DNA of 63,270 nucleotides, the filler included, from Licmophora abbreviata (taxonomy: Eukaryota): the NCBI GenBank assembly GCA_900291995.1. It is 14 parts of 14 records of this genome, joined end to end, with 100 filler letters (N's around TTAATTAATTAA, not from the genome) between each part and the next. Parts side by side here need not be neighbours in the genome. Positions count along the whole stretch, not along the records: positions 55,576 to 62,165 come from OLMU01001044.1; 13 more parts are not named here. One strand, given 5' to 3'. Below are positions 1-63,270 of the stretch, piece after piece (position 1 is the first letter of the stretch; every line of letters starts with the position of its first letter). The notes beneath the pieces are model-generated. The model worked only from the letters and a program-made list of their open reading frames with translations, had not been told where the DNA came from and ran no database searches. Position numbers and translations under genes: made by a program.

Positions 1-821
1 CCAAATTCACCCGCGCAAAGCTGCGCTTTGGCCTGATCGCGGGCATGTTTGCGGGGGTCTTGCCTCAGGTGGCTTTGTTCTGGGTCTCAAACCACATTCC
101 CGGCGTGGCAATCTCGATCATGCTGGCGCTTGAATCGCTCTTTGTCTTTTCCATCGCCACCGCCCTGCGGATCGAAAAGCCAAGTGTGGTCCGACTGTTC
201 GGCCTAATGTTTGGTCTTTTGGCTGTCCTGATCGTCATGTTTGGCAAGGGTCAGGCAGAGGGTCTGGGGCCGTCGCTGTGGATGTTAGCGGCTCTCATCG
301 TCCCGCTCAGCTACGCGGTTGAGGGCATCTTGGTGGCCTCCATGCCCGAGGATCCTGCCACAACGCCCTTCGAGTTGCTGTTTTTCATGATGCTCGGCTC
401 TTCGTTTTGGGGATGGAGCGGAGCCAGCCTATCGGGCTCTGTCCTGAACCCGCTGACGGCAGCCCCCTCGACCTTGGCCCTGATCGCCACCATCGGGTCG
501 ATGTCCGCGATTGCAAACGGCTGTTACGTTCTGACGATCCGCAAAATGGGCGCGATCTTTGCCAGCCAATACGCTTATTTCGCCACGGTTCTCGGCGTCG
601 GGTGGAGTATTCTTTTGCTGAACGAACGGTTAACCGTATGGGTATTTGCCGCATTGGGGTGCGTGATCATCGGGATATTCCTTGTTCGGCCGAACGGTGC
701 TTTGCACACGGCGCGGCCGGTGGCGCTGGATCCTGACCCGCACCCGCCCGGGGCCCCAGGCGTCGTACCAGCCCGCGCCCGGCCAAGAGATGTGACCGGC
801 TGGATGGCCGAGGAACAATGA
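1..821 (+). CDS. DMT/EamA-family transporter, 5' end outside window
   Basis: Multiple hydrophobic helices; EamA-like segments (ALESLFVFSIA..LRIEK, FASQYAYFATVLGVGWSILLLNE); frame open upstream of the ORF-track start at 45. Confidence 0.8.
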   Translation, partial: KFTRAKLRFGLIAGMFAGVLPQVALFWVSNHIPGVAISIMLALESLFVFSIATALRIEKPSVVRLFGLMFGLLAVLIVMFGKGQAEGLGPSLWMLAALIVPLSYAVEGILVASMPEDPATTPFELLFFMMLGSSFWGWSGASLSGSVLNPLTAAPSTLALIATIGSMSAIANGCYVLTIRKMGAIFASQYAYFATVLGVGWSILLLNERLTVWVFAALGCVIIGIFLVRPNGALHTARPVALDPDPHPPGAPGVVPARARPRDVTGWMAEEQ

Positions 822-954
822 TCCTTTGCGTTTCCAGGTCCGAGGACCCCGGACCAAACGCCAGTTTTGCCGTGGCCCTTAGAAGCGGCTGCCAATTGCG
901 GATGACGTGGGTAAAATGGATCGCGCGATGTAATGGTATTGGGGGAGCGTTTGC

Positions 955-2727
955 ATGACGATTGGAGAGCAGGACGACCCCGCCGCGGAACAAGATCTGA
1001 TCCTCGACCGGATCTATGGAATCGCGCTGGAGCCGTCGTCGCTCGATGACTTCATCGAGCTTTGGCACGACAGGGACCTGGCCAGGGCGTTTGTTGACAA
1101 CAGCGGTGCGGCGACGGAACCCTTCGGCGCCCCCTACCGTCAGCATCTCGAGCGCGCGCAGGAGATTTTGCAGCGCGAGGAGGTGGCGCATCCGGACCTG
1201 ATGGAATTTCTGGAGCCCTATGAAAACCTCGCGGCCTTCGTCGTTGGCGGGTCGCTGCGGATCGCGGCCTGCAACCCAGGTGCACGGGCTGCGTTTTCCG
1301 CAAGGCCCGGATCTGGTCTGGACCAGCTGGTCCTTCCAGCTGAGCTGCGGCGCGCACTCAGCCGGACGACGCAGGAGGTCCTGCGCGGCACGGACTCCTA
1401 CGATAAGATCCTCAAGACCGACATGGCCAGCAAGGGCAGCACCATACTGTTTCGCATCACCCGTATCGCCAGGCTTGCCGAGGATAGCCCCAATGCGCTG
1501 ATTGTGTCCTCGCAGTTTCATTGGAGCAGCGAGATCGGCGCACTCTTGGCCGAGGTGTACCAGCTGACCGCGGCGGAACAGGACGTGGTTCGTTTTCTGG
1601 TCGAAGGTCAGGAAACCAAATCCATTGCCCAAGCTCGCGGCACCAGCGAAGGCACCGTGCGCAATCAGATCAAGTCCATCACCGGGAAGATGCATCTGCG
1701 CTCCCAGACCGATATCGTGCGTTTTGCCATGGCGCTGAGTGAGTTTCCCAAAGGCACGGTCGGAAAAAAAGAAACCGTCATTCTGGCCGCGCCCGCAACC
1801 TCGCGAGACTGGCTCGACGCGGAAGTCTGGAAACCGTTCAGGTCCCTCTCCCTGTCCGACGGGCGAACGTTGAGCTATCACGACATGGGACCCGTCACCG
1901 GCAACCCCGCGATCTTGACCCATACCGGGTCCTGCATGGTGCGCTGGCCGCGTTCGATGATCCACCTTGCTTTCGAGATGAATCTGCGCGTGATCTGTCC
2001 CATCCGGGCGGGCTACGGCAGCAGCGACGACCTTGAACTGACGATGCACCCGGTCGCGGCCGCCAGCACAGATACCGCGTTCCTGCTCAAGCATCTTGAT
2101 ATTCAGCGGCTTCCATATGTGGCGCAGGGCACCGATTTTCCTTTTGCAATCGATCTGGTTGCAAAGCGGCCCGATCTAGTCACCGAGGTGCTCGGTTTCG
2201 GCGCAAGACCCTGCCTGCCGGGGGGCTTGCAGGCGAATGGCGTGGGACGCTGGCAACGGTTCTTCGTGTCGACCGCGCGCGATGCACCCCATCTGGCGCA
2301 GTTTGCGTCGAGAGCCGTGATGGCGATGTCTAGGAAGATCGGACCCGAAGCCATGCTCCGCACGCTTTGCAAGCACTCTCCCGCCGATCTGGCCTTGCTC
2401 GACAACGAAGAGATGAAACAGGTTCTTGTGGCCAATATCAGCTTGATGTCCGGGAAATCGACTAATGCCGCCCGCGCCTTCGCCATGGAATACATCGCGT
2501 TCCAGGAGGACTGGACCGATCTCGTGCGCGCGACCCAGCAGATCCCGGTGCAGCTTTTTCTGGCCGAAGAGGATCCGACAATCGACCTTGGTGCGATCCC
2601 CACGTTTCAAAACGCCTACCCGTGGATCGGGTTTGAAGTGGTGAACGGTGCAGGCCTCGCCCTGACTTTTCAAAAGGCCGAAAAACTGATCCCGCTGATA
2701 GCCGAGGCCGCCAAGCGTGCCATATAG
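955..2727 (+). CDS. LuxR-type HTH regulator fused to a C-terminal alpha/beta-hydrolase-fold domain
   Basis: LuxR HTH (LTAAEQDVVRFLVEG..IAQARGTSEGTVRNQIKSITGK); hydrolase-like segments (DGRTLSYHDMGP, PIRAGYGSSD); GGGGAG RBS upstream. Confidence 0.8.
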   Translation: MTIGEQDDPAAEQDLILDRIYGIALEPSSLDDFIELWHDRDLARAFVDNSGAATEPFGAPYRQHLERAQEILQREEVAHPDLMEFLEPYENLAAFVVGGSLRIAACNPGARAAFSARPGSGLDQLVLPAELRRALSRTTQEVLRGTDSYDKILKTDMASKGSTILFRITRIARLAEDSPNALIVSSQFHWSSEIGALLAEVYQLTAAEQDVVRFLVEGQETKSIAQARGTSEGTVRNQIKSITGKMHLRSQTDIVRFAMALSEFPKGTVGKKETVILAAPATSRDWLDAEVWKPFRSLSLSDGRTLSYHDMGPVTGNPAILTHTGSCMVRWPRSMIHLAFEMNLRVICPIRAGYGSSDDLELTMHPVAAASTDTAFLLKHLDIQRLPYVAQGTDFPFAIDLVAKRPDLVTEVLGFGARPCLPGGLQANGVGRWQRFFVSTARDAPHLAQFASRAVMAMSRKIGPEAMLRTLCKHSPADLALLDNEEMKQVLVANISLMSGKSTNAARAFAMEYIAFQEDWTDLVRATQQIPVQLFLAEEDPTIDLGAIPTFQNAYPWIGFEVVNGAGLALTFQKAEKLIPLIAEAAKRAI

Positions 2728-2792
2728 ACTAGGCGCGATCACGCCGACACGCGGGTAGCCTCGTGTGGACCTTCGCCGAATTGCGCCGAAAC

Positions 2793-3456
2793 GGGACTGT
2801 TGCATTAATCGCAGGGTTCACCCAGTTTTCGAGCTTTGAAGTCGAGTATGCCGAGTATATCCCCGTTCAAGCACCATCGTTTTCCACGTGACGTCATCCT
2901 TTGCGCGGTACGGTGGTATCTGCGGTATCCACTATCTTATCAGGATGTTGTGCATCTGATGGCCGAACGGGGGATTATTGTTGATCCTTCAACCGTGTAA
3001 CGTTGGGTGATTAAATTTGGGCCCGAGATTGCCAAACGGACGGAAAAGCACCTGCGCCGCGCCAGCGTCGATTGGCACGTCGATGAGACCTACATCCGAG
3101 TTGGTGGAAAATGGCGTTAACTTTGGCGGGCTATTGATGCGAACGGCCAGATGGTGGACTTCCGCCTGACTGCCAGACGGGATGCGAAGGCGGCCAAAGC
3201 CTTTCTGAACAAAGCGATCGAGCGTGTCAGGCTACATCGACCGGTCACGATTGTCACGGACAAGGCCCACCCATATCGGCGAGTGATCCGCGAGATCAAT
3301 CACCACTATGATCCGCATTTGACAGCATCCGACACATCGACCGAAAGTGGCGGAACAATCTGATCGAGAGCGATCATGCAGCTATGAAGCGGCTACTCGG
3401 CTATCGTCAAAGCTTTCGGTCCCTGCGATCAGCCAAAGCAACCCTGAGCGGGCTCG
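2793..3456 (+). mobile_element. IS6-family insertion sequence, decayed, truncated at gap
   Basis: Left IR GGGACTGTTGCA at 2793 resembles IS26 GGCACTGTTGCA; IS6 transposase follows. Confidence 0.85.
2848..3456 (+). pseudogene. IS6-family DDE transposase pseudogene
   Basis: FKHHRFPRDVILCAVRWYLRYPLSY, WHVDETY, VTDK, NNLIESDH; in-frame TAA at 2998-3000 and 3118-3120; 1-nt frameshift near 3318-3320. Confidence 0.9.
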
Positions 3457-3556
3457 NNNNNNNNNNNNNNNNNNNNNNNNNNNNNNNNNNNNNNNNNNNN
3501 TTAATTAATTAANNNNNNNNNNNNNNNNNNNNNNNNNNNNNNNNNNNNNNNNNNNN
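3457..3556. other. Artificial scaffold linker. Identical linkers at 7079-7178, 10219-10318, 15254-15353, 18087-18186, 33465-33564, 37338-37437, 41094-41193, 45553-45652, 46726-46825, 52132-52231, 55476-55575, 62166-62265
   Basis: 44 N + TTAATTAATTAA (stops in all six frames) + 44 N. Confidence 0.99.
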
Positions 3557-4052
3557 CACAAAGCTGCTGCAGCTTGCCCGGCGGATCGCGGCGGATATCG
3601 GCGGAGTCGATCACCACGGGCGCAACGCCCGCTGCGGTTAGGGTTTCGTAAAGCTCTTGCTGTTGGATGAACCCGATATCGGCAAGAGAAGGATCATTGT
3701 ATTTGGCAGAGAAACTGGCGGCCACACGGGCAGGGTGGCGAATGAGAAACACGTTGGTCACGTCGGTGATCCAGTCGCGCGGAATGCCGGGGACCATGTG
3801 CTGGGACATATGCTTTTGGTAGAGATGCGACCGGCCATCCGGGATCGGGCCAAGCAGATGATCCACGACACGGGCGGGATCGGTGGGCTGGGAGGCGATG
3901 ATCGCATCGCGCATCGGATGATCGAGGCCGGTCAGCGTGAGATAGGCGGCATAGAACGGTTCGTCCATCACCGCAAAATCGCTGCGCGCGCCGAAAGCAT
4001 ACATCAGCGCAGTCGACAGGTTGCGGGGGCCGGACCACATGGCAAGACGCAT
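3557..4052 (-). CDS. Sulfotransferase-like P-loop protein, 3' end in gap
   Basis: MRLAMWSGPRNLSTALMYAF, DEPFYAAYL, YQKHM, NVFLIRHP; ATG at 4052. Confidence 0.75.
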
Positions 4053-4079
4053 CGGGAGAGTTCCTTGGGCCGGGGCCAA

Positions 4080-4988
4080 TCAGGCGGTTTCGCGGTGAAT
4101 CAGAGCCTTGTAGAGCTGTTGAATACGGGTTGTCACAGGGCCGGGGGGCGCATCGCCGATGGCACGCCCGTCGATTTCGGAAACCGGGGTCTGCGCGCCG
4201 AATGTGCCGGTGAGAAACGCCTCGTCGGCGCCATAAGTATCGACCAGCGAGAAGTTACGCTCGAACACGGGGATATCGTTGGCACGGCACAGATCGATCA
4301 CCTTTTGCCGGGTGATCCCGTTCATGCAGTAATCCCCGGTGCTGGTCCAGACCTGCCCCTTGCGCACGATGAAGAAGTTGCAGGCGTTGGTGGTGTTCAC
4401 GAAGCCATGAATATCGAGCATCAGCGCCTCGTCGGCGCCGGCCTTTTCGGCAGCGATGCAGGCGAGGATGCAATTGAGCTTGGAATGCGAGTTCAGCTTG
4501 GGGTCCTGGGTCATGGGCAGGCCGCGAATATGCGGCACGGTCGCCAGACGGATGGGGCGGGCGATCTTGGGGCGCGAATGCTCCATGATGATGGCGATGG
4601 TCGGACCCTGACGGCTGAGCGAGGGGTGTTGGAAGGGGCGGGTTTTCACGCCGCGCGTCACCATCAGGCGCGCATGGGCGTCAGAGTGCATGTCATTGGC
4701 CTTTTGTGTGTCTAACACGGCCTGAAACACCTGTTCCCGGGTCATGCCGATATCGAGATCAATGGCTTTGGCGGCCTCGAACAGGCGGTCGAGATGTTCA
4801 TCGGCAAAAGCCCATGTGCCGTTATAAAGGCGCAGACCCTCCCAGACGCCGTCACCCAGCATGAAGCCGCTGTCATAGACACTGACGGTGGCGGCCTGTT
4901 TCGGGACGATGCGCCCGTTGAGCCAGATGAGAATATCCTCGTTGCGGGCGTCTTCTTCGGCTTGGTGCGTGGTCTGGTGATCGGTCAT
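4080..4988 (-). CDS. Class IV PLP aminotransferase (branched-chain/D-amino acid type)
   Basis: VSVYDSGFMLGDGVWEGLR, HLDRL, KLNSHSKLN, GADEALML, GITRQ, ADEAFLTGT; ATG at 4988 preferred to the longer ORF. Confidence 0.9.
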   Translation of the reverse strand: MTDHQTTHQAEEDARNEDILIWLNGRIVPKQAATVSVYDSGFMLGDGVWEGLRLYNGTWAFADEHLDRLFEAAKAIDLDIGMTREQVFQAVLDTQKANDMHSDAHARLMVTRGVKTRPFQHPSLSRQGPTIAIIMEHSRPKIARPIRLATVPHIRGLPMTQDPKLNSHSKLNCILACIAAEKAGADEALMLDIHGFVNTTNACNFFIVRKGQVWTSTGDYCMNGITRQKVIDLCRANDIPVFERNFSLVDTYGADEAFLTGTFGAQTPVSEIDGRAIGDAPPGPVTTRIQQLYKALIHRETA

Positions 4989-5169
4989 GGGGGCCTTTTG
5001 AGTGTTACAGCCGAACAGCGGCTTTTGTTTCAAGGGCAGGCTAAAGAGGCGGAAAAATGGTTCAAGCCGTAAATTCGGATCAACTGGATGTGACATCACG
5101 CGGGGGTGAATTGGCCGTGTGCGGGGTGATGGGCCAAGGTGGGCCTGTTCAAACGAGGAGGGTATCCCG

Positions 5170-5832
5170 ATGGGGTTACATCGCAGAACCATGAAAGCCG
5201 GAGCGCTGGCGATCCTGATCGCGGTTGGCATCGGTGTCGAGGTCAATCAGGCCAAGGCGGCCGGGACCGAGACACTGACCGTCGCGGGCGGCTGTTTCTG
5301 GTGTGTCGAGGCCGATTTCGAGAAGGTCGAGGGCGTGCACGAGGTGGTGTCGGGTTATACCGGCGGCACAGAGGAGAACCCCACCTACAAACAAGTCGTG
5401 GGTGGTGGCACCGGCCATTGCGAGGCGGTCGAGATCATGTACGATCCGGCGAAAGTGTCGGCGCGGGAGCTCTATGACCTGTTTTTCCGCTCCGTCGATC
5501 CGACCGATGCGGGCGGTCAGTTCTGCGATCGGGGAGACAGCTATCGCACGGCGATTTTCGTCTCTGATCCGGCGGAAAAGGCGGCTGCGACCGCAGCGAA
5601 GGCCGAGGCCGAAAAGGCGCTTGGGCAGCAGATTGTAACCCCGGTCCTGGAGGCCGGGCCGTTTTACGAGGCCGAGGCGTATCACCAGGATTACTACAAG
5701 GGTGACAAGCTGATCCTGACGCGGTTCGGACCGAAATCACAGGCTGCGGCCTATGAACGGTATCGCACGGCCTGCGGACGGGACGCCCGGGTGAAGGCGT
5801 TGTGGGGGCAGGCCGCGCCGTTTGTAAACTGA
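5170..5832 (+). CDS. msrA: Peptide methionine sulfoxide reductase A, probably exported (signal peptide)
   Basis: GGCFWC, SGYTGG, GQFCDRGDSYR, AEAYHQDYY; GAGGAG RBS; N-terminal signal ending AKA. Confidence 0.92.
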   Translation: MGLHRRTMKAGALAILIAVGIGVEVNQAKAAGTETLTVAGGCFWCVEADFEKVEGVHEVVSGYTGGTEENPTYKQVVGGGTGHCEAVEIMYDPAKVSARELYDLFFRSVDPTDAGGQFCDRGDSYRTAIFVSDPAEKAAATAAKAEAEKALGQQIVTPVLEAGPFYEAEAYHQDYYKGDKLILTRFGPKSQAAAYERYRTACGRDARVKALWGQAAPFVN

Positions 5833-5839
5833 ACCGCGG

Positions 5840-8207
5840 CTACCCCACCTTGCAGGCCGACAGAACCGCCATGTTGAGGATGTCGCTGGCGGTGGCGTTG
5901 GTCGAACAAATCTGAATCGATTTGTCGAGACCGGCGAGGATCGGACCGATCACCGTGGCGCCGGCCATTTCCTGCATCAGCTTGACCGAAATCGAGGCCG
6001 AATGCCGGGCCGGGACCACGAGGATATTGGCCGGTCCGGTCAGGCGCTGGAAGGGGTACGCCTCTTGCGCGCGGGGGTTCAGGGCGACATCGACGGTCAT
6101 TTCGCCTTCGTATTCGAAATCCACGCCGCGACGGGCCAGCACATCGGGAGCAAGGTGCATTTTCTCGGCCCGTTCCGAGCGCGGATAACCAAAGGTCGAG
6201 AAGCTGACGAAGGCGACGCGCGGCTCGAGCCCCAGATGGCGGGCGACGCCGGCGGCACGGGTGGCGATGTTGGCGAGATCCTCTTCGTTGGGCCATTCAT
6301 GCACCAACGTGTCCGAGATCAGCACGATGCGCCCTTTGTGCAGAAGCGCCGTGACACCGGCGACGCCATGCGCGGTATCGGCGTCGAACACATGGTTGAT
6401 GCGTTCGAGCACATGGGCGGATTTGCGGGTGGCGCCGGTCACCAGACCGTCGCCATGGCCATGCGCCAGCATCAGCGCCGAGAATACGTGACGATCCCGG
6501 GCGGCCATGCGGTGAATGTCCTGCCGGTCATGGCCCTTGCGCTGCAGGCGGGTGTAGAGAAACTCTTTGTATTCATCGAGACGGTCGCTTTTGGCGGCGT
6601 TGGTAACCTCGATCTCGCGGACGGCATCGCCGAGGCCAGCGGCCTCGAGCTTGGCTTTCACATCGTCATCGCGGCCCACGACGATCGCCTTACCAAGACC
6701 CGAGCGCTGATATTGCACGGCGGCGCGCAGCACGCGGGGATCGTCGCCTTCGGCAAAGATCATGCGGGCCTGGGCGTTGCGGGCACGGGCGTTGATCGAG
6801 CGCAGGATCGAGGCGGTGGGGTCCATGCGGGCGGCAAGCGATTGCTCATAGGCGTCCATGTCGACGATGGGACGGCGGGCCGCACCGGTGCGCATGCAGG
6901 CCTTGGCCACGGCAGGCGGCACGGTGTGGATGAGGCGCGGATCGAAGGGGGTGGGGATGATGTAATCGCGCCCGAAGGTGAGCTTGCGGCCATAGGCCAT
7001 GGCGACCTCGTCTGGGACATCGGCGCGCGCCAGTTCGGCCAGAGCTTCGGCGCAGGCGATCTTCATCTCGTCGTTGATNNNNNNNNNNNNNNNNNNNNNN
7101 NNNNNNNNNNNNNNNNNNNNNNTTAATTAATTAANNNNNNNNNNNNNNNNNNNNNNNNNNNNNNNNNNNNNNNNNNNNCTCGTCGTTGATGGCGCGGGCA
7201 TGCACATCAAGCGCGCCACGGAAGAGATAGGGGAAGCCAAGCACGTTGTTGACCTGATTGGGATAATCCGAGCGGCCGGTAGCGACGATGGCATCGACGC
7301 GGACCTCATGCGCCTCTTCGGGGGTGATTTCGGGATCGGGGTTGGCCATGGCGAAGATCACCGGGTTGTCGGCCATCGAGGCGACCATGTCCTGGGTCAC
7401 GGCGCCCTTCACCGACACGCCGATGAAGACGTCGGCGCCTTTCATGGCCTCTTCGAGGGTGCGCAGATCGGTTTTGACGGCATGGGCCGATTTCCACTGG
7501 TTCATGCCGTCGGTGCGGCCCTGATAGATCACGCCCTTGGTGTCGCAGGCGATGCAGTTTTCGGGGCGCGCGCCCATGGATTTCAGCAATTCGATACAGG
7601 CGATGCCCGCAGCGCCGGCGCCGTTCAGCACGATGCGGCACTCTTCGAGCTTCTTGCCCGAAATATGCAAAGCGTTGATGAGACCGGCGGCACAGATCAC
7701 GGCGGTGCCGTGCTGATCGTCATGAAAGACGGGGATGTCCATCTGTTCCTTGAGCGTCTGCTCGATGATGAAACATTCCGGCGCCTTGATATCTTCGAGA
7801 TTGATGCCCCCGAAGGTCGGCCCCATGAGGCGCACGGCCTTGATGAATTCCTCGGGGTCTTCGGTATCAAGCTCGATGTCGATGGAGTTCACATCGGCGA
7901 AGCGCTTGAAGAGCACGGCCTTGCCCTCCATCACCGGTTTGGAGCCCAGCGCACCGAGATTGCCAAGGCCCAGAACCGCCGTGCCGTTGGAGATCACCGC
8001 CACCAGATTGCCCTTGTTGGTGTAATCATAGGCGAGTTCCGGGTTGGCGGCGATTTCCTCGCAGGGGACCGCCACGCCGGGGGAATAGGCCAGCGACAGA
8101 TCCCGCTGAGTGGTCATCGGCACGGTGGCCTGAATCTCGAACTTGCCGGGGGTGGGTTCGAGATGAAAGGCAAGCGCCTCTTCGCGGGTGTATCTGGGTC
8201 TGGACAT
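5840..8207 (-). CDS. maeB: NAD(P)-dependent malic enzyme with phosphotransacetylase-like domain, interrupted by linker
   Basis: [51 protein letters not shown]; 12-nt overlap CTCGTCGTTGAT on both sides of the gap rejoins AINDE-MKIA. Confidence 0.93.
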
Positions 8208-8344
8208 GGTACGGCCTTGCACTGTTTGAGTGATTTGCATTGTCATAGCGGGGGTTTGCCACGGTCTCAACTGCAACTCGTTTTCGGGTTTCCGGCGGCG
8301 TGCGGGCTTTGTAAGGTTCGGGCCAACCAAGCCGGGGGGCGCAC

Positions 8345-10218
8345 GTGACGACCGAGACATCCGCCGTAACGCCGATGATGGCGCAATACCTTGAGATCAA
8401 GGCAGAATATCCGGGGGCGCTTCTGTTCTACCGGATGGGCGATTTCTATGAGTTGTTCTTTGACGATGCGGTGGCCGCCGCAGAGGCGTTGGATATCGCG
8501 CTGACCAAGCGCGGCAAGCATCTGGGCGAAGATATCGCCATGTGCGGGGTGCCGGTGCATGCGGCCGAGAATTACCTGCTGACGCTGATCCGCAAGGGGT
8601 TTCGGGTGGCGGTTTGCGAGCAGCTTGAAAGCCCGGAGGAAGCCAAGAAACGCGGCTCGAAATCGGTGGTCAAACGCGGGGTCGTGCGGCTTGTGACGCC
8701 CGGTACCCTGACGGAAGAAAGCCTGCTTGAGGCGAGACGGCACAATTACCTTGCGAGTTTCGCGCGGGTGCGCGGCGACGGCGCGCTGGCCTGGGTGGAT
8801 ATTTCGACGGGAAGCTTCCATGTGATGCCGCTGACCGAGGTGCGGCTTGGCCCGGAGCTTGCGCGGCTGGCCCCGTCAGAGGTGGTTCTGGCGGATGGCG
8901 ATCAGGCAGATTTGGGTGACATAGTGACTGAATCCGGGGCTGCCGTGACCGAGTTGGGGCGCGCGGCCTTTGACAGTGCGGGCGGCGAAAAGCGGCTTTG
9001 CGATCTGTTCGATGTCGGCACGCTTGAGGCTTATGGGCAGTTCACGCGGCCCGAGGTGGCGGCGATGGGCGCGATCGTCGAATATCTGGAGATCACCCAG
9101 CGCGGCAAGCTGCCCTTGTTGCGGCCGCCGCAGCGCGAGGCGCAAGCGCGGGTCATGCAGATCGACGCGGCGACGCGGCGCAATCTGGAAATCACCCAAG
9201 CGCTTGGTGGCGGGCGGGCCGGATCGCTGTTGTCGGCGGTGGACCGGACCGTGACCGCAGGCGGAGGGCGGTTGTTGGAGCGGCGGCTGTCCAGCCCAAG
9301 CCGGGTGATGGAGGTTGTACAAGACCGGCTGGACGCCGTGGCTTTTGCGGTGGAACAGGGTCGATTCAGTCAGGATCTGCGCGCGGCTTTGCGCAAGGTG
9401 CCCGATCTGGACCGGGCGCTGTCACGGCTGGCGCTGGATCGAGGCGGGCCGCGCGACCTTGCCGCGATCCGCAACGGGCTGGAACAGGCCGGCGCTATTG
9501 CCGATATGGCCGAGGGCCACGATCTGCCGGGGTTGATGGCCGAGGCGGTGACGGCGCTCAGCGGGCATGAGAGCGTCCTGGACCTGCTGGAGCAGGCTTT
9601 GGTGGCGGAACCCCCGATGCTGGTGCGGGATGGAGGGTTCATCGCGCCGGGTTTCGATGAGGAGCTGGACGAGGCACGGCAGCTGCGCGACGAGGGGCGC
9701 GGCGTGATTGCGGGGATGCAGGCGGAATATTCGCAATTGACGGGGATTCAGAGCCTGAAGATCAAGCATAACAACGTGCTGGGCTATTTCGTCGAGGTGA
9801 CGAGCGTTCATGCGGACAAGATGCTGTCGGCGCCGCTGAACGAGACGTTCAAGCACCGGCAGACCACGGCCAATCAGGTGCGGTTCACAACTGTGCCGCT
9901 GAGCGAGATGGAAACCCGTATCCTGAATGCGGGGGGTCGGGCGCTTGAGATTGAAAAGCGGCTCTATGACAGCTTGAAAGCGGCCATTCTTGAGGCATCC
10001 GATGCGGTGTCACAGGCCGCGAGCGCGTTGGCGGAGCTGGATCTGGCCACCGCGCTGGCCGATCTGGCGCGTGGTGAGGATTGGACGCGACCCAAGGTGG
10101 ATGCCAGCCGGGCGCTGGAGATCGAGGCCGGACGGCATCCGGTGGTGGAACAGGCGCTGCGCAAGGCCGGAGAGCCGTTCATCGCCAATGATTGCGATCT
10201 GGGGACTGCGCATGACAT
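8345..10218 (+). CDS. mutS: DNA mismatch repair protein MutS, 3' part in gap
   Basis: [46 protein letters not shown]. Confidence 0.97.
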
Positions 10219-10318
10219 NNNNNNNNNNNNNNNNNNNNNNNNNNNNNNNNNNNNNNNNNNNNTTAATTAATTAANNNNNNNNNNNNNNNNNNNNNNNNNN
10301 NNNNNNNNNNNNNNNNNN

Positions 10319-10747
10319 CTTGATCGGCGCTTCGCGCTTGGGCGCCAGGACGAGAGAGGCGCCATGGGTGACGCCCGACAGGGCGGATCCGATCCTGTCG
10401 AGAATACCCGACACGTCCTTGGAATTGCTTCCAAGGGTGGCGTCGATCATCTCGCGGTCGGTGCTTTGCAGGTCGCCCACCTCGAGCAGACCATCGACGA
10501 ACATGCGCAAACCGGTCTGTGTAGGGACGCGACCGGCGCTGATATGCGGGCTTTCAAGCAGGCCGAGATATTCGAGATCCTGCATCACGTTGCGGATTGT
10601 TGCCGCGCTGACCTTTTCGCTGAAATCACGGGTCAGAGTGCGCGAACCGACGGGCGCGCCCGATAACAGATAGCTTTCCACGACCCGGCGAAACACCTCG
10701 CGGGAGCGTTCATTCATCTCTTCCAGAATTTTGCCTTGGTCATTCAT
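10319..10747 (-). CDS. hrcA: Heat-inducible repressor HrcA, 3' part in gap
   Basis: PVGSRTL, SAATIRNVMQDLE, PHISAGRVPT. Confidence 0.95.
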
Positions 10748-10871
10748 GATGGTCAGGCCGTTTTGGGGTATGGCGCGCCATTAAAGACGGCTGGTGGAAA
10801 AGGTCAATCGGGGTTGCTATCTGCGTGACGCGGACTGTATCCACGGGACGAATTGGTAAAAGGATGACGAC

Positions 10872-11588
10872 ATGCGCCCCTCGGGTAGAGATTTAAGTGA
10901 AATGCGCCCCGTTTCAATCGAAACGGATGTCACGAAACATGCCGAGGGGTCGTGCATGATCCGTGTCGGGGACACGCATGTGCTGTGCACTGCCAGTCTT
11001 GAAGAGCGCGTGCCCCCCTTCATGAAGGGCACCGGGCTTGGCTGGGTCACGGCGGAATACGGGATGCTGCCGCGCTCGACCTCGTCGCGGATGCGCCGAG
11101 AAGCGACTGCGGGAAAGCAAGGCGGGCGCACCGTCGAGATCCAGAGGCTGATCGGCCGGTCGTTGCGGGCGGGTGTCGATCGGGTGGCTTTGGGTGAGCG
11201 TCAGATCACGGTGGATTGCGATGTGATCCAGGCGGATGGCGGCACACGCTGTGCAGCGATCACCGGCGGTTGGATCGCGCTGCGGCTTGCGGTCAACAAG
11301 TTGATGAAGGCGGGCGACGTCATCAGCGATCCGCTGGTCGATCCCGTGGCGGCGGTCAGTTGTGGGATATATGCCGGTCAGCCGGTGCTTGATCTGGATT
11401 ATCCCGAGGATAGCGAAGCAGGCGTCGACGGGAATTTCATCATGACCGGGAGCAAACGGCTGATCGAGGTGCAGATGAGCGCCGAGGGGTCGACCTATAG
11501 CCGAGAGCAGATGAATCAGCTGATGGATCTGGCGGAAAAAGGCGTGACCGAGTTGGTTGCGGCGCAAAAGGCGGCGGTGAATGCGTAA
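10872..11588 (+). CDS. rph: Ribonuclease PH
   Basis: [43 protein letters not shown]. Confidence 0.97.
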
Positions 11589-12189
11589 ATTCACGGGCGA
11601 TACCCTGCTGGTTGCGACCCATAACTCTGGCAAGCTGGAAGAAATCGCCAGCCTGCTGGAGCCTTTTGGCGTCAAGGTGGTGGGTGCCGCGGAAAAGGGA
11701 TTGGCCGAACCGGACGAAACAGAGACGAGTTTCGTGGGCAATGCGCGGATCAAGGCCCATGCGGCGGCCAAGGCTACGGGTCTGCCTGCGCTGTCGGACG
11801 ATTCGGGGATCGAGGTGGATGCGCTGGATGGCGCACCGGGCGTGTTTACGGCGAATTGGGCCGAGACAGAGACGGGTCGCGATTTCATCATGGCAATGGG
11901 CAAGACGCATGACCGGCTGGTGGAAAGCGGTGCGCCGCAACCCTGGACGGCGCGGTTTTGCTGCACTTTGGTGCTTGCGTGGCCCGATGGACATGACGAG
12001 GTGTTCCCCGGAACGGTCGAGGGGCGGATCGTCTGGCCGATGCGGGGGCATGAGGGGCACGGATACGATCCGATCTTTCAGCCTGACGGGTATGAGCAGA
12101 CATTCGGCGAGATGGACCGCTGGGAAAAGAACCGGATCAGCCACCGGGCCGATGCCTTTGCCAAGCTGGTAAAGGGCTGTTTTGGCTGA
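11581..12189 (+). CDS. rdgB: dITP/XTP pyrophosphatase
   Basis: [29 protein letters not shown]. Confidence 0.95.
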
Positions 12190-13339
12190 GGATTGGCAAC
12201 AGGGGGGTTTTGGCCTCTACCTGCATTGGCCGTTTTGCGAGGCCAAATGCCCGTATTGCGATTTCAACAGCCATGTGAGCCGCGAAATCGACCAATCCCG
12301 CTGGCTTAGAGCCTATTTGCAAGAGATTGACCGTTATGCCAGGATGCTGCCGGGACGCGTTTTGAACTCGGTTTTCTTTGGTGGCGGTACGCCCAGCCTG
12401 ATGGATCCGGGCGTGGTGGCTGCCATTCTAGAGCGTGTGCGGCGAAGCTGGCCACAGGCGAATGACCTTGAGGTGACGCTGGAGGCAAATCCGGGATCGG
12501 TGGAGGCGGGACGGTTTCGGGGATATGCGGAAGCCGGTGTTTCGCGGGTGTCGATGGGCATTCAGGCGCTGAACGACGCGGATTTGCGGCGACTTGGACG
12601 GATACATAGTTTGGCCGAGGCACGTCAAGCCTATGATATTGCAAGGAAAAACTTTGATCGCGTCAGTTTTGACCTGATTTACGCGCGACAGGATCAAACG
12701 GTTGCGTCATGGCAAGCCGAGCTGCGCGAGGCGTTGGAGATGGCGGTGGATCATTTGTCGCTTTATCAGCTGACGATCGAGCAGGGCACTGCCTTTGCGG
12801 ATCGCTATGCGCGGGGTGGGTTGAAGGGGTTGCCGGCCGAGGATGCCGCTGCGGATATGTATGAGGCGACGCAAGAGATTTGCGCGGGCGCGGGCATGGA
12901 CGCCTATGAAGTCTCGAACCATGCGAAACCGGGCGCTGAGTCGCGGCATAACCTGATTTACTGGCGCTATGGGGATTATGTGGGCATCGGACCGGGAGCG
13001 CATGGGCGCGTGACACTGGAAGGTCAGCGACATGCGACCGAAGCATGGTCGAACCCCGATCGGTGGCTAAGCGCGGTGGATGCAGGGCAATCCGAGAAGC
13101 AGTGCGAGGCGATTGATCCCAAAGATCAGGCGGCGGAATACCTCATGATGGGGTTGCGCATTCGCGAAGGTATAGATGTTGTGCGGTACGAGGCGATGGC
13201 AGGCGAGGCTCTGTCAGAGGAAAAGTTGATCGAGTTGCGAAATCTTGGGATGATCGAGAGCAACGGACAGCGCCAATGGGTCACCGAGCAGGGCAGGCCC
13301 GTGCTGAACGCGGTTTTGCGGGACTTGCTGGTGGATTGA
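12182..13339 (+). CDS. hemW: Radical SAM heme chaperone HemW
   Basis: [36 protein letters not shown]. Confidence 0.93.
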
Positions 13340-13345
13340 GAGCGG

Positions 13346-14254
13346 TTAGTCGCCGGTGCTCAGCATTCGGCACAGGGTGTCGAGCTGATCGAGGGTTTCG
13401 TAGGTGACGGTCAGCTGGCCCTTTTCTTGCCCCGGCTTGTGATCCAACCGGACAGTCATGCCCAGATTGGCCGACAGATCACCCTCGAGCGCCTTGGTAT
13501 CGGCGTCTTTTTCCACTGATTTGGACGGCTTCTTCTTTTTACCGGGATCTGCAAAGATGTTGCTGATGGTTTTCTTGACCAGCGCCTCGGTTTCGCGAAC
13601 AGAAAGACCTTTCTTGATGACCTCGCGCGCCAGGGCCGCGGAATCTTCGGCGGTTATGAGGGCGCGGGCATGGCCCGCACTCAGGCGACCATCGCGGAGA
13701 TAGGTCTGAACCTCTTCGGGCAGGGTCAGGAGACGCACCGAATTGGCGATGTAACTGCGGCTTTTGCCCAGAACCTCGGACAGTTTTTCCTGCGTATGGC
13801 CGAATTTGTCCATAAGCTGACTGTAACCGGCGGCCTCTTCCACGGGGTTCAAATCGGCGCGCTGGATGTTTTCAATGATGGCGATTTCCAGCACTTCGGT
13901 ATCGTTGAAGTCGCGCACCAGAACAGGGATCTGATGCAGCTTGGCCATTTGTGCCGCGCGCCAGCGGCGTTCACCCGCGACAATCTCGAACGCGGTATCG
14001 TCTCCGGGCACGGGACGCACGATCAGGGGCTGGATGATGCCCTTTTCCTTGATGGACGCGGCCAGATCGTCGAGCTTGTCCTTGTCGAAGCTGCGGCGCG
14101 GCTGATCGGGGTTGGGGCGGATTTTCTCAATCGGAACAGTGCGATCCGCCGGCTTCGGAGCTTCAGAAGTGGTTGCTTTGTCTTCGTTCACGTCGGCCAT
14201 GAGCGCGGACAGGCCACGGCCCAAGCCGCGCTGTTTGGTTTTCTTGTCAGTCAT
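13346..14254 (-). CDS. parB: Chromosome partitioning protein ParB
   Basis: GLGRGLSAL, NPDQPR, IVAGERRWRAA, ENIQRADLNPVEEA, GHARAL. Confidence 0.96.
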   Translation of the reverse strand: MTDKKTKQRGLGRGLSALMADVNEDKATTSEAPKPADRTVPIEKIRPNPDQPRRSFDKDKLDDLAASIKEKGIIQPLIVRPVPGDDTAFEIVAGERRWRAAQMAKLHQIPVLVRDFNDTEVLEIAIIENIQRADLNPVEEAAGYSQLMDKFGHTQEKLSEVLGKSRSYIANSVRLLTLPEEVQTYLRDGRLSAGHARALITAEDSAALAREVIKKGLSVRETEALVKKTISNIFADPGKKKKPSKSVEKDADTKALEGDLSANLGMTVRLDHKPGQEKGQLTVTYETLDQLDTLCRMLSTGD

Positions 14255-14269
14255 CCGAAGCTCCTGTGA

Positions 14270-15079
14270 TTACGCAGCGGCGCGCGTCTGATTGGACATC
14301 AATTCCCGCGCCAGATCGCGGTAAGCCTGCGCCCCCTTGGATGCCGAATCATAGTGCAGAACCGGCACCGCATAGGAGGGCGCCTCGCTGACGCGGACAT
14401 TGCGGGGGATGCGCGTCTGGAACACCAGGGCGCCAAGGTTGTCGCGGGCATCCTGCTCGACCTGCGAAGACAGGTTGTTGCGGGCGTCGAACATCGTCAG
14501 TACGACGCCTTCGATGCGCAGATTGGGATTTGCGGTTTGGCGGACCTCGCGAATGGTCAGCATCAACTGTGACAGGCCTTCGAGCGCGAAAAACTCGCTT
14601 TGAAGTGGCACCAGCACCGAATGGGCGGCAACCATCGCGTTGACCGTCAAAAGGTTGAGCGACGGGGGGCAATCGATCAGGATGTAATCAATGGCGTAGT
14701 CGTCCATTGCCGTCTGGCGAAGGGCGTCATGCAAAAGGAAGCTGCGCTTTTCGGTTGCGATCAGCTCCATATCCGCCGAGCTGAGATCGACGGTAGCGGG
14801 TACGATCAACAAGTTTTCAAAGGCGGTTTCCTGCACGACCTCGGTAAGGTCAATTTCTTCGAGAAGAAGCTCGTAGGTGGTAAGTTCACGGTCCGACGCG
14901 TCGATTCCAAGGCCGGTCGAGGCGTTTCCCTGCGGGTCGAGGTCGATGATCAGGACTTTTTGCCCGGCTTCGGCCAGTGCGGCGCCCAGATTTATCGTTG
15001 TCGTGGTCTTTCCAACGCCGCCTTTCTGGTTTGCAACGGCAATGATCTTGGGTCCGCTAGGGCGGGTCGGATCAGACAC
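14270..15079 (-). CDS. parA: Chromosome partitioning ATPase ParA
   Basis: ANQKGGVGKTT, DLDPQGNAS, IDCPPSL, IPRNVRVSEAPS. Confidence 0.96.
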   Translation of the reverse strand: MSDPTRPSGPKIIAVANQKGGVGKTTTTINLGAALAEAGQKVLIIDLDPQGNASTGLGIDASDRELTTYELLLEEIDLTEVVQETAFENLLIVPATVDLSSADMELIATEKRSFLLHDALRQTAMDDYAIDYILIDCPPSLNLLTVNAMVAAHSVLVPLQSEFFALEGLSQLMLTIREVRQTANPNLRIEGVVLTMFDARNNLSSQVEQDARDNLGALVFQTRIPRNVRVSEAPSYAVPVLHYDSASKGAQAYRDLARELMSNQTRAAA

Positions 15080-15253
15080 GGGCGACTCCTGTAATGGTCA
15101 TGATAACTGGGCCGGTTTCAGTTTTACTTTTAGCAAGCCGGTGCGAGAAGGTCCAAGCTGTTTGCGCGGCTTCGATCTCTTTTTGCCAGTTTTCGCCCTT
15201 TGGAAAGATCGCTGTCCCATCGGGGCGCATATGCCGTTCGGCAAAGCCAAGCA
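15072..15253 (-). CDS. rsmG: 16S rRNA m7G methyltransferase RsmG (GidB), 3' fragment only
   Basis: Manual translation LGFAERHMRPDGTAIFPKGENWQKEIEAA..ITGVARV*; lies between mnmG and parA. Confidence 0.85.
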
Positions 15254-15353
15254 NNNNNNNNNNNNNNNNNNNNNNNNNNNNNNNNNNNNNNNNNNNNTTA
15301 ATTAATTAANNNNNNNNNNNNNNNNNNNNNNNNNNNNNNNNNNNNNNNNNNNN

Positions 15354-16573
15354 CGAGTATAGCTGTCAGAGCGGCTGAAGAGCAGCGGATCACGGCCTTG
15401 CACCGCCAAGGCGGCGTTCAACCCGGCGACAAGACCCTGGGCCGCCGCCTCTTCATAGCCGGTGGTGCCGTTGATTTGACCGGCAAGATAAAGGCCAGGA
15501 ACGGATTTTACCGCGAGCGTGGCGTCAAGGGCGCGCGGATCGACGTAGTCGTATTCGATAGCATAGCCCGGCTGCACGATCACAGCATGTTCCAGCCCTG
15601 CGATCGAGCGGACATAGTCGTGCTGCACCTCTTCGGGGAGGGAGGTCGAGATGCCGTTGGGATAAATCAGATCGTCGGACAGGCTTTCGGGTTCGAGGAA
15701 GATCTGATGAGAGGTCTTGTCGGCGAAGCGTACGATCTTGTCTTCAATCGAGGGGCAGTAGCGCGGGCCGACGCCGTCGATATGACCACCATACATCGCG
15801 GATCGATCAAGGTTGTCGCGGATGATGGCGTGCGTTTTCTCGTTTGTGTGGGTGATCCCGCAAGAAATCTGGCGCGCAGTGGGCGCGTCCGAGAGAAACG
15901 AGAACAGCACGGGGTCATCATCGCCGGGCTGTTTTTCAAGACTGTCCCAGTCAATCGTCTTGCCATCGAGCCGCGGCGGCGTGCCGGTCTTGAGCCGCCC
16001 AAGCTTGAGCGCGAAACTGTCCAGCCGCTCGGCCAATTTGATCGAGGGCTTGTCGCCCATGCGCCCGCCGGGCCGGGACACGTCGCCGATATGGATGACG
16101 CCCCGCAAAAACGTGCCGGTTGTCAACACGACCGCGCCTGCGGAAATCTCGCTTCCATCGGCGAGAGCGATGCCGGTGACGCGCTCGCCCTTCATCAGGA
16201 AATCAGCGGCCTCACCTTCGATGATGCTGAGACCCGGTTGATTTTCAATCTCGGAGAGCATCGCCTCGCGATAGAGTTTGCGATCGGCCTGGGCGCGCGG
16301 GCCTTGGACGGCGGGGCCTTTGCGGCGATTGAGCAGGCGGAACTGTATGCCGGCCTTGTCGGCGACACGCCCCATGACGCCATCGAGCGCGTCGATCTCA
16401 CGGACCAGATGGCCTTTGCCAAGCCCGCCGATGGCCGGGTTGCAGGACATGACGCCGATACCTGACTTGTTCAGGGTCACAAGGGCTGTGCGCGCACCGA
16501 CGCGTGCTGCGGCGCATGCTGCGTCGCATCCGGCATGACCGCCGCCAATCACGATGACATCAAAATGTTTCAC
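15354..16573 (-). CDS. mnmG: tRNA modification enzyme MnmG (GidA), 3' part in gap
   Basis: [57 protein letters not shown] at 16573 with AGGAG 8 nt upstream. Confidence 0.97.
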
Positions 16574-16581
16574 GTGAAACA
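16566..16581. promoter_or_regulatory. parS: parS centromere site
   Basis: Perfect palindrome TGTTTCACGTGAAACA (canonical parS), overlapping the mnmG start. Confidence 0.93.
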
Positions 16582-16585
16582 CTCC

Positions 16586-17872
16586 TCATTTCCCAAGGCA
16601 AAAGCTTGCGAATATTTCGTCCAGGATGTTCTCGATATCGACGCGTCCTACCAGAGAATCAAGCGCACGGATAGCGGTTCGAATTTCCTCGGCAGTAATA
16701 TCTGCGGTGTCTTCGCCTTCGGGCAACAGGGCAAGCGCCGATTGCAGCGCCGCAAGGCCACGCTCCATCGCCTGTTTGTGGCGCAGCCGAGTGGCGAGGC
16801 CTGCCCCCGAGGCGCGGTTTGACAGGATCGCTGTAATCCGCGCGATAAGGTCGGACACGCCGAATCCGGTTTTGCCGGATATACCGTCAGCTGGGGTATC
16901 AGAAAGATCGGCCTTGGCTTGTAGCACGATATCGTCGGGTTCGGGGTTGAGATCGGGCGTATCGCCAGCCGTGACAAGAAACACCCTCAGGTCAGCCGCT
17001 TGCGCACGGGCAAGGGCGCGCTCGACCCCGATGGATTCGACGATATCATCGGTTTCGCGGATCCCGGCCGTGTCCAGAAGCGTGACGGGCAGACCGCCGA
17101 GATCCATACGGACTTCGATGACATCGCGGGTGGTGCCGGCAACTTCGGAGGTGATCGCGGCATCGCGGCCCGCAAGAGCATTGAGCAGGGTGGATTTGCC
17201 CACATTGGGCGCGCCGACAATCGCCACTTCGAACCCTGCGCGAATCCGTTCGGCTGTTGTCACGCCGGAGATTTCACGCTTGAGGTCATTGGTGACACTG
17301 GTCACCAGCTCTGTCACCTCGGGAGAGACATCGACAGGCACATCTTCGTCGGCGAAATCAATCGTCGCTTCCAGAAGTGCGGCGGCCCGGATCAATGATG
17401 TCCGCCAGGTTTCAGCCCGCTTTCCAAGATCGCCGGAGAGGACACGAAGCGCCTGTCGGCGTTGCGATTCGGTTTCGGCGTCGATCAGATCGGCAAGCCC
17501 TTCGACCTGAGCCAGATCGAGGCAGCCATTTTCGAGGGCGCGACGAGTGAATTCGCCGGGCTCGGCCGGGCGCAGATCATCGAGAGTGGACAGCGCGTCA
17601 AGGACGGCGGCGACAACGGCCGTGCTGCCATGAACATGAAACTCGACGACATCCTCGCCCGTGAAGCTGTGCCCCTGCGCGAAGGTCAGGACCAGCGCTT
17701 CATCAAGGCGCATGCCATCCGGGGCGCGCAGAATCCGCAAGCTGGCTTCGCGCGGAGAGGGCACAGCGCCCGCGAGTGCCTCCGCCGCGCCGAACGCCAG
17801 AGGCCCCGAAACCCGGATGATCGCAACACCGGCTTTGCCCTGCGCCGTCGACAAGGCGTAGATGGTATTCAT
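16586..17872 (-). CDS. mnmE: tRNA modification GTPase MnmE
   Basis: [33 protein letters not shown]-terminal FCLGK. Confidence 0.97.
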
Positions 17873-17897
17873 CGCGTTGCCCCCAAGAAGGCCGGTA

Positions 17898-18086
17898 TCA
17901 GGTGTTCATCGAATCGAAGAACTCGGTATTAGTCTTGGTTTGCTTGAGCTTCGAGAGAAGGAATTCGATGGCGTCGGTGGTGCCCATCGGGTTCAGAATC
18001 CGACGCAGAACGAAGGTTTTCTGCAGATCGACCTTGTTGATCAGCAGATCCTCTTTCCGTGTACCGGATTTCAGGATGTCTATGGC
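17898..18086 (-). CDS. rho: Transcription termination factor Rho, 3' fragment only
   Basis: Manual translation [35 protein letters not shown]. Confidence 0.93.
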
Positions 18087-18186
18087 NNNNNNNNNNNNNN
18101 NNNNNNNNNNNNNNNNNNNNNNNNNNNNNNTTAATTAATTAANNNNNNNNNNNNNNNNNNNNNNNNNNNNNNNNNNNNNNNNNNNN

Positions 18187-18446
18187 AATTTGTGAATATT
18201 GCATTCAACGCCGATAAAGCATTTATTATCAAATACTTATGACAGAACAGGACAGAAGAATAACTTGAGGACAGATGGAGATCGACTTGGGTTATTCAGC
18301 GGACTGACTTATTCATATCCCCTGCGGATCAACTGAAGCCATTTCGCGCGAGATGACGGGACAATCCCCGAGTCTTCGTCGGGGATGGATTTCTCGCCGA
18401 TCAGTTCTTAAACCTTCGTTAAGATATCCAAGAGGTTGTCCACAAG
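18187..18446. promoter_or_regulatory. oriC: Probable chromosomal replication origin (oriC), partial
   Basis: AT-rich; IHF consensus TATCAAATACTTA 18227-18239; CtrA TTAA-N7-TTAA 18408-18422; DnaA-box-like TTGTCCACA 18436-18444 plus weaker boxes; between rho/mnmE and maf. Confidence 0.75.
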
Positions 18447-19043
18447 ATGACGGAAATCATCCTTGCGTCGGGATCCGAGATACGGCTGACCCTGCTGCGC
18501 AACGCCGGGGTTGAGGTGACGGCGATTCCTGCGCGCGTTGACGAGGATGCGTTGCGACGGGCAATGCAGGCAGATGCCGCGACGCCGAGGGATATCGCCG
18601 ATGCGCTGGCCGAGATGAAGGCGCAGAAGATCAGCGGCAAGCATCCACGATCCCTGGTGATCGGGTGCGATCAGGTTCTGAGTTTCGAAGGAGATATCCT
18701 GAGCAAACCGGACACGCCCGAGGACGCCCGCGGCCAACTGGCACGGATGCGCGGCAAGCGGCACGACTTGCTGTCTGCGGCAGTGATCTGCGAAGAGGGG
18801 CGGCCGATCTGGCGGCACGTGGGGGTGGTTCGCATGGTGATGCGGCCGGTGTCGGATGGCTATCTGGACGATTACGTGGCGCGCAACTGGGACAGTATCA
18901 GACATTCGGTCGGCGCTTATAAGCTGGAAGAGGAAGGCGTGAGGCTTTTCGCGCAGATACAGGGCGATTATTTCACGGTTCTTGGTTTGCCGCTGCTGGA
19001 GCTTTTGTCCTATTTGACGGTACGAGGAGATCTGGAAGGATGA
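18447..19043 (+). CDS. maf: Maf-family nucleotide pyrophosphatase
   Basis: IILASGS, VIGCDQV, SKP, VGAY, DYFTVLGLPL. Confidence 0.92.
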   Translation: MTEIILASGSEIRLTLLRNAGVEVTAIPARVDEDALRRAMQADAATPRDIADALAEMKAQKISGKHPRSLVIGCDQVLSFEGDILSKPDTPEDARGQLARMRGKRHDLLSAAVICEEGRPIWRHVGVVRMVMRPVSDGYLDDYVARNWDSIRHSVGAYKLEEEGVRLFAQIQGDYFTVLGLPLLELLSYLTVRGDLEG

Positions 19044-19873
19044 GTATGGATAAAATCCCTTTGGCGGGGGTGATCGGATCGCCGATCGCGCATTCCAAGT
19101 CACCGCAGCTGCACGGTCACTGGCTGAAGGTGAACGGGCTGAGGGGGCATTACATTCCGATGGATATCAGCCCCAACGATCTTGAGACCGTGTTGCGCAC
19201 GCTGCCGAAAATGGGGTTTGTTGGCCTGAACGTGACGGTGCCCCACAAGGAAAAGGTGATGGAGTTCGCCGATCTGGTGACGGATCGGGCAACCTTGATC
19301 GGTGCGGCAAATACGCTGATTTTCCGCAAGGATGGCCGGATTCATGCCGATAATACGGATGGCTATGGCTTTATCCAGAACCTGCGTGAGAATGCGCCAA
19401 ACTGGAACCCGAAAGCAGGGCCCGCCGCGGTTTTGGGGGCAGGTGGTGCTGCGCGGGCGGTGGTTGCGTCTTTGCTGGATGCGGGCGTGCCCGAAATCCT
19501 GATTTCCAACCGGACCCGGGTGCGCGCCGAAGCACTGAAAACCGATTTTGGCAAGCGGCTGACGGTGGTCGATTGGGTGCAGGCCGGTAACATGCTGGAA
19601 GACGCAGTAACAGTGGTGAACACCACATCGCTCGGTATGATCGGCAAGCCGCCCTTGCGGGTGCCGCTGGATGGGCTGCGCAAGGATGCGGTGGTGACGG
19701 ACCTTGTTTATGCGCCACTGAAAACACGTCTCCTGGCCGAGGCTGAAGAGGCCGGTTGCGTGGCGGTCGATGGGCTGGGCATGCTTTTGTATCAGGCGGT
19801 TCCGGGGTTCGAGCGCTGGTTCGGGGTGCGGCCCGTGGTGGATAGTGCGGCACGGGCAGCGGCCTTGCGATGA
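19040..19873 (+). CDS. aroE: Shikimate dehydrogenase
   Basis: HSKSPQLH, NVTVPHK, GAANT, DNTDG, LGAGGAARA, GLGMLLYQA. Confidence 0.96.
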   Translation: MSMDKIPLAGVIGSPIAHSKSPQLHGHWLKVNGLRGHYIPMDISPNDLETVLRTLPKMGFVGLNVTVPHKEKVMEFADLVTDRATLIGAANTLIFRKDGRIHADNTDGYGFIQNLRENAPNWNPKAGPAAVLGAGGAARAVVASLLDAGVPEILISNRTRVRAEALKTDFGKRLTVVDWVQAGNMLEDAVTVVNTTSLGMIGKPPLRVPLDGLRKDAVVTDLVYAPLKTRLLAEAEEAGCVAVDGLGMLLYQAVPGFERWFGVRPVVDSAARAAALR

Positions 19874-20463
19874 GCTTTGTTCTGGGTCTGACTGGGTCAA
19901 TCGGCATGGGTAAATCGACAACGGCTGCCATGTTTGCTGACGAAGGCTGCGACCTGTGGGATGCAGATGCGGCGGTGCACCGGCTTTATGCCAAGGGCGG
20001 CGCAGCGGTTGCGCCGATGCAAGACATCTTTCCGCAAGCGGTGGTGGATGGCGCGGTGTCGCGCGCGCGACTGAAAGAGATCATATCCGAAGATCCTGCT
20101 GCCTTGCGCCGGATCGAGGCGATTGTTCACCCCTTGGTCGCAGAGGATCGGGCCGGGTTCATCGCTGGCTCGACGGCGGATATCGTGGTTCTGGATATTC
20201 CGCTGTTGTTCGAGACAGGCAATGAAGCGCAGGTCGATGCCATTGCGTGTGTGATCGTCCCGCCAGAGGTTCAACGCGCCCGCGTGATGGAACGGGGCAC
20301 CATGACCCAAGCACAATTCGAAGCGATCCGGGACAAACAGATGCCGGCGGAGGAAAAATGCCGCCGGTCGGATTATGTCATCAGGACCGATACGCTTGAG
20401 GCTGCGCGCAAACAGGTTCAGGATGTGGTCAGCGACATCAGGAGCAAGCTGGCCAATGCGTGA
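19870..20463 (+). CDS. coaE: Dephospho-CoA kinase
   Basis: [28 protein letters not shown]. Confidence 0.95.
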
Positions 20464-21190
20464 GATCGTTCTAGACACGGAAACCACCGGCTTCGACCCC
20501 GAGCAAGGCGACAGGATCGTTGAGATCGGGGCGCTGGAGCTTTACAACCACATGCCCACGGGGCGGACCTTTCATCATTATATCAACCCTGGACGCGGAA
20601 TGCCGCAAGAGGCGTTCGAAGTGCATGGGATCGGTCCCGACCTTCTGGACGCACCACGCCCCCCGCGCCCCGGAGAGATCACGCTGAGGGACAAGCCGCC
20701 GTTCGACCATGTGGCGCATGCCTTCATCGAGTTCGTGGGGGATGCAAAGCTTGTGATCCACAACGCGGCGTTCGACATGAAGTTTCTGAATGCCGAGCTG
20801 GGTTGGTTGAAGCTACCGCTTTTGCCTTGGGAGCAGGCGATCGACACGCTGGCAATCGCGCGGCGGAAATTTCCCGGCTCGCCCGCGTCGCTTGATGCGT
20901 TGTGCCGGAGATTCGCGATCGACAACACCGCGCGGACATTGCATGGCGCGCTTCTGGATTCCGAAATTCTGGCGGAGGTCTATCTGGAGCTGATCGGCGG
21001 CCGCCAGCCGGATTTCGCACTGTCGGCGCATCCTGTGGCGCAATCGGGCAGTGCCGAGACCGATATCGGATGGCGGCCAAAGCCACGGCCACAGCCCTTG
21101 CCACCCCGCATCACCGAGACCGAGGCCGCCGCCCATGCGGATTTCATCGAAACCATGGGCGACGGGGCGCTTTGGAAAAAGCTGGGATAG
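20456..21190 (+). CDS. dnaQ: DNA polymerase III epsilon subunit
   Basis: [37 protein letters not shown]. Confidence 0.96.
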
Positions 21191-21196
21191 ACCCGA

Positions 21197-21703
21197 TCAG
21201 GCGTCAGGCGTGGCCTTTTCGGCGGACTGTGCTTGCTGCCGTCGGGCGATTTCGTTGCGATAGAGTTGGACGAAATCCATGTTTTCAAGGTTCAGCGGCG
21301 GGAAGCCACCGTCACGGGTGACATCGTTGACGATCCGGCGAATGAACGGGAACAGCATCCGGGGGCATTCGATCATCAGGAAGGGATGCATTTGCTCATC
21401 GGGCACGCCTTCGATGTGGAACACGCCGGCATATTCCATTTCCAGAACGAACAATGCCTCGTCGGTGGCCTTGTTCTTGGAGTCGATGCGCATCTTGATG
21501 ACGACTTCATACTGATGCTCGACCGAGCGTTTCTTGGCGTCAAGGCTGACACCTACCTGAACATCGGGGGTGACTTCACCGCCGGTGCCACGCTGCGACA
21601 GGACGTTCTCGAACGACAGGTCACGAATGAACTGGGTGAGGGTGTTCATCTTGACTTGAGGCTGTTGCGCCTGTGCGGCCGCCCCGTTTTCTTGTTCCGA
21701 CAT
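21197..21703 (-). CDS. secB: Protein-export chaperone SecB
   Basis: IRDLSFEN, IECPRMLFPFIR, DGGFPPLNL. Confidence 0.96.
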   Translation of the reverse strand: MSEQENGAAAQAQQPQVKMNTLTQFIRDLSFENVLSQRGTGGEVTPDVQVGVSLDAKKRSVEHQYEVVIKMRIDSKNKATDEALFVLEMEYAGVFHIEGVPDEQMHPFLMIECPRMLFPFIRRIVNDVTRDGGFPPLNLENMDFVQLYRNEIARRQQAQSAEKATPDA

Positions 21704-21774
21704 GTATCGACTCCACTGAAATGACGTTGGGCGAAGGATTAGCAGGAAGGGTTGGGGGCCTCAATCACAAGACG

Positions 21775-22254
21775 TCAATGCCGCGTGGTCCAGCCGGAGG
21801 GTTTGTGCGTGGGGCGCTTGGCGGGGTCGACTTCGTGATACTCGCCGTCGATGATGCCAGGATCATGCGGAGGGCGCGGCGCATCGCGCCCCATCTCGAA
21901 GCGGGCGACATGCACGCGTTTGCGAAGGTATGCCAGCACAGCAAGGCGCACGGGTGGCATCAGCAGGGCAAAGCCGACGGCATCGGTGAAAAAACCCGGT
22001 GTTAGCAACAAAGCGCCTGCGACGAGGATCATCGCACCATGAGCAAGGGGTTCTGTCGGATCGTCGAGCTCGGAAAACGAGCGGCGCAGATCGTTCATCG
22101 CCAATCGACCTTGGGTGCGCACAAGCCAAGCGCCCAGAACTGCCGTGAGGATGACGATGGCAAGCGTTGGCCAGAGACCGATCGCGCCGCCGACCTGTAT
22201 GAACAGGGCGATTTCGACAACCGGCACCGCAAGGAAGGCCAGAAACAGCCACAT
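21775..22254 (-). CDS. fxsA: FxsA-family membrane protein
   Basis: VPVVEIALFIQVGGAIG, LLLTPGFFTD, IIDGEY. Confidence 0.92.
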   Translation of the reverse strand: MWLFLAFLAVPVVEIALFIQVGGAIGLWPTLAIVILTAVLGAWLVRTQGRLAMNDLRRSFSELDDPTEPLAHGAMILVAGALLLTPGFFTDAVGFALLMPPVRLAVLAYLRKRVHVARFEMGRDAPRPPHDPGIIDGEYHEVDPAKRPTHKPSGWTTRH

Positions 22255-22363
22255 GGTCGCAACTCCTATGTCTAATTTGCTTGCAAGGTGGACTTGCTTG
22301 CCCGCGTCACCTACATAAGTTCGGATGCTGAACGTTTCCATGCCTGCTTGACATGAGGTGCCA

Positions 22364-23023
22364 ATGAATTCCCCCCTTCTTCAGCTTCTGGTTCTGGCCG
22401 GAATCGCGATCTTCTTGATCTTGCGATTGAAAAGCGTTCTGGGCACCCGTGATGGGTTCGAGGGCCCGCCACGCAGCGAACGGACAGGCGCCGCGCCGCA
22501 GCGCCGCGACACGTTCGAGGTGATCGACGGCGGTCCAGATTACGACATCATCGACAATGTCTCCGAAGAATCGGACGCGGCCGATGCCCTAGCACGGATG
22601 AAGCGTATTGAGCCTTCGTTCAATGTCACGCAATTCCTGCAGGGAGCACGCGGCGCCTATGAGATGATCCTCATGGCATTCGAGCGCGGACAGCTCGAGG
22701 ATGTGGCACCGTTTCTGGATGAAGATGTCTATGAGGCCTTTGCCCAGGTGATCGATGCGCGGCAGGAACAGGGCCTGATTGTCGAGGCGGAATTCCTTGG
22801 ACTGCGCGAAACCAAGCTGGTTGAAGCGACCTTGAGCGATGACAACCGCGCCGCGATCACCGTGCGCTTCGTGGGAGAGCTTACGTCGGTCGTGCGGGAT
22901 GCCAATGGCGAGATCATCGAAGGCGATGCAAAGACAGCCAAGCGCCAGAAAGATATCTGGACATTCGAGCGCGTCATGGGCTCGGACGATCCAAACTGGC
23001 GGCTTGTTGCCACGGGCGAATGA
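22364..23023 (+). CDS. Tim44/TimA-family protein
   Basis: LRLKSVLGTRDG, FLQGARGAYEMI, WTFER, DPNWRLVAT. Confidence 0.88.
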   Translation: MNSPLLQLLVLAGIAIFLILRLKSVLGTRDGFEGPPRSERTGAAPQRRDTFEVIDGGPDYDIIDNVSEESDAADALARMKRIEPSFNVTQFLQGARGAYEMILMAFERGQLEDVAPFLDEDVYEAFAQVIDARQEQGLIVEAEFLGLRETKLVEATLSDDNRAAITVRFVGELTSVVRDANGEIIEGDAKTAKRQKDIWTFERVMGSDDPNWRLVATGE

Positions 23024-24057
23024 CCGGAAGGCTGTGGGCGGCGCTGGCTGTCTGGCTGTCCTTTGCGGGCGGCCTGTCAGCCAGTGAAACCACTCATAGC
23101 ATTCTTGATTTCCGGGATCTCGATGGCTGGGAACAGGACGATCACGAGCGGGCGCTGTCAGTCTTTCTTGAGACATGCCCGGATATGGATGATCCGGATT
23201 GGTCGGCGCTTTGTGCCTTGGCCCAGCAAAAACCCGAAGCGCGCCCCTTTTTCGAGCTGTTCTTTCGGCCCGTGCTGATCGAAAACGCCCAGAGGCCGCT
23301 TTTCACTGGATATTTCGAACCAGAATTGAACGGCGCCTTGCGTCCTGACAACCGTTATCGCTTTCCCGTTTACCGGATGCCACCAGAGGCCAGGGGTGCG
23401 GGTCAATGGATAACCCGGCGGGAAATTGAAACCAGCGACGTGATGAAGGGCCGGGGCCTTGAGATTGCCTGGGTCGATGATCCGGTCGAGCTGTTCTTTC
23501 TGCAGATTCAGGGATCGGGACGGATCAGGCTTCCTGATGGTGATGTGATCCGTGTCGGGTATGCTGGCAAGAACGGGCATGATTATCGGTCCGTCGGGGT
23601 CGAGATGGTGCGGCGCGGGATCTATGAGGTACATCAGGTCTCGGCGCAGGTCATAAAGAACTGGGTCAGGCGGAACCCTGTCGAGGGTCGCGAATTGCTG
23701 TTCCACAACCCGTCCTTTGTTTTCTTCCGGACGGTTAATCAGGTACCAGCCGATAAAGGGCCGCTTGGCGCAATGAACCGATCGGTGACCCCGGGCCGCA
23801 CGATCGCCGCCGATCCGGCGTTTGTGCCGCTTGGCGCGCCGGTCTGGATCGAAAAGGGTGGGGAAAATCCGATCCAACGGCTTATGGTGGCGCAGGATAC
23901 CGGATCGGCGATCAAGGGACCGCAGCGCGCGGATATCTTCTTTGGGACGGGGGATGCGGCGGGACGTGCCGCCGGCAAGCTGCGCGATCCGGGGCGCATG
24001 GTGGTTCTGCTGCCGATCCAGCGCGCCTATGCCATGCTGACGGAGCCTTTGCAGTGA
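23020..24057 (+). CDS. mltA: Lytic murein transglycosylase MltA
   Basis: FTGYFEP, FFLQIQGSG, NPSFVFF, AQDTGSAIKG..RADIFFG. Confidence 0.93.
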   Translation: MTGRLWAALAVWLSFAGGLSASETTHSILDFRDLDGWEQDDHERALSVFLETCPDMDDPDWSALCALAQQKPEARPFFELFFRPVLIENAQRPLFTGYFEPELNGALRPDNRYRFPVYRMPPEARGAGQWITRREIETSDVMKGRGLEIAWVDDPVELFFLQIQGSGRIRLPDGDVIRVGYAGKNGHDYRSVGVEMVRRGIYEVHQVSAQVIKNWVRRNPVEGRELLFHNPSFVFFRTVNQVPADKGPLGAMNRSVTPGRTIAADPAFVPLGAPVWIEKGGENPIQRLMVAQDTGSAIKGPQRADIFFGTGDAAGRAAGKLRDPGRMVVLLPIQRAYAMLTEPLQ

Positions 24058-24635
24058 CGCGCCGGCGTCTCAAGCCCGACGAGCTGGAGCTTTGGCGCCG
24101 GGTTGCCAAAACCACGCAGCGCCTTGCCCCTGAGCGCCGGGAAGAACATGGGCTTGCGCCAAAGCCGGTGGCGAAAAATATGGCGCGGCCGCTTTTGCAG
24201 GAGTTCGAGATCGGGCAGAAAAAGACGCCTGCCAAGCCCGAGCACAACGTGTCCGTCGATATCGCCGAGCGGATCGCACGGCAGCCTGTAAAGATGGATC
24301 AAAAGACCTATGGCAAGCTGAAGCGCGGCAAGGTTGTGCCGGAGGCGCGGCTGGACCTGCACGGGATGACGATGGATCAGGCGCATCCGGCGCTCATGGG
24401 CTTCATCCTGCGCGCCCATGCGCAGGGCAAACGGCTGGTGCTGGTCATCACGGGCAAGGGCAAGAGCCGCGACGAAGGGGGGCCGATCCCGGTCAGGCAA
24501 GGGGTGCTGAGGCATAACGTGCCGCAATGGCTGTCCTCGCCGCCACTGGCGCAAGCGGTCCTGCAGATCACCGAGGCGCATGTCTCGCATGGCGGCGGTG
24601 GTGCCTATTACGTGTATTTACGGCGCCAGCGGTAG
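24054..24635 (+). CDS. Smr/MutS2-domain protein
   Basis: LDLHGMT, LVITGKG, HGGGGAYYVYL. Confidence 0.92.
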   Translation: MTRRRLKPDELELWRRVAKTTQRLAPERREEHGLAPKPVAKNMARPLLQEFEIGQKKTPAKPEHNVSVDIAERIARQPVKMDQKTYGKLKRGKVVPEARLDLHGMTMDQAHPALMGFILRAHAQGKRLVLVITGKGKSRDEGGPIPVRQGVLRHNVPQWLSSPPLAQAVLQITEAHVSHGGGGAYYVYLRRQR

Positions 24636-25841
24636 AAGCGGCCGGGCGCGGGCAATGCCCAGACCCATCATCACGGTGGCAAAGACGAAATAGCCCGCGA
24701 TGAGCACATATTGTGCTTCGATCCCCAGACCAAGGTCGATCCCCAGCCCGGTCAACCCCGGACCGATCGCCGATCCAAGCACCATGAGCGCCGCTGCCAT
24801 CGCCTTGATCGAGCCGATGTTGCGGGTGCCATAGAACTCGGCCCAGAAAGCGCTTGGCAAGGTGGTGTTCATGCCCGTGGTCAGGCCAAGAAAAAAGAAT
24901 CCCAGAATCATGACTGTCGGCCCGTCTGCCTGAGCGAAGAGCAGAAAGGCAAAAACCATCGGCACTTGTGATAGCGGCATCAGCCGCGCGGTTCCCAGAC
25001 GATCAAGCGCCCAGCCCGACAGCACCATAGCGGCGATGGATACCGCGGTGTAGAACGGAAACATCGCCACAAGGTCCACATGGGCGATGGTCTTGATATC
25101 GGCGAAATGGACCTGATGAAAAAAGAACGCCGTGTTGAAGGCCGAAGGGCCAAGAAGGGCGGGGATCATGAACCAGAAAAGGAAATGGCGCAGCGCCTGA
25201 TTGCGGGTCCAGTGGCGCGAGTCCATGCCGGTGGCTTGGCTGAGATGCGCCATGGATTGCGGGGTGCGTTCCTGGCGCAGCAAAAGCAGAAGGATCGGGA
25301 TGCCGGCAACCGCGATCAGCCCGGCCAGACCCCAAAGAAGACGCCAGTCGTACTGGATCATAAGCGCGACGAAGATCAGCGGCAACAGCGCCTCGCCCGC
25401 AGCGAAGCCAAGGGTTGCGATTGACAGAGCCTTGCCACGGGTCGCGATGAACCAGCGCGACATGGCGACCACGGCGATATGGCTGGTCATGCCTTGTCCT
25501 GCGAACCGCAGCGTGAAGATGACCGCCGGGAGCAGCCACCAGACAGGGTTGAGCGCCATGAAGAGGCATGCCGCCATCAGCATCAGAAGAACCAGCGCCC
25601 CAAGCACCCTGACGCGGAACCGATCGGTCAGACCCCCGGCCCAGACCATGACAAGCGCCGAAAGCCCGGTTCCAAGCGTATAGATACCACCCCATTGCCC
25701 ATGCGACAGACCGAACTCGGACCGGATCTCACCGGCGAAGATGGAAATGAAGAATGTCTGTCCAAAGCTGCTGAGAAAGGTCAGCAGAACACCAGCGGAC
25801 AGCCAAGGCGCATTGGAGCGAAGGAACGCAAGGATCGACAT
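24618..25841 (-). CDS. MFS transporter
   Basis: About 12 TM segments; GGLTDRFRVR and GWALDRLGTAR motif A; FYGTRNIGSIK. Confidence 0.9.
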   Translation of the reverse strand: MSILAFLRSNAPWLSAGVLLTFLSSFGQTFFISIFAGEIRSEFGLSHGQWGGIYTLGTGLSALVMVWAGGLTDRFRVRVLGALVLLMLMAACLFMALNPVWWLLPAVIFTLRFAGQGMTSHIAVVAMSRWFIATRGKALSIATLGFAAGEALLPLIFVALMIQYDWRLLWGLAGLIAVAGIPILLLLLRQERTPQSMAHLSQATGMDSRHWTRNQALRHFLFWFMIPALLGPSAFNTAFFFHQVHFADIKTIAHVDLVAMFPFYTAVSIAAMVLSGWALDRLGTARLMPLSQVPMVFAFLLFAQADGPTVMILGFFFLGLTTGMNTTLPSAFWAEFYGTRNIGSIKAMAAALMVLGSAIGPGLTGLGIDLGLGIEAQYVLIAGYFVFATVMMGLGIARARPLLPLAP

Positions 25842-25901
25842 GCCCTTTGGTGGAACGGATCGCCCGGAAAGAAAAGGGCATTCGATCCAGGGGCAGCGCC
25901 C

Positions 25902-26522
25902 TTACGACGGGCGGGGTTTTTCCATCACCAGAAAGGTCATCATGCCGATCGGCGGCAACGACTTGTGTTCGGTCACCGACAGATCATCGCGCATCACCTG
26001 ATCGATGTGGAAATCCGAATGCCAGCCAAGAAGATTGGCAAATGGCGCGGTCACACGGCCAAGGAAGGCGAAAAACCCGCGTTCATGGACGAAGTGATTG
26101 GTGATGACAACGCGGCCACCGGGTGCGCAGACCCGGGCGATTTCCGCCATGACCTTTTCGGGTTCGGGGACCACGGACAAGACATGCATTGCCGCGACCG
26201 TGTCAAAACTGTTGTCGGGAAAATCCAGGTGCCGCGCATCCATCTGGCGCAGCTCCTTGACGTGATGGAGGCCCAGATCGGTTACCCGACGCTGCGCCTT
26301 GGCGAGCATATCCTCGGAGAAATCGATGCCGGTGACGGTGCATGCCGGATCGTAATGCGGCAAGGCCAAGCCGGTTCCAACGCCCACCTCGAGCACCGTT
26401 CCCGGCCGTTGATTGATCAGACGGACGGCGCGGTTGCGCCCTGCATTGGTGATTTTGCCGAATGTCGCATCATAGATCGGTGCCCAACGGGCATAGGAGG
26501 ACTCGATCGCTTTGGGATCCAT
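25902..26522 (-). CDS. pmtA: Phosphatidylethanolamine N-methyltransferase (class I SAM methyltransferase)
   Basis: YARWAPIYD, VLEVGVGTG, MDAR, VCAPGG; follows psd-pssA. Confidence 0.85.
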   Translation of the reverse strand: MDPKAIESSYARWAPIYDATFGKITNAGRNRAVRLINQRPGTVLEVGVGTGLALPHYDPACTVTGIDFSEDMLAKAQRRVTDLGLHHVKELRQMDARHLDFPDNSFDTVAAMHVLSVVPEPEKVMAEIARVCAPGGRVVITNHFVHERGFFAFLGRVTAPFANLLGWHSDFHIDQVMRDDLSVTEHKSLPPIGMMTFLVMEKPRPS

Positions 26523-26526
26523 GGAC

Positions 26527-27279
26527 TTACTCGCTTTGCTCGCTGCGGCGCAATTCTGCGACGAAAGACACAAGGACTGCAACAAGATAGGCGCCACAGG
26601 CGGAAAGCAGCGTAATCCACTCGAACGCGGCGAGCGCAACAAGGGCCACGATCACGGTGATGATGGCCAAAAGCCGGTTTTCACGCGCGATGCGGATGGA
26701 TTTGAACGAGGGCGTGGGGACCCGGCTGACCATCAGGAACCCGATGAAAAGTATGTAAAGGCTGACCGCAATGCCCGGCAAGGCGGGCCTGTCGGTGAAG
26801 GCGAAGGACAACAGAAGAGGTGCTAGCGCCAGGAAAGCACCGGCGGGGGCAGGAACGCCGGTGAAATGGCTTGCCGGAGCTGTGGCCGACGGATCGCGGG
26901 CGCTGACATTAAAGCGCGCCAGCCGCAGGATGCAGCAGATCGCGAAGGCCAGTGCCACACTCCAGCCGAAGGGCCCCAGATCCTGCATGCCCCAGAAATA
27001 CACGATCAGGGCTGGTGCGACGCCAAAGTTGAGGAAATCGGCCAGCGAGTCGAGCTCGAGCCCGAATTGACTGTCGCAGCCGACATAGCGCGCAACGCGG
27101 CCATCGATCCCGTCAAGCACGGCGGCGAGCAGGATAAGCTGCACGGCCACAATGTAATTTCCCTGTACGCCAAAGCGTATGGCGGTGATCCCGGCGCAGA
27201 CGGCGCCGAGGGTCAGCATGTTGGGAATGAGCCTGACCAGCGTCAGGTCGGTGATGGATTTTGCGGGTGGTCGTGTCAT
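26527..27279 (-). CDS. pssA: Phosphatidylserine synthase (CDP-alcohol phosphotransferase)
   Basis: [32 protein letters not shown]. Confidence 0.92.
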
Positions 27280-27965
27280 GTGTTCGCGTCGTGATCCGTT
27301 TTGGGCGCATCGAGATTGGCGATCACGGTTTCTCCGGCGACCATCGTTTGCCCGACACGCACTTGCGGCTCGATCCCCTCAGGAAGGTAGACATCCAGCC
27401 GTGATCCGAAGCGGATCAGGCCAAACCGCTGGGACATATCTACACGATCACCGCGATTGACGAAACACACAATCCTGCGGGCGACCAGACCGGCGATTTG
27501 GACGACCGCCAGATCTTGTTGGTTGGCCATACGGATCACCAAGCTGTTGCGTTCGTTGTCGGCGCTGGCCTTGTCGAGGGAAGCGTTGAAAAATTTACCG
27601 GGTCGATAGGCGATGGCGGTGACTTCACCGGCGACGGGGGCGCGATTCACGTGGCAATTGAACACCGACATGAACACGCTGACGCGGGTCAGGGGAGTGT
27701 CGGGCAGGCCAAGCTCGGCGGGGGGAATGGCGGGTTCGATGAGGGACACGATGCCATCCGCAGGGCTGACGATGACATCGTCGCGCGCTGGGGCAACCCG
27801 TTCGGGGTCACGGAAAAAGTAGTAACACCAGACAGTTAAGCCCACCCCGATCCAGCCCAGCATGTCTTCGATCAGGAAGAGGGCGAGGGTGATCGCGGCG
27901 AAGATCGCCACGAATTTGCGCCCCTCGGGGTGCATGGGTTTGACGAAGGTGGACATCATGTTCAT
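27276..27965 (-). CDS. psd: Phosphatidylserine decarboxylase
   Basis: [33 protein letters not shown] self-cleavage motif. Confidence 0.94.
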
Positions 27966-28103
27966 GGGTGCGGTGTTCCGGTTATCTGTAGATCAGCCGC
28001 AGATAAGGCAAAACCGGGGGCTTGCATAGAGTGCGCGGAACACGCGCAGGCCGATCCGGCGAATCAGGGTGCAACCGATTGGTTAATGGGTAAAAACCCG
28101 CTG

Positions 28104-28186
28104 CGGTATCGCGTCAGTATAACGTCGGTATCGCGTCGGTATTTGGCACCGCACCACGCGCGGTTAACGGGGCGCGCGGTGCGGTG
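28104..28186. repeat. 3.5 tandem 11-bp units followed by a GC-rich palindrome
   Basis: CGGTATCGCGT/CAGTATAACGT/CGGTATCGCGT/CGGTAT at 28104-28142; inverted repeat CACCGCACC (28147-28155) / GGTGCGGTG (28178-28186). Confidence 0.75.
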
Positions 28187-28213
28187 TTGCGAAAGACCTG
28201 ATCCGAGGGCGCG

Positions 28214-29848
28214 TCAGCCCTCCAGAGCGCGGGCCTGATCGCGGAGGACGAATTTCTGGATCTTGCCGGTGGAGGTTCTGGGGATCTCGGCGAAGACGAC
28301 GCGGCCCGGCACCTTGTAGGGGGCCAGATGATCGCGGCACCATGCGCGAAGGCTGGCTTCGTCGGCATCATGGCCCGAGGTGAGCTGCACGAAGGCGCAA
28401 GGGGTTTCCCCCCATTTTGCATGCGGCATCGCGACGACGGCGGCGACCGCGACGGCGGGGTGACGGTAGAGCGCCTCTTCCACTTCGATCGACGAGATAT
28501 TCTCGCCGCCGGAGATGATGATGTCCTTGGAGCGGTCCTTGAGCTGGATATAGCCGTCGGGATGCACGACACCCAGATCGCCGGAATGGAACCAGCCGCC
28601 AGCAAGGGCCTTTTGCGTGGCCTCGGGGCTGCGGAAATAGCCCTTCATGACGACATTGCCGCGAAACATCACCTCGCCCATGGTCACGCCATCGCGCGGC
28701 ACGGGACGCATCGTGTCGGGATCGAGCACATCGAGGCCCTCGAGCGGCAGATAGCGCACACCCTGACGGGCCTTGAGCGCGGCCTTTTTCGGGCCGGGCA
28801 GCGATGACCAGTCGGCATGCCATTCATTGACCACGGCGGGACCATAGGTTTCGGTCAGCCCGTAAAGATGGGTGACATCGAAGCCCGCCGCATCCATTTC
28901 GGCCAGAAGGGATTCGGGGGGCGGCGCGGCGGCGGTGAAGAATTGCACGCGGCGATCCAGCGGGCGCTTCACGCTGTCATCGGCGGAGTTGATGAGCGAC
29001 ATCACGATTGGCGCACCGCAGAGATGGGTGACGCCGTCTTCGGCCAGTGCCCGCCAGATCGGTTCGGCCCGCACCTGTCGCAGACAGACATGGGTGCCGA
29101 TGATGGCGGACAGGGTCCAGGGAAAGGACCAGCCGTTGCAATGGAACATCGGCAAAGTCCAGAGATAGACACTGTGTTTGGCCATTGAGGTGGTCAGCGC
29201 ATTGCCCTGAGCCAGAAGATAGGCGCCGCGATGATGCGAGACGACGCCCTTGGGATCACCGGTGGTGCCGGAGGTGTAATTGATCGAGATCGCGTCCCAT
29301 TCATCCTCGGGCATGAGCCATGCGAAATCGGGGTCGCCGGTGCCGAGAAACGCCTCATATTCTTCGGCGCTGGCCATGTCGCCTGGCCCGTCATATTCGG
29401 GATCATCATAGAGGATGACATCCGGCGTCACGCTGGCCTGGGCAAGCGCGTCTTGCATCAGGGGGGCGAATTCGCGGTCGACGATCACGAGTTTCGCCAT
29501 CGCATGATCGAGCTGGAAGGCGATGATCGCCGCATCGAGCCGCGTGTTGATCGAGTGCAGCACAGCGCCGCACATCGGCACGCCGTAATGACATTCGAGC
29601 ATCGCGGGCGTGTTGGCCAGAAGCGCCGACACGGTGTCGCCCCGACCGATTCCGCGCTGGGCCAGAGCCGATGCCAGCCTGCGCGACCGGGCATAGAAGG
29701 CGGCATAGCTGCGCCGCAGATCGCCATGCAGGATCGCGGTGTGATCGGGAAACACGGCGGCGGCGCGTTCCAGAAAGGTGAGCGGTGTGAGCGGCTGGTA
29801 ATTCGCCGGGGTTCGATCGAGGCCGGTGTTATAGGGATTGCTGCCCAT
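28214..29848 (-). CDS. Acyl-CoA synthetase (AMP-forming)
   Basis: PLTPLTFLER, NYTSGTTGDPKG, PMFHCNGW, YGLTETYGP, DRSKDIIISGGEN, STGKIQK. Confidence 0.93.
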   Translation of the reverse strand: MGSNPYNTGLDRTPANYQPLTPLTFLERAAAVFPDHTAILHGDLRRSYAAFYARSRRLASALAQRGIGRGDTVSALLANTPAMLECHYGVPMCGAVLHSINTRLDAAIIAFQLDHAMAKLVIVDREFAPLMQDALAQASVTPDVILYDDPEYDGPGDMASAEEYEAFLGTGDPDFAWLMPEDEWDAISINYTSGTTGDPKGVVSHHRGAYLLAQGNALTTSMAKHSVYLWTLPMFHCNGWSFPWTLSAIIGTHVCLRQVRAEPIWRALAEDGVTHLCGAPIVMSLINSADDSVKRPLDRRVQFFTAAAPPPESLLAEMDAAGFDVTHLYGLTETYGPAVVNEWHADWSSLPGPKKAALKARQGVRYLPLEGLDVLDPDTMRPVPRDGVTMGEVMFRGNVVMKGYFRSPEATQKALAGGWFHSGDLGVVHPDGYIQLKDRSKDIIISGGENISSIEVEEALYRHPAVAVAAVVAMPHAKWGETPCAFVQLTSGHDADEASLRAWCRDHLAPYKVPGRVVFAEIPRTSTGKIQKFVLRDQARALEG

Positions 29849-29853
29849 GGTGC

Positions 29854-30639
29854 TTATTGATCCTGCCATTGCGGCGCGCGCTTTTCGATGAAGGCGTTGA
29901 TACCTTCGCGGGCGTCATGGGCCAGCATGTTATCAACCATCACCTGAGAGGCATAGTCATAAGCCTCGGCCAGAGGCATCTCGCGCTGGGCATAGAAGGC
30001 GCGTTTGCCGGTGGCCAGTGTCATACTGGATTTCGACGCGATCTTACGAGCCATGTCGAGCGTGGCCGCGCGAAGCGCATCTTCGGGGACGGCATGGTTG
30101 ACAAGGCCCATTTCGGCGGCGCGGGTGGCCGGGGTCATGTCGCCGGTCAGCAGCATTTCCATCGCGTGCTTGTTCGAGACATTGCGCGACAGCGCCACCA
30201 TCGGCGTGGAGCAGAAGAGCCCGATATGGACACCCGGCGTGCTGAAGCGGGCGGTATCGGCGGCGATGGCCAGATCGCAGCTTGCCACCAGCTGACAGCC
30301 GGCGGCGGTGGCGATGCCCGTCACCTCGGCGATCACGGGTTTGGGGCAGTTGACGATGGTCTGCATCATGGCGGAACACTGGGCCATCACCTTGGTGAAA
30401 TAGGCGCGGCCCCCGTCGGGACCGGCGCGACCGGCGGTCATTTCCTTGAGATCGTGACCGGCACAGAAGGCGGGGCCATGCGCGGCAAGGATGACGACGC
30501 GCACGGCAGGGTTTTGTCCTGCGTCGGTGAAAGCGTCGGTGAGCCGGGTCATCATCGCCTCGGACAGGGCATTGCGGCGCGAGGGATCGTCCAGCGTGAG
30601 GCGCAGGATGCCATCTGCGTCGAGATCGGAGAGAAGCAT
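29854..30639 (-). CDS. Enoyl-CoA hydratase/crotonase-fold protein (ECHDC3-like)
   Basis: RNAL, FCAGHDLKEM, AAGCQLVASCD, TPGVHIGLFCSTP. Confidence 0.9.
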   Translation of the reverse strand: MLLSDLDADGILRLTLDDPSRRNALSEAMMTRLTDAFTDAGQNPAVRVVILAAHGPAFCAGHDLKEMTAGRAGPDGGRAYFTKVMAQCSAMMQTIVNCPKPVIAEVTGIATAAGCQLVASCDLAIAADTARFSTPGVHIGLFCSTPMVALSRNVSNKHAMEMLLTGDMTPATRAAEMGLVNHAVPEDALRAATLDMARKIASKSSMTLATGKRAFYAQREMPLAEAYDYASQVMVDNMLAHDAREGINAFIEKRAPQWQDQ

Positions 30640-30670
30640 GTGGTTTCCTTTGGAGGCGGTGTTGCGGGAC

Positions 30671-31120
30671 TTAGCGGACGTTGATTTCGACGCTGTCTGC
30701 CAGCGTGTTGGCGATGAAGCAATAGCGGTGGGCGCGGTGCTGCATCTGGGCCAATTCGTCTGCGTCGATGGCAAAGCCCGTGTCGAAGCGCACCACCGGG
30801 TTCAGGTCGATCCGGGTGACGGACATCTGCCCTTGTGGGTTCTTCCCCAGATGCGCTTCGGCGTAGTCGTGATAGCTGGCCACGGGCCAACCGGCCTTGG
30901 CGCAGAGCGCAAGGAAGGTCATCATGTGACAGCTGGACAGGGCGGCGGCCAGCGCCTGTTCGGGGTTGGTGTGCTCGGGATCGCCGCCCCAATCGGGGGC
31001 GGCGTCCACCTGGACCTCGTGGTTGGTATTATAGAGCACGGTGTGCGCGTTTGAGTATTTGCCGGTCTGCAAGGCAGGTTCGGCGCGCTGCCAATGCAGC
31101 TCGATCGCGAGGTCGGACAT
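30671..31120 (-). CDS. OsmC/Ohr-family protein
   Basis: NPEQALAAALSSCHMMTF and AHRYCFIANT (two conserved Cys). Confidence 0.9.
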   Translation of the reverse strand: MSDLAIELHWQRAEPALQTGKYSNAHTVLYNTNHEVQVDAAPDWGGDPEHTNPEQALAAALSSCHMMTFLALCAKAGWPVASYHDYAEAHLGKNPQGQMSVTRIDLNPVVRFDTGFAIDADELAQMQHRAHRYCFIANTLADSVEINVR

Positions 31121-31131
31121 ATGCGGGCCTT

Positions 31132-32304
31132 TTATGCGGTGGCTTGGGTGGTCAGCGGCGACCCGGCGGCGGCCAGTTGCTTGCGCGGATCGAAGAACGG
31201 ACGTTCCACCACGGTGGCGGTGGTTTCGCCGGAATGGGTTACCACCTCAAGCTCGGTGCCAAGCTCGGCGCAGTCGACCGACACCATGGCCAGAGCGATG
31301 TTCTTTCCAAGCCGGGGCGAGTAGATCGCCGAGGTGACCTTGCCCACGCAGGCGCCGTCATGATTGATCGGCCAGAAGGTCGTATTGGGGCCGGTCAGTT
31401 TCGGTCCGTCGATGACAAGGCCGATCTGCTTGCGGGTGACGCCATTGTCGCGGATGCGCTGGAGGGCGAATTTGCCGATGAAGTCGGCCTCGATCTCCAG
31501 GTTCACGAGCCGGTCGAGGCCCAGTTCGAACGGGTTGGTGTGGATGTCGGCATCGGCGTGATAGGAGAGCATGCCGCCCTCGATGCGCCGAATGCTGGAT
31601 GTGTGACCCGGCTTCAGCCCAAAAGGCATGCCGGCTGCCATGATACGCTCCCACAGGGCGTCGCCCTTGGTGCCGTCACGCAGGTAGATTTCGTAGCCCA
31701 ACTCGCTCGACCAGCCGGTGCGTGAGACGATGAGGGGGATGCCGTCGAGGTCCATTTCACGAAGCCAGTAATAGCGCAGGTCCATGATCTCGTCGCCGAA
31801 GAGGGCGCGCATGATCTCGCCGGATTTGGGGCCTTGCAGCTGCAGCGGAGACACGTCCGGTTCGCAGATCGAGACATCGAGACCGGAATGCACGGCGACG
31901 CCCTGCGCCCAGAGCAGAATGTCGCTGTCGGCGAGCGAGAGCCAGAAATGGTTTTCATCCAAGCGAAGGAGGATCGGATCGTTGAGGATGCCGCCTTCGG
32001 CATTGGTGATGAGCACGTATTTGCACTGTCCGATGGCCATGTTGGACAGGTCGCGGGGGGTGAGCATCTGAACGAATTTCGCGGCGTCGGGGCCGGTGAT
32101 CTCGACCTGACGTTCGACGGCGACATCGCACAGGATCGCGCAGTTCACGAGGTTCCAGAAGTTCTGTTCCGGATCGCCGAAATCGCGCGGAATATACATG
32201 TGGTTGTAGACCGAGAAGCCCGTCGCACCCCAGCGGACGGTTGCGTCAAAATAGGGGGATTTGCGGATCTGGGTTCCAAAGCCGAAGTCATGTGGTTGCA
32301 TCAT
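31132..32304 (-). CDS. GcvT-family THF-dependent demethylase/aminomethyltransferase, DmdA-like paralog
   Basis: VYNHMYIP, DVAVERQVEITGPDA, GGILNDP, WLSLADSD, SRTGWS, RRIEGGML; N-terminus FGFGTQIRKSPYF. Confidence 0.85.
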   Translation of the reverse strand: MMQPHDFGFGTQIRKSPYFDATVRWGATGFSVYNHMYIPRDFGDPEQNFWNLVNCAILCDVAVERQVEITGPDAAKFVQMLTPRDLSNMAIGQCKYVLITNAEGGILNDPILLRLDENHFWLSLADSDILLWAQGVAVHSGLDVSICEPDVSPLQLQGPKSGEIMRALFGDEIMDLRYYWLREMDLDGIPLIVSRTGWSSELGYEIYLRDGTKGDALWERIMAAGMPFGLKPGHTSSIRRIEGGMLSYHADADIHTNPFELGLDRLVNLEIEADFIGKFALQRIRDNGVTRKQIGLVIDGPKLTGPNTTFWPINHDGACVGKVTSAIYSPRLGKNIALAMVSVDCAELGTELEVVTHSGETTATVVERPFFDPRKQLAAAGSPLTTQATA

Positions 32305-32463
32305 GTCGTTCACCCTGTTCTGCGCCGGATTGCTGCCCGGAGCGGCGTTGCTGATGAGCAGGGCGTATCCTGTTTCGGGGTGCAAGCGTGGCCTGAAAAC
32401 GCGGGTTTTGCAGACCGATCAGGCCGGGATTCGGCCTGTTGGCGACCAAATGGACCTGATGCC

Positions 32464-32958
32464 TTATCGGGCGGTATGTGCGACCAGTTTGGCGAGGTTG
32501 GGTTGCTCGGCCTTGATGAGGCGGGTGGCGAAATAGGTCATGTATCTGTCGATGCCCAGATCGGCGGACAGAAGATCGTCCATCACACCTTGAAAGGTGC
32601 TCAGGCTGGGGGTGACCACGGTCATGATATAGTCGATCCCGCCGCCTGTCGCGACGCAGTTGATGATCGCATCAATGCCCGCGATATGATGTTCGAACCG
32701 GTCGAAATCGGTCTTGCGGTGATGCGTGAGCGAGACGGTCACCACAACGCGGGTCGTATCCACCACGCGATCAAGTGCGATATCGGCGTGATAGCCGCTG
32801 ATATATCCCGCGGCGCGCAGACGGGTCAGGCGCGCCCAGCAGGGGGTGGGAGACAGGTTCACGAGTTCGGCCAGCTTGGTCTTGCTCAGCTGGCCGTATT
32901 TCTGAACAGCGGTCAGAATACGGATGTCCGCCGCATCCAATCCATTTCGTTCTCGCAT
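32464..32958 (-). CDS. Lrp/AsnC-family transcriptional regulator
   Basis: LDAADIRIL, ELVNLSPTPCWARL, GYISGYHA, GGIDY. Confidence 0.93.
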   Translation of the reverse strand: MRERNGLDAADIRILTAVQKYGQLSKTKLAELVNLSPTPCWARLTRLRAAGYISGYHADIALDRVVDTTRVVVTVSLTHHRKTDFDRFEHHIAGIDAIINCVATGGGIDYIMTVVTPSLSTFQGVMDDLLSADLGIDRYMTYFATRLIKAEQPNLAKLVAHTAR

Positions 32959-33118
32959 CGCACCCTGCTTCCTGCATGCCGAAGACCCGAAAGCAGCGCC
33001 CGAAGATCGCGGCGCCTTGCGTTCGCGGCGATTATGCCGCCATGCAGACCGGAATTGAGGGAATTTTGCGACAGCTTAGGGGGTTGCAGCGTCACTTTGG
33101 GCGGATCGCATCGGCACC

Positions 33119-34508
33119 TCAGAGCACATAGCGCGACAGATCGGCGGATTTCATCAGCTCGCCCAGATTGGCATCGACAAAGGCCGCATCGACCGTGACA
33201 GTATCGCCGGCCCGATCCGGGGCGGTGAAGCTCAGCTCTTCGAACACCCGCTCCATCACGGTGTAAAGCCGCCGCGCGCCGATATTCTCGACCGATTGAT
33301 TGACCTCGGCGGCGATTTTGGCCAGCGCCGCGATGCCATCCTCGGTGAACGTGACGGTGACATCCTCGGTTCCCATGAGCGCGGTATATTGCCGGGTCAG
33401 CGCATTGTCGGTCTCGGTCAGGATGCGCACGAAATCCTCTTCGGTGAGGGCGCGCAGCTCGACCNNNNNNNNNNNNNNNNNNNNNNNNNNNNNNNNNNNN
33501 NNNNNNNNTTAATTAATTAANNNNNNNNNNNNNNNNNNNNNNNNNNNNNNNNNNNNNNNNNNNNTGAAGCTCGGGGAGTAGATCCGAGGGTTTGGCGATA
33601 TGGAAGGCGCCAGAGGCGATGAACAGGATATGGTCGGTCTTGACCGGGCCGTATTTGGTGGACACGGTCGTGCCTTCGATCAGGGGCAGCAGATCGCGCT
33701 GCACGCCTTCGCGGCTGACATCGCCGCCGCGCGCATCCGAGCGGGCGCAGACCTTGTCGATTTCGTCCAGAAAGACGATGCCGTTCTGTTCGACCGCTTC
33801 GAGTGCTGTCTTGTGGACGGTGTCGTCATCCAGCAGCTTGTCGGCCTCTTCGCTGATGAGCGCCTCGTAGCTTTCGGAGACGGTCATCTTCTTGCGCACG
33901 GTGCGCCCGCCGAATGCTTTTCCGAAGATATCGCCGAGATTCATCATCCCCATCTGGCTGCCGGGCTGACCGGGAATGTCCATCATGCCGAGGGGGTTGG
34001 ATTGATCGGCGACATCCAGTTCGATCACGGTGTCGTCCAGCAGGCCGTCGCGCAGTTTCTTGCGAAACATCTCGCGCGTGGACTCGCGGGCGTCTTCGCC
34101 GGCGATGGCGGCGATCACCCGGTCTTCGGCCTGTTGATGGGCCTTTGATTTGACATCCTCGCGCATGTAGTCGCGGGTCTGTGCGATGGCGCTGTCGACC
34201 AGATCGCGGATGATCTGTTCGACATCGCGCCCGACATAGCCGACTTCGGTGAACTTGGTCGCTTCGACCTTGATGAAGGGCGCGCGGGCGAGTTTGGCCA
34301 GACGGCGGGAAATCTCGGTCTTGCCGACGCCGGTGGGGCCGATCATCAGGATGTTCTTGGGATACACCTCGTCGCGCAGATCGTCGGCCAGCTGCTTGCG
34401 CCGCCAGCGGTTGCGCAGGGCCACGGCGGTGGCGCGCTTGGCGTCCTTCTGGCCGATGATGAAACGATCGAGTTCCGAGACGATCTCGCGCGGGGTCAGG
34501 TCGGTCAT
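33119..34508 (-). CDS. hslU: ATP-dependent protease ATPase HslU, interrupted by linker
   Basis: [50 protein letters not shown]. Confidence 0.97.
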
Positions 34509-35059
34509 TTGGAAATGCTTTCTACGGTCAGGTTGCCGTTGGTGTAGACACAGATATCGGCGGCGATGGCCATGGCGTCGCGGGCGATCTGTTCGGCGCT
34601 GCGGTCGCTGTCCATCATGCCGCGCGCGGCGGCCAAGGCGTAATTGCCGCCCGAGCCGATTGCGGTGACATCATGTTCAGGCTCGAGCACATCGCCCGCG
34701 CCGGTGATGACATAGATCTGATCGCCGTCGGTGACGATCAGCATGGCTTCGAGCTTCTGGAGGTATTTGTCGGTGCGCCAGTCCTTGGCCAATGCAACGC
34801 AGGCGCGCTGCAGCTGTCCGGGGGTCGATTCGAGCTTGGATTCGAGACGCTCGAGCAGGGTGAAGGCATCGGCGGTCGAGCCGGCAAAGCCCGCAACCAC
34901 GTCATAGCCGCCGGGGGACAGGCGGCGCACCTTGCGGGCGCTGCCCTTGATGACAGTGTCGCCGAGGCTGACCTGTCCGTCACCGGCAACAACGACGGTT
35001 CCGGCCTTTTTCACGCCGATGATGGTTGTGCCGTGCCAGCCGGGAAATTCTTTGCGCAT
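34505..35059 (-). CDS. hslV: Protease subunit HslV
   Basis: [35 protein letters not shown]. Confidence 0.97.
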
Positions 35060-35119
35060 GGGGCCTCCGTTGGGTTCCCGCCTATATGGAAGGGTGGCGG
35101 ACAGGGTGCAAGGGGCGCA

Positions 35120-36268
35120 TCAGCCCAGCAGATCGCGGGCGATCCGGGCGAAGATGCGGGTGCCGATCGGGATCAGATCGTCGGGAAAGTCGTAATCGGG
35201 GTTATGCAGAGCCGCATGTTCCGTGCCTGCGCCCAGAAACAGCATGGCGGCTTTCGCAGAGTGGCCGAAGCGCCCGAAATCCTCTGAGGCGCGCATCGGC
35301 AGGCCCGATCCGTCATGCGACATGCCGAGCGCATCGAGCGCCTTGCGGATATGGGCCGCCGCTTCGGGGTGGTTTTCAGAGTGCAGGAAAATGTCCTGAA
35401 AGCTGTGGTTGGTGGTCAGGCCGTGCTTGGCGGCGGTGCTGTGCAGCAGATCGAGCGCGGTGCTGCAAAGTGCCTCCATTCGGTCATCTGTGAGGGTTCG
35501 AAGAGTGGCCATGACCGTGGCGTCGCCCGGCGCGATCCCCACGGCCGGCACACCGAGAGCGCAATGGGTGACCGTGACAAGGGTGAAATCGGCGTCCCTC
35601 GTGGTGACATGGCTGAGCGATGTGAGCGAAGGCATCAGGCTGCACAGCGCGTCCATCGGAGAGATGCCGTTTTCCGGCTCGGAGGCGTGGGCGGTCTTGC
35701 CCGAAAGCGTGGCCACCAGCCCACGCGAGGCACAGTTCACCGGCCCTTCGGCCAGCCCGACATGGCCAAGGGGCAGGCCCGGCATGTTATGCAGGGAAAA
35801 GGCGAAATCAGGTGAAACAGTGTCGAATCTCGGGTCCGCGATCACCGATTGCGCCCCGGCGCCGGTTTCTTCGGCAGGCTGAAACATCAGTATGACGCGA
35901 CCGCGCGCGGGACGCTGGCGGGACAGGAGGCGCGCGAGGCCCATGAGGATCGTCATGTGCCCGTCATGACCGCACAGATGCCCGGTGCCGGGATAGGCGG
36001 AGCGGTGCGGGCTGTCGGATATCTCTTGGATGGGAAGGGCATCCAGCTCGGCGCGGAAGAGGATGGTGGGGCCGGGCGAGGGGCCGCCATAGATCGCGGC
36101 GATGCCATGCCCGCCAAGATCGGTCAGGATGTCATCGGGCGCCTGCGCGTCCAGAGCGGTGAGAATACGGCGGGCGGTCTGCGCTTCATCACCCGAAACC
36201 TCGGGGTGGCGGTGCAGATCGCGGCGCAAGGCGGTCAGGTCTGCGATATCGGAATTGCTGAGCATCAT
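35120..36268 (-). CDS. M20-family amidohydrolase
   Basis: RRDLHRHPE, RAELDALP, HLCGHDGH, FQPAEE, SEDF, LHNPDY. Confidence 0.92.
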   Translation of the reverse strand: MMLSNSDIADLTALRRDLHRHPEVSGDEAQTARRILTALDAQAPDDILTDLGGHGIAAIYGGPSPGPTILFRAELDALPIQEISDSPHRSAYPGTGHLCGHDGHMTILMGLARLLSRQRPARGRVILMFQPAEETGAGAQSVIADPRFDTVSPDFAFSLHNMPGLPLGHVGLAEGPVNCASRGLVATLSGKTAHASEPENGISPMDALCSLMPSLTSLSHVTTRDADFTLVTVTHCALGVPAVGIAPGDATVMATLRTLTDDRMEALCSTALDLLHSTAAKHGLTTNHSFQDIFLHSENHPEAAAHIRKALDALGMSHDGSGLPMRASEDFGRFGHSAKAAMLFLGAGTEHAALHNPDYDFPDDLIPIGTRIFARIARDLLG

Positions 36269-36294
36269 GGGCCTTTTGTCACCTGTCCGGGGGC

Positions 36295-36321
36295 AAAAGA
36301 AAAGGGCCGCAAACGCGGCCC
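36295..36321 (-). terminator. Rho-independent terminator after trxA
   Basis: Stem GGGCCGC/GCGGCCC followed on the minus strand by a T-rich tract. Confidence 0.7.
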
Positions 36322-36347
36322 CTTCCAGATCGGCTGTGCGGCACCGA

Positions 36348-36668
36348 TCAGATGCTGCTTTCGATCCAGCTTTGCAACGCGGCCTTGGGGGCGGCGCCGG
36401 CGCGGTTCGAAATCACCTCGCCATTCTTGAAGATGAACAGCGCCGGGATGCCGCGAACGCCCATGGCGGCGGCGGTGTTCGGGTTGCTGTCCACGTCGAT
36501 CTTGGCGATCTTGATCTTGCCGCCCATTTCTTCGGACAGTTCTTCGAGGGCCGGGCCGATCTGCTTGCAGGGGCCACACCATTCGGCCCAGAAATCGACC
36601 ACGACGGGAATGTCGGAGTTCTTAACTTCTGCGTCGAATGTCTCGTCTGTTACGGCTACGGTGCCCAT
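36348..36668 (-). CDS. trxA: Thioredoxin
   Basis: [18 protein letters not shown]. Confidence 0.97.
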
Positions 36669-36726
36669 TTTGTGTCTCCTGACAGGAATTGATTTGACCA
36701 GAACGTATGGAGCGTGACGGGGAGCG

Positions 36727-39700
36727 TCAAGCGATTGGCGTGTCACGCAGCGCCTTTGTCACAAGATCGTGCGGCAACAGGGTCAGCGTGGCGCTGCGTG
36801 TCCAGAGAAGACCGGTTTCCACGGGTCGATCAGGATAGATCAGGGCAAGAGCATGCGCATAGGCGCCCATCTGCCGCAAAAGCGCCGTGGGCACATCCTC
36901 GGCCGTGTCGGGAATGCCGGCGTTGGTCTTGAAATCGACGGCAAGAACCCGGTCGGGGGAGATCAGAAGCCGGTCGATGATCCCGTGAATTCGGCGGCCA
37001 CCCAGGGCATCGAGGCTGGCCGAGACAGGCACCTCGGATAGCGCGTCGGGCTGGAACAGAAACTGAAGCGACGGTTTGGTAAGCACCTTGTCGGCTTCGG
37101 CCAGGAGCAGGCGAAGTTCCTCGCCCTCAGCCGCATCAGAGCCGTTCAACAAAAGCTTCTCGGCTGTCTCTGGCCAGTCGGATTGCGGCACGGTGGGCAA
37201 AAATTCGAGCAGACGGTGGATCTGCCGACCGCGGCGCTTGGCGGCATCCTCATCAAGCCCGCGCTCGTCCGGCAGCGCCTTGTCACCGCCCAGATCGGAC
37301 GGTTTGAGGGTTTCGGGCGGCAGGACCGGAGGAGGTGNNNNNNNNNNNNNNNNNNNNNNNNNNNNNNNNNNNNNNNNNNNNTTAATTAATTAANNNNNNN
37401 NNNNNNNNNNNNNNNNNNNNNNNNNNNNNNNNNNNNNCGCAGGCAGGGGCGCGGTGGCGTGCGTCGTATCCGCAGGCGGATCAGAGACTGTTCCAGCCCA
37501 ATCGCCATGTTCCAGCCGCAGGCCCTGTCCCAGATCGAAATCATGAGCGGTGGCGCCAGCCGCTTGCAGACCGGCCTGCACCTTTTCATACCAAGCCTCG
37601 CCATTCTTTCCCAGATCGCCGGCAGCGGCCACGATCAACCATGTTTCGGCGCGGGTCATCGCGACATAGAGCAGGCGATCCCGTTCCGCGCGCTCGGCGT
37701 TGCGGGCGGCATCACTGGCGCGCACAATCGCGGCGGGCGCCTCGCCGCTGGCGCTGCGCCAGAAGGCGGTTCCGTTGCTGGTCGTGATCTGATCGCGGAT
37801 CCGGATATCGCGCTTGGCGGTATCGGGCAGGATGACCACGGGCGCTTCGAGCCCCTTGGCGCCATGCACCGTCATCACCCGGACCCTGTTTCCGGCGCTG
37901 TCCATCTGGCGCTTGATTTCCAGATCGTCGGTTTCCATCCAGACCAGAAACCCCGTCAGACTGTCCACGGCGCGCTGTTCATAGGCCATCGCCTGCATCA
38001 ACAGCGCGTCGATGCCATCCTCGGCCTCGGCGCCAAGGCGGGCCAGCAGTTTGCGGCGCCCGTCGTGGCGGGTCAGGATGCGTTCGATCAGATCATAGGG
38101 GCGCAGGTAATCGGCCTTGCGGCGCAGATCGTCCAGAATGGCCATGGTTTCGGGAAAATTCGATGCCCGGTCGCGAAGCGCCGCCCAAAGATAGCGCTGC
38201 GTGCGCTTATGGGCGAGATCGAAAAGCTGCGCCTCGGACCAGCCGAAGAGCGGCGAGCGCAGGGCGGTGGCGAGCGACAGGTCATCCTCGGGCGTGGCGA
38301 GAAAGGACAGGAGCGCCGCCAGATCCTTGACCGCCAGTTCCGCCCCCACCTTGAGCCGGTCTGCCCCTGCAATGGGCAGGTTTTGTGTCTTGCATTCGCG
38401 GATCAGCTCGTGAAACAGGCTCGAGCGGCGTTGCACCAGGATCAGGATATCGCCGGGCCGGATCGGTCGCAGGCCCGAGGGAGAGTCCTTGTCGGGAATG
38501 GGCTGTTTGTCGTCCACCATGCGGCGGATCGTGCGGGCGATCTGACGGGCGAGAAGCGTGGCGGGATCGTTGGCGGCCTTCACATCCACCGGCATGTGCC
38601 AGTCGGGATCCTCGTCCTGATCGGGCTTGTCGATCACGGGCCACAGATCGACCCGGCCGGGCAGATCGGATTTGAACGCCTTGTGACCCTGTTCAGGCGT
38701 AAACCCGCTGTCACGGCTATGGGCAAAGGTGTGATCGACAAGGTCTAGAATGGCGCTGGAGGAGCGGAACGAATATTCCATCTCCATGTCCTGAAGCGGC
38801 TGGCCGGTGGCGTGCAGACGGGTGGCGAAATCCCCCTTCATGCGGTCGAATTCGTCCGGATCGGCGCCCTGGAAGGAATAGATCGACTGTTTCTTGTCGC
38901 CCACCACGAAGATCGTGCGCGTCACGTCGGCGCGCGCACCCTGACCGCTGGTGAATTCCTGCGCCAGACGTTCGATCACCTGCCATTGCACGGGGCTGGT
39001 ATCCTGTGCCTCGTCCACAAGAATATGGTCGATACCGCCATCCAGCCGGAAGAGAACCCAGGCCGCGACGGCGGGATCGGTGAGCAATTGACGCGCGCGC
39101 AGGATCAGATCGTCGAAATCCAGCCAGCCGCGCAGGGCCTTGGCGCGGTCATAGGCGGTGAGAAAGATGCGGGCAAATTCGTGCAGCGTGCGAGTTTTCT
39201 GGATCGTGGCAAGGGCCAGCCGGGCTTCGCGGGCCTCTTCGACGCGGGCCATCCACTGATTGATCTGCGGCATGATCGCATCAAGCGCGGTGCGGACTGC
39301 CTTGGTTGGAAAAGAGTCTATCTTGGCGGAAAACGGCTCTTTCGCGCCTTCACCAAAGAGAAAGATGGATTCGAGAACAGGCAGTGCAGAGGCGTCCAGC
39401 CTATCGATGGATGCAATGCGCAGGGCGGCTTTCTGGTCATTGGTGCTGCTGGCCCGAAGCGCCGGGATCAGTTGGTCCAACAGGGTCTGTTCGCTGCCCA
39501 GGAATACGCGTGCGGTGATGTCATCAAGCGTCAGGCTGCCGGGCTGGCCTAGGACCTGGGCCAGTGTGTCATCGCTGCACGGGGTGTCGAACAGGGTGCG
39601 GTGCCGGACGATTTCCGCGGTGATATCGTCAAGGGATTCGCCGCCATAATGCCGAGCGAAGGCATAAAGCGTGGCGGCGTCGGGGCCGCTGGCGATGGCT

Positions 39701-40182
39701 TCGGTGATCTCGGAGCGCAGAAGCGAAGCGGTGCGATCCTCCATCTCGGTGAACTGGGGACTGACGCCAGCCTCGAGCGGGAAGCGGCGCAGAAGACCGG
39801 CGCAGAACGAGTGGATCGTTTGAATTTTCAGACCGCCCGGAGCCTCGATCGCGCGGGCAAAGAGACGACGGGCCTTGCGCAGGGTATCGGCGTCGATCAG
39901 GCCCTCATGGCCCAGATCGTGCAATTCCCCAGACAGGCGATCATCGGGCAGCATCGCCCATTGGCCAAGCCGCTTGAACAGACGGTTCTGCATCTCGCTG
40001 GCGGCGGCCTTGGTGTAGGTCAGGCACAGGATGTGCCGGGGATCGACATCTTCGAGCAACAGCCGCGCGACACGGTCGGTCAGGACCCTCGTCTTGCCCG
40101 ATCCGGCATTTGCCGACAGCCAGGTGGAGCGATCGGGGCGCGCGGCGTCGATTTGCCGTTGGGTGGCTTCATTGCGGGCCAT
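36727..40182 (-). CDS. addA: Double-strand break repair helicase/nuclease AddA, interrupted by linker
   Basis: [44 protein letters not shown]-terminal GIIDRL..VDFKT nuclease. Confidence 0.95.
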
Positions 40183-42161
40183 CAGCGCAGCTCTGCCGTG
40201 TCGGGGGGATCGGTGATGTCCCATTCGCCGAAGCGGGCCAATTGATCGTAATCGCCCTTGTCGGCCTTCTTGAACACGGCGCGGCGGGCGGTATAGCCGC
40301 GATCCGGTTCGAGATAGGCGCGCATCAGGGCTTCGAATTCGATCCAGACTTTCTGCACGGGCTCTTCGTCCAATGGGGCCAAAACAGTCTCTGGTTTGCT
40401 GCCCAGGCCGATGAACTGGGCGCGCGCGACTTGGGACGGGGCGAGCTGACCGAAGCCTGCCTGTTCGGCGATTGCGGCTTCCAGCAAAAGCTGCCGGTCG
40501 AAATATTTCTGTTCCTTGGCGCTGGGCGGTTTGCCGGTCTTGTAGTCGTAGATGTGAAGGCTGCCGGTGGCGTCTATGTCGATGCGGTCGGCCTTGGCCT
40601 TGAGGGTGACGCCAAGATCATCGAGCGTGGCGATGCCGGATTGTTCCAGCGCGCAAGGTTGGGCGATCTGACGGCGGTCGAACTCACCGTCGATGAACCA
40701 GTCGGCAACACGGTCCATGCGCGCACGCCAGATGGCACGCGCCTCGGCCCAAGGGACGTTTTGGGCAAGAACAGACTCGGTTACCGCCATCAGGTGATCG
40801 CGGGTGCAGAGTGCCGCATCGTGCTGGCTGTCCTTGATGAAACGGTCCAGAACCTCGTGCAGGACAGTGCCGCGCAGCAGCGCGTCCGGCACTTTCATCA
40901 GTGGATCAAGCGGCCGCAACCGCAGGACATGGCGCGCATAGATGGCATAGGGATCGCGGATCAGGCGCTTGATTTCCGTCACGGAAAACTGGCGGGGACG
41001 TGCCGCCAGCGGCGGGCAGGGCGAGGGGCGCTTTTCGGCGGGCACATAACCGGGCTCTTCAAGGCTGGCGACCAGTCGGAGCCAATGCGCGCCNNNNNNN
41101 NNNNNNNNNNNNNNNNNNNNNNNNNNNNNNNNNNNNNTTAATTAATTAANNNNNNNNNNNNNNNNNNNNNNNNNNNNNNNNNNNNNNNNNNNNAGCAGGG
41201 TGATATCCTGCGTGGCGTGGTCAAGATCGGTGAGGCCCGGCCCATCCTGCAGCCATTGATCGGTCACAGGCGCGGGCCGCAAGGCCAGCGACAAGAGCCG
41301 GTTGCGGGCAGGACAGGCGGGGCTGTCCGGTGTCCAGCGGGCGATCTCGGCGGGCGAGAGGCCGAGCTTTCCCATCAGATCGGCGAAACGGTATTGCGGA
41401 TGATCCTCGGAGAGCATCGCATCGTCCAGCGCGCCCCAGACATGCGCCGGCATGTCGACATCGAAGCCGGGAAGAAGGATTGCGCCTTGCGGCAGTTTGG
41501 ACACCGCCTGCATCAGAAGCTGGGTGGCGCCGCGCGATCCGGTGGATCCGGCGATGATGATCGGGTGATCGGGAGGCGTCTCTTGCCACGTTTCGATTAC
41601 ATGCTCGATCACCAGACGCTGGCGGGTTTCGACATCGGGATGCTCGGTGCCAACGTCGAAATAGTGTCTGACAATGCCCAAAAAGGCTGTGATCCGATCC
41701 CAATGACCGGATTGATCGGTGACATCTAGCCCCTCGATCACATCCGGAGAGACGCCTTCGCCATGCATTTCGTCCATCAGCGATGCAAGGCTGTCGGCCA
41801 ATGCATAAAGCGAGGAGCGCGACGCGATGTCGGGCTGTCTGTCCAGCAGCGAAGAGACAAGCTGTGTCAGCTCGAGCCGACGGCGGAGCGGCGGCACGGG
41901 ATCGGGGATATGCGCCAGATCCCAATGCTCGCCCAGATCGGTGAGCAATTCGATCCGTGGCAGCAACAGCGCCGGACCCTGATCGAAGAGCGCCCGGATG
42001 CGGCGCGCCATGCGCCGGGTGTTGACGATCACCTGCACGCGGGCCAGCGCCTCGGGCGGCTGGTCGGCGTGGCGGGCAAGCAGGCCATCGACCAGCGCGC
42101 GGGGGAAATCCACGCCAAGCGGCACGCCAAAGACGCGGGGGCGGTCGGTGGGATCAAACAT
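40182..42161 (-). CDS. addB: Double-strand break repair protein AddB, middle missing in gap
   Basis: AGSTGSRG, DHPQY, SVTEIKRLIRDPYAIYA, ADRID, DYKTG. Confidence 0.93.
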
Positions 42162-42846
42162 GCCGATACCCAAGCATCTTTTCGGCCTGTGCGATACCCT
42201 CGGGATGGCCCACATCGCACCATTCGCCGGTGTAGCCGGCTGCGAACAGGCGATTTTCGGCGAGCATCCTGTCCCACAGAATATTCAGAGAAAAAGCCGT
42301 CTCGGCGATGTCATGCAGACCCTCGGTCTTGAGGATCTGCAGCCCGGAATACACGAGGCCCGGTCCGCGCTGCGCCCTGCCATCGGCGTCGATCGTGAAA
42401 TCGCCTGTGCCGGAATGGCCGATGGCGTGATCGGGCGGGATACACAGAAGCAGCGCATCCATGCGGGTCGGATCCCAGAGCGCGGCAAGCTGATCCAGAG
42501 GGTTGGCGCCGCGCCAGACGGCGTCGGTGTTCATTGTAAAGACCGGCCCGGCGCCCAGAAGCGGCAAGGCGGCGCGCAGCCCGCCGCCGGTTTCAAGGAT
42601 ATCGGGAGTTTCGTGCGACAGGATCACGTCGCTTTCGCCAAGATGCCGGATCAGCGCCTCGGGTCGGTAGTGGATGTTGGCGACGATGCGTTCGGGGCCA
42701 TGGGCGCGCACAAGCGACAGCGCGTGGTCGATCAGCGGCTTGCCCGCCACCTCGATCATCGGTTTCGGGCGATCTGCGGTCAGTGCGCCCATCCGCGTGC
42801 CGAATCCGGCGGCGAACAGCATTACCGAGCGGGGACGGTCGCGCAT
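42154..42846 (-). CDS. Nucleotidyltransferase (MurU-like)
   Basis: FAAGFGTRM..PKP, LETGGG, WCDVG; follows tsaE and amgK-like gene. Confidence 0.88.
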   Translation of the reverse strand: MRDRPRSVMLFAAGFGTRMGALTADRPKPMIEVAGKPLIDHALSLVRAHGPERIVANIHYRPEALIRHLGESDVILSHETPDILETGGGLRAALPLLGAGPVFTMNTDAVWRGANPLDQLAALWDPTRMDALLLCIPPDHAIGHSGTGDFTIDADGRAQRGPGLVYSGLQILKTEGLHDIAETAFSLNILWDRMLAENRLFAAGYTGEWCDVGHPEGIAQAEKMLGYRHV

Positions 42847-43847
42847 TGCTCTTTTACCTTGTGGAGAATGGAGGCGTCGGGCGCGGGCAGATGCGCGCGG
42901 GTGATATCGGCCAGATCCGACAGGGATGGATCGGACAGATCGTGGATCAGATGCGCCCAGACACGCGGGATCAGATCGACATAATGCGCCTTTCCGTCAC
43001 GCACGCAGAGACGGGTGAACACGCCCAGAATGCGCAGGTTTCGCTGCGTCCCCAGCACGTGATAGGCGGTGCGGAACGCGCTTTCGTCCTGTCCGGTGCT
43101 GGCGATGTACCGGTCGATCATGGCGTCCTCGATCGCGCGGGGCACATCGCGGCGGGCATCCTGCAGCAACGAGACCAGATCATAGGCCCGGTGGCCCAGC
43201 ATGGCGTCCTGAAAATCCAGCAAACCGACGCGGGCCAGACCTTGCCGTTGCGGCAGCCAGAGCAGGTTCTGGGCATGATAGTCTCGTTGCACGAGCACAT
43301 CCGCGGTCGGGGCATGACGGGTCAGCGCATCGAGCATGGCGCCATGAAAGCGACCCCGTGCGGTGGTGTCGGGACCGGTCGTGACGGCCAGATACCAGTC
43401 AAAGGCCAGCGCGGCGAGATCCGCCATCAAGGGTGGCGCATAGGGCTGAAGACCCCTTGGCACGGTGTGGCTGTGAAGATCGGCCAAAAGATCGGTTGCG
43501 CAGGAATAGAGACTGTTTTCCAGCGATGGATCGGCCGGGATCACGCTGGCGAAAAGGTCATCGCCCAGATCCTCGAGCAGCAAGAGGCCCGCGCCGTGAT
43601 CCTGCGCCAGAATGCGCGGCGCGCTGAGGCCCAGGGAGGTCAGATAGCCGGCGATGGAGACGAAAGGGCGCACATCCTCGCCCCGGTTGGACGGGGCGTC
43701 CATCAAAACGGCGGTTGCTGTGCCGTCGGGATGTGTCAGGCGCAGATAGCGCCGGTTCGACGCATCCCCGGCCAGGGGCGCGATGGCGGCCCCGGCCCAG
43801 TCGGTCGCGTCAATGAAACCCCGGATCAGCGCGTCGCGGTCAGACAT
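42822..43847 (-). CDS. APH-family phosphotransferase (AmgK-like)
   Basis: AGDASNRRY, LLEDLGD, RDYHAQNL, LDFQDA, YDLVSLL. Confidence 0.88.
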   Translation of the reverse strand: MSDRDALIRGFIDATDWAGAAIAPLAGDASNRRYLRLTHPDGTATAVLMDAPSNRGEDVRPFVSIAGYLTSLGLSAPRILAQDHGAGLLLLEDLGDDLFASVIPADPSLENSLYSCATDLLADLHSHTVPRGLQPYAPPLMADLAALAFDWYLAVTTGPDTTARGRFHGAMLDALTRHAPTADVLVQRDYHAQNLLWLPQRQGLARVGLLDFQDAMLGHRAYDLVSLLQDARRDVPRAIEDAMIDRYIASTGQDESAFRTAYHVLGTQRNLRILGVFTRLCVRDGKAHYVDLIPRVWAHLIHDLSDPSLSDLADITRAHLPAPDASILHKVKEQCATVPAR

Positions 43848-44316
43848 CGAGAACACCTTTCAGTTTCGCATCCCAGGACGGGTCACTCCATGACAACGAC
43901 AGCACCCGCGTGTCATCGGGCGCGGGGGCGTCCAATTGCAGGCAAAGCGCCGATCCCGGGGCCAGATCGCCCAGACGGTCGGGCCATTCGACAAGGCAGA
44001 TCGCATCGGAAAATGCATCGATCAGGCCAAGCTCTTCGATTTCGGAGATATCGGTGAGACGGTAGAGATCGGCATGCCAGATCTCACCGCGACGCCCGGG
44101 ATAGGATTGCACCAGCGTATAGGTCGGCGAGGGCACATCCTCGGGCGTGTCGAGCGAGGCAAGGATCAGGCAGCGGGCGAAATGCGATTTTCCGGCGCCG
44201 ATCTGACCCGAGAGCAGCAGAACATCGCCCGGTTCAAGACATGGAGCGATGGCCCGCGCAAGGGCGCAGGTCTGGTCGGGATCGGAGAGATGCAGTGTCT
44301 TGGCCCTGTCAGACAT
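43840..44316 (-). CDS. tsaE: t6A biosynthesis ATPase TsaE
   Basis: GQIGAGKS, VPSPTYTLVQ, HADLYRL, VEWP. Confidence 0.95.
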   Translation of the reverse strand: MSDRAKTLHLSDPDQTCALARAIAPCLEPGDVLLLSGQIGAGKSHFARCLILASLDTPEDVPSPTYTLVQSYPGRRGEIWHADLYRLTDISEIEELGLIDAFSDAICLVEWPDRLGDLAPGSALCLQLDAPAPDDTRVLSLSWSDPSWDAKLKGVLDV

Positions 44317-44356
44317 GGGCCGACACTACACGCCCGGCGCGGTCCTGCAAGCGGCA

Positions 44357-45970
44357 TCAGCCTGCGGCCTGACATGACGTGTCGATCAGGACAGTGGCCG
44401 TGCAGTCGGCCATGCTCAGCATGGCGGACCCACCGGTGAGAGGAGACAGGCGACACCGCATCGGATGGCCTGCGCGGCTGTAAAGCACGGATTCCACAGG
44501 CTCGGTCAGGCTATTGCCCGACAGGAGGGTTTCCGCCTGCGGCCAGAAGGTATCGTCGGGGATATGCTCGCGACAGATCGCGATGAGAGCGGGCACGGAC
44601 AGCTCTGCAAGGCTGCTGTCCGGGTCGATACCGAGGACATCGGAACAGCGCTTGTTGCACAGCAAAAGCAGCTTGTTGGGCGAAATCACCGCGATGGCAT
44701 CGGGCAATTGATCCAGTACCGCCTGCCGCAGATTGAGCTGCGTCCGAAACCGGCGGGTCAGGGCGATCTCGTCCGATATATCCTCGAACAGAAAGGCCAC
44801 GGCGCCATCGGGATGCGGGCGACCCGTGACACGGTAGGTCAGCCCCGAGGGCAGCGACCAGGTGTCCTGATAGAGCCCGTCGGAAGCGGTGGCGACGATC
44901 TCGCTGATCCGGGTGCGCCAGTTGGCGTAGTTCTTTGGCTCCGGCATGATCTGCCGGTCGCGCAGATTGTCGAAAACCCCGATCAGGTCTGGGCGCGCAC
45001 TGAGAAATTCGGCCGAAAGCCCGGTCAGATCGACAAAGGCGGGATTGAACAGGGCCAGCCTTTGCTGGCGGTCGAACACGGCAAGCCCGGTCGTCAGATT
45101 GGCGAAGGTCTTGGTCAGCGTCTGGACGAAATCGCGGCGCACGGTTTCGGCCTGGATGACCTTGGTGATATCGGTGACATAATGGAACAGGTCGTTGCCG
45201 ACGCGGGTAGAATTGACTTCGTACCATTGGGGTGTCCCGTCGGTGGCGTTCTTGAACGAAATCCGGTCGATAAGAGAGCCTTCGCATTCGGGCACGATCT
45301 TCCGGTCGGGGAGAAGTTGCCCGCGCTCGTCCTCGGGGAGGTTGGAGAAGGCGAGGTTCTGCCAGATGACCCGCCCGTCCATCGATGAAATCGACAAGCC
45401 GAAAGGGGCATGGCGCAGAGCGGTGTTCCAATTTTCGAGCCGCGCGGAGAGGCGTAGATTGTCATGGCGTTCGGCCGGGCTTGGAACCGTCGGATCGCTG
45501 AGAGTGATGCGGCAGACCGGACCGATGGGGGCTATGTGCAGCATGGCTTGGTNNNNNNNNNNNNNNNNNNNNNNNNNNNNNNNNNNNNNNNNNNNNTTAA
45601 TTAATTAANNNNNNNNNNNNNNNNNNNNNNNNNNNNNNNNNNNNNNNNNNNNCACGCTTTTGAGCACCAGCCCGTCACCTGCAGGCACGAGAGCGACATC
45701 GGTGGGAAACTCGGGGAACCTGTCACAGAACCAGTCGCGCAGCGATGACCAATCCGACAGGGTCTGGGGGAGCAAGCGTTCGGGCAGATCATGATCGACA
45801 ATGGCGCCATTCTCGAACAGGAAATGCGCGGATTTATCTTGCGGCGGCGACAGTCTTGCCTGCCTGTTCTGTTGTCCGATCAGCAGGCCATAAACCCACA
45901 GGATCCCAAGCGCGGTCGCGCTCGAGACGATGGGAAGCAAAAACCACCCGAAAGCGGGAACTGTCATCAC
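44357..45970 (-). CDS. Membrane-anchored PAS-domain protein (Rhodobacterales short DivL-like), interrupted by linker
   Basis: N-terminal TM; FVQTLTKTFA..GLAVFD..LALFNPAF, FDNLRDRQIMPEPKNY, GRPHPDGAVAFLFEDI; between regB and tsaE. Confidence 0.75.
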
Positions 45971-46020
45971 GCGCCTTTCAATCTGCCCCAGACCCCCAGC
46001 GCAGCCTGCGCGGGAATTGG

Positions 46021-46036
46021 TTAACCGGTGGTTAAC
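46021..46036. promoter_or_regulatory. CtrA-binding site upstream of the divL-like gene
   Basis: TTAA-CCGGTGG-TTAAC matches TTAA-N7-TTAAC. Confidence 0.8.
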
Positions 46037-46040
46037 GAAG

Positions 46041-47565
46041 TCAGGCGCGGATCGGCGGGTTATCCCCGGTGGGTTGGCGGCTGTCCGAGGTTTCGGCCTC
46101 CATCCTGTGGCGCGGCCATGTCACCTCGATCACGGCGCCGGTGCGGTCCGGATGGCCGCCTGCCCCGTCTTTCTGCGCATCCGTGGCATTGGCAAAGCTC
46201 AGATCTGCGCCGGAGCGTTCCAGCAGTGTCTTGGCGATGAACAGGCCAAGCCCCATGCCTTCGTAGCCCGGACGGCGCGGATCGGAAGCCGGGCCGCGGC
46301 GGCGCATGAAGGGCTCGCCGATCCGGGCCAGAACATGCTGTGGATAGCCACGCCCGTCATCCATGATCCGCAAGCTGATATGCGTCTCGGACCAGCGGCT
46401 TTCGATCCAGACATTGCCGCGCGCGAAATCAACGGCATTCTGGATCAGGTTCCGAAGGCCATGGATCACTTCGGGGCGGCGATGGATGGTTGGCTGACTG
46501 TCGAGCGGCCCGGACGAGGAGACATGCTCGAAATGAATCATCTTGCCGCGATCCATATGCGGGTCGGCGGCTTCTTCTATCAGGGCGGTCAGGGGCGCCT
46601 TGCGCAGGTGCAGATCGTCCTTGCCGGCGCGGCCCATCGACCGGAGGATATCGCGGCAGCGATCCGCCTGTTCGCTGATGAGAACGGCATCCTGTCGCAG
46701 CTCTTCATTGTCCGACAGCTCTTGGNNNNNNNNNNNNNNNNNNNNNNNNNNNNNNNNNNNNNNNNNNNNTTAATTAATTAANNNNNNNNNNNNNNNNNNN
46801 NNNNNNNNNNNNNNNNNNNNNNNNNAGCTCTTCATTGTCCGACAGCTCTTGGGCCAGTTCCGAGCTGGTCAGCTTGATCGTGGCCAGGGGCGTGCCAAGC
46901 TCGTGTGCGGCGGCGGCGACGACACCGCCCAGATCGGTCAGCTTCTGCTCGCGGGCCAGCGCCATCTGGGTGGCCTGAAGCGCGTTCGACATGGCGTCCA
47001 TTTCGGACACGATCCAGCGGGAATAGACGCCAAGAAAGACGATCGCAATCACGATCGCCGCCCAGTTTCCGAAGAGGAACACATCCGGCATCCGCAGGAT
47101 AAAGCCTTGCTCGGTGCGCAGGGGCAGATGGAACTGCGTCAGGATCGACACGATCAGGATCGCCATCAACCCAAGAAACAGCGTGGACCTTGATGACAGC
47201 GCCGAGGCCGACACCGTCACCGGCCCCACGATCAAGATCGAGAACGGATTGTTCAGCCCGCCGGTCAGATACAGCATCAGGCCCAGTTGCAGCATGTCGA
47301 ACAGAACCACCAGCAGGGTTTCGGTTTCGGACAGACGCTTGTTTTCCGGATAGACGAAGGAGGCCACAAGGTTCGAAATGACGGCAACCCCGACCACCAG
47401 ATAGCATAGCCCGATTTCGAGGTTCAGGTTATACAGCCGCTGCGCCACGATCAGTGCCGAAACTTGCCCGGCAATGGCCCACCAGCGCAGCAGGATCAGC
47501 GTGCGCAGGCGAATCCAGTTCCCGCGACTGCGGGATTTGAAGGCGCTGGGGGAAATATCGGACAT
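46041..47565 (-). CDS. regB: Redox sensor histidine kinase RegB/PrrB, interrupted by linker
   Basis: LRTLILLRW, LTGGLNNPF, AAAAHELGTPL, NLIQNAVDFA, DDGRG, GMGLGLFIA; 27-nt overlap across gap. Confidence 0.95.
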
Positions 47566-47655
47566 CTGCGCGCTTGGGTCCCGTTGCAACTTGGGTTTCT
47601 GCTGTTAGATGTGCCACAGCCCGGCTTTGTTGCCCAGAAGAATGAGGATCCTTCG

Positions 47656-48282
47656 ATGACACGCATATTCGCGATTGCCGCCGCGATTGCCGCTTTGGCG
47701 GGCCTTGGCGTCTTTTTTCTCATGGGGTCGGGATCAGGGGGCGATGATCGCTTTGCGCAATGCCGCGAAGGGCAGGTCGCGGGCGGTGCGGAGATCGGCG
47801 GGCCGTTCACGCTGGTCAGCGAAACCGGCGAAACGGTGACCGATGCAGAGGTGGTCGATCAGCCGGCACTGATCTATTTCGGTTATACCTTCTGCCCGGA
47901 TGTCTGCCCGCTCGATGCGTCCCGCAATGCGGTGGCGGTCGAAATCCTCGAAGAACGGGGCCAGATCGTGAAGCCCGTGTTCATTTCGGTCGACCCCGAG
48001 CGCGACACGCCAGAGGTGCTGGATGACTTCACCGCCAATCTTCATCCACGGATGCTGGGCCTGACCGGGTCGCCCGAGCAGGTCAAGGCAGCCAGTCAGG
48101 CGTATCGGACTTATTTCAACAAACAGGAACCCACCCCGGGACAGGAAGACTTCTATCTGGTCGATCATTCGACCTTTACCTATCTGACGCTTCCGGAATA
48201 TGGGTTTGTGGAGTTCTTCCGCCGCGAGACGACGCCCGAACAGATGGCTGACCGCGTGGGATGCTTTCTGGATGCGATGTAA
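47656..48282 (+). CDS. senC: SCO-family copper chaperone SenC/PrrC
   Basis: IGGPFTL, YFGYTFCPDVCP, DPERDT, YLVDHS; between regB and regA. Confidence 0.92.
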   Translation: MTRIFAIAAAIAALAGLGVFFLMGSGSGGDDRFAQCREGQVAGGAEIGGPFTLVSETGETVTDAEVVDQPALIYFGYTFCPDVCPLDASRNAVAVEILEERGQIVKPVFISVDPERDTPEVLDDFTANLHPRMLGLTGSPEQVKAASQAYRTYFNKQEPTPGQEDFYLVDHSTFTYLTLPEYGFVEFFRRETTPEQMADRVGCFLDAM

Positions 48283-48365
48283 CCCCTTGCGATGGTTTGA
48301 CGCATCTGAGGGCGAGGGCTAGAACTGTTGCGTACAAGCTGTGCGCGAACGGGAGGAGTGGCGGC

Positions 48366-48917
48366 ATGACCGATGAGTTGTCTGATCTGGGAAGTGACAA
48401 GAGCCTGCTGCTCGTCGATGACGACGAACCGTTTCTGCGCCGTCTGGCCAAGGCCATGGAAAAACGCGGTTTCCAAGTGGAAATGGCAGGCTCCGTTGCC
48501 GCCGGCAAAGCCATCGCGACAGCCCGCCCGCCGGCCTATGCGGTTTGCGATCTGCGGCTGGAGGATGGCAATGGGCTGGATGTGGTCGAGATCATCCGCG
48601 AAAAGCGCCCCGATAGCCGTGTGGTGGTGCTGACCGGCTATGGTGCGATTGCCACGGCTGTGGCGGCGGTCAAGATCGGCGCGACCGATTACCTCTCCAA
48701 GCCCGCCGATGCGACAGACATCACCAATGCGCTGCTGGCTGGCGCCGACACGCTGCCGCCGCCGCCCGAAAACCCGATGAGCGCTGATCGCGTGCGTTGG
48801 GAGCATATTCAGCGCGTCTATGAGCTGTGTGACCGCAATGTGAGCGAAACCGCGCGGCGGCTGAACATGCATCGCCGCACCTTGCAGCGCATTCTGGCCA
48901 AGAGATCGCCCAAATAG
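48366..48917 (+). CDS. regA: Response regulator RegA/PrrA
   Basis: LLLVDDD, ENPMSADRVRWEHIQRVYELCDRNVSETARRLNMHRRTLQRILAKRSP. Confidence 0.97.
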   Translation: MTDELSDLGSDKSLLLVDDDEPFLRRLAKAMEKRGFQVEMAGSVAAGKAIATARPPAYAVCDLRLEDGNGLDVVEIIREKRPDSRVVVLTGYGAIATAVAAVKIGATDYLSKPADATDITNALLAGADTLPPPPENPMSADRVRWEHIQRVYELCDRNVSETARRLNMHRRTLQRILAKRSPK

Positions 48918-48920
48918 GCT

Positions 48921-49409
48921 CTAATCCAGCGTGAAACGACTGCTGATCTTGTCCACCAGCGTTCCGTCATCCAGCGTAACGCCCTTCTGCATTGCATAGG
49001 GCTCGAAGCCGCGGCTTTGGTAATAGGCCAGCCCACCGGCATTGTCGGCGCGGATCGTCGCGTTGATCCAGCAATAGCCCAATTCCCTCGCGGCGATAGC
49101 ATTGGCGTCGAATAGCGCCGATCCGATACCGAGCCCCGTCATCCCGGTCCGGACGAAGGTGGCGATATCGCAGGCCTCGGGCGGCAAGGCGTGATGCGGC
49201 GCGATGAATTGAAAGCCAAGAAGTGTGCCGCTGTCATCCTCGGCCACGTGCCATGCGGATCGACCCTGTTCCTGCCCAAGCCGGGCCGATATCGCATCAC
49301 GGGTGACCGGCTGGGTCAGCGCCGTGGTGCCGCCCTTGCGAATGATCGCATTGAGAAGCTCCGCCATCTCGCGCGTATCCAGGGCTCCGGCCCGACGAAC
49401 GATGATCAC
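48921..49409 (-). CDS. GNAT-family acetyltransferase
   Basis: IATFV..GLGIGSALF, IRADNAGGLAYYQSRGF. Confidence 0.85.
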   Translation of the reverse strand: MIIVRRAGALDTREMAELLNAIIRKGGTTALTQPVTRDAISARLGQEQGRSAWHVAEDDSGTLLGFQFIAPHHALPPEACDIATFVRTGMTGLGIGSALFDANAIAARELGYCWINATIRADNAGGLAYYQSRGFEPYAMQKGVTLDDGTLVDKISSRFTLD

Positions 49410-50000
49410 GACATCTGGTCCAAAAGGTCTTTGTGGCGGGCGGTGTAATCGTTGCGTGCCTCAAGCGGCGGACGCAGCACGATGGTCAGCCCTTCGATCA
49501 GCCCCATGTCGGGCTTGCCGAAGAACTTGTTCGCCTCGGACTCGGTGAAGCCGGCGATCTGAATGGCCTCCATCCATGCGCTGATCTTGTCGGCCTTCTT
49601 GATCCTGTTTCTTGACCTCGACCGGGATCGTGGCGGGCAAGCCGAAGCGCAGGTGAATTGCCGCCGCAAGCCGCTGATCCAGCTCGTCATAGCCCGGCCC
49701 GACCGCGGCCTTGACCGGCGAGATCATGTCCCCGATCACATACTCCGGCGCGTCATGGAGCAGCGCGGCAAGGTTCCATTTCCTCGGGCTGGCGGGATTG
49801 AGGCGGGAATAGAGCCTTTCCACCAGCAGTGAATGCTCGGCCACGGAATAGGCATAGTCGCCGATCGTCTGCCCGTTCCAGCGCGCGACAAAGGCCAGAC
49901 CATGCGCGATATCCTCGATCTCGATATCCACCGGAGTCGGATCGAGAAGATCAAGGCGCCGTCCCGACAACATTTTTTGCCATGCACGGGGTTGTTTCAT
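49406..50000 (-). pseudogene. HD-domain (YfbR-like) hydrolase with a +1 frameshift (pseudogene or sequencing error)
   Basis: IEDIAHGL, YSVAEHS, ALLHDAPEY; extra base at 49604-49605 (minus strand AAA CAG G ATC AAG) puts IKKADKISAWMEA in another frame. Confidence 0.75.
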
Positions 50001-50108
50001 AGTGGCCTCTTTGTCGCGCTATGGTTTCTGCGTGCCTGTGGCGTTGCCCATCACGGTTGCCGGTGCTATCTGCACTCGCAAATGTAAGTTTGCAAGGAGC
50101 CGCCCCAA

Positions 50109-51497
50109 ATGGCGAATGATTACATCGTAAAGGATATCAACCTGGCCGAATATGGCCGCAAGGAGTTGAATATCGCAGAAACGGAAATGCCGGGGCTGAT
50201 GGCCCTGCGCGAAGAATACGGTGAGGAAAAGCCGCTCAAGGGCGCGCGCATCGTCGGGTCGCTGCACATGACGATCCAGACCGCCGTTCTGATCGAGACG
50301 CTGGTTGCCCTCGGAGCAGATGTGCGTTGGGCCAGCTGCAACATCTTCTCGACACAGGATCATGCGGCCGCCGCCATCGCGAAATCGGGCGTTCCCGTTT
50401 TTGCGATCAAGGGTCAGACACTGGAAGAGCATTGGGATTACCTCGACAAGTCGTTCCTTTTCGAAGACGCCCCGAACATGATCCTCGACGATGGCGGCGA
50501 CGCCACGCTCTATGTCTTGCTGGGTGCGCGCGCCGAGGCGGGCGAGGACATCATTCCCGTCCCCACCTCGGAAGAGGAAGAAGTCATCAAGGCGCAGATC
50601 GCCAAGCGCATGGCGGCAAGCCCCGGCTGGTTTACCAAGGTGCGTGACCAGATCAAAGGCGTGTCCGAGGAAACCACCACCGGCGTCAACCGTCTCTATC
50701 AGCTGGTGCGCGACGGGCAGCTGCCCTTCCCGGCGATCAACGTGAATGACAGCGTCACCAAGTCGAAATTCGACAACAAATATGGGTGCAAGGAATCGCT
50801 GGTCGATGGTATCCGCCGCGCGACCGATACGATGATGGCCGGCAAGGTGGCCGTGGTCTGCGGTTATGGGGACGTGGGTAAAGGCAGTGCTGCATCGCTT
50901 GCCGGTGCCGGCGCCCGTGTCAAAGTGACCGAAGTCGATCCGATCTGCGCGCTGCAAGCTGCGATGGACGGGTTCGAGGTGACGATTCTGGAAGATGAAG
51001 TGGCCACCGCCGACATCTTCATCACCACGACCGGCAACAAGGACGTGATCCGCATCGAGCATATGCGCGAGATGAAGGACATGGCGATCGTTGGCAATAT
51101 CGGCCATTTCGACAATGAAATTCAGGTGGCCAGCCTCAAGAACCACAAATGGACCAACATCAAGGAACAGGTGGACATGATCGAGATGCCCTCGGGCAAC
51201 CGGATCATCCTTCTGTCCGAAGGGCGCCTTTTGAACCTTGGCAATGCCACCGGTCACCCCAGCTTTGTGATGTCGGCCTCGTTCACCAATCAGGTTCTTG
51301 CCCAGATCGAGCTTTGGGTGCGTGGCGATCAGTATGAAAACAAGGTCTACATCCTGCCCAAGCATCTGGATGAAAAGGTCGCTCGCCTGCATCTTGGCCG
51401 GATCGGTGTCAAGCTGACGGAGCTCAAGCCCGATCAGGCGGAGTATATCGGCGTGAAACCCGAAGGCCCGTTCAAGCCCGAGCATTATCGCTACTGA
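50109..51497 (+). CDS. ahcY: S-adenosylhomocysteine hydrolase
   Basis: [51 protein letters not shown]. Confidence 0.98.
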
Positions 51498-51517
51498 TAT
51501 CCCCAATCGGGACATCC

Positions 51518-51548
51518 AAAGGCCCCGGCGGCGACGCCGGGGCCTTTT
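51518..51548 (+). terminator. Rho-independent terminator after ahcY
   Basis: AAAGGCCCCGGCG-GCGA-CGCCGGGGCCTTTT. Confidence 0.85.
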
Positions 51549-51692
51549 GCATGCCATAAATCAGCAATAAACCCGGCAAATTTATTCTTTGTTGGACAGC
51601 ATTCTGTGGTTATCGTTCCCGCAGCGCCGGAATGGGGCTGTGATATCAACAGGACGACCCGGCGCCAATGCCGGCAAGGTGGGAGAGACAGT

Positions 51693-52034
51693 ATGGGAAA
51701 GCGTGACGACCTGATCGCAAAATATGCCGAAGATCTTCGGACGAAATGCGGCATGGAGCCGGACATGGACCTTCTTACAAAGGTAACGATCGGCTGTGGC
51801 CCGTCGATCTATGACGCCGACGCCTCGACCGTGGCGGGAAGTCAGCAAGGCGAGCTGGAAACGGTCAAGAACAACTTCCTCATCAAGAAACTGGGTCTGG
51901 CCGATGGTCCCCAGTTGATGGATGCGATCACCCAGGTCATCGAAACCTATGGCCGGTCCGAGCGTAACAAATACCGGGCCGTGGTCTATTACATGCTGAC
52001 CAAGCATTTCGGCAAAGAGTCGGTTTATTCCTGA
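51693..52034 (+). CDS. DUF2853-family protein
   Basis: KVTIGCGPSIY, VKNNFLIKKLGL, NKYRAVVYYML. Confidence 0.8.
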   Translation: MGKRDDLIAKYAEDLRTKCGMEPDMDLLTKVTIGCGPSIYDADASTVAGSQQGELETVKNNFLIKKLGLADGPQLMDAITQVIETYGRSERNKYRAVVYYMLTKHFGKESVYS

Positions 52035-52231
52035 AACCTGGCCAAAGACATGACTGGCGCCCGTCCCTTGCGGCGGGCGCTCTCATTTGAGGCGTATTCT
52101 AAGCATTACGGATTTGGCCGGGATGGTCGATNNNNNNNNNNNNNNNNNNNNNNNNNNNNNNNNNNNNNNNNNNNNTTAATTAATTAANNNNNNNNNNNNN
52201 NNNNNNNNNNNNNNNNNNNNNNNNNNNNNNN

Positions 52232-52881
52232 CGGCACATCTCGGCGAAACCACGCGTCATCAGGGCCGCGCGAGCACTTTCGCCAAGGCCCGCACCCATC
52301 ACCACACCGCTGCCAATCGCCATGACATTTTTGAGCGCCCCGCCAAGTTCGGCTCCGATCACGTCGGTCGTCGTGTAAAGCCGCAGTGTGCCGGTGCTCA
52401 GCAGGGGCTGCAACGCGCGGCCGATTGCGTCATCCGTACAAGCCAGCGTGAGCGCCGTGGGCAGACCCTTGGCGATATCGGCAGCAAAGGACGGACCGGT
52501 GAGGATCGCGGCAGGCGATTGCGGCAAGACCTGTGCGATGATCTGCGTCGGGCCAAGCCCCGTGGTCAGTTCAACGCCCTTGCAGCAAGCCACGAGCGGC
52601 GGGCCGGCGAGCGCTGCGCCATGATCCTCGAGTAGCGCACGCAACTTCTGCATAGGGACCGCCAGAAGTACGGCATCGGCGGTCTTTACAGTCTCTATTT
52701 CGGCGCAAATGCGGATATTTTCGGGCAAAGTCACTCCCGGCAGGCGCCGTGCATTTTCCCGTGTGCCCTGCATTTCCGCGGCATGTTGGGGATCACGCGC
52801 CCAGAGTGTCACCGCATGATTGCGCGCGAGCGTTATGGCCAATGCCGTCCCGAACGCCCCTGCACCCAGAATGACGATCAT
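52232..52881 (-). CDS. gpsA: NAD(P)H-dependent glycerol-3-phosphate dehydrogenase, 3' part in gap
   Basis: [28 protein letters not shown]. Confidence 0.95.
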
Positions 52882-53972
52882 GCCTTGGCTCCCTTCTTGC
52901 CGCCGCCGATCAAGGCCGGACTGCTGCGATCGAGCGGCCATCGCGGTCGCGCGGCCAGTGTCAGATCGTCTCGGTACCCGGCGGCAAACAGTTCGGCCCC
53001 AGCATAGGCGATCATCGCCGCATTATCCGTGCAAAGCGCCAGGGGCGGCGCGACAAACCCAGCGCCTTCGGCGGCACAAACCGTCTCTAAACTTGCCCGA
53101 ATGGCAGTGTTTGCTGCAACACCTCCCGCGACTGCAAACATGGGCATGGGCGGCGCCTCGGCCAGATAAACCGCCAAGGCGCGGCGGGTCTTCTCGGCCA
53201 GAACATCCGCGACCGCCGCTTGAAACCCTGCGCAAAGATCGGCCCGATCCCGACGGGTCAGACCGCCTTGCGCGGCAATCAGCGTATCGCGTGCTCGTAG
53301 AAGCGCAGTTTTGAGACCTGAAAAGGACATATCGCACCCTGGCCTGTCCAGCAAAGGGCGCGGAAAGCGAAAGCGCGTGGAATCCCCCTGTTTGGCGTCC
53401 TGCTCGACATGCGGACCACCTGGTTGTGGCAGACCCAGAAGCCGGGCTGTCTTGTCGAACGCCTCGCCGGGGGCGTCGTCGATCGTGCCACCAAGCCGGG
53501 TGAATTCCTCACAGCCGCGTACGACCAGAAACTGACAATGCCCGCCCGATACAAGCAACATCAGGTAGGGATAGGCGATAAGGTCCGTCAGCCTCGGGGT
53601 CAGCGCATGACCTGCAAGATGGTTCACCCCGATCAGCGGCAGGCCTGTTGCGGCAGCGATCCCCTTGGCGCACATCACCCCTGAAAGCACCCCTCCGATC
53701 AGTCCCGGACCGGCGGTCACAGCCACGGCATCCAGCCCCGAAAGCGTCACATTCGCCTTTGTCAGAGCCTGTTTCACGCAGATATCAAGCTTTTCCGCAT
53801 GGGCGCGCGCGGCGATCTCGGGCACCACACCGCCATAGGCTTCATGCAGCGCCGCCTGACCATGCACCACTGACGACAGGATGCTGGGCGTGCCATCCTC
53901 AACCCGCAGCACTGCGGCTGCCGTATCGTCGCAGCTGCTTTCAATCCCGAGAATGGTGAGGCTGGTGCCCAT
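52878..53972 (-). CDS. tsaD: t6A synthase TsaD
   Basis: [48 protein letters not shown]. Confidence 0.97.
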
Positions 53973-54043
53973 GAGCCGCCCGTTGCGTGTTGGTCCACAG
54001 GCAGGTAACACCTGCGGTGAGTGCAAACAACTCCGGACAGCCC

Positions 54044-54775
54044 ATGGCGCCTGCGATCCTGATTACGCGGCCCGACCCTTCGGGTGCCGCCTTCGCCGAT
54101 CAGGTGCGGGCGCGGATCGGCTGTGCGCCCGAGATTGTTCTGTCTCCGATCATGCGGATTGAGCATTGTGGCGATCTGCCCGACATGAGCGGCTACAAAA
54201 CCCTGATTTTCACCTCCCGCCACGGGGTCGAGGCGTATCTGGCGCAGGATGGGACGTGCGACATTCCCGCTTATGCCGTGGGAAACGCCACCGCCGCCGC
54301 CGCCCGGCAGGCGGGCATGGAAGTGATCTCCTGCGATGGCGATGCAGGCGATCTGATCGCGCGCATCCTTGCCGACAGCCCGACAGCCCCCTGCCTGCAT
54401 CTGCGCGGCGAACATATCGCTTCGAACATCGCCCAAGCTTTGACTTTGGCCGGAACAGAGACACATGACACAGTGATCTATCGCCAAATCGAGGGGCAGC
54501 TCACCGCGCAAGCCCTCTCTCTTTTGCAGAATGGGCAGCCTGTGATCGTCCCTCTTTTCTCGCCAAGAAGCGCGCAGCTGTTTTTCGAACAGACAGCCGT
54601 TGCGGGACCGATACTTGTGGCAGCGATCAGTGATAACGTGCGCAAAGCCGTGCCTCGTGGTGCTGCGCAACGGATCGAGACGGCTGAAAAACCCACGGCA
54701 GAGGCAATGCTCGAGGTGATTGTGACACTTTGGAACAGCGCCAAGCGGCTTGAGGGCGGAAACCCGGCAAAGTAA
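54044..54775 (+). CDS. hemD: Uroporphyrinogen-III synthase
   Basis: [32 protein letters not shown]; divergent from tsaD. Confidence 0.88.
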
Positions 54776-54832
54776 GGTCGTCGGGTGTGTGCCGATGGCA
54801 AGATTCGAAAAGGTCGACAGGGGTGGTGAAAC

Positions 54833-56342
54833 GTGGCTGAGAAAAAGCGCTCAAGAAACAAGTCGGAGAAGCCGACCGACACATCGGCCGCTGACACCGC
54901 GACCGATGCCACAAACACCAGCGCCCCCAAGTCGGCACCTGAGCACGATCACGATACGGCCGTATCGCAGACGTCGGAAACATCACCTGACGCCGCCGAC
55001 GCCGCGACCCCGGAAGACAGCCAGCCTGCGGAACCCGAACCCGAACGCGAACCCGACGCGGACAAACCTTTGGATCCTGAGACGAAAGGCGACGAGACAG
55101 ACCTTGGGGATGAAGCGCCGGACCCCACCGACACAGTGGACCAAGAGCCAGAGGAAACGCCCGACGCGACCGATGACACCCGTGACACGGTTGAAAAACC
55201 CGCGCCTGTCGCGCCCCCTCCCGAACAAGTCGTTGTCCGCAAGGGCGGGTTTTTCGCGATGCTTCTGGGCGGCGTCGCGGCAGCGGCCATCGGCTTTGGT
55301 ATGGCGCGCTATGTCTTGCCTCAGGATTTCCCGTTTCCCGCAAGTGGTGGTGACAGTGCCGCCATTCAGGATCTGACCCAAAGAATCGAAGCGCAATCGC
55401 AGGACATGACGCAACTGTCCAGCCGTATCGACACGCTTGCCGACGGCTCGGAGCCGGGCGCGGTGACCGGCGAGANNNNNNNNNNNNNNNNNNNNNNNNN
55501 NNNNNNNNNNNNNNNNNNNTTAATTAATTAANNNNNNNNNNNNNNNNNNNNNNNNNNNNNNNNNNNNNNNNNNNNAGCCGGGCGCGGTGACCGGCGAGAT
55601 GGACAGCCTTACGGCAGCAATAGACACTGTATCGGGCCGCGTGAACGAGATTGCGACCCGGCTTGACGCGTTCGACGCGCGCCTGTCCGGTCTTGAAGCG
55701 CGCGGAACGTCAGAATCTGGCGACTCGCAAGCCGCACTGTCCGCCTACGAACAGGAATTGCGCGAATTGCAGGCGTCCATCGCCCAGCAAAAAGCCGAGA
55801 TCTCGGCGATCGCAGAAGACGCTCGCGCCAAGGAAGAAAGCGCCGTTGAAACCGCTCAGGCCGCCATGCGCCGTGCCGCACTGACGCGCATTCAGACGGC
55901 TTTGGATGCCGGCACCCCGTTCGACGCGGCACTTGCCGATCTTGAAGCGGCGGATGTCGCTGTGCCCGAAGCGCTGGCCAGTGCCGCTGCCGAAGGTGTG
56001 CCGACGCAAGCCAGCCTGACCGAAACCTTCCCCGATGCCGCGCGCCGGGCGCTGGCCGCCTCGCGCGCCACTGTGGACGACGCGGGCGCCGGTGGTCTTG
56101 GCGGGTTTCTGCGCTCTCAGCTTGGGGCCAGATCGCTTGAGCCGCGCGAAGGCGATGACCCGGATGCAGTTCTGTCACGCGCCGAAGCTGCCGCGCGAGA
56201 GGGTCGTCTGAACGATGCGCTTGCTGAAATCGAAACATTGCCCGAAGAGGGCCGTGCCGAATTGTCCGACTGGTCGGCCGAGGCCGCGCGGCGTCTGGAT
56301 GCTCTGGCTGCGGCCGAAGCGCTGGCGCAGGACTTAAACTGA
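54833..56342 (+). CDS. COG4223 / mitofilin (Mic60)-like inner membrane protein, interrupted by linker
   Basis: Acidic N-terminus, TM (GGFFAMLLGGVAAAAIG), coiled coil, ARSLEPREGDDPDAVLSRAE; 24-nt overlap across gap; hemD-hemY context. Confidence 0.8.
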
Positions 56343-56361
56343 CACCGAAAGGGCAAAAAAG

Positions 56362-57852
56362 ATGTTGTGGTCGATTTTAAAGATTGTCGGTTTCATCGCC
56401 CTTGTTTCGGCGGCGACACTCGGCGCAGCCCATCTGATCGAGATGGAAGGTGGTGTCAGGATCGTGTTCGGCGGTCTGGAATTCAACCTGACCCCGATCA
56501 AAGCGGTGATTGCATTGATCGTTCTGGTGATCGCGCTTTGGCTTTTGCTCAAACTGGTGTCTTTGCTGGTCGCAACGCTCAAGTTCATCAACGGCGACGA
56601 AACAGCGATTTCGCGCTATTTTGACAAGAACCGGCAGGAAAAAGGGTTTCGGGCGCTGTCCGAAGGCATGATGGCGCTGGCTTCGGGTGAGGGTGACCTG
56701 GCCATGTCCAAGGCCAACAAGGCGGAAAAATACCTGCGCAAACCCGATCTGACCAATCTTCTCACGGCGCAGGCTGCCGAATTGTCGGGCGACACCCGAA
56801 AGGCCGAATTGGTCTACAAGAAGTTGCTCAAGGATGACCGGACCCGCTTTGTCGGTGTGCGTGGCTTGATGAAGCAGAAACTGGCTGCCGGCGACACCGA
56901 AACCGCGTTGAAGCTTGCCAAGACCGCCTTCGCGCTCAAGCCCCGGCATGGCGAGGTGCAGGATGCCCTGTTGCGGCTTCAGGCCCAGACAGCAGACTGG
57001 AAAGGTGCGCGCGAGACCCTGAATGCCAAGTTGAAATACGGCAGCTTGCCGCGTGATCTTCACAAGCGCCGTGACGCGGTTCTGGCCCTTTCCGAGGCCA
57101 AGGACGTGCTTGACGAAGGCAAGGACATCGAAGCCCGCGAGGCCGCGATCGAGGCCAATAGATTGTCGCCTGATCTGGTCCCGGCGGCTGTTCTGGCGGC
57201 GCGAAGCTATATTGCTCAAGGGTCCAAACGCTATGCGACGCGGGTCATCAAGAAGGCATGGGGCGTGCACCCGCATCCCGATCTTGCCGCCGCTTTCGCC
57301 GAGATCGAACCAGATGAAACCCCGGCGCAGCGTCTCAAGCGCTTTTCCAAGCTGATCGCGATGCATCCCGATAATCGCGAAACCAAGCTGCTCAAGGCCG
57401 AACTGCACCTTGCCGCCGAAGATTTCCCTGCCGCCCGCCGTGCGCTTGGCGATCTGGTCGAAACGGATCCGGATGCGCGTGTGCTGACCATCATGGCCGC
57501 GATCGAACGCGGCGAGGGATCGTCGGACGCGGTGGTGAAAGGCTGGCTTGCGCGTGCATTGTCCGCGCCGCGCGGCCCGCAATGGGTCTGTGACAATTGT
57601 CAGCATATCCATGCGGAATGGGCGCCTGCCTGTGACCATTGCAACGCCTTCGACACGCTGACATGGAAGACACCCCCGGTCTCGACAATGACGACATCCA
57701 CCGGCATCGAAATGCTGCCCCTGATCGTCGGCGCGATCGAGCAAAAGCCCACTGAAGAAGAGCAGACCGAACTGGACGGGGATGACGTGCTCGATGCCGA
57801 AGTCGTTGAAGAAACCCCCGAGACGACGGACGAGGACCCCACCCGAAAATAG
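56362..57852 (+). CDS. HemY-family (TPR-like) membrane protein
   Basis: MLWSILKI, two TM segments, GDETAISRYF, HPHPDLA, WVCDNC..CDHC. Confidence 0.85.
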   Translation: MLWSILKIVGFIALVSAATLGAAHLIEMEGGVRIVFGGLEFNLTPIKAVIALIVLVIALWLLLKLVSLLVATLKFINGDETAISRYFDKNRQEKGFRALSEGMMALASGEGDLAMSKANKAEKYLRKPDLTNLLTAQAAELSGDTRKAELVYKKLLKDDRTRFVGVRGLMKQKLAAGDTETALKLAKTAFALKPRHGEVQDALLRLQAQTADWKGARETLNAKLKYGSLPRDLHKRRDAVLALSEAKDVLDEGKDIEAREAAIEANRLSPDLVPAAVLAARSYIAQGSKRYATRVIKKAWGVHPHPDLAAAFAEIEPDETPAQRLKRFSKLIAMHPDNRETKLLKAELHLAAEDFPAARRALGDLVETDPDARVLTIMAAIERGEGSSDAVVKGWLARALSAPRGPQWVCDNCQHIHAEWAPACDHCNAFDTLTWKTPPVSTMTTSTGIEMLPLIVGAIEQKPTEEEQTELDGDDVLDAEVVEETPETTDEDPTRK

Positions 57853-57855
57853 GAC

Positions 57856-57884
57856 TTCCCCCGCCCCCAAGCCGATGCTATAGG
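57856..57884 (+). promoter_or_regulatory. Putative promoter of the host tRNA-Thr
   Basis: TTCCCC-17 nt-TATAGG just upstream of the tRNA 5' end. Confidence 0.5.
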
Positions 57885-57897
57885 CCCGCAAAACAGG

Positions 57898-57938
57898 GCC
57901 GCTGTAGCTCAGCTGGTAGAGCACGTCATTCGTAATGA
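57898..57938 (+). pseudogene. 5' half of host tRNA-Thr(CGT), truncated just after the anticodon loop (island attachment junction)
   Basis: GCCGCTG-TA-GCTC-AGCTGGTA-GAGC-A-CGTCA-TTCGTAA-TGA, then non-tRNA sequence; no T arm or 3' acceptor strand. Confidence 0.92.
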
Positions 57939-58067
57939 GTGCTCAAGTAGATGTTTTTTCCTTATTTGTCAGCTGGTTAGAATTTTTCGAAGGCCACGTT
58001 TTCGAGAATATTTCGAGTATTCTCGGCTGCGCTTGGAAGGTGTCGATGAGCGTTCAAACGCCAAGCC

Positions 58068-59855
58068 TCAGTTGCCGTCGTCATTATGAGCAATTATCGC
58101 TTCGATCATCGAGAACACTCCTTCAAACCCGTCAAAAGCAGCCTCATCGAGGGAAGGAACAACTATTTCCGCGAATTCAGTCTTGCCTCCGATCACATCC
58201 TTGAAATGTGTTTCGTCAGCGAGTTCGTACTCAATCTTTTCCGGTCCAACCTTTGTAGATGCTTTCTTTCGCTTAAGCTTAAGTTTTGAGCCTTCGAGCT
58301 CAGTGGAGAGGTGCGCATCTCGGAAAAGAAACTCGATCGGTAGGTTTTGGTACTTCTTACACTGTTCCCTAAAATCCGGCGCGGGCAAACATGCGGCATA
58401 GGATTTCCCGTGCATCCCACGCTTTACAGAAAATCCACCGATATCGCTTTCGACAAAGTTCTTGTCGAGCTTGTAGGCGGCTATACCTTCGGGATCATAA
58501 TCGAACAGACCAATGACAGGGTGTGGGTGATCAGAAGCGACGCCCTTAAGGCGTATCGCCAACCGACCGGCACCACCGTCGCCAGATCCGGCGTTCTCGC
58601 CACCTGTTTCGCAACTCCGTATATCGAATGAAGGCACGCCGCCCCGAGTCTTTTCCCAGGCAGCAAGTAAGATTTTTGCGTCGGTTCTTCCTTCCGTCAA
58701 CACCACCGGTTTCGCGGTAACTTGCAACTCCGCCGTCAAGGCAGCAACTTCGCTCTCCGCTTTCTTCGCTCGTTCCTCCACCAGCGCGACTTCTTCAACT
58801 GCCTTAGCCACCGCCGGCAGATAGAAACCTTCGCCAATTGCTTGCTCTACATCGAACTTTTCGAGATCGCGACCTTGTATCGGGTCTGATACGCCCTGAT
58901 CGTTCTTTCTTACATAGAACTTTGCCGCATCATTATTGTCGAGAAGATAGAAAGAAGGGCTGTGTGTGGTCATGAACACCTGAACGCGTTCACTCTTGGC
59001 CAAGGTCAAAAGTCGCAACGCCTCAGATTGCGCAGCTACAAAATCGAGGGAGTTTTCCGGTTCCTCAAACCCCCAAATGTGAAAGTCAAACTTGTCCTTT
59101 TCAGAAATAAACTTGAGAAACTCAGGGATATGTCGGGCCTTAATTCCGTCACCCCTCTGGCGTGTCAGAGATTTGGGCCTAACACCGCCAGAGATATTTG
59201 TTTCAAAATCGAGAGACTGGAATAGCTGGCTAAGGCGAGTTGGTGGGCTGATCTTCGTGCTTGAAGAAACTTCGATGGGTAGGGTGTCGAACATCTCGTT
59301 TGTAAGGGCCTGCAATTCACCGGCGAACCCGTCGACCGCGGATTCAAACTCTGGCACACGAGCGACGGTTTCATGGATTCCGGATAGCAACATTTCGAAA
59401 ATTCTGATGTCTTTGACCGCCGGAATATAAATGAAGGAGATTTTGTTTATCAGGCGAGTCGCTATGTGTTTTTTGTTATTCGGAATGCTGTTCGAAATCT
59501 CCTCGTGATAGTTTTGCCCCCTCGAAACAGTCCATTGCCTCTTCACATAGAACTTCTTCCCCAAGGATGGTTGAAATGACTTTGGAGTATTGAACGTGAT
59601 TTTTACGTATAGAAACTTTCGGACATCTTCTGATGCCTCTGCCTCGTCTAATCTCTTGTCGCAAAAGTCTACATCGAAGTCGAATGGCTGGGCCAAATCT
59701 GGAGAGCCCGAAAAAAACAAGTTAAGAGCCCGAACAACATTGGATTTGCCAGAGTCGTTCTTGCCGAAAATTATGTTCAAATCTTCAAGGTGACGGAGTT
59801 TGAATTTGTAGAAACTCCGAAAATACGAAATCTCCACTTCATCTATGAGTTTCAA
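58068..59855 (-). CDS. OLD-family-like ABC ATPase + TOPRIM nuclease (candidate anti-phage effector)
   Basis: Walker A GKNDSGKS, signature-like RGDG, Walker B/D-loop WGFEEPENSL, H-loop TTHSP; TOPRIM VLTEGRTD, GG, LFDYD, IEFLF, GGKTEFA; TTG start with GGGAG RBS. Confidence 0.85.
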   Translation of the reverse strand: MKLIDEVEISYFRSFYKFKLRHLEDLNIIFGKNDSGKSNVVRALNLFFSGSPDLAQPFDFDVDFCDKRLDEAEASEDVRKFLYVKITFNTPKSFQPSLGKKFYVKRQWTVSRGQNYHEEISNSIPNNKKHIATRLINKISFIYIPAVKDIRIFEMLLSGIHETVARVPEFESAVDGFAGELQALTNEMFDTLPIEVSSSTKISPPTRLSQLFQSLDFETNISGGVRPKSLTRQRGDGIKARHIPEFLKFISEKDKFDFHIWGFEEPENSLDFVAAQSEALRLLTLAKSERVQVFMTTHSPSFYLLDNNDAAKFYVRKNDQGVSDPIQGRDLEKFDVEQAIGEGFYLPAVAKAVEEVALVEERAKKAESEVAALTAELQVTAKPVVLTEGRTDAKILLAAWEKTRGGVPSFDIRSCETGGENAGSGDGGAGRLAIRLKGVASDHPHPVIGLFDYDPEGIAAYKLDKNFVESDIGGFSVKRGMHGKSYAACLPAPDFREQCKKYQNLPIEFLFRDAHLSTELEGSKLKLKRKKASTKVGPEKIEYELADETHFKDVIGGKTEFAEIVVPSLDEAAFDGFEGVFSMIEAIIAHNDDGN

Positions 59856-60024
59856 ATCTTGCTCCCTGTTAGCTTCGAGGGCACCTTGTGTGCAGGTCTG
59901 ATGTTCCTCGATAACTATGTGGCGATATGCTAACTCAAGTTGAACTGCGGAAACAATATTACCTAGCGGTCGCTTGACTTAATGTGCCCAGAAGCACCCG
60001 CTGACCATACCAGTGTGTGGGAGA

Positions 60025-60100
60025 TGGTGCCGCATGAGGGACTTGAACCCCCGACCCATCGCTTACGAAGCGATTGCTCTACCAGCTGAGCTAATGCGGC
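60025..60100 (-). tRNA. tRNA-Thr(CGT), intact, island-encoded, CCA encoded
   Basis: GCCGCAT-TA-GCTC-AGCTGGTA-GAGC-A-ATCGC-TTCGTAA-GCGAT-GGGTC-GGGGG-TTCAAGT-CCCTC-ATGCGGC-A-CCA; 76 nt, all stems pair. Confidence 0.97.
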
Positions 60101-60110
60101 GACAGCCGTT

Positions 60111-60139
60111 CGTCTAGCGTTTGAGCGGCTGTCGCGCAA
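60111..60139 (-). promoter_or_regulatory. Putative promoter of the island tRNA-Thr
   Basis: Minus strand TTGCGC-17 nt-TAGACG, 10 nt before tRNA +1. Confidence 0.6.
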
Positions 60140-60146
60140 GGCAGAA

Positions 60147-60719
60147 TCAGAACGGGATATCCTCGTCGCCATCATCGAGGAACGAAGCATCGAACTCACG
60201 GTCGACCCATTCGCGTCGATCCTGTTCTTCACGTTCGCGCTCTGCCCGCGCTCGAGACGGGCGCTTACGTTCCAAATCGCGGATGAAGAACCAGTTCCCG
60301 CGCATCCGGTTCAACGACCATGGAATGGCACGAAGGTTCTCGGGAACATGCTTTCCGCGGATCACCACGTCACCGTCCTTGTTTTTGCCGACGAGTGGAA
60401 CGATGTGGTCTACCTCGTGCTTGATCCCGGTCCAAAAAGACAGGCTTTCCGCAGCCTCGAAGACATCGAGGATTTGCTGCTTTTCAGCGTCGGTCAGGTC
60501 GTCAGGGAGCGCGCCTAACTGTTTAGCGCGATACATCGCTGCTTCATGGCGACGGCGCACTCGATTCTTCCAGTAATACTTCTTGTCCTTAGACGGCTTT
60601 CCGCCGCTTGCCGCAGCATGGGCCTCGCGTAGTGCCTCATATTCGGCTGTTTCGCGTTCCGCCTCTTGAACTTCTTCGACTTCTGCGGGCGATAGCCCGG
60701 CATAGATTGCAAAGGTCAT
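60147..60719 (-). CDS. HNH endonuclease-like protein with acidic C-terminal DIPF tail
   Basis: HEVDHIVPL..GKHVPENLRAIP..LNRMRGN; ATG at 60719 with purine-rich RBS; ends FLDDGDEDIPF. Confidence 0.75.
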   Translation of the reverse strand: MTFAIYAGLSPAEVEEVQEAERETAEYEALREAHAAASGGKPSKDKKYYWKNRVRRRHEAAMYRAKQLGALPDDLTDAEKQQILDVFEAAESLSFWTGIKHEVDHIVPLVGKNKDGDVVIRGKHVPENLRAIPWSLNRMRGNWFFIRDLERKRPSRARAEREREEQDRREWVDREFDASFLDDGDEDIPF

Positions 60720-60844
60720 GCCTCTACCCCTCTGTTGTGGAGGCGCCAGAAACCGACACCTCACGGTGAATGGGCTTCCTGTAGGCAATCTGCGATTTGC
60801 GGATTGGGGGACGGCCTCGGAACAGGTGCCATCCAACACCATTG

Positions 60845-60873
60845 GAAGTAGGAAGTCCGCAGCTGTGAGTCAA
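60845..60873 (-). promoter_or_regulatory. Putative promoter of the HNH gene
   Basis: Minus strand TTGACT-17 nt-TACTTC. Confidence 0.55.
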
Positions 60874-60892
60874 GAAAGGGCAAGCCCTTCTT

Positions 60893-61318
60893 TCAATCTG
60901 GCTTGCTGGAGTTGCTGTCGTCGCTCAAAAATTGGCGAATGCGATGCGCCAGCACACGATCCCGAGTCTCGCATTCCCAGATGGTCAACGCATCCCAACC
61001 AGCAGTCTTCAAGGCTGCCTGCGCTGCATCGTCCCGCGCGCGGTTTCGGTCGATCTTTTTCCGCCAATAGTCACGGTTGGTTTTGGGCTGGCGCGCACCT
61101 CGTTTGCAGTTGTGCCCGTGCCAAAAACACCCATGGACAAATATGACCTTGCGACGCGGGCCGAAAACGAGATCCGGACTGCCGGGAAGGTCACGACGAT
61201 GAAGTCGGTATCGAAATCCTAGTGCGTGTACCAATCGGCGCACGATCATTTCCGGCGCGGTGTCTTTCGATTTAACCGCCCGCATCGTCCGGGATCGAAG
61301 GCTATCAGTCTTCGCCAC
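60893..61318 (-). CDS. vsr: Very-short-patch repair endonuclease
   Basis: RSRTMRAVKSKDTAPE, LPGSPD, FVHGCFWHGH, YWRKKIDRNRARD, GW..IWEC; start codon uncertain (GTG 61318). Confidence 0.93.
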   Translation of the reverse strand: MAKTDSLRSRTMRAVKSKDTAPEMIVRRLVHALGFRYRLHRRDLPGSPDLVFGPRRKVIFVHGCFWHGHNCKRGARQPKTNRDYWRKKIDRNRARDDAAQAALKTAGWDALTIWECETRDRVLAHRIRQFLSDDSNSSKPD

Positions 61319-62021
61319 CGTCTTCGGTCTCAACAGAGGCAGCGCCGCCGAGCGCGACGTATCGCCGTTCCGCGAGCCATTGCAGGCGCTTCGCTTGCGT
61401 CAACAGCACGCGGCGCAAACCGCCCTGTACCTTGCGCTCGGAAATCACCTGCGCAAGACGCGATATGATGAGCGCGCGACGCGCGATGCGGAAGTCAGGA
61501 TGTGACCTGATCTTGTGGACATCATCAGAAACGAGCCGGTACCGCAGCGACGGCGGTTTCGTGATCGTGACTTCGGGCGAAGGCGGGTCCTTCTCGTTCA
61601 GAACCGCCTTAAACTGGCTGCCCGCAATCGCCTCCTGATACACGAAGTCTTCAAGGGCGTTCAGATGCTTTTTCGCATCCTCGTCCGACGCTCCCGTCTT
61701 CTGAAACTGCGGCAGCGGCCACACCTCGATTTCATACACCTCGAAAGGGTCGAGGACGGACATGGCGACAGCATCGGTGCGTTGGTTGGTCAGGTGGCGA
61801 CGGATGCGCGTTGAAATCTTCTCTTTCGTCTGTCCGACGTAGATCGGTTCGCCGTCATAGTCGAAGAACGCGTAAACTCCCCATTTGAACGCGCCGACCG
61901 GACGCTGTTTGCCTGCCACCGGGTCGTCGAATTTCTGAGCAAGGAACTGAACCAGATTCGCTCGAAGGTCCTCGGTCTCGAATGGCGGAAAGTTTACGTC
62001 GTCGGGATTGCGTTCTGTCAT
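61305..62021 (-). CDS. GIY-YIG nuclease, probable type II restriction endonuclease
   Basis: WGVYAFFDYDGEPIYVGQT..RIRRH..LE..LN; lies between C5 methyltransferase and vsr. Confidence 0.75.
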   Translation of the reverse strand: MTERNPDDVNFPPFETEDLRANLVQFLAQKFDDPVAGKQRPVGAFKWGVYAFFDYDGEPIYVGQTKEKISTRIRRHLTNQRTDAVAMSVLDPFEVYEIEVWPLPQFQKTGASDEDAKKHLNALEDFVYQEAIAGSQFKAVLNEKDPPSPEVTITKPPSLRYRLVSDDVHKIRSHPDFRIARRALIISRLAQVISERKVQGGLRRVLLTQAKRLQWLAERRYVALGGAASVETEDGGED

Positions 62022-62040
62022 GCCCGATTTCTACTAGAAA

Positions 62041-62165
62041 TCAGGCTGCTATGGCGAGTCGATTCCGTTTGAGGATCGGTTCGAAGACCGAAGCAGCCAA
62101 GTGACGCACGACCGGTACGGCAACACCGTCGCCCGCGAGTTTGTAAGCGTCGTTATAGCGTTCGG
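62041..62165 (-). CDS. DNA (cytosine-5) methyltransferase, 3' fragment only
   Basis: Manual translation ERYNDAYKLAGDGVAVPVVRHLAASVFEPILKRNRLAIAA* (motif X variant of YxxxGNAV); next to GIY-YIG and vsr. Confidence 0.8.
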
Positions 62166-62265
62166 NNNNNNNNNNNNNNNNNNNNNNNNNNNNNNNNNNN
62201 NNNNNNNNNTTAATTAATTAANNNNNNNNNNNNNNNNNNNNNNNNNNNNNNNNNNNNNNNNNNNN

Positions 62266-62740
62266 CCTCGACCGCGCCCATGGGAAACAGCGACACCGGG
62301 CAGCCTTCGGGCAGGTCCAGCCGCAATTCGGGTGGTGCCAGGAACACCAGCTCTTTGGTGCCCAGCAAAAGGCAGCGCCGATGGGCAAAGCGCACCAGCG
62401 TGTTATAGGCGGCCAGTTGATGATCCAGCCGCGCGCCGGAAAACCCCACGCCGACGATCAGGGGGGCCGCGACATTGGCCATGCATTTGTCGAAATCGGT
62501 GCTGTCCTGATCCGGGATATGGTGCAGACTTCCGGGGGCCAGCTGCCCGCGCGCCCAGTCCGACAGCGAATCGAAATCGCCGATCACCGCCTCGGGCCGT
62601 GCGCCGTTCACCAGCGCCGCATCGGCCCCGCCATCCGCCGCGATGACCCTTGGCGCCACTGCGCGCGCGCGGTCGAGCATGGATTTGTCCACCTCTGCGC
62701 CACCGATCAGGGTCACTGGCTCTGTCGTGTTGACAATCAT
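62266..62740 (-). CDS. thiN: Thiamine pyrophosphokinase, 3' part in gap
   Basis: IAADGGA, VIGDFDS, DQDSTDFDK, GARLDH. Confidence 0.9.
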
Positions 62741-62888
62741 CTCATTTTCCCCGGATTACCCCATTTTAAGGAAACGGATCACATTCTCACCATGAAATGA
62801 TACGGTAAACTTCTAAGAATCGGGCGTCTTTGGTCTTGGGAAGGATGGTAAACACGAATGTCGCAGGCAAAGCAAAGCGAGCATTCTG

Positions 62889-63270
62889 ATGGTTAGCGGA
62901 AGCAAGATATTAACAGTTTCTTATGGCACCTTCTCGTGCACCCTCGAGGGATTCGATGATTCTTTCGAGACGATGAAGGCCATTGCAGAGTATTTCCGCG
63001 ATCTCGCGGCAGATGATCGGTATTTCGGGGCGGAACCTCCGACGCCGGATGCCGAGATGCTCGCGAGGATCGCCGAGCGTGAGATTTCACGCCGGGTCGA
63101 CGCGTATCAGAGCGAGGGCAGCATCGTACTGCGCGCCTCGGATGCCGCGGCGCTGACCGGATTTTCCGGGGTCCGTGTGGCGCCGAAGCCCGCGGCACCT
63201 GAACCGGCACCCGAACCAGCGCCAGAGATGACAGCGCCCGCTGCCCCGGACCCAAAAGTGCAGGCCGAGG
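62889..63270 (+). CDS. Conserved Rhodobacteraceae-type hypothetical protein, runs off window
   Basis: Manual translation [65 protein letters not shown] followed by a Pro/Ala/Glu-rich linker. Confidence 0.7.

Follow-up and report, generated by a model that had tools for sequence, protein, structure and literature searches.

A Broken tRNA-Thr(CGU) Gene, a Divergent Same-Anticodon tRNA and an OLD-Family Nuclease at an Island Junction in Roseovarius

How might a bacterium go on decoding ACG after foreign DNA has cut its tRNA-Thr(CGU) gene in two, and does an intact nuclease gene beside a second tRNA-Thr(CGU) play any part in this? The question is raised by a 6.6-kb contig (55576–62165) within the 63,270-nt stretch of DNA analyzed here (the window), a pseudo-molecule of 14 contigs joined via 13 identical 100-nt linkers. 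Both tRNA genes lie on this one contig, which ends at an artificial linker (62166–62265; N44-TTAATTAATTAA-N44); the window from 62266 on is another contig, and maps to a separate contig of R. litoreus. The disrupted tRNA-Thr(CGU) is a Roseovarius gene, and the inserted segment is foreign DNA.

A Host tRNA Gene Broken Past Its Anticodon Loop

On its left side the ancestral tRNA-Thr(CGU) locus is flanked by a conserved gene, hemY (56362–57852, + strand; Pfam HemY_N, 4.8e-28), which in the window is 99% identical to that of R. litoreus DSM 28249; a + strand tRNA-Thr(cgt) directly follows hemY in 23 of the 42 relatives' loci scanned. In the window this place is taken by tRNA positions 1–41 (57898–57938, + strand), identified by their identity, at 41/41 nt, to the intact hemY-linked tRNA-Thr(CGU) of R. 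litoreus DSM 28249 (L001, 11537–11577). The fragment keeps the 5′ strand of the acceptor stem, the D arm, the 5′ strand of the anticodon stem, and the anticodon loop plus 3 nt. Identity ends at 57938, and the first divergence falls at 57939, with a G in the window and a T in the intact gene; the break therefore lies 3 nt past the anticodon loop. Neither ARAGORN nor Rfam calls a tRNA at 57898–57938, and the 3′ half of the host-type tRNA is absent from the whole window in a search allowing up to 3 mismatches.

The 10 nt just before the break (57929–57938, + strand; tRNA positions 32–41), which still agree with the intact tRNA, comprise a putative common core and crossover site, TTCGTAATGA, whose length we infer from the sequence to be about 10 bp. 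Past the break, the non-coding left end of the foreign DNA (57939–58067) opens with GTGCTC (57939–57944), an inverted repeat of tRNA positions 22–27, and contains the motif CGTTTTCGAGAAT (57997–58009). An orphan tRNA 3′ half that begins with the same 10 nt as the core was found in G799:C63; it is the sole orphan 3′ half found, its left arm is unlike the one predicted, and it may belong to another island.

The closest relative, G001, offers a view of the empty locus. The left flank of the junction is 96% identical to G001/L001 across 938 nt, the tRNA-Thr(CGU) of G001 is intact, and a search of G001 for 57939–62165 returned no match beyond tRNA-level similarity.

A Divergent tRNA-Thr(CGU) Inside the Island

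A complete tRNA-Thr(CGU) lies on the opposite strand, 2.1 kb from the broken gene (60025–60100, − strand), and is called both by ARAGORN as tRNA-Thr(cgt) and by Rfam (tRNA, 70.2 bits against a gathering score of 29). Of its 76 positions, 16 depart from the host type, namely 6, 7, 66, 67, 57, 65 and all ten positions of the anticodon stem. All eight altered pairs stay standard pairs, and seven of them have changed on both sides. The island copy therefore did not arise as an att duplication. From its sequence the island tRNA looks functional, and it is likely the replacement for the broken host gene. The DNA flanking it on both sides is missing from the closest relative. ACG accounts for 80 of the 291 Thr codons in 11 host genes.

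The initial annotation had drawn much of this picture: a host gene that ends 3 nt past the anticodon loop and is not rebuilt at this junction, and a complete tRNA of the same anticodon about 2.1 kb inside, on the opposite strand, differing in its anticodon stem and at positions 6–7 and co-oriented between an HNH gene (60147–60719/60842, − strand) and an ATPase-Toprim gene (58068–59855, − strand). The alignment to the intact R. litoreus gene and the tRNA calls agree with it throughout, and its reading of the locus as foreign DNA that breaks the host tRNA in the anticodon loop and brings a same-anticodon tRNA is strengthened by the empty locus of G001 and by the recurrence described below. Its claim that the island tRNA has its own promoter finds support in sequence conservation only. 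A promoter-like block (TTGCGC, about 17 nt, CTAGAC) occupies 60101–60146 (− strand), and a homologous block with invariant columns lies upstream of six opposite-strand tRNA-Thr(CGU) genes, but a scan for the sigma-70 consensus upstream of the island tRNA found no promoter.

Recurrence in Other Rhodobacteraceae

Outside the window, three or more genomes of Rhodobacteraceae have the same junction but no OLD. L018 (R. amoyensis), L036 (R. lutimaris) and G392:C2 share the break point and continue with GTGCTC, the junction in L036 being more decayed. The motif TTTCGAGAAT follows past the junction in all three, and in a variant form in L039, which has a decayed tRNA fragment and an opposite-strand tRNA, but whose fragment reaches further into the tRNA. 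The opposite-strand tRNA-Thr(CGU) of these relatives lies 0.26–0.8 kb from the break when later insertions are discounted and is preceded by a homologous promoter block, and in L018, L036 and G392 remnants of the HNH 3′ end are found upstream of it. Apart from two short motifs, the stretch between junction and tRNA cannot be aligned from one genome to another. Of 147 Roseovarius genomes scanned for the junction pattern with up to 3 mismatches allowed, one has it; across 401 genomes of the family, four matches were returned, of which one is a real junction.

Four genomes (G001, G799, G800 and G801) have exactly one tRNA-Thr(CGU)-type gene each, and in the last three this sole gene is the opposite-strand copy. 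The anticodon stem is rewritten in every element-borne copy except those of L003 and L048, where a host-type tRNA stands in the opposite-strand position behind the same promoter block, with no 5′ fragment; the rewritten stem is thus not universal. In L036 and G392 the element tRNA has exactly the sequence of the native gene linked to hemY in L067.

A Probable Break-and-Replace Element

These data lead us to favor, as the probable explanation, that the locus is the left junction of a decaying break-and-replace integrative element, of the tRNA-dependent lysogeny type, with defense cassettes around it. Such an element would target the anticodon loop of the hemY-linked tRNA-Thr(CGU), which would make this locus attL-like. 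What the sequence shows is tRNA positions 1–41 joined at the short core to DNA that does not continue the tRNA, so that the host gene is destroyed at this junction; the joining would have been by recombination. ACG would still be decoded by the tRNA-Thr(CGU) that the element brought, a gene on the other strand that lies a few hundred bp from the element end, behind a promoter block of its own and after the HNH gene; judging from the relatives, this tRNA may have been retained while the rest decayed because it is the only CGU isoacceptor. The space around it would later have collected independent defense cassettes, with the OLD cassette in the gap that separates the tRNA 3′ end from the end of the element, and a Dcm/GIY-YIG/Vsr restriction-modification module upstream of the tRNA. 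The position of OLD beside the tRNA would then reflect where cassettes insert, not a shared function.

No integrase, attR, attP or excised form of the element was seen up to the contig end at 62165. Scans for an integrase domain were negative both on 57939–62165 and in 57 other ORFs of the window, and the sole integrase in a related module, that of L036, belongs to a secondary classical island. The 4.2 kb of element seen hold no virion or lysogeny genes, and viral contigs searched with the HNH protein and the junction pattern yielded nothing related.

That neither an integrase nor a second junction was seen counts in favor of an account with no mobile element. On this account, a chromosomal deletion or inversion with one end in the anticodon loop of the tRNA linked to hemY would have moved a second, resident tRNA-Thr(CGU) locus of the opposite strand, together with its defense cassettes, up to hemY. 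The region is a hot spot for rearrangement whose flanks differ between species, and several comparisons speak for movement of chromosomal segments. On the far side of the tRNA, the decayed relatives (L036, L039, L018 and G392) have ordinary core genes of the chromosome that vary from species to species, and chromosomal rearrangement has therefore also been at work; genes found 5–9 kb to the right of the + strand tRNA in L040 are inverted beside the opposite-strand tRNA in L036; and G392 carries the entire module in reverse orientation to hemY. We nonetheless consider rearrangement alone unlikely. G001, the closest relative, has a single tRNA-Thr(CGU) and none of the inserted DNA. The same break nucleotide, hexamer and motif recur in genomes with different flanks and with HemY proteins that share just 69–77% identity with that of the window, and random rearrangements would not repeat this combination. 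Furthermore, the break point falls within the anticodon loop region, the classic crossover region of tRNA-targeting integrases.

The break-and-replace element that we favor has close counterparts. Breaking and replacing a tRNA is an already known trick. In the tRNA-dependent lysogeny described for actinobacteriophages (Fionnbharth K4, cluster L, Cain K6, Gaia X, and Gordonia CQ2/DL), cores of 8–17 bp are used, the tRNA is not rebuilt, and the phage carries a cognate tRNA (Guerrero-Bustamante & Hatfull 2024, PMC10865867). The resemblance, as far as that description goes, lies in an attachment site that overlaps a tRNA gene, in a shared core so short (about 10 bp inferred here) that the tRNA is not rebuilt at the junction, and in a same-anticodon tRNA close to the attachment site. 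Unlike those phages, the element described here resides in an alphaproteobacterium, shows no phage genes, integrase or second junction on its 4.2 kb, and in several relatives has reached a decayed end state in which the element tRNA is now a resident gene. In Sinorhizobium meliloti, too, prophages are described as carrying tRNA genes that take the place of those of the host (PMC11476347, PMC12429752), the second of these sources mentioning it for Mesorhizobium-phage-like prophages. As described there, those prophage sequences are likewise alphaproteobacterial, inactivate a host tRNA and supply one that resembles the tRNAs of other taxa (PMC11476347); compared on that description, the genus, the tRNA and the element are all different here. 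Classical tRNA-linked islands carry an integrase beside the tRNA 3′ end and a direct repeat of the tRNA 3′ part. The locus resembles them as a tRNA-linked hot spot for defense genes, and the L036 module itself contains a classical island of 9.4 kb, in the interval that OLD occupies in the window. This island holds an integrase and a SIR2 gene, and its limits are set by a direct repeat, exact over 16 nt, of the tRNA 3′ end. Unlike in such islands, the tRNA is not restored at the window junction.

The OLD-Family Nuclease

The gene between the junction and the island tRNA (58068–59855, − strand) encodes a 595-aa OLD-family nuclease with an N-terminal ABC-type ATPase and a C-terminal Toprim domain, as assigned by Pfam, PADLOC and AF2/Foldseek. 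Pfam detects AAA_15 (4.6e-19), AAA_21 (1.2e-12) and SMC_N, and no Toprim domain. The PADLOC models AriA, GajA and Old match the N-terminal part, AriA best (1.9e-20) and Old over only the N-terminal 50 or so residues. Walker A (G31-K37-S38), Walker B (E264-E265) and the Toprim residues E388-G389, D452-x-D454-x-x-G457 and E508 are invariant in 30 homologues. The AF2 model (pLDDT 78) retrieves the retron-Eco8 OLD effector, Thermus OLD (6p74) and GajA in Foldseek, with E-values of 4e-15 to 1e-11 and alignments spanning 495–603 columns. The ATPase and Toprim domains also recall PARIS, with its ABC ATPase AriA and Toprim tRNase AriB; PARIS is rejected as an identity, as it needs two separate proteins and both domains are fused here in one ORF, and unlike PARIS, the whole protein matches the folds of OLD, GajA and the retron-Eco8 effector. 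The neighbors of the gene in the window are the junction and the tRNA; a helicase partner (class 2), a retron (class 3) and a separate Toprim gene (class 4) are all missing there, and its orthologues in L096 and L098 are flanked by housekeeping genes. OLD thus resembles class 1 in its single-gene layout, sits on a cassette of low GC content, and is most likely a stand-alone class 1 OLD, with a predicted role as an abortive-infection nuclease.

The gene is full-length and lies 170 nt downstream of the island tRNA, in the same orientation. Its GC content is 0.48, against 0.58 in the rest of the island and 0.62 in the host. Nucleotide homology to the two orthologues (65–73% identity, each alone among housekeeping genes) ends at the ORF ends, and the flanks are unrelated. 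No direct repeat of the tRNA 3′ end bounding the cassette was found. OLD therefore looks like separately acquired defense cargo. One OLD homologue in the family has a tRNA-Ser nearby.

A functional link between this nuclease and its tRNA neighbor had been suggested by the initial annotation. In its fullest form, OLD would cleave host-type tRNA-Thr while the rewritten island tRNA resists, so that the island either keeps translation safe once OLD is triggered or makes itself indispensable to the host. Precedents exist. P2 Old, a class 1 protein, is described as killing by amputating the anticodon arm of tRNA-Thr(UGU), with rescue by phage tRNA-Thr genes that have altered anticodon stems (Govande et al. 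2025, PMC12445682), and the PARIS protein AriB is a Toprim tRNase reported to be escaped by viral tRNAs (PMC11464382, PMC12409363). P2 Old, like the window protein, is a single-gene ATPase-Toprim protein at the edge of an integrated element, and a threonine tRNA and altered anticodon stems lie at the heart of the system described for it; here the OLD gene is intact and adjoins a tRNA-Thr that differs from the host type at ten of ten anticodon-stem positions. The main target described for P2 is, however, the UGU isoacceptor, whereas the neighboring tRNA here is CGU, and the P2 rescue tRNAs belong to the attacked phage rather than to the element that carries Old.

The comparative evidence points away from coupling, which we judge very unlikely and which is not supported. 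The linkage is unique to the window: tRNA-Thr is near none of 23 other OLD loci, which comprise two orthologues and 21 more distant homologues (0/2 orthologous, 0/6 family and 0/15 viral-contig loci). Conversely, the tRNA module occurs without OLD in four genomes (L018, L036, L039 and G392), and the distinct composition of the ORF, with homology that stops at its ends, marks it as a cassette of its own. The P2 rule, a paired CNG at 28–30 and 40–42, has no published counterpart for tRNases of OLD class 1; it fits the Roseovarius tRNA-Thr(UGU) (CUG + CAG), and neither CGU type has the motif. Under this rule the predicted target of OLD would be tRNA-Thr(UGU), for which a CGU tRNA is no substitute, being unable to read ACA. 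DNA nicking is reported for a further class 1 OLD (PMC12392090). The boldest version, in which triggered OLD cuts host-type tRNA-Thr anticodon stems in the manner of P2 Old and the adjacent island tRNA is its nuclease-resistant paired isoacceptor, is if anything still more doubtful; if true, the element would both replace the broken gene and make ACG decoding depend on a tRNA that OLD cannot cut, one that would be "self-immune" and encoded by the element, in contrast to the counter-defense tRNAs of phages.

Assembly Support and Neighboring Genes

Misassembly at 57938/57939 is unlikely, and we give next to no credence to a chimera formed at sequence common to both tRNA genes: fragmentation of the assembly is severe, with 63 kb split over 14 contigs, and contigs of run X22 end inside both tRNA genes, but the junction is bridged in run X23, which belongs to another study, by a contig of 396 nt that covers 57735–58130 with zero differences (204 nt to the left, 192 nt to the right), the whole 6.6-kb stretch lies within one 15.9-kb contig of run X1, a possible source, and the same junction type appears in independent genome assemblies of other species. 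An X22 contig over 57917–60079 was not counted as bridging because it extends only 22 nt to the left of the junction.

Upstream of the island tRNA lie three further nuclease genes, all on the − strand. The first encodes an HNH-type endonuclease (60147–60842; phrog_1035 endonuclease VII, 1.5e-9) that likely starts at 60719, giving 190 aa. Its protein has no match in Pfam, PADLOC, NCBIfam or PDB sequences; the motif DHIVPL...N...N is visible in the translation, and the C-terminal tail (...DEDIPF) resembles that of SSB. The second is a Vsr very-short-patch repair endonuclease (60893–61333; TIGR00632 1.1e-43, PADLOC Vsr 2.7e-26, phrog_13076 1.3e-52). The third, a GIY-YIG nuclease (61305–62021; Pfam GIY-YIG, 1.1e-6), is probably the restriction enzyme of a type II restriction-modification system. 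Homologues of 78–84% identity were found in 3 of 401 family genomes, and as all three directly follow a C-5 cytosine methylase gene, such a gene is expected beyond 62165.

The host tRNA-Thr(CGU) gene is broken and a second copy lies within the island

On the contig at 55576-62165, hemY is followed by only the first part of a tRNA-Thr(CGU) gene. Bases 57898-57938 match, without exception, positions 1-41 of the gene that follows hemY intact in Roseovarius litoreus DSM 28249, and base 57939 differs; with identity ending at 57938, the host gene breaks off 3 nt past the anticodon loop, in line with the initial annotation. The host-type 3' half is absent from the whole window when searched at up to 3 mismatches. 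The left flank of the fragment matches a relative with an intact gene, and R. litoreus (genome G001) retains the intact tRNA at the corresponding empty locus and holds nothing of the island (57939-62165) beyond tRNA-level similarity. Among 42 hemY loci of relatives scanned with ARAGORN, 23 have a plus-strand tRNA-Thr(CGU) directly after hemY, which makes this the usual order; two loci have a minus-strand tRNA there, three have the tRNA at another place in the locus and 14 have none.

The sole tRNA that ARAGORN finds in the window is a tRNA-Thr(cgt) at 60025-60100 (-), which scores 70.2 bits in Rfam. Sixteen of its 76 positions depart from the host type, 15 of them in stems; none of the eight altered pairs loses standard pairing, and seven changed on both sides. 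Judged by this compensated pattern, it is a tRNA under selection that looks functional rather than a duplicated attachment site, in agreement with the original description of a complete opposite-strand gene. A sigma-70 scan gave no promoter upstream of it. In 11 host genes of the window, 80 of the 291 threonine codons are ACG. Folding of the junction as an extended hairpin was no better than for shuffled sequence (z = -1.64), no integrase domain was detected in the 57 other window ORFs scanned, and up to the contig end at 62165 we saw no integrase, second junction or excised form of the element.

The same module recurs in other genomes

Both tRNA halves were searched for in all 80 hemY loci, and odd loci were read individually. 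At the R. amoyensis locus (L018), a decayed 5' fragment of the tRNA, ending ...CATTCGTAATGA, comes after hemY, with GTGCTC adjoining the fragment and the TTTCGAGAAT motif a short distance beyond; R. lutimaris (L036) has the same structure, in which the anticodon-loop region of the fragment is more diverged, and in both a tRNA-Thr(CGU) lies further on, on the opposite strand. A pattern scan of the family added one more true case, G392:C2, which shares the hexamer and the motif and has its opposite-strand tRNA-Thr(CGU) 0.8 kb from the junction (the family and class scans were samples of 401 genomes each); the other three of the four family matches were unrelated sequence with no tRNA context. 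A further locus, L039, combines an opposite-strand tRNA-Thr(CGU) with a decayed fragment that extends further into the tRNA. The 5' fragment is pristine in the window and decayed in other species. The junction itself is rare, occurring in 1 of 147 Roseovarius genomes at up to 3 mismatches. Its 17-mer has 11 exact matches in viral contigs, seven of them copies of one unrelated sequence; none has tRNA context, and they were treated as chance.

An upstream block, made up of a -35-like TTGNNN and a -10-like element with invariant columns, is common to the opposite-strand tRNAs of the window, L018, L036, L039 and two further hemY loci, L003 and L048; RNAalifold predicted no pairs in the leader upstream of these tRNAs, and no conserved hairpin. 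The 3' end of the HNH-type gene beside the island tRNA is likewise common to the window, L018 and L036, with a remnant in G392. Between junction and tRNA, the window and G392 share only a short CGTTTTCGAGAAT motif (its score was reached by 2 of 200 shuffles) and L018 is similar to L039, with no other homology across the intervals of these genomes. Exactly one tRNA-Thr(CGU)-type gene is present in each of G001, G799, G800 and G801, and in the last three, which hold the broken fragment, this sole gene is the opposite-strand copy.

Some arrangements depart from this pattern. In G392 (L141, 10475-19822), the whole module of 5' fragment, 0.8-kb interval, tRNA and HNH remnant is inverted relative to hemY, from which an FGGY kinase gene and an RTX-repeat protein gene separate it. 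At L003 (11533-11608, -) and L048 (11532-11607, -), a minus-strand tRNA-Thr(CGU) with the promoter block of the island tRNA directly follows hemY without any 5' fragment, and the next genes are a mutT-like NUDIX gene, argJ and a PPIase gene. The L003 tRNA is exactly host type; that of L048 keeps the host-type anticodon stem and differs in the acceptor and T stems.

Proposed repeated integration at the anticodon loop

The break falls at the same nucleotide each time and adjoins the same hexamer, GTGCTC, which is an inverted repeat of tRNA positions 22-27, so that the junction reads GAGCAC-g-TCA[TTCGTAA]TGA-GTGCTC. We read these junctions as the products of one element family whose repeated, site-specific integration used an anticodon-loop core of about 10 bp. 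Recombination at such a core would join the host 5' half to element DNA without rebuilding the tRNA, and the element would supply its own tRNA-Thr(CGU) from a position a few hundred bp within it. The decayed relatives suggest how this ends, with the element eroded and its tRNA kept as the sole CGU isoacceptor. One half of the interpretation in the initial annotation, that the host tRNA was broken and a replacement with the same anticodon carried in, is well supported by recurrence in other genomes.

This reading has precedents. In the tRNA-dependent lysogeny of actinobacteriophages, as outlined in PMC10865867, cores measure 8-17 bp, integration leaves the tRNA unreconstructed and the phage has to supply a cognate tRNA, matching the unrebuilt tRNA and the short core proposed here. 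Prophage-borne tRNA genes that substitute for host ones in Sinorhizobium meliloti, as reported in PMC11476347 and PMC12429752, likewise match.

Chromosomal rearrangement alone might also have made the junction, and the tRNA of the decayed cases does have core genes on its far flank, which differ between species. Rearrangement clearly also shaped the locus; as sole origin of the junction we consider it rather improbable. Simple inversion between two tRNA copies was dropped on paper, since it would yield two complete hybrid tRNAs and no truncated one.

If integration is the origin, the likely long-term outcome is that the element decays and the tRNA stays as the only gene for its anticodon, in a new orientation and under a new promoter. 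A trapped replacement tRNA that outlasts its element implies that mobile elements can turn over supposedly stable tRNA genes. The break-and-replace strategy was proven for actinobacteriophages in 2024 (PMC10865867). The present case extends this use of tRNA genes as landing sites to marine Rhodobacteraceae, and adds a series of evolutionary stages, the first a fresh junction and the last a replacement tRNA that has become trapped.

Contig setting and soundness of the junction

The window is built of 14 small draft contigs joined by 13 identical 100-nt linkers (N44-TTAATTAATTAA-N44), at 3457-3556, 7079-7178, 10219-10318, 15254-15353, 18087-18186, 33465-33564, 37338-37437, 41094-41193, 45553-45652, 46726-46825, 52132-52231, 55476-55575 and 62166-62265, and adjacency across these points is therefore artificial for any finding on the window. 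Sequence from 62266 on belongs to a separate contig (thiamin pyrophosphokinase and beyond) with a 96% match to a different R. litoreus contig. HemY of the contig under study is 99% identical to that of R. litoreus DSM 28249 (L001), and judged by this protein the organism is a close relative of that strain.

Contigs of four public sequencing runs were compared against 55576-62165. Run X1, a possible source of the assembly, contains the whole of this stretch inside one 15.9-kb contig, which reaches 5.4 kb past 62165. Misassembly at 57938/57939 had been raised as a concern in the initial annotation; a 396-nt contig of run X23, from a different study, crosses this point with zero differences (57735-58130, about 200 nt on either side). 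A 2163-nt contig of run X22 (57917-60079) has just 22 nt left of the junction and so was not counted as bridging. Loose contig ends at 57898 and 57937/57938 run into sequence unlike this host's 3' half, which we attribute to tRNA genes from other organisms. None of the run contigs showed an empty site, and the uncovered stretches in X6 and X23 are uninformative. Since run contigs bridge the junction and the same junction occurs in assemblies of other species, an assembly chimera is unlikely.

The OLD-family nuclease as probable separate cargo

The gene at 58068-59855 (-) encodes a 595-aa protein, OLD595, with an N-terminal ABC/SMC-type ATPase (AAA_15, 4.6e-19; AAA_21, 1.2e-12) whose N-terminal part is matched by the PADLOC AriA, GajA and Old models. 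The Walker A residues and the Toprim signature (E388-G389, D452-x-D454, E508) are invariant in an alignment of 30 homologues. Its AlphaFold2 model (mean pLDDT 77.9) matches the retron-Eco8 OLD effector, Thermus scotoductus OLD (6p74) and GajA over 495-603 columns, with E-values of 4e-15 to 1e-11; by sequence, only the RecF N-terminus was matched in the PDB. These profile and model matches place OLD595 in the OLD nuclease family, with a single-gene, class 1-like arrangement. The protein has no match in viral contigs, a single locus in metagenome contigs and five weak partial matches in plasmids. The island-free R. litoreus genome encodes a distant homologue (L090, G001:C1:301943-303400; open frame of 610 aa) with 36% identity over residues 1-493 and no tRNA within 1.5 kb.

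The initial annotation had proposed that this nuclease and the island tRNA may work as a pair. As outlined in PMC12445682, killing by P2 Old, a class 1 OLD, results from cleavage of the tRNA-Thr(UGU) anticodon stem at paired CNG motifs, and phage tRNA-Thr genes with altered stems rescue from it, a precedent that makes a tRNA-nuclease pair less far-fetched than it may look. The comparative evidence, however, speaks against such a pair. Genomic context was examined for two orthologues, from at least 60 existing proteins of >60% identity: both L096 (73% identity) and L098 (65%) stand alone among housekeeping genes, with tRNA-free DNA for 1.8 kb upstream (to the contig start) and 6 kb downstream in L096 and for about 9 kb on each side in L098. 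Six more distant family homologues have no tRNA-Thr nearby, one having a tRNA-Ser, and no tRNA lies within 3 kb of any of 15 homologues in viral contigs. At the nucleotide level, similarity to the orthologues does not extend beyond the ORF, which has a GC content of 0.48; the rest of the island has 0.58 and the host 0.62. The orthologues are also GC-poor inserts. Four other genomes carry the tRNA module without OLD, and in L036 a different insertion occupies the interval between element end and tRNA. The P2 rule also argues against coupling: Roseovarius tRNA-Thr(UGU) has the paired CNG motif (CUG at 28-30, CAG at 40-42), both the host-type and island-type CGU tRNAs lack it, and a UGU tRNA is not replaceable by a CGU tRNA. 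Given this evidence, we consider a functional pair highly improbable, and treat the OLD gene as a putative defence cargo acquired separately in an insertion-prone interval. No direct repeat of the tRNA 3' end was found bounding the OLD cassette (best local alignment 14, reached by 36% of shuffles). Despite the contrary comparative evidence, an OLD beside a stem-rewritten tRNA-Thr offers a cheap, well-defined test of the substrate range of class 1 OLD proteins.

Other island genes

On the other side of the tRNA lies an HNH-type gene (60147-60719/60842, -), with an HNH-type motif and a match to phrog_1035, annotated endonuclease VII (1.5e-9), and no match in Pfam, PADLOC or NCBIfam. Its protein has four weak partial matches in phage records and none in viral contigs or, by sequence, in the PDB; it ends in an acidic tail, ...DEDIPF, which we take to resemble the SSB C-terminus. 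Homologues in other Roseovarius genomes (55% and 34% identity) likewise lie directly beside tRNA genes: L102 (1501-2133) has a tRNA-Asn at 2254-2328 and L103 (1501-1905) a tRNA-Thr(tgt) at 1272-1347.

Further on are a Vsr gene (60893-61333, -; TIGR00632, 1.1e-43) and a GIY-YIG nuclease gene (61305-62021, -; Pfam domain match). Close GIY-YIG homologues (78-84% identity) occur in 3 of the 401 family genomes, adjoining tRNA-Gly(CCC) or tRNA-Ala(GGC), and since each directly follows a C5-cytosine methylase gene, GIY-YIG and Vsr are probably part of a restriction-modification module with its methylase past the contig end. These two-gene cassettes (L132, 14342-16502; L134, 13938-15987; L136, 1506-3600) sit among housekeeping genes, with no integrase among the ORFs scanned there. 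The locus illustrates how small defence cassettes (OLD, restriction-modification with Vsr, SIR2) pile up around a trapped tRNA.

Related islands and structures at this tRNA

The R. lutimaris module contains a classical 9.4-kb island (L036, 11798-21234). It lies between exact 16-nt direct repeats that match the 3' end of the opposite-strand tRNA, and it encodes a tyrosine integrase (DUF6538 and a weak Phage_integrase match), a 1095-aa SIR2_2 protein, a resolvase and RNase H. This integrase, the only one found in a related module, belongs to the classical island. A single orphan tRNA-Thr(CGU) 3' half was found, in G799:C63 (L108, 563-638, -), starting exactly at TTCGTAATGA. Upstream are genes for a luciferase-like monooxygenase, DUF3010, MerR and a pyridine-nucleotide-disulphide oxidoreductase, and downstream AT-rich DNA runs to the contig end; its upstream arm differs from the one expected, and a different island may be its source.

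A second structure recurs at the same tRNA. Here the 5' part ends inside or just after the anticodon loop. Next come a conserved spacer (about 85-90 nt, TAGCGGGTCC...CTAGTAGGGCCATAGTAGGG) without an Rfam match and then a complete tRNA-Thr(CGU) in the same orientation (L028, 11535-11729; L029, 11529-11732; L062, 11612-11815; L011, 204-398, -; L061, 1658-1785). It may represent another break-and-replace family, one that places its tRNA right behind the host promoter. In R. marisflavi (L028, 12209-20418), the tRNA-Thr(CGU) is followed by a type I restriction-modification system (HsdM, HsdS, HsdR), with a 210-aa ORF without family match and a 416-aa AAA_15/AAA_21 ATPase between the S and R genes.
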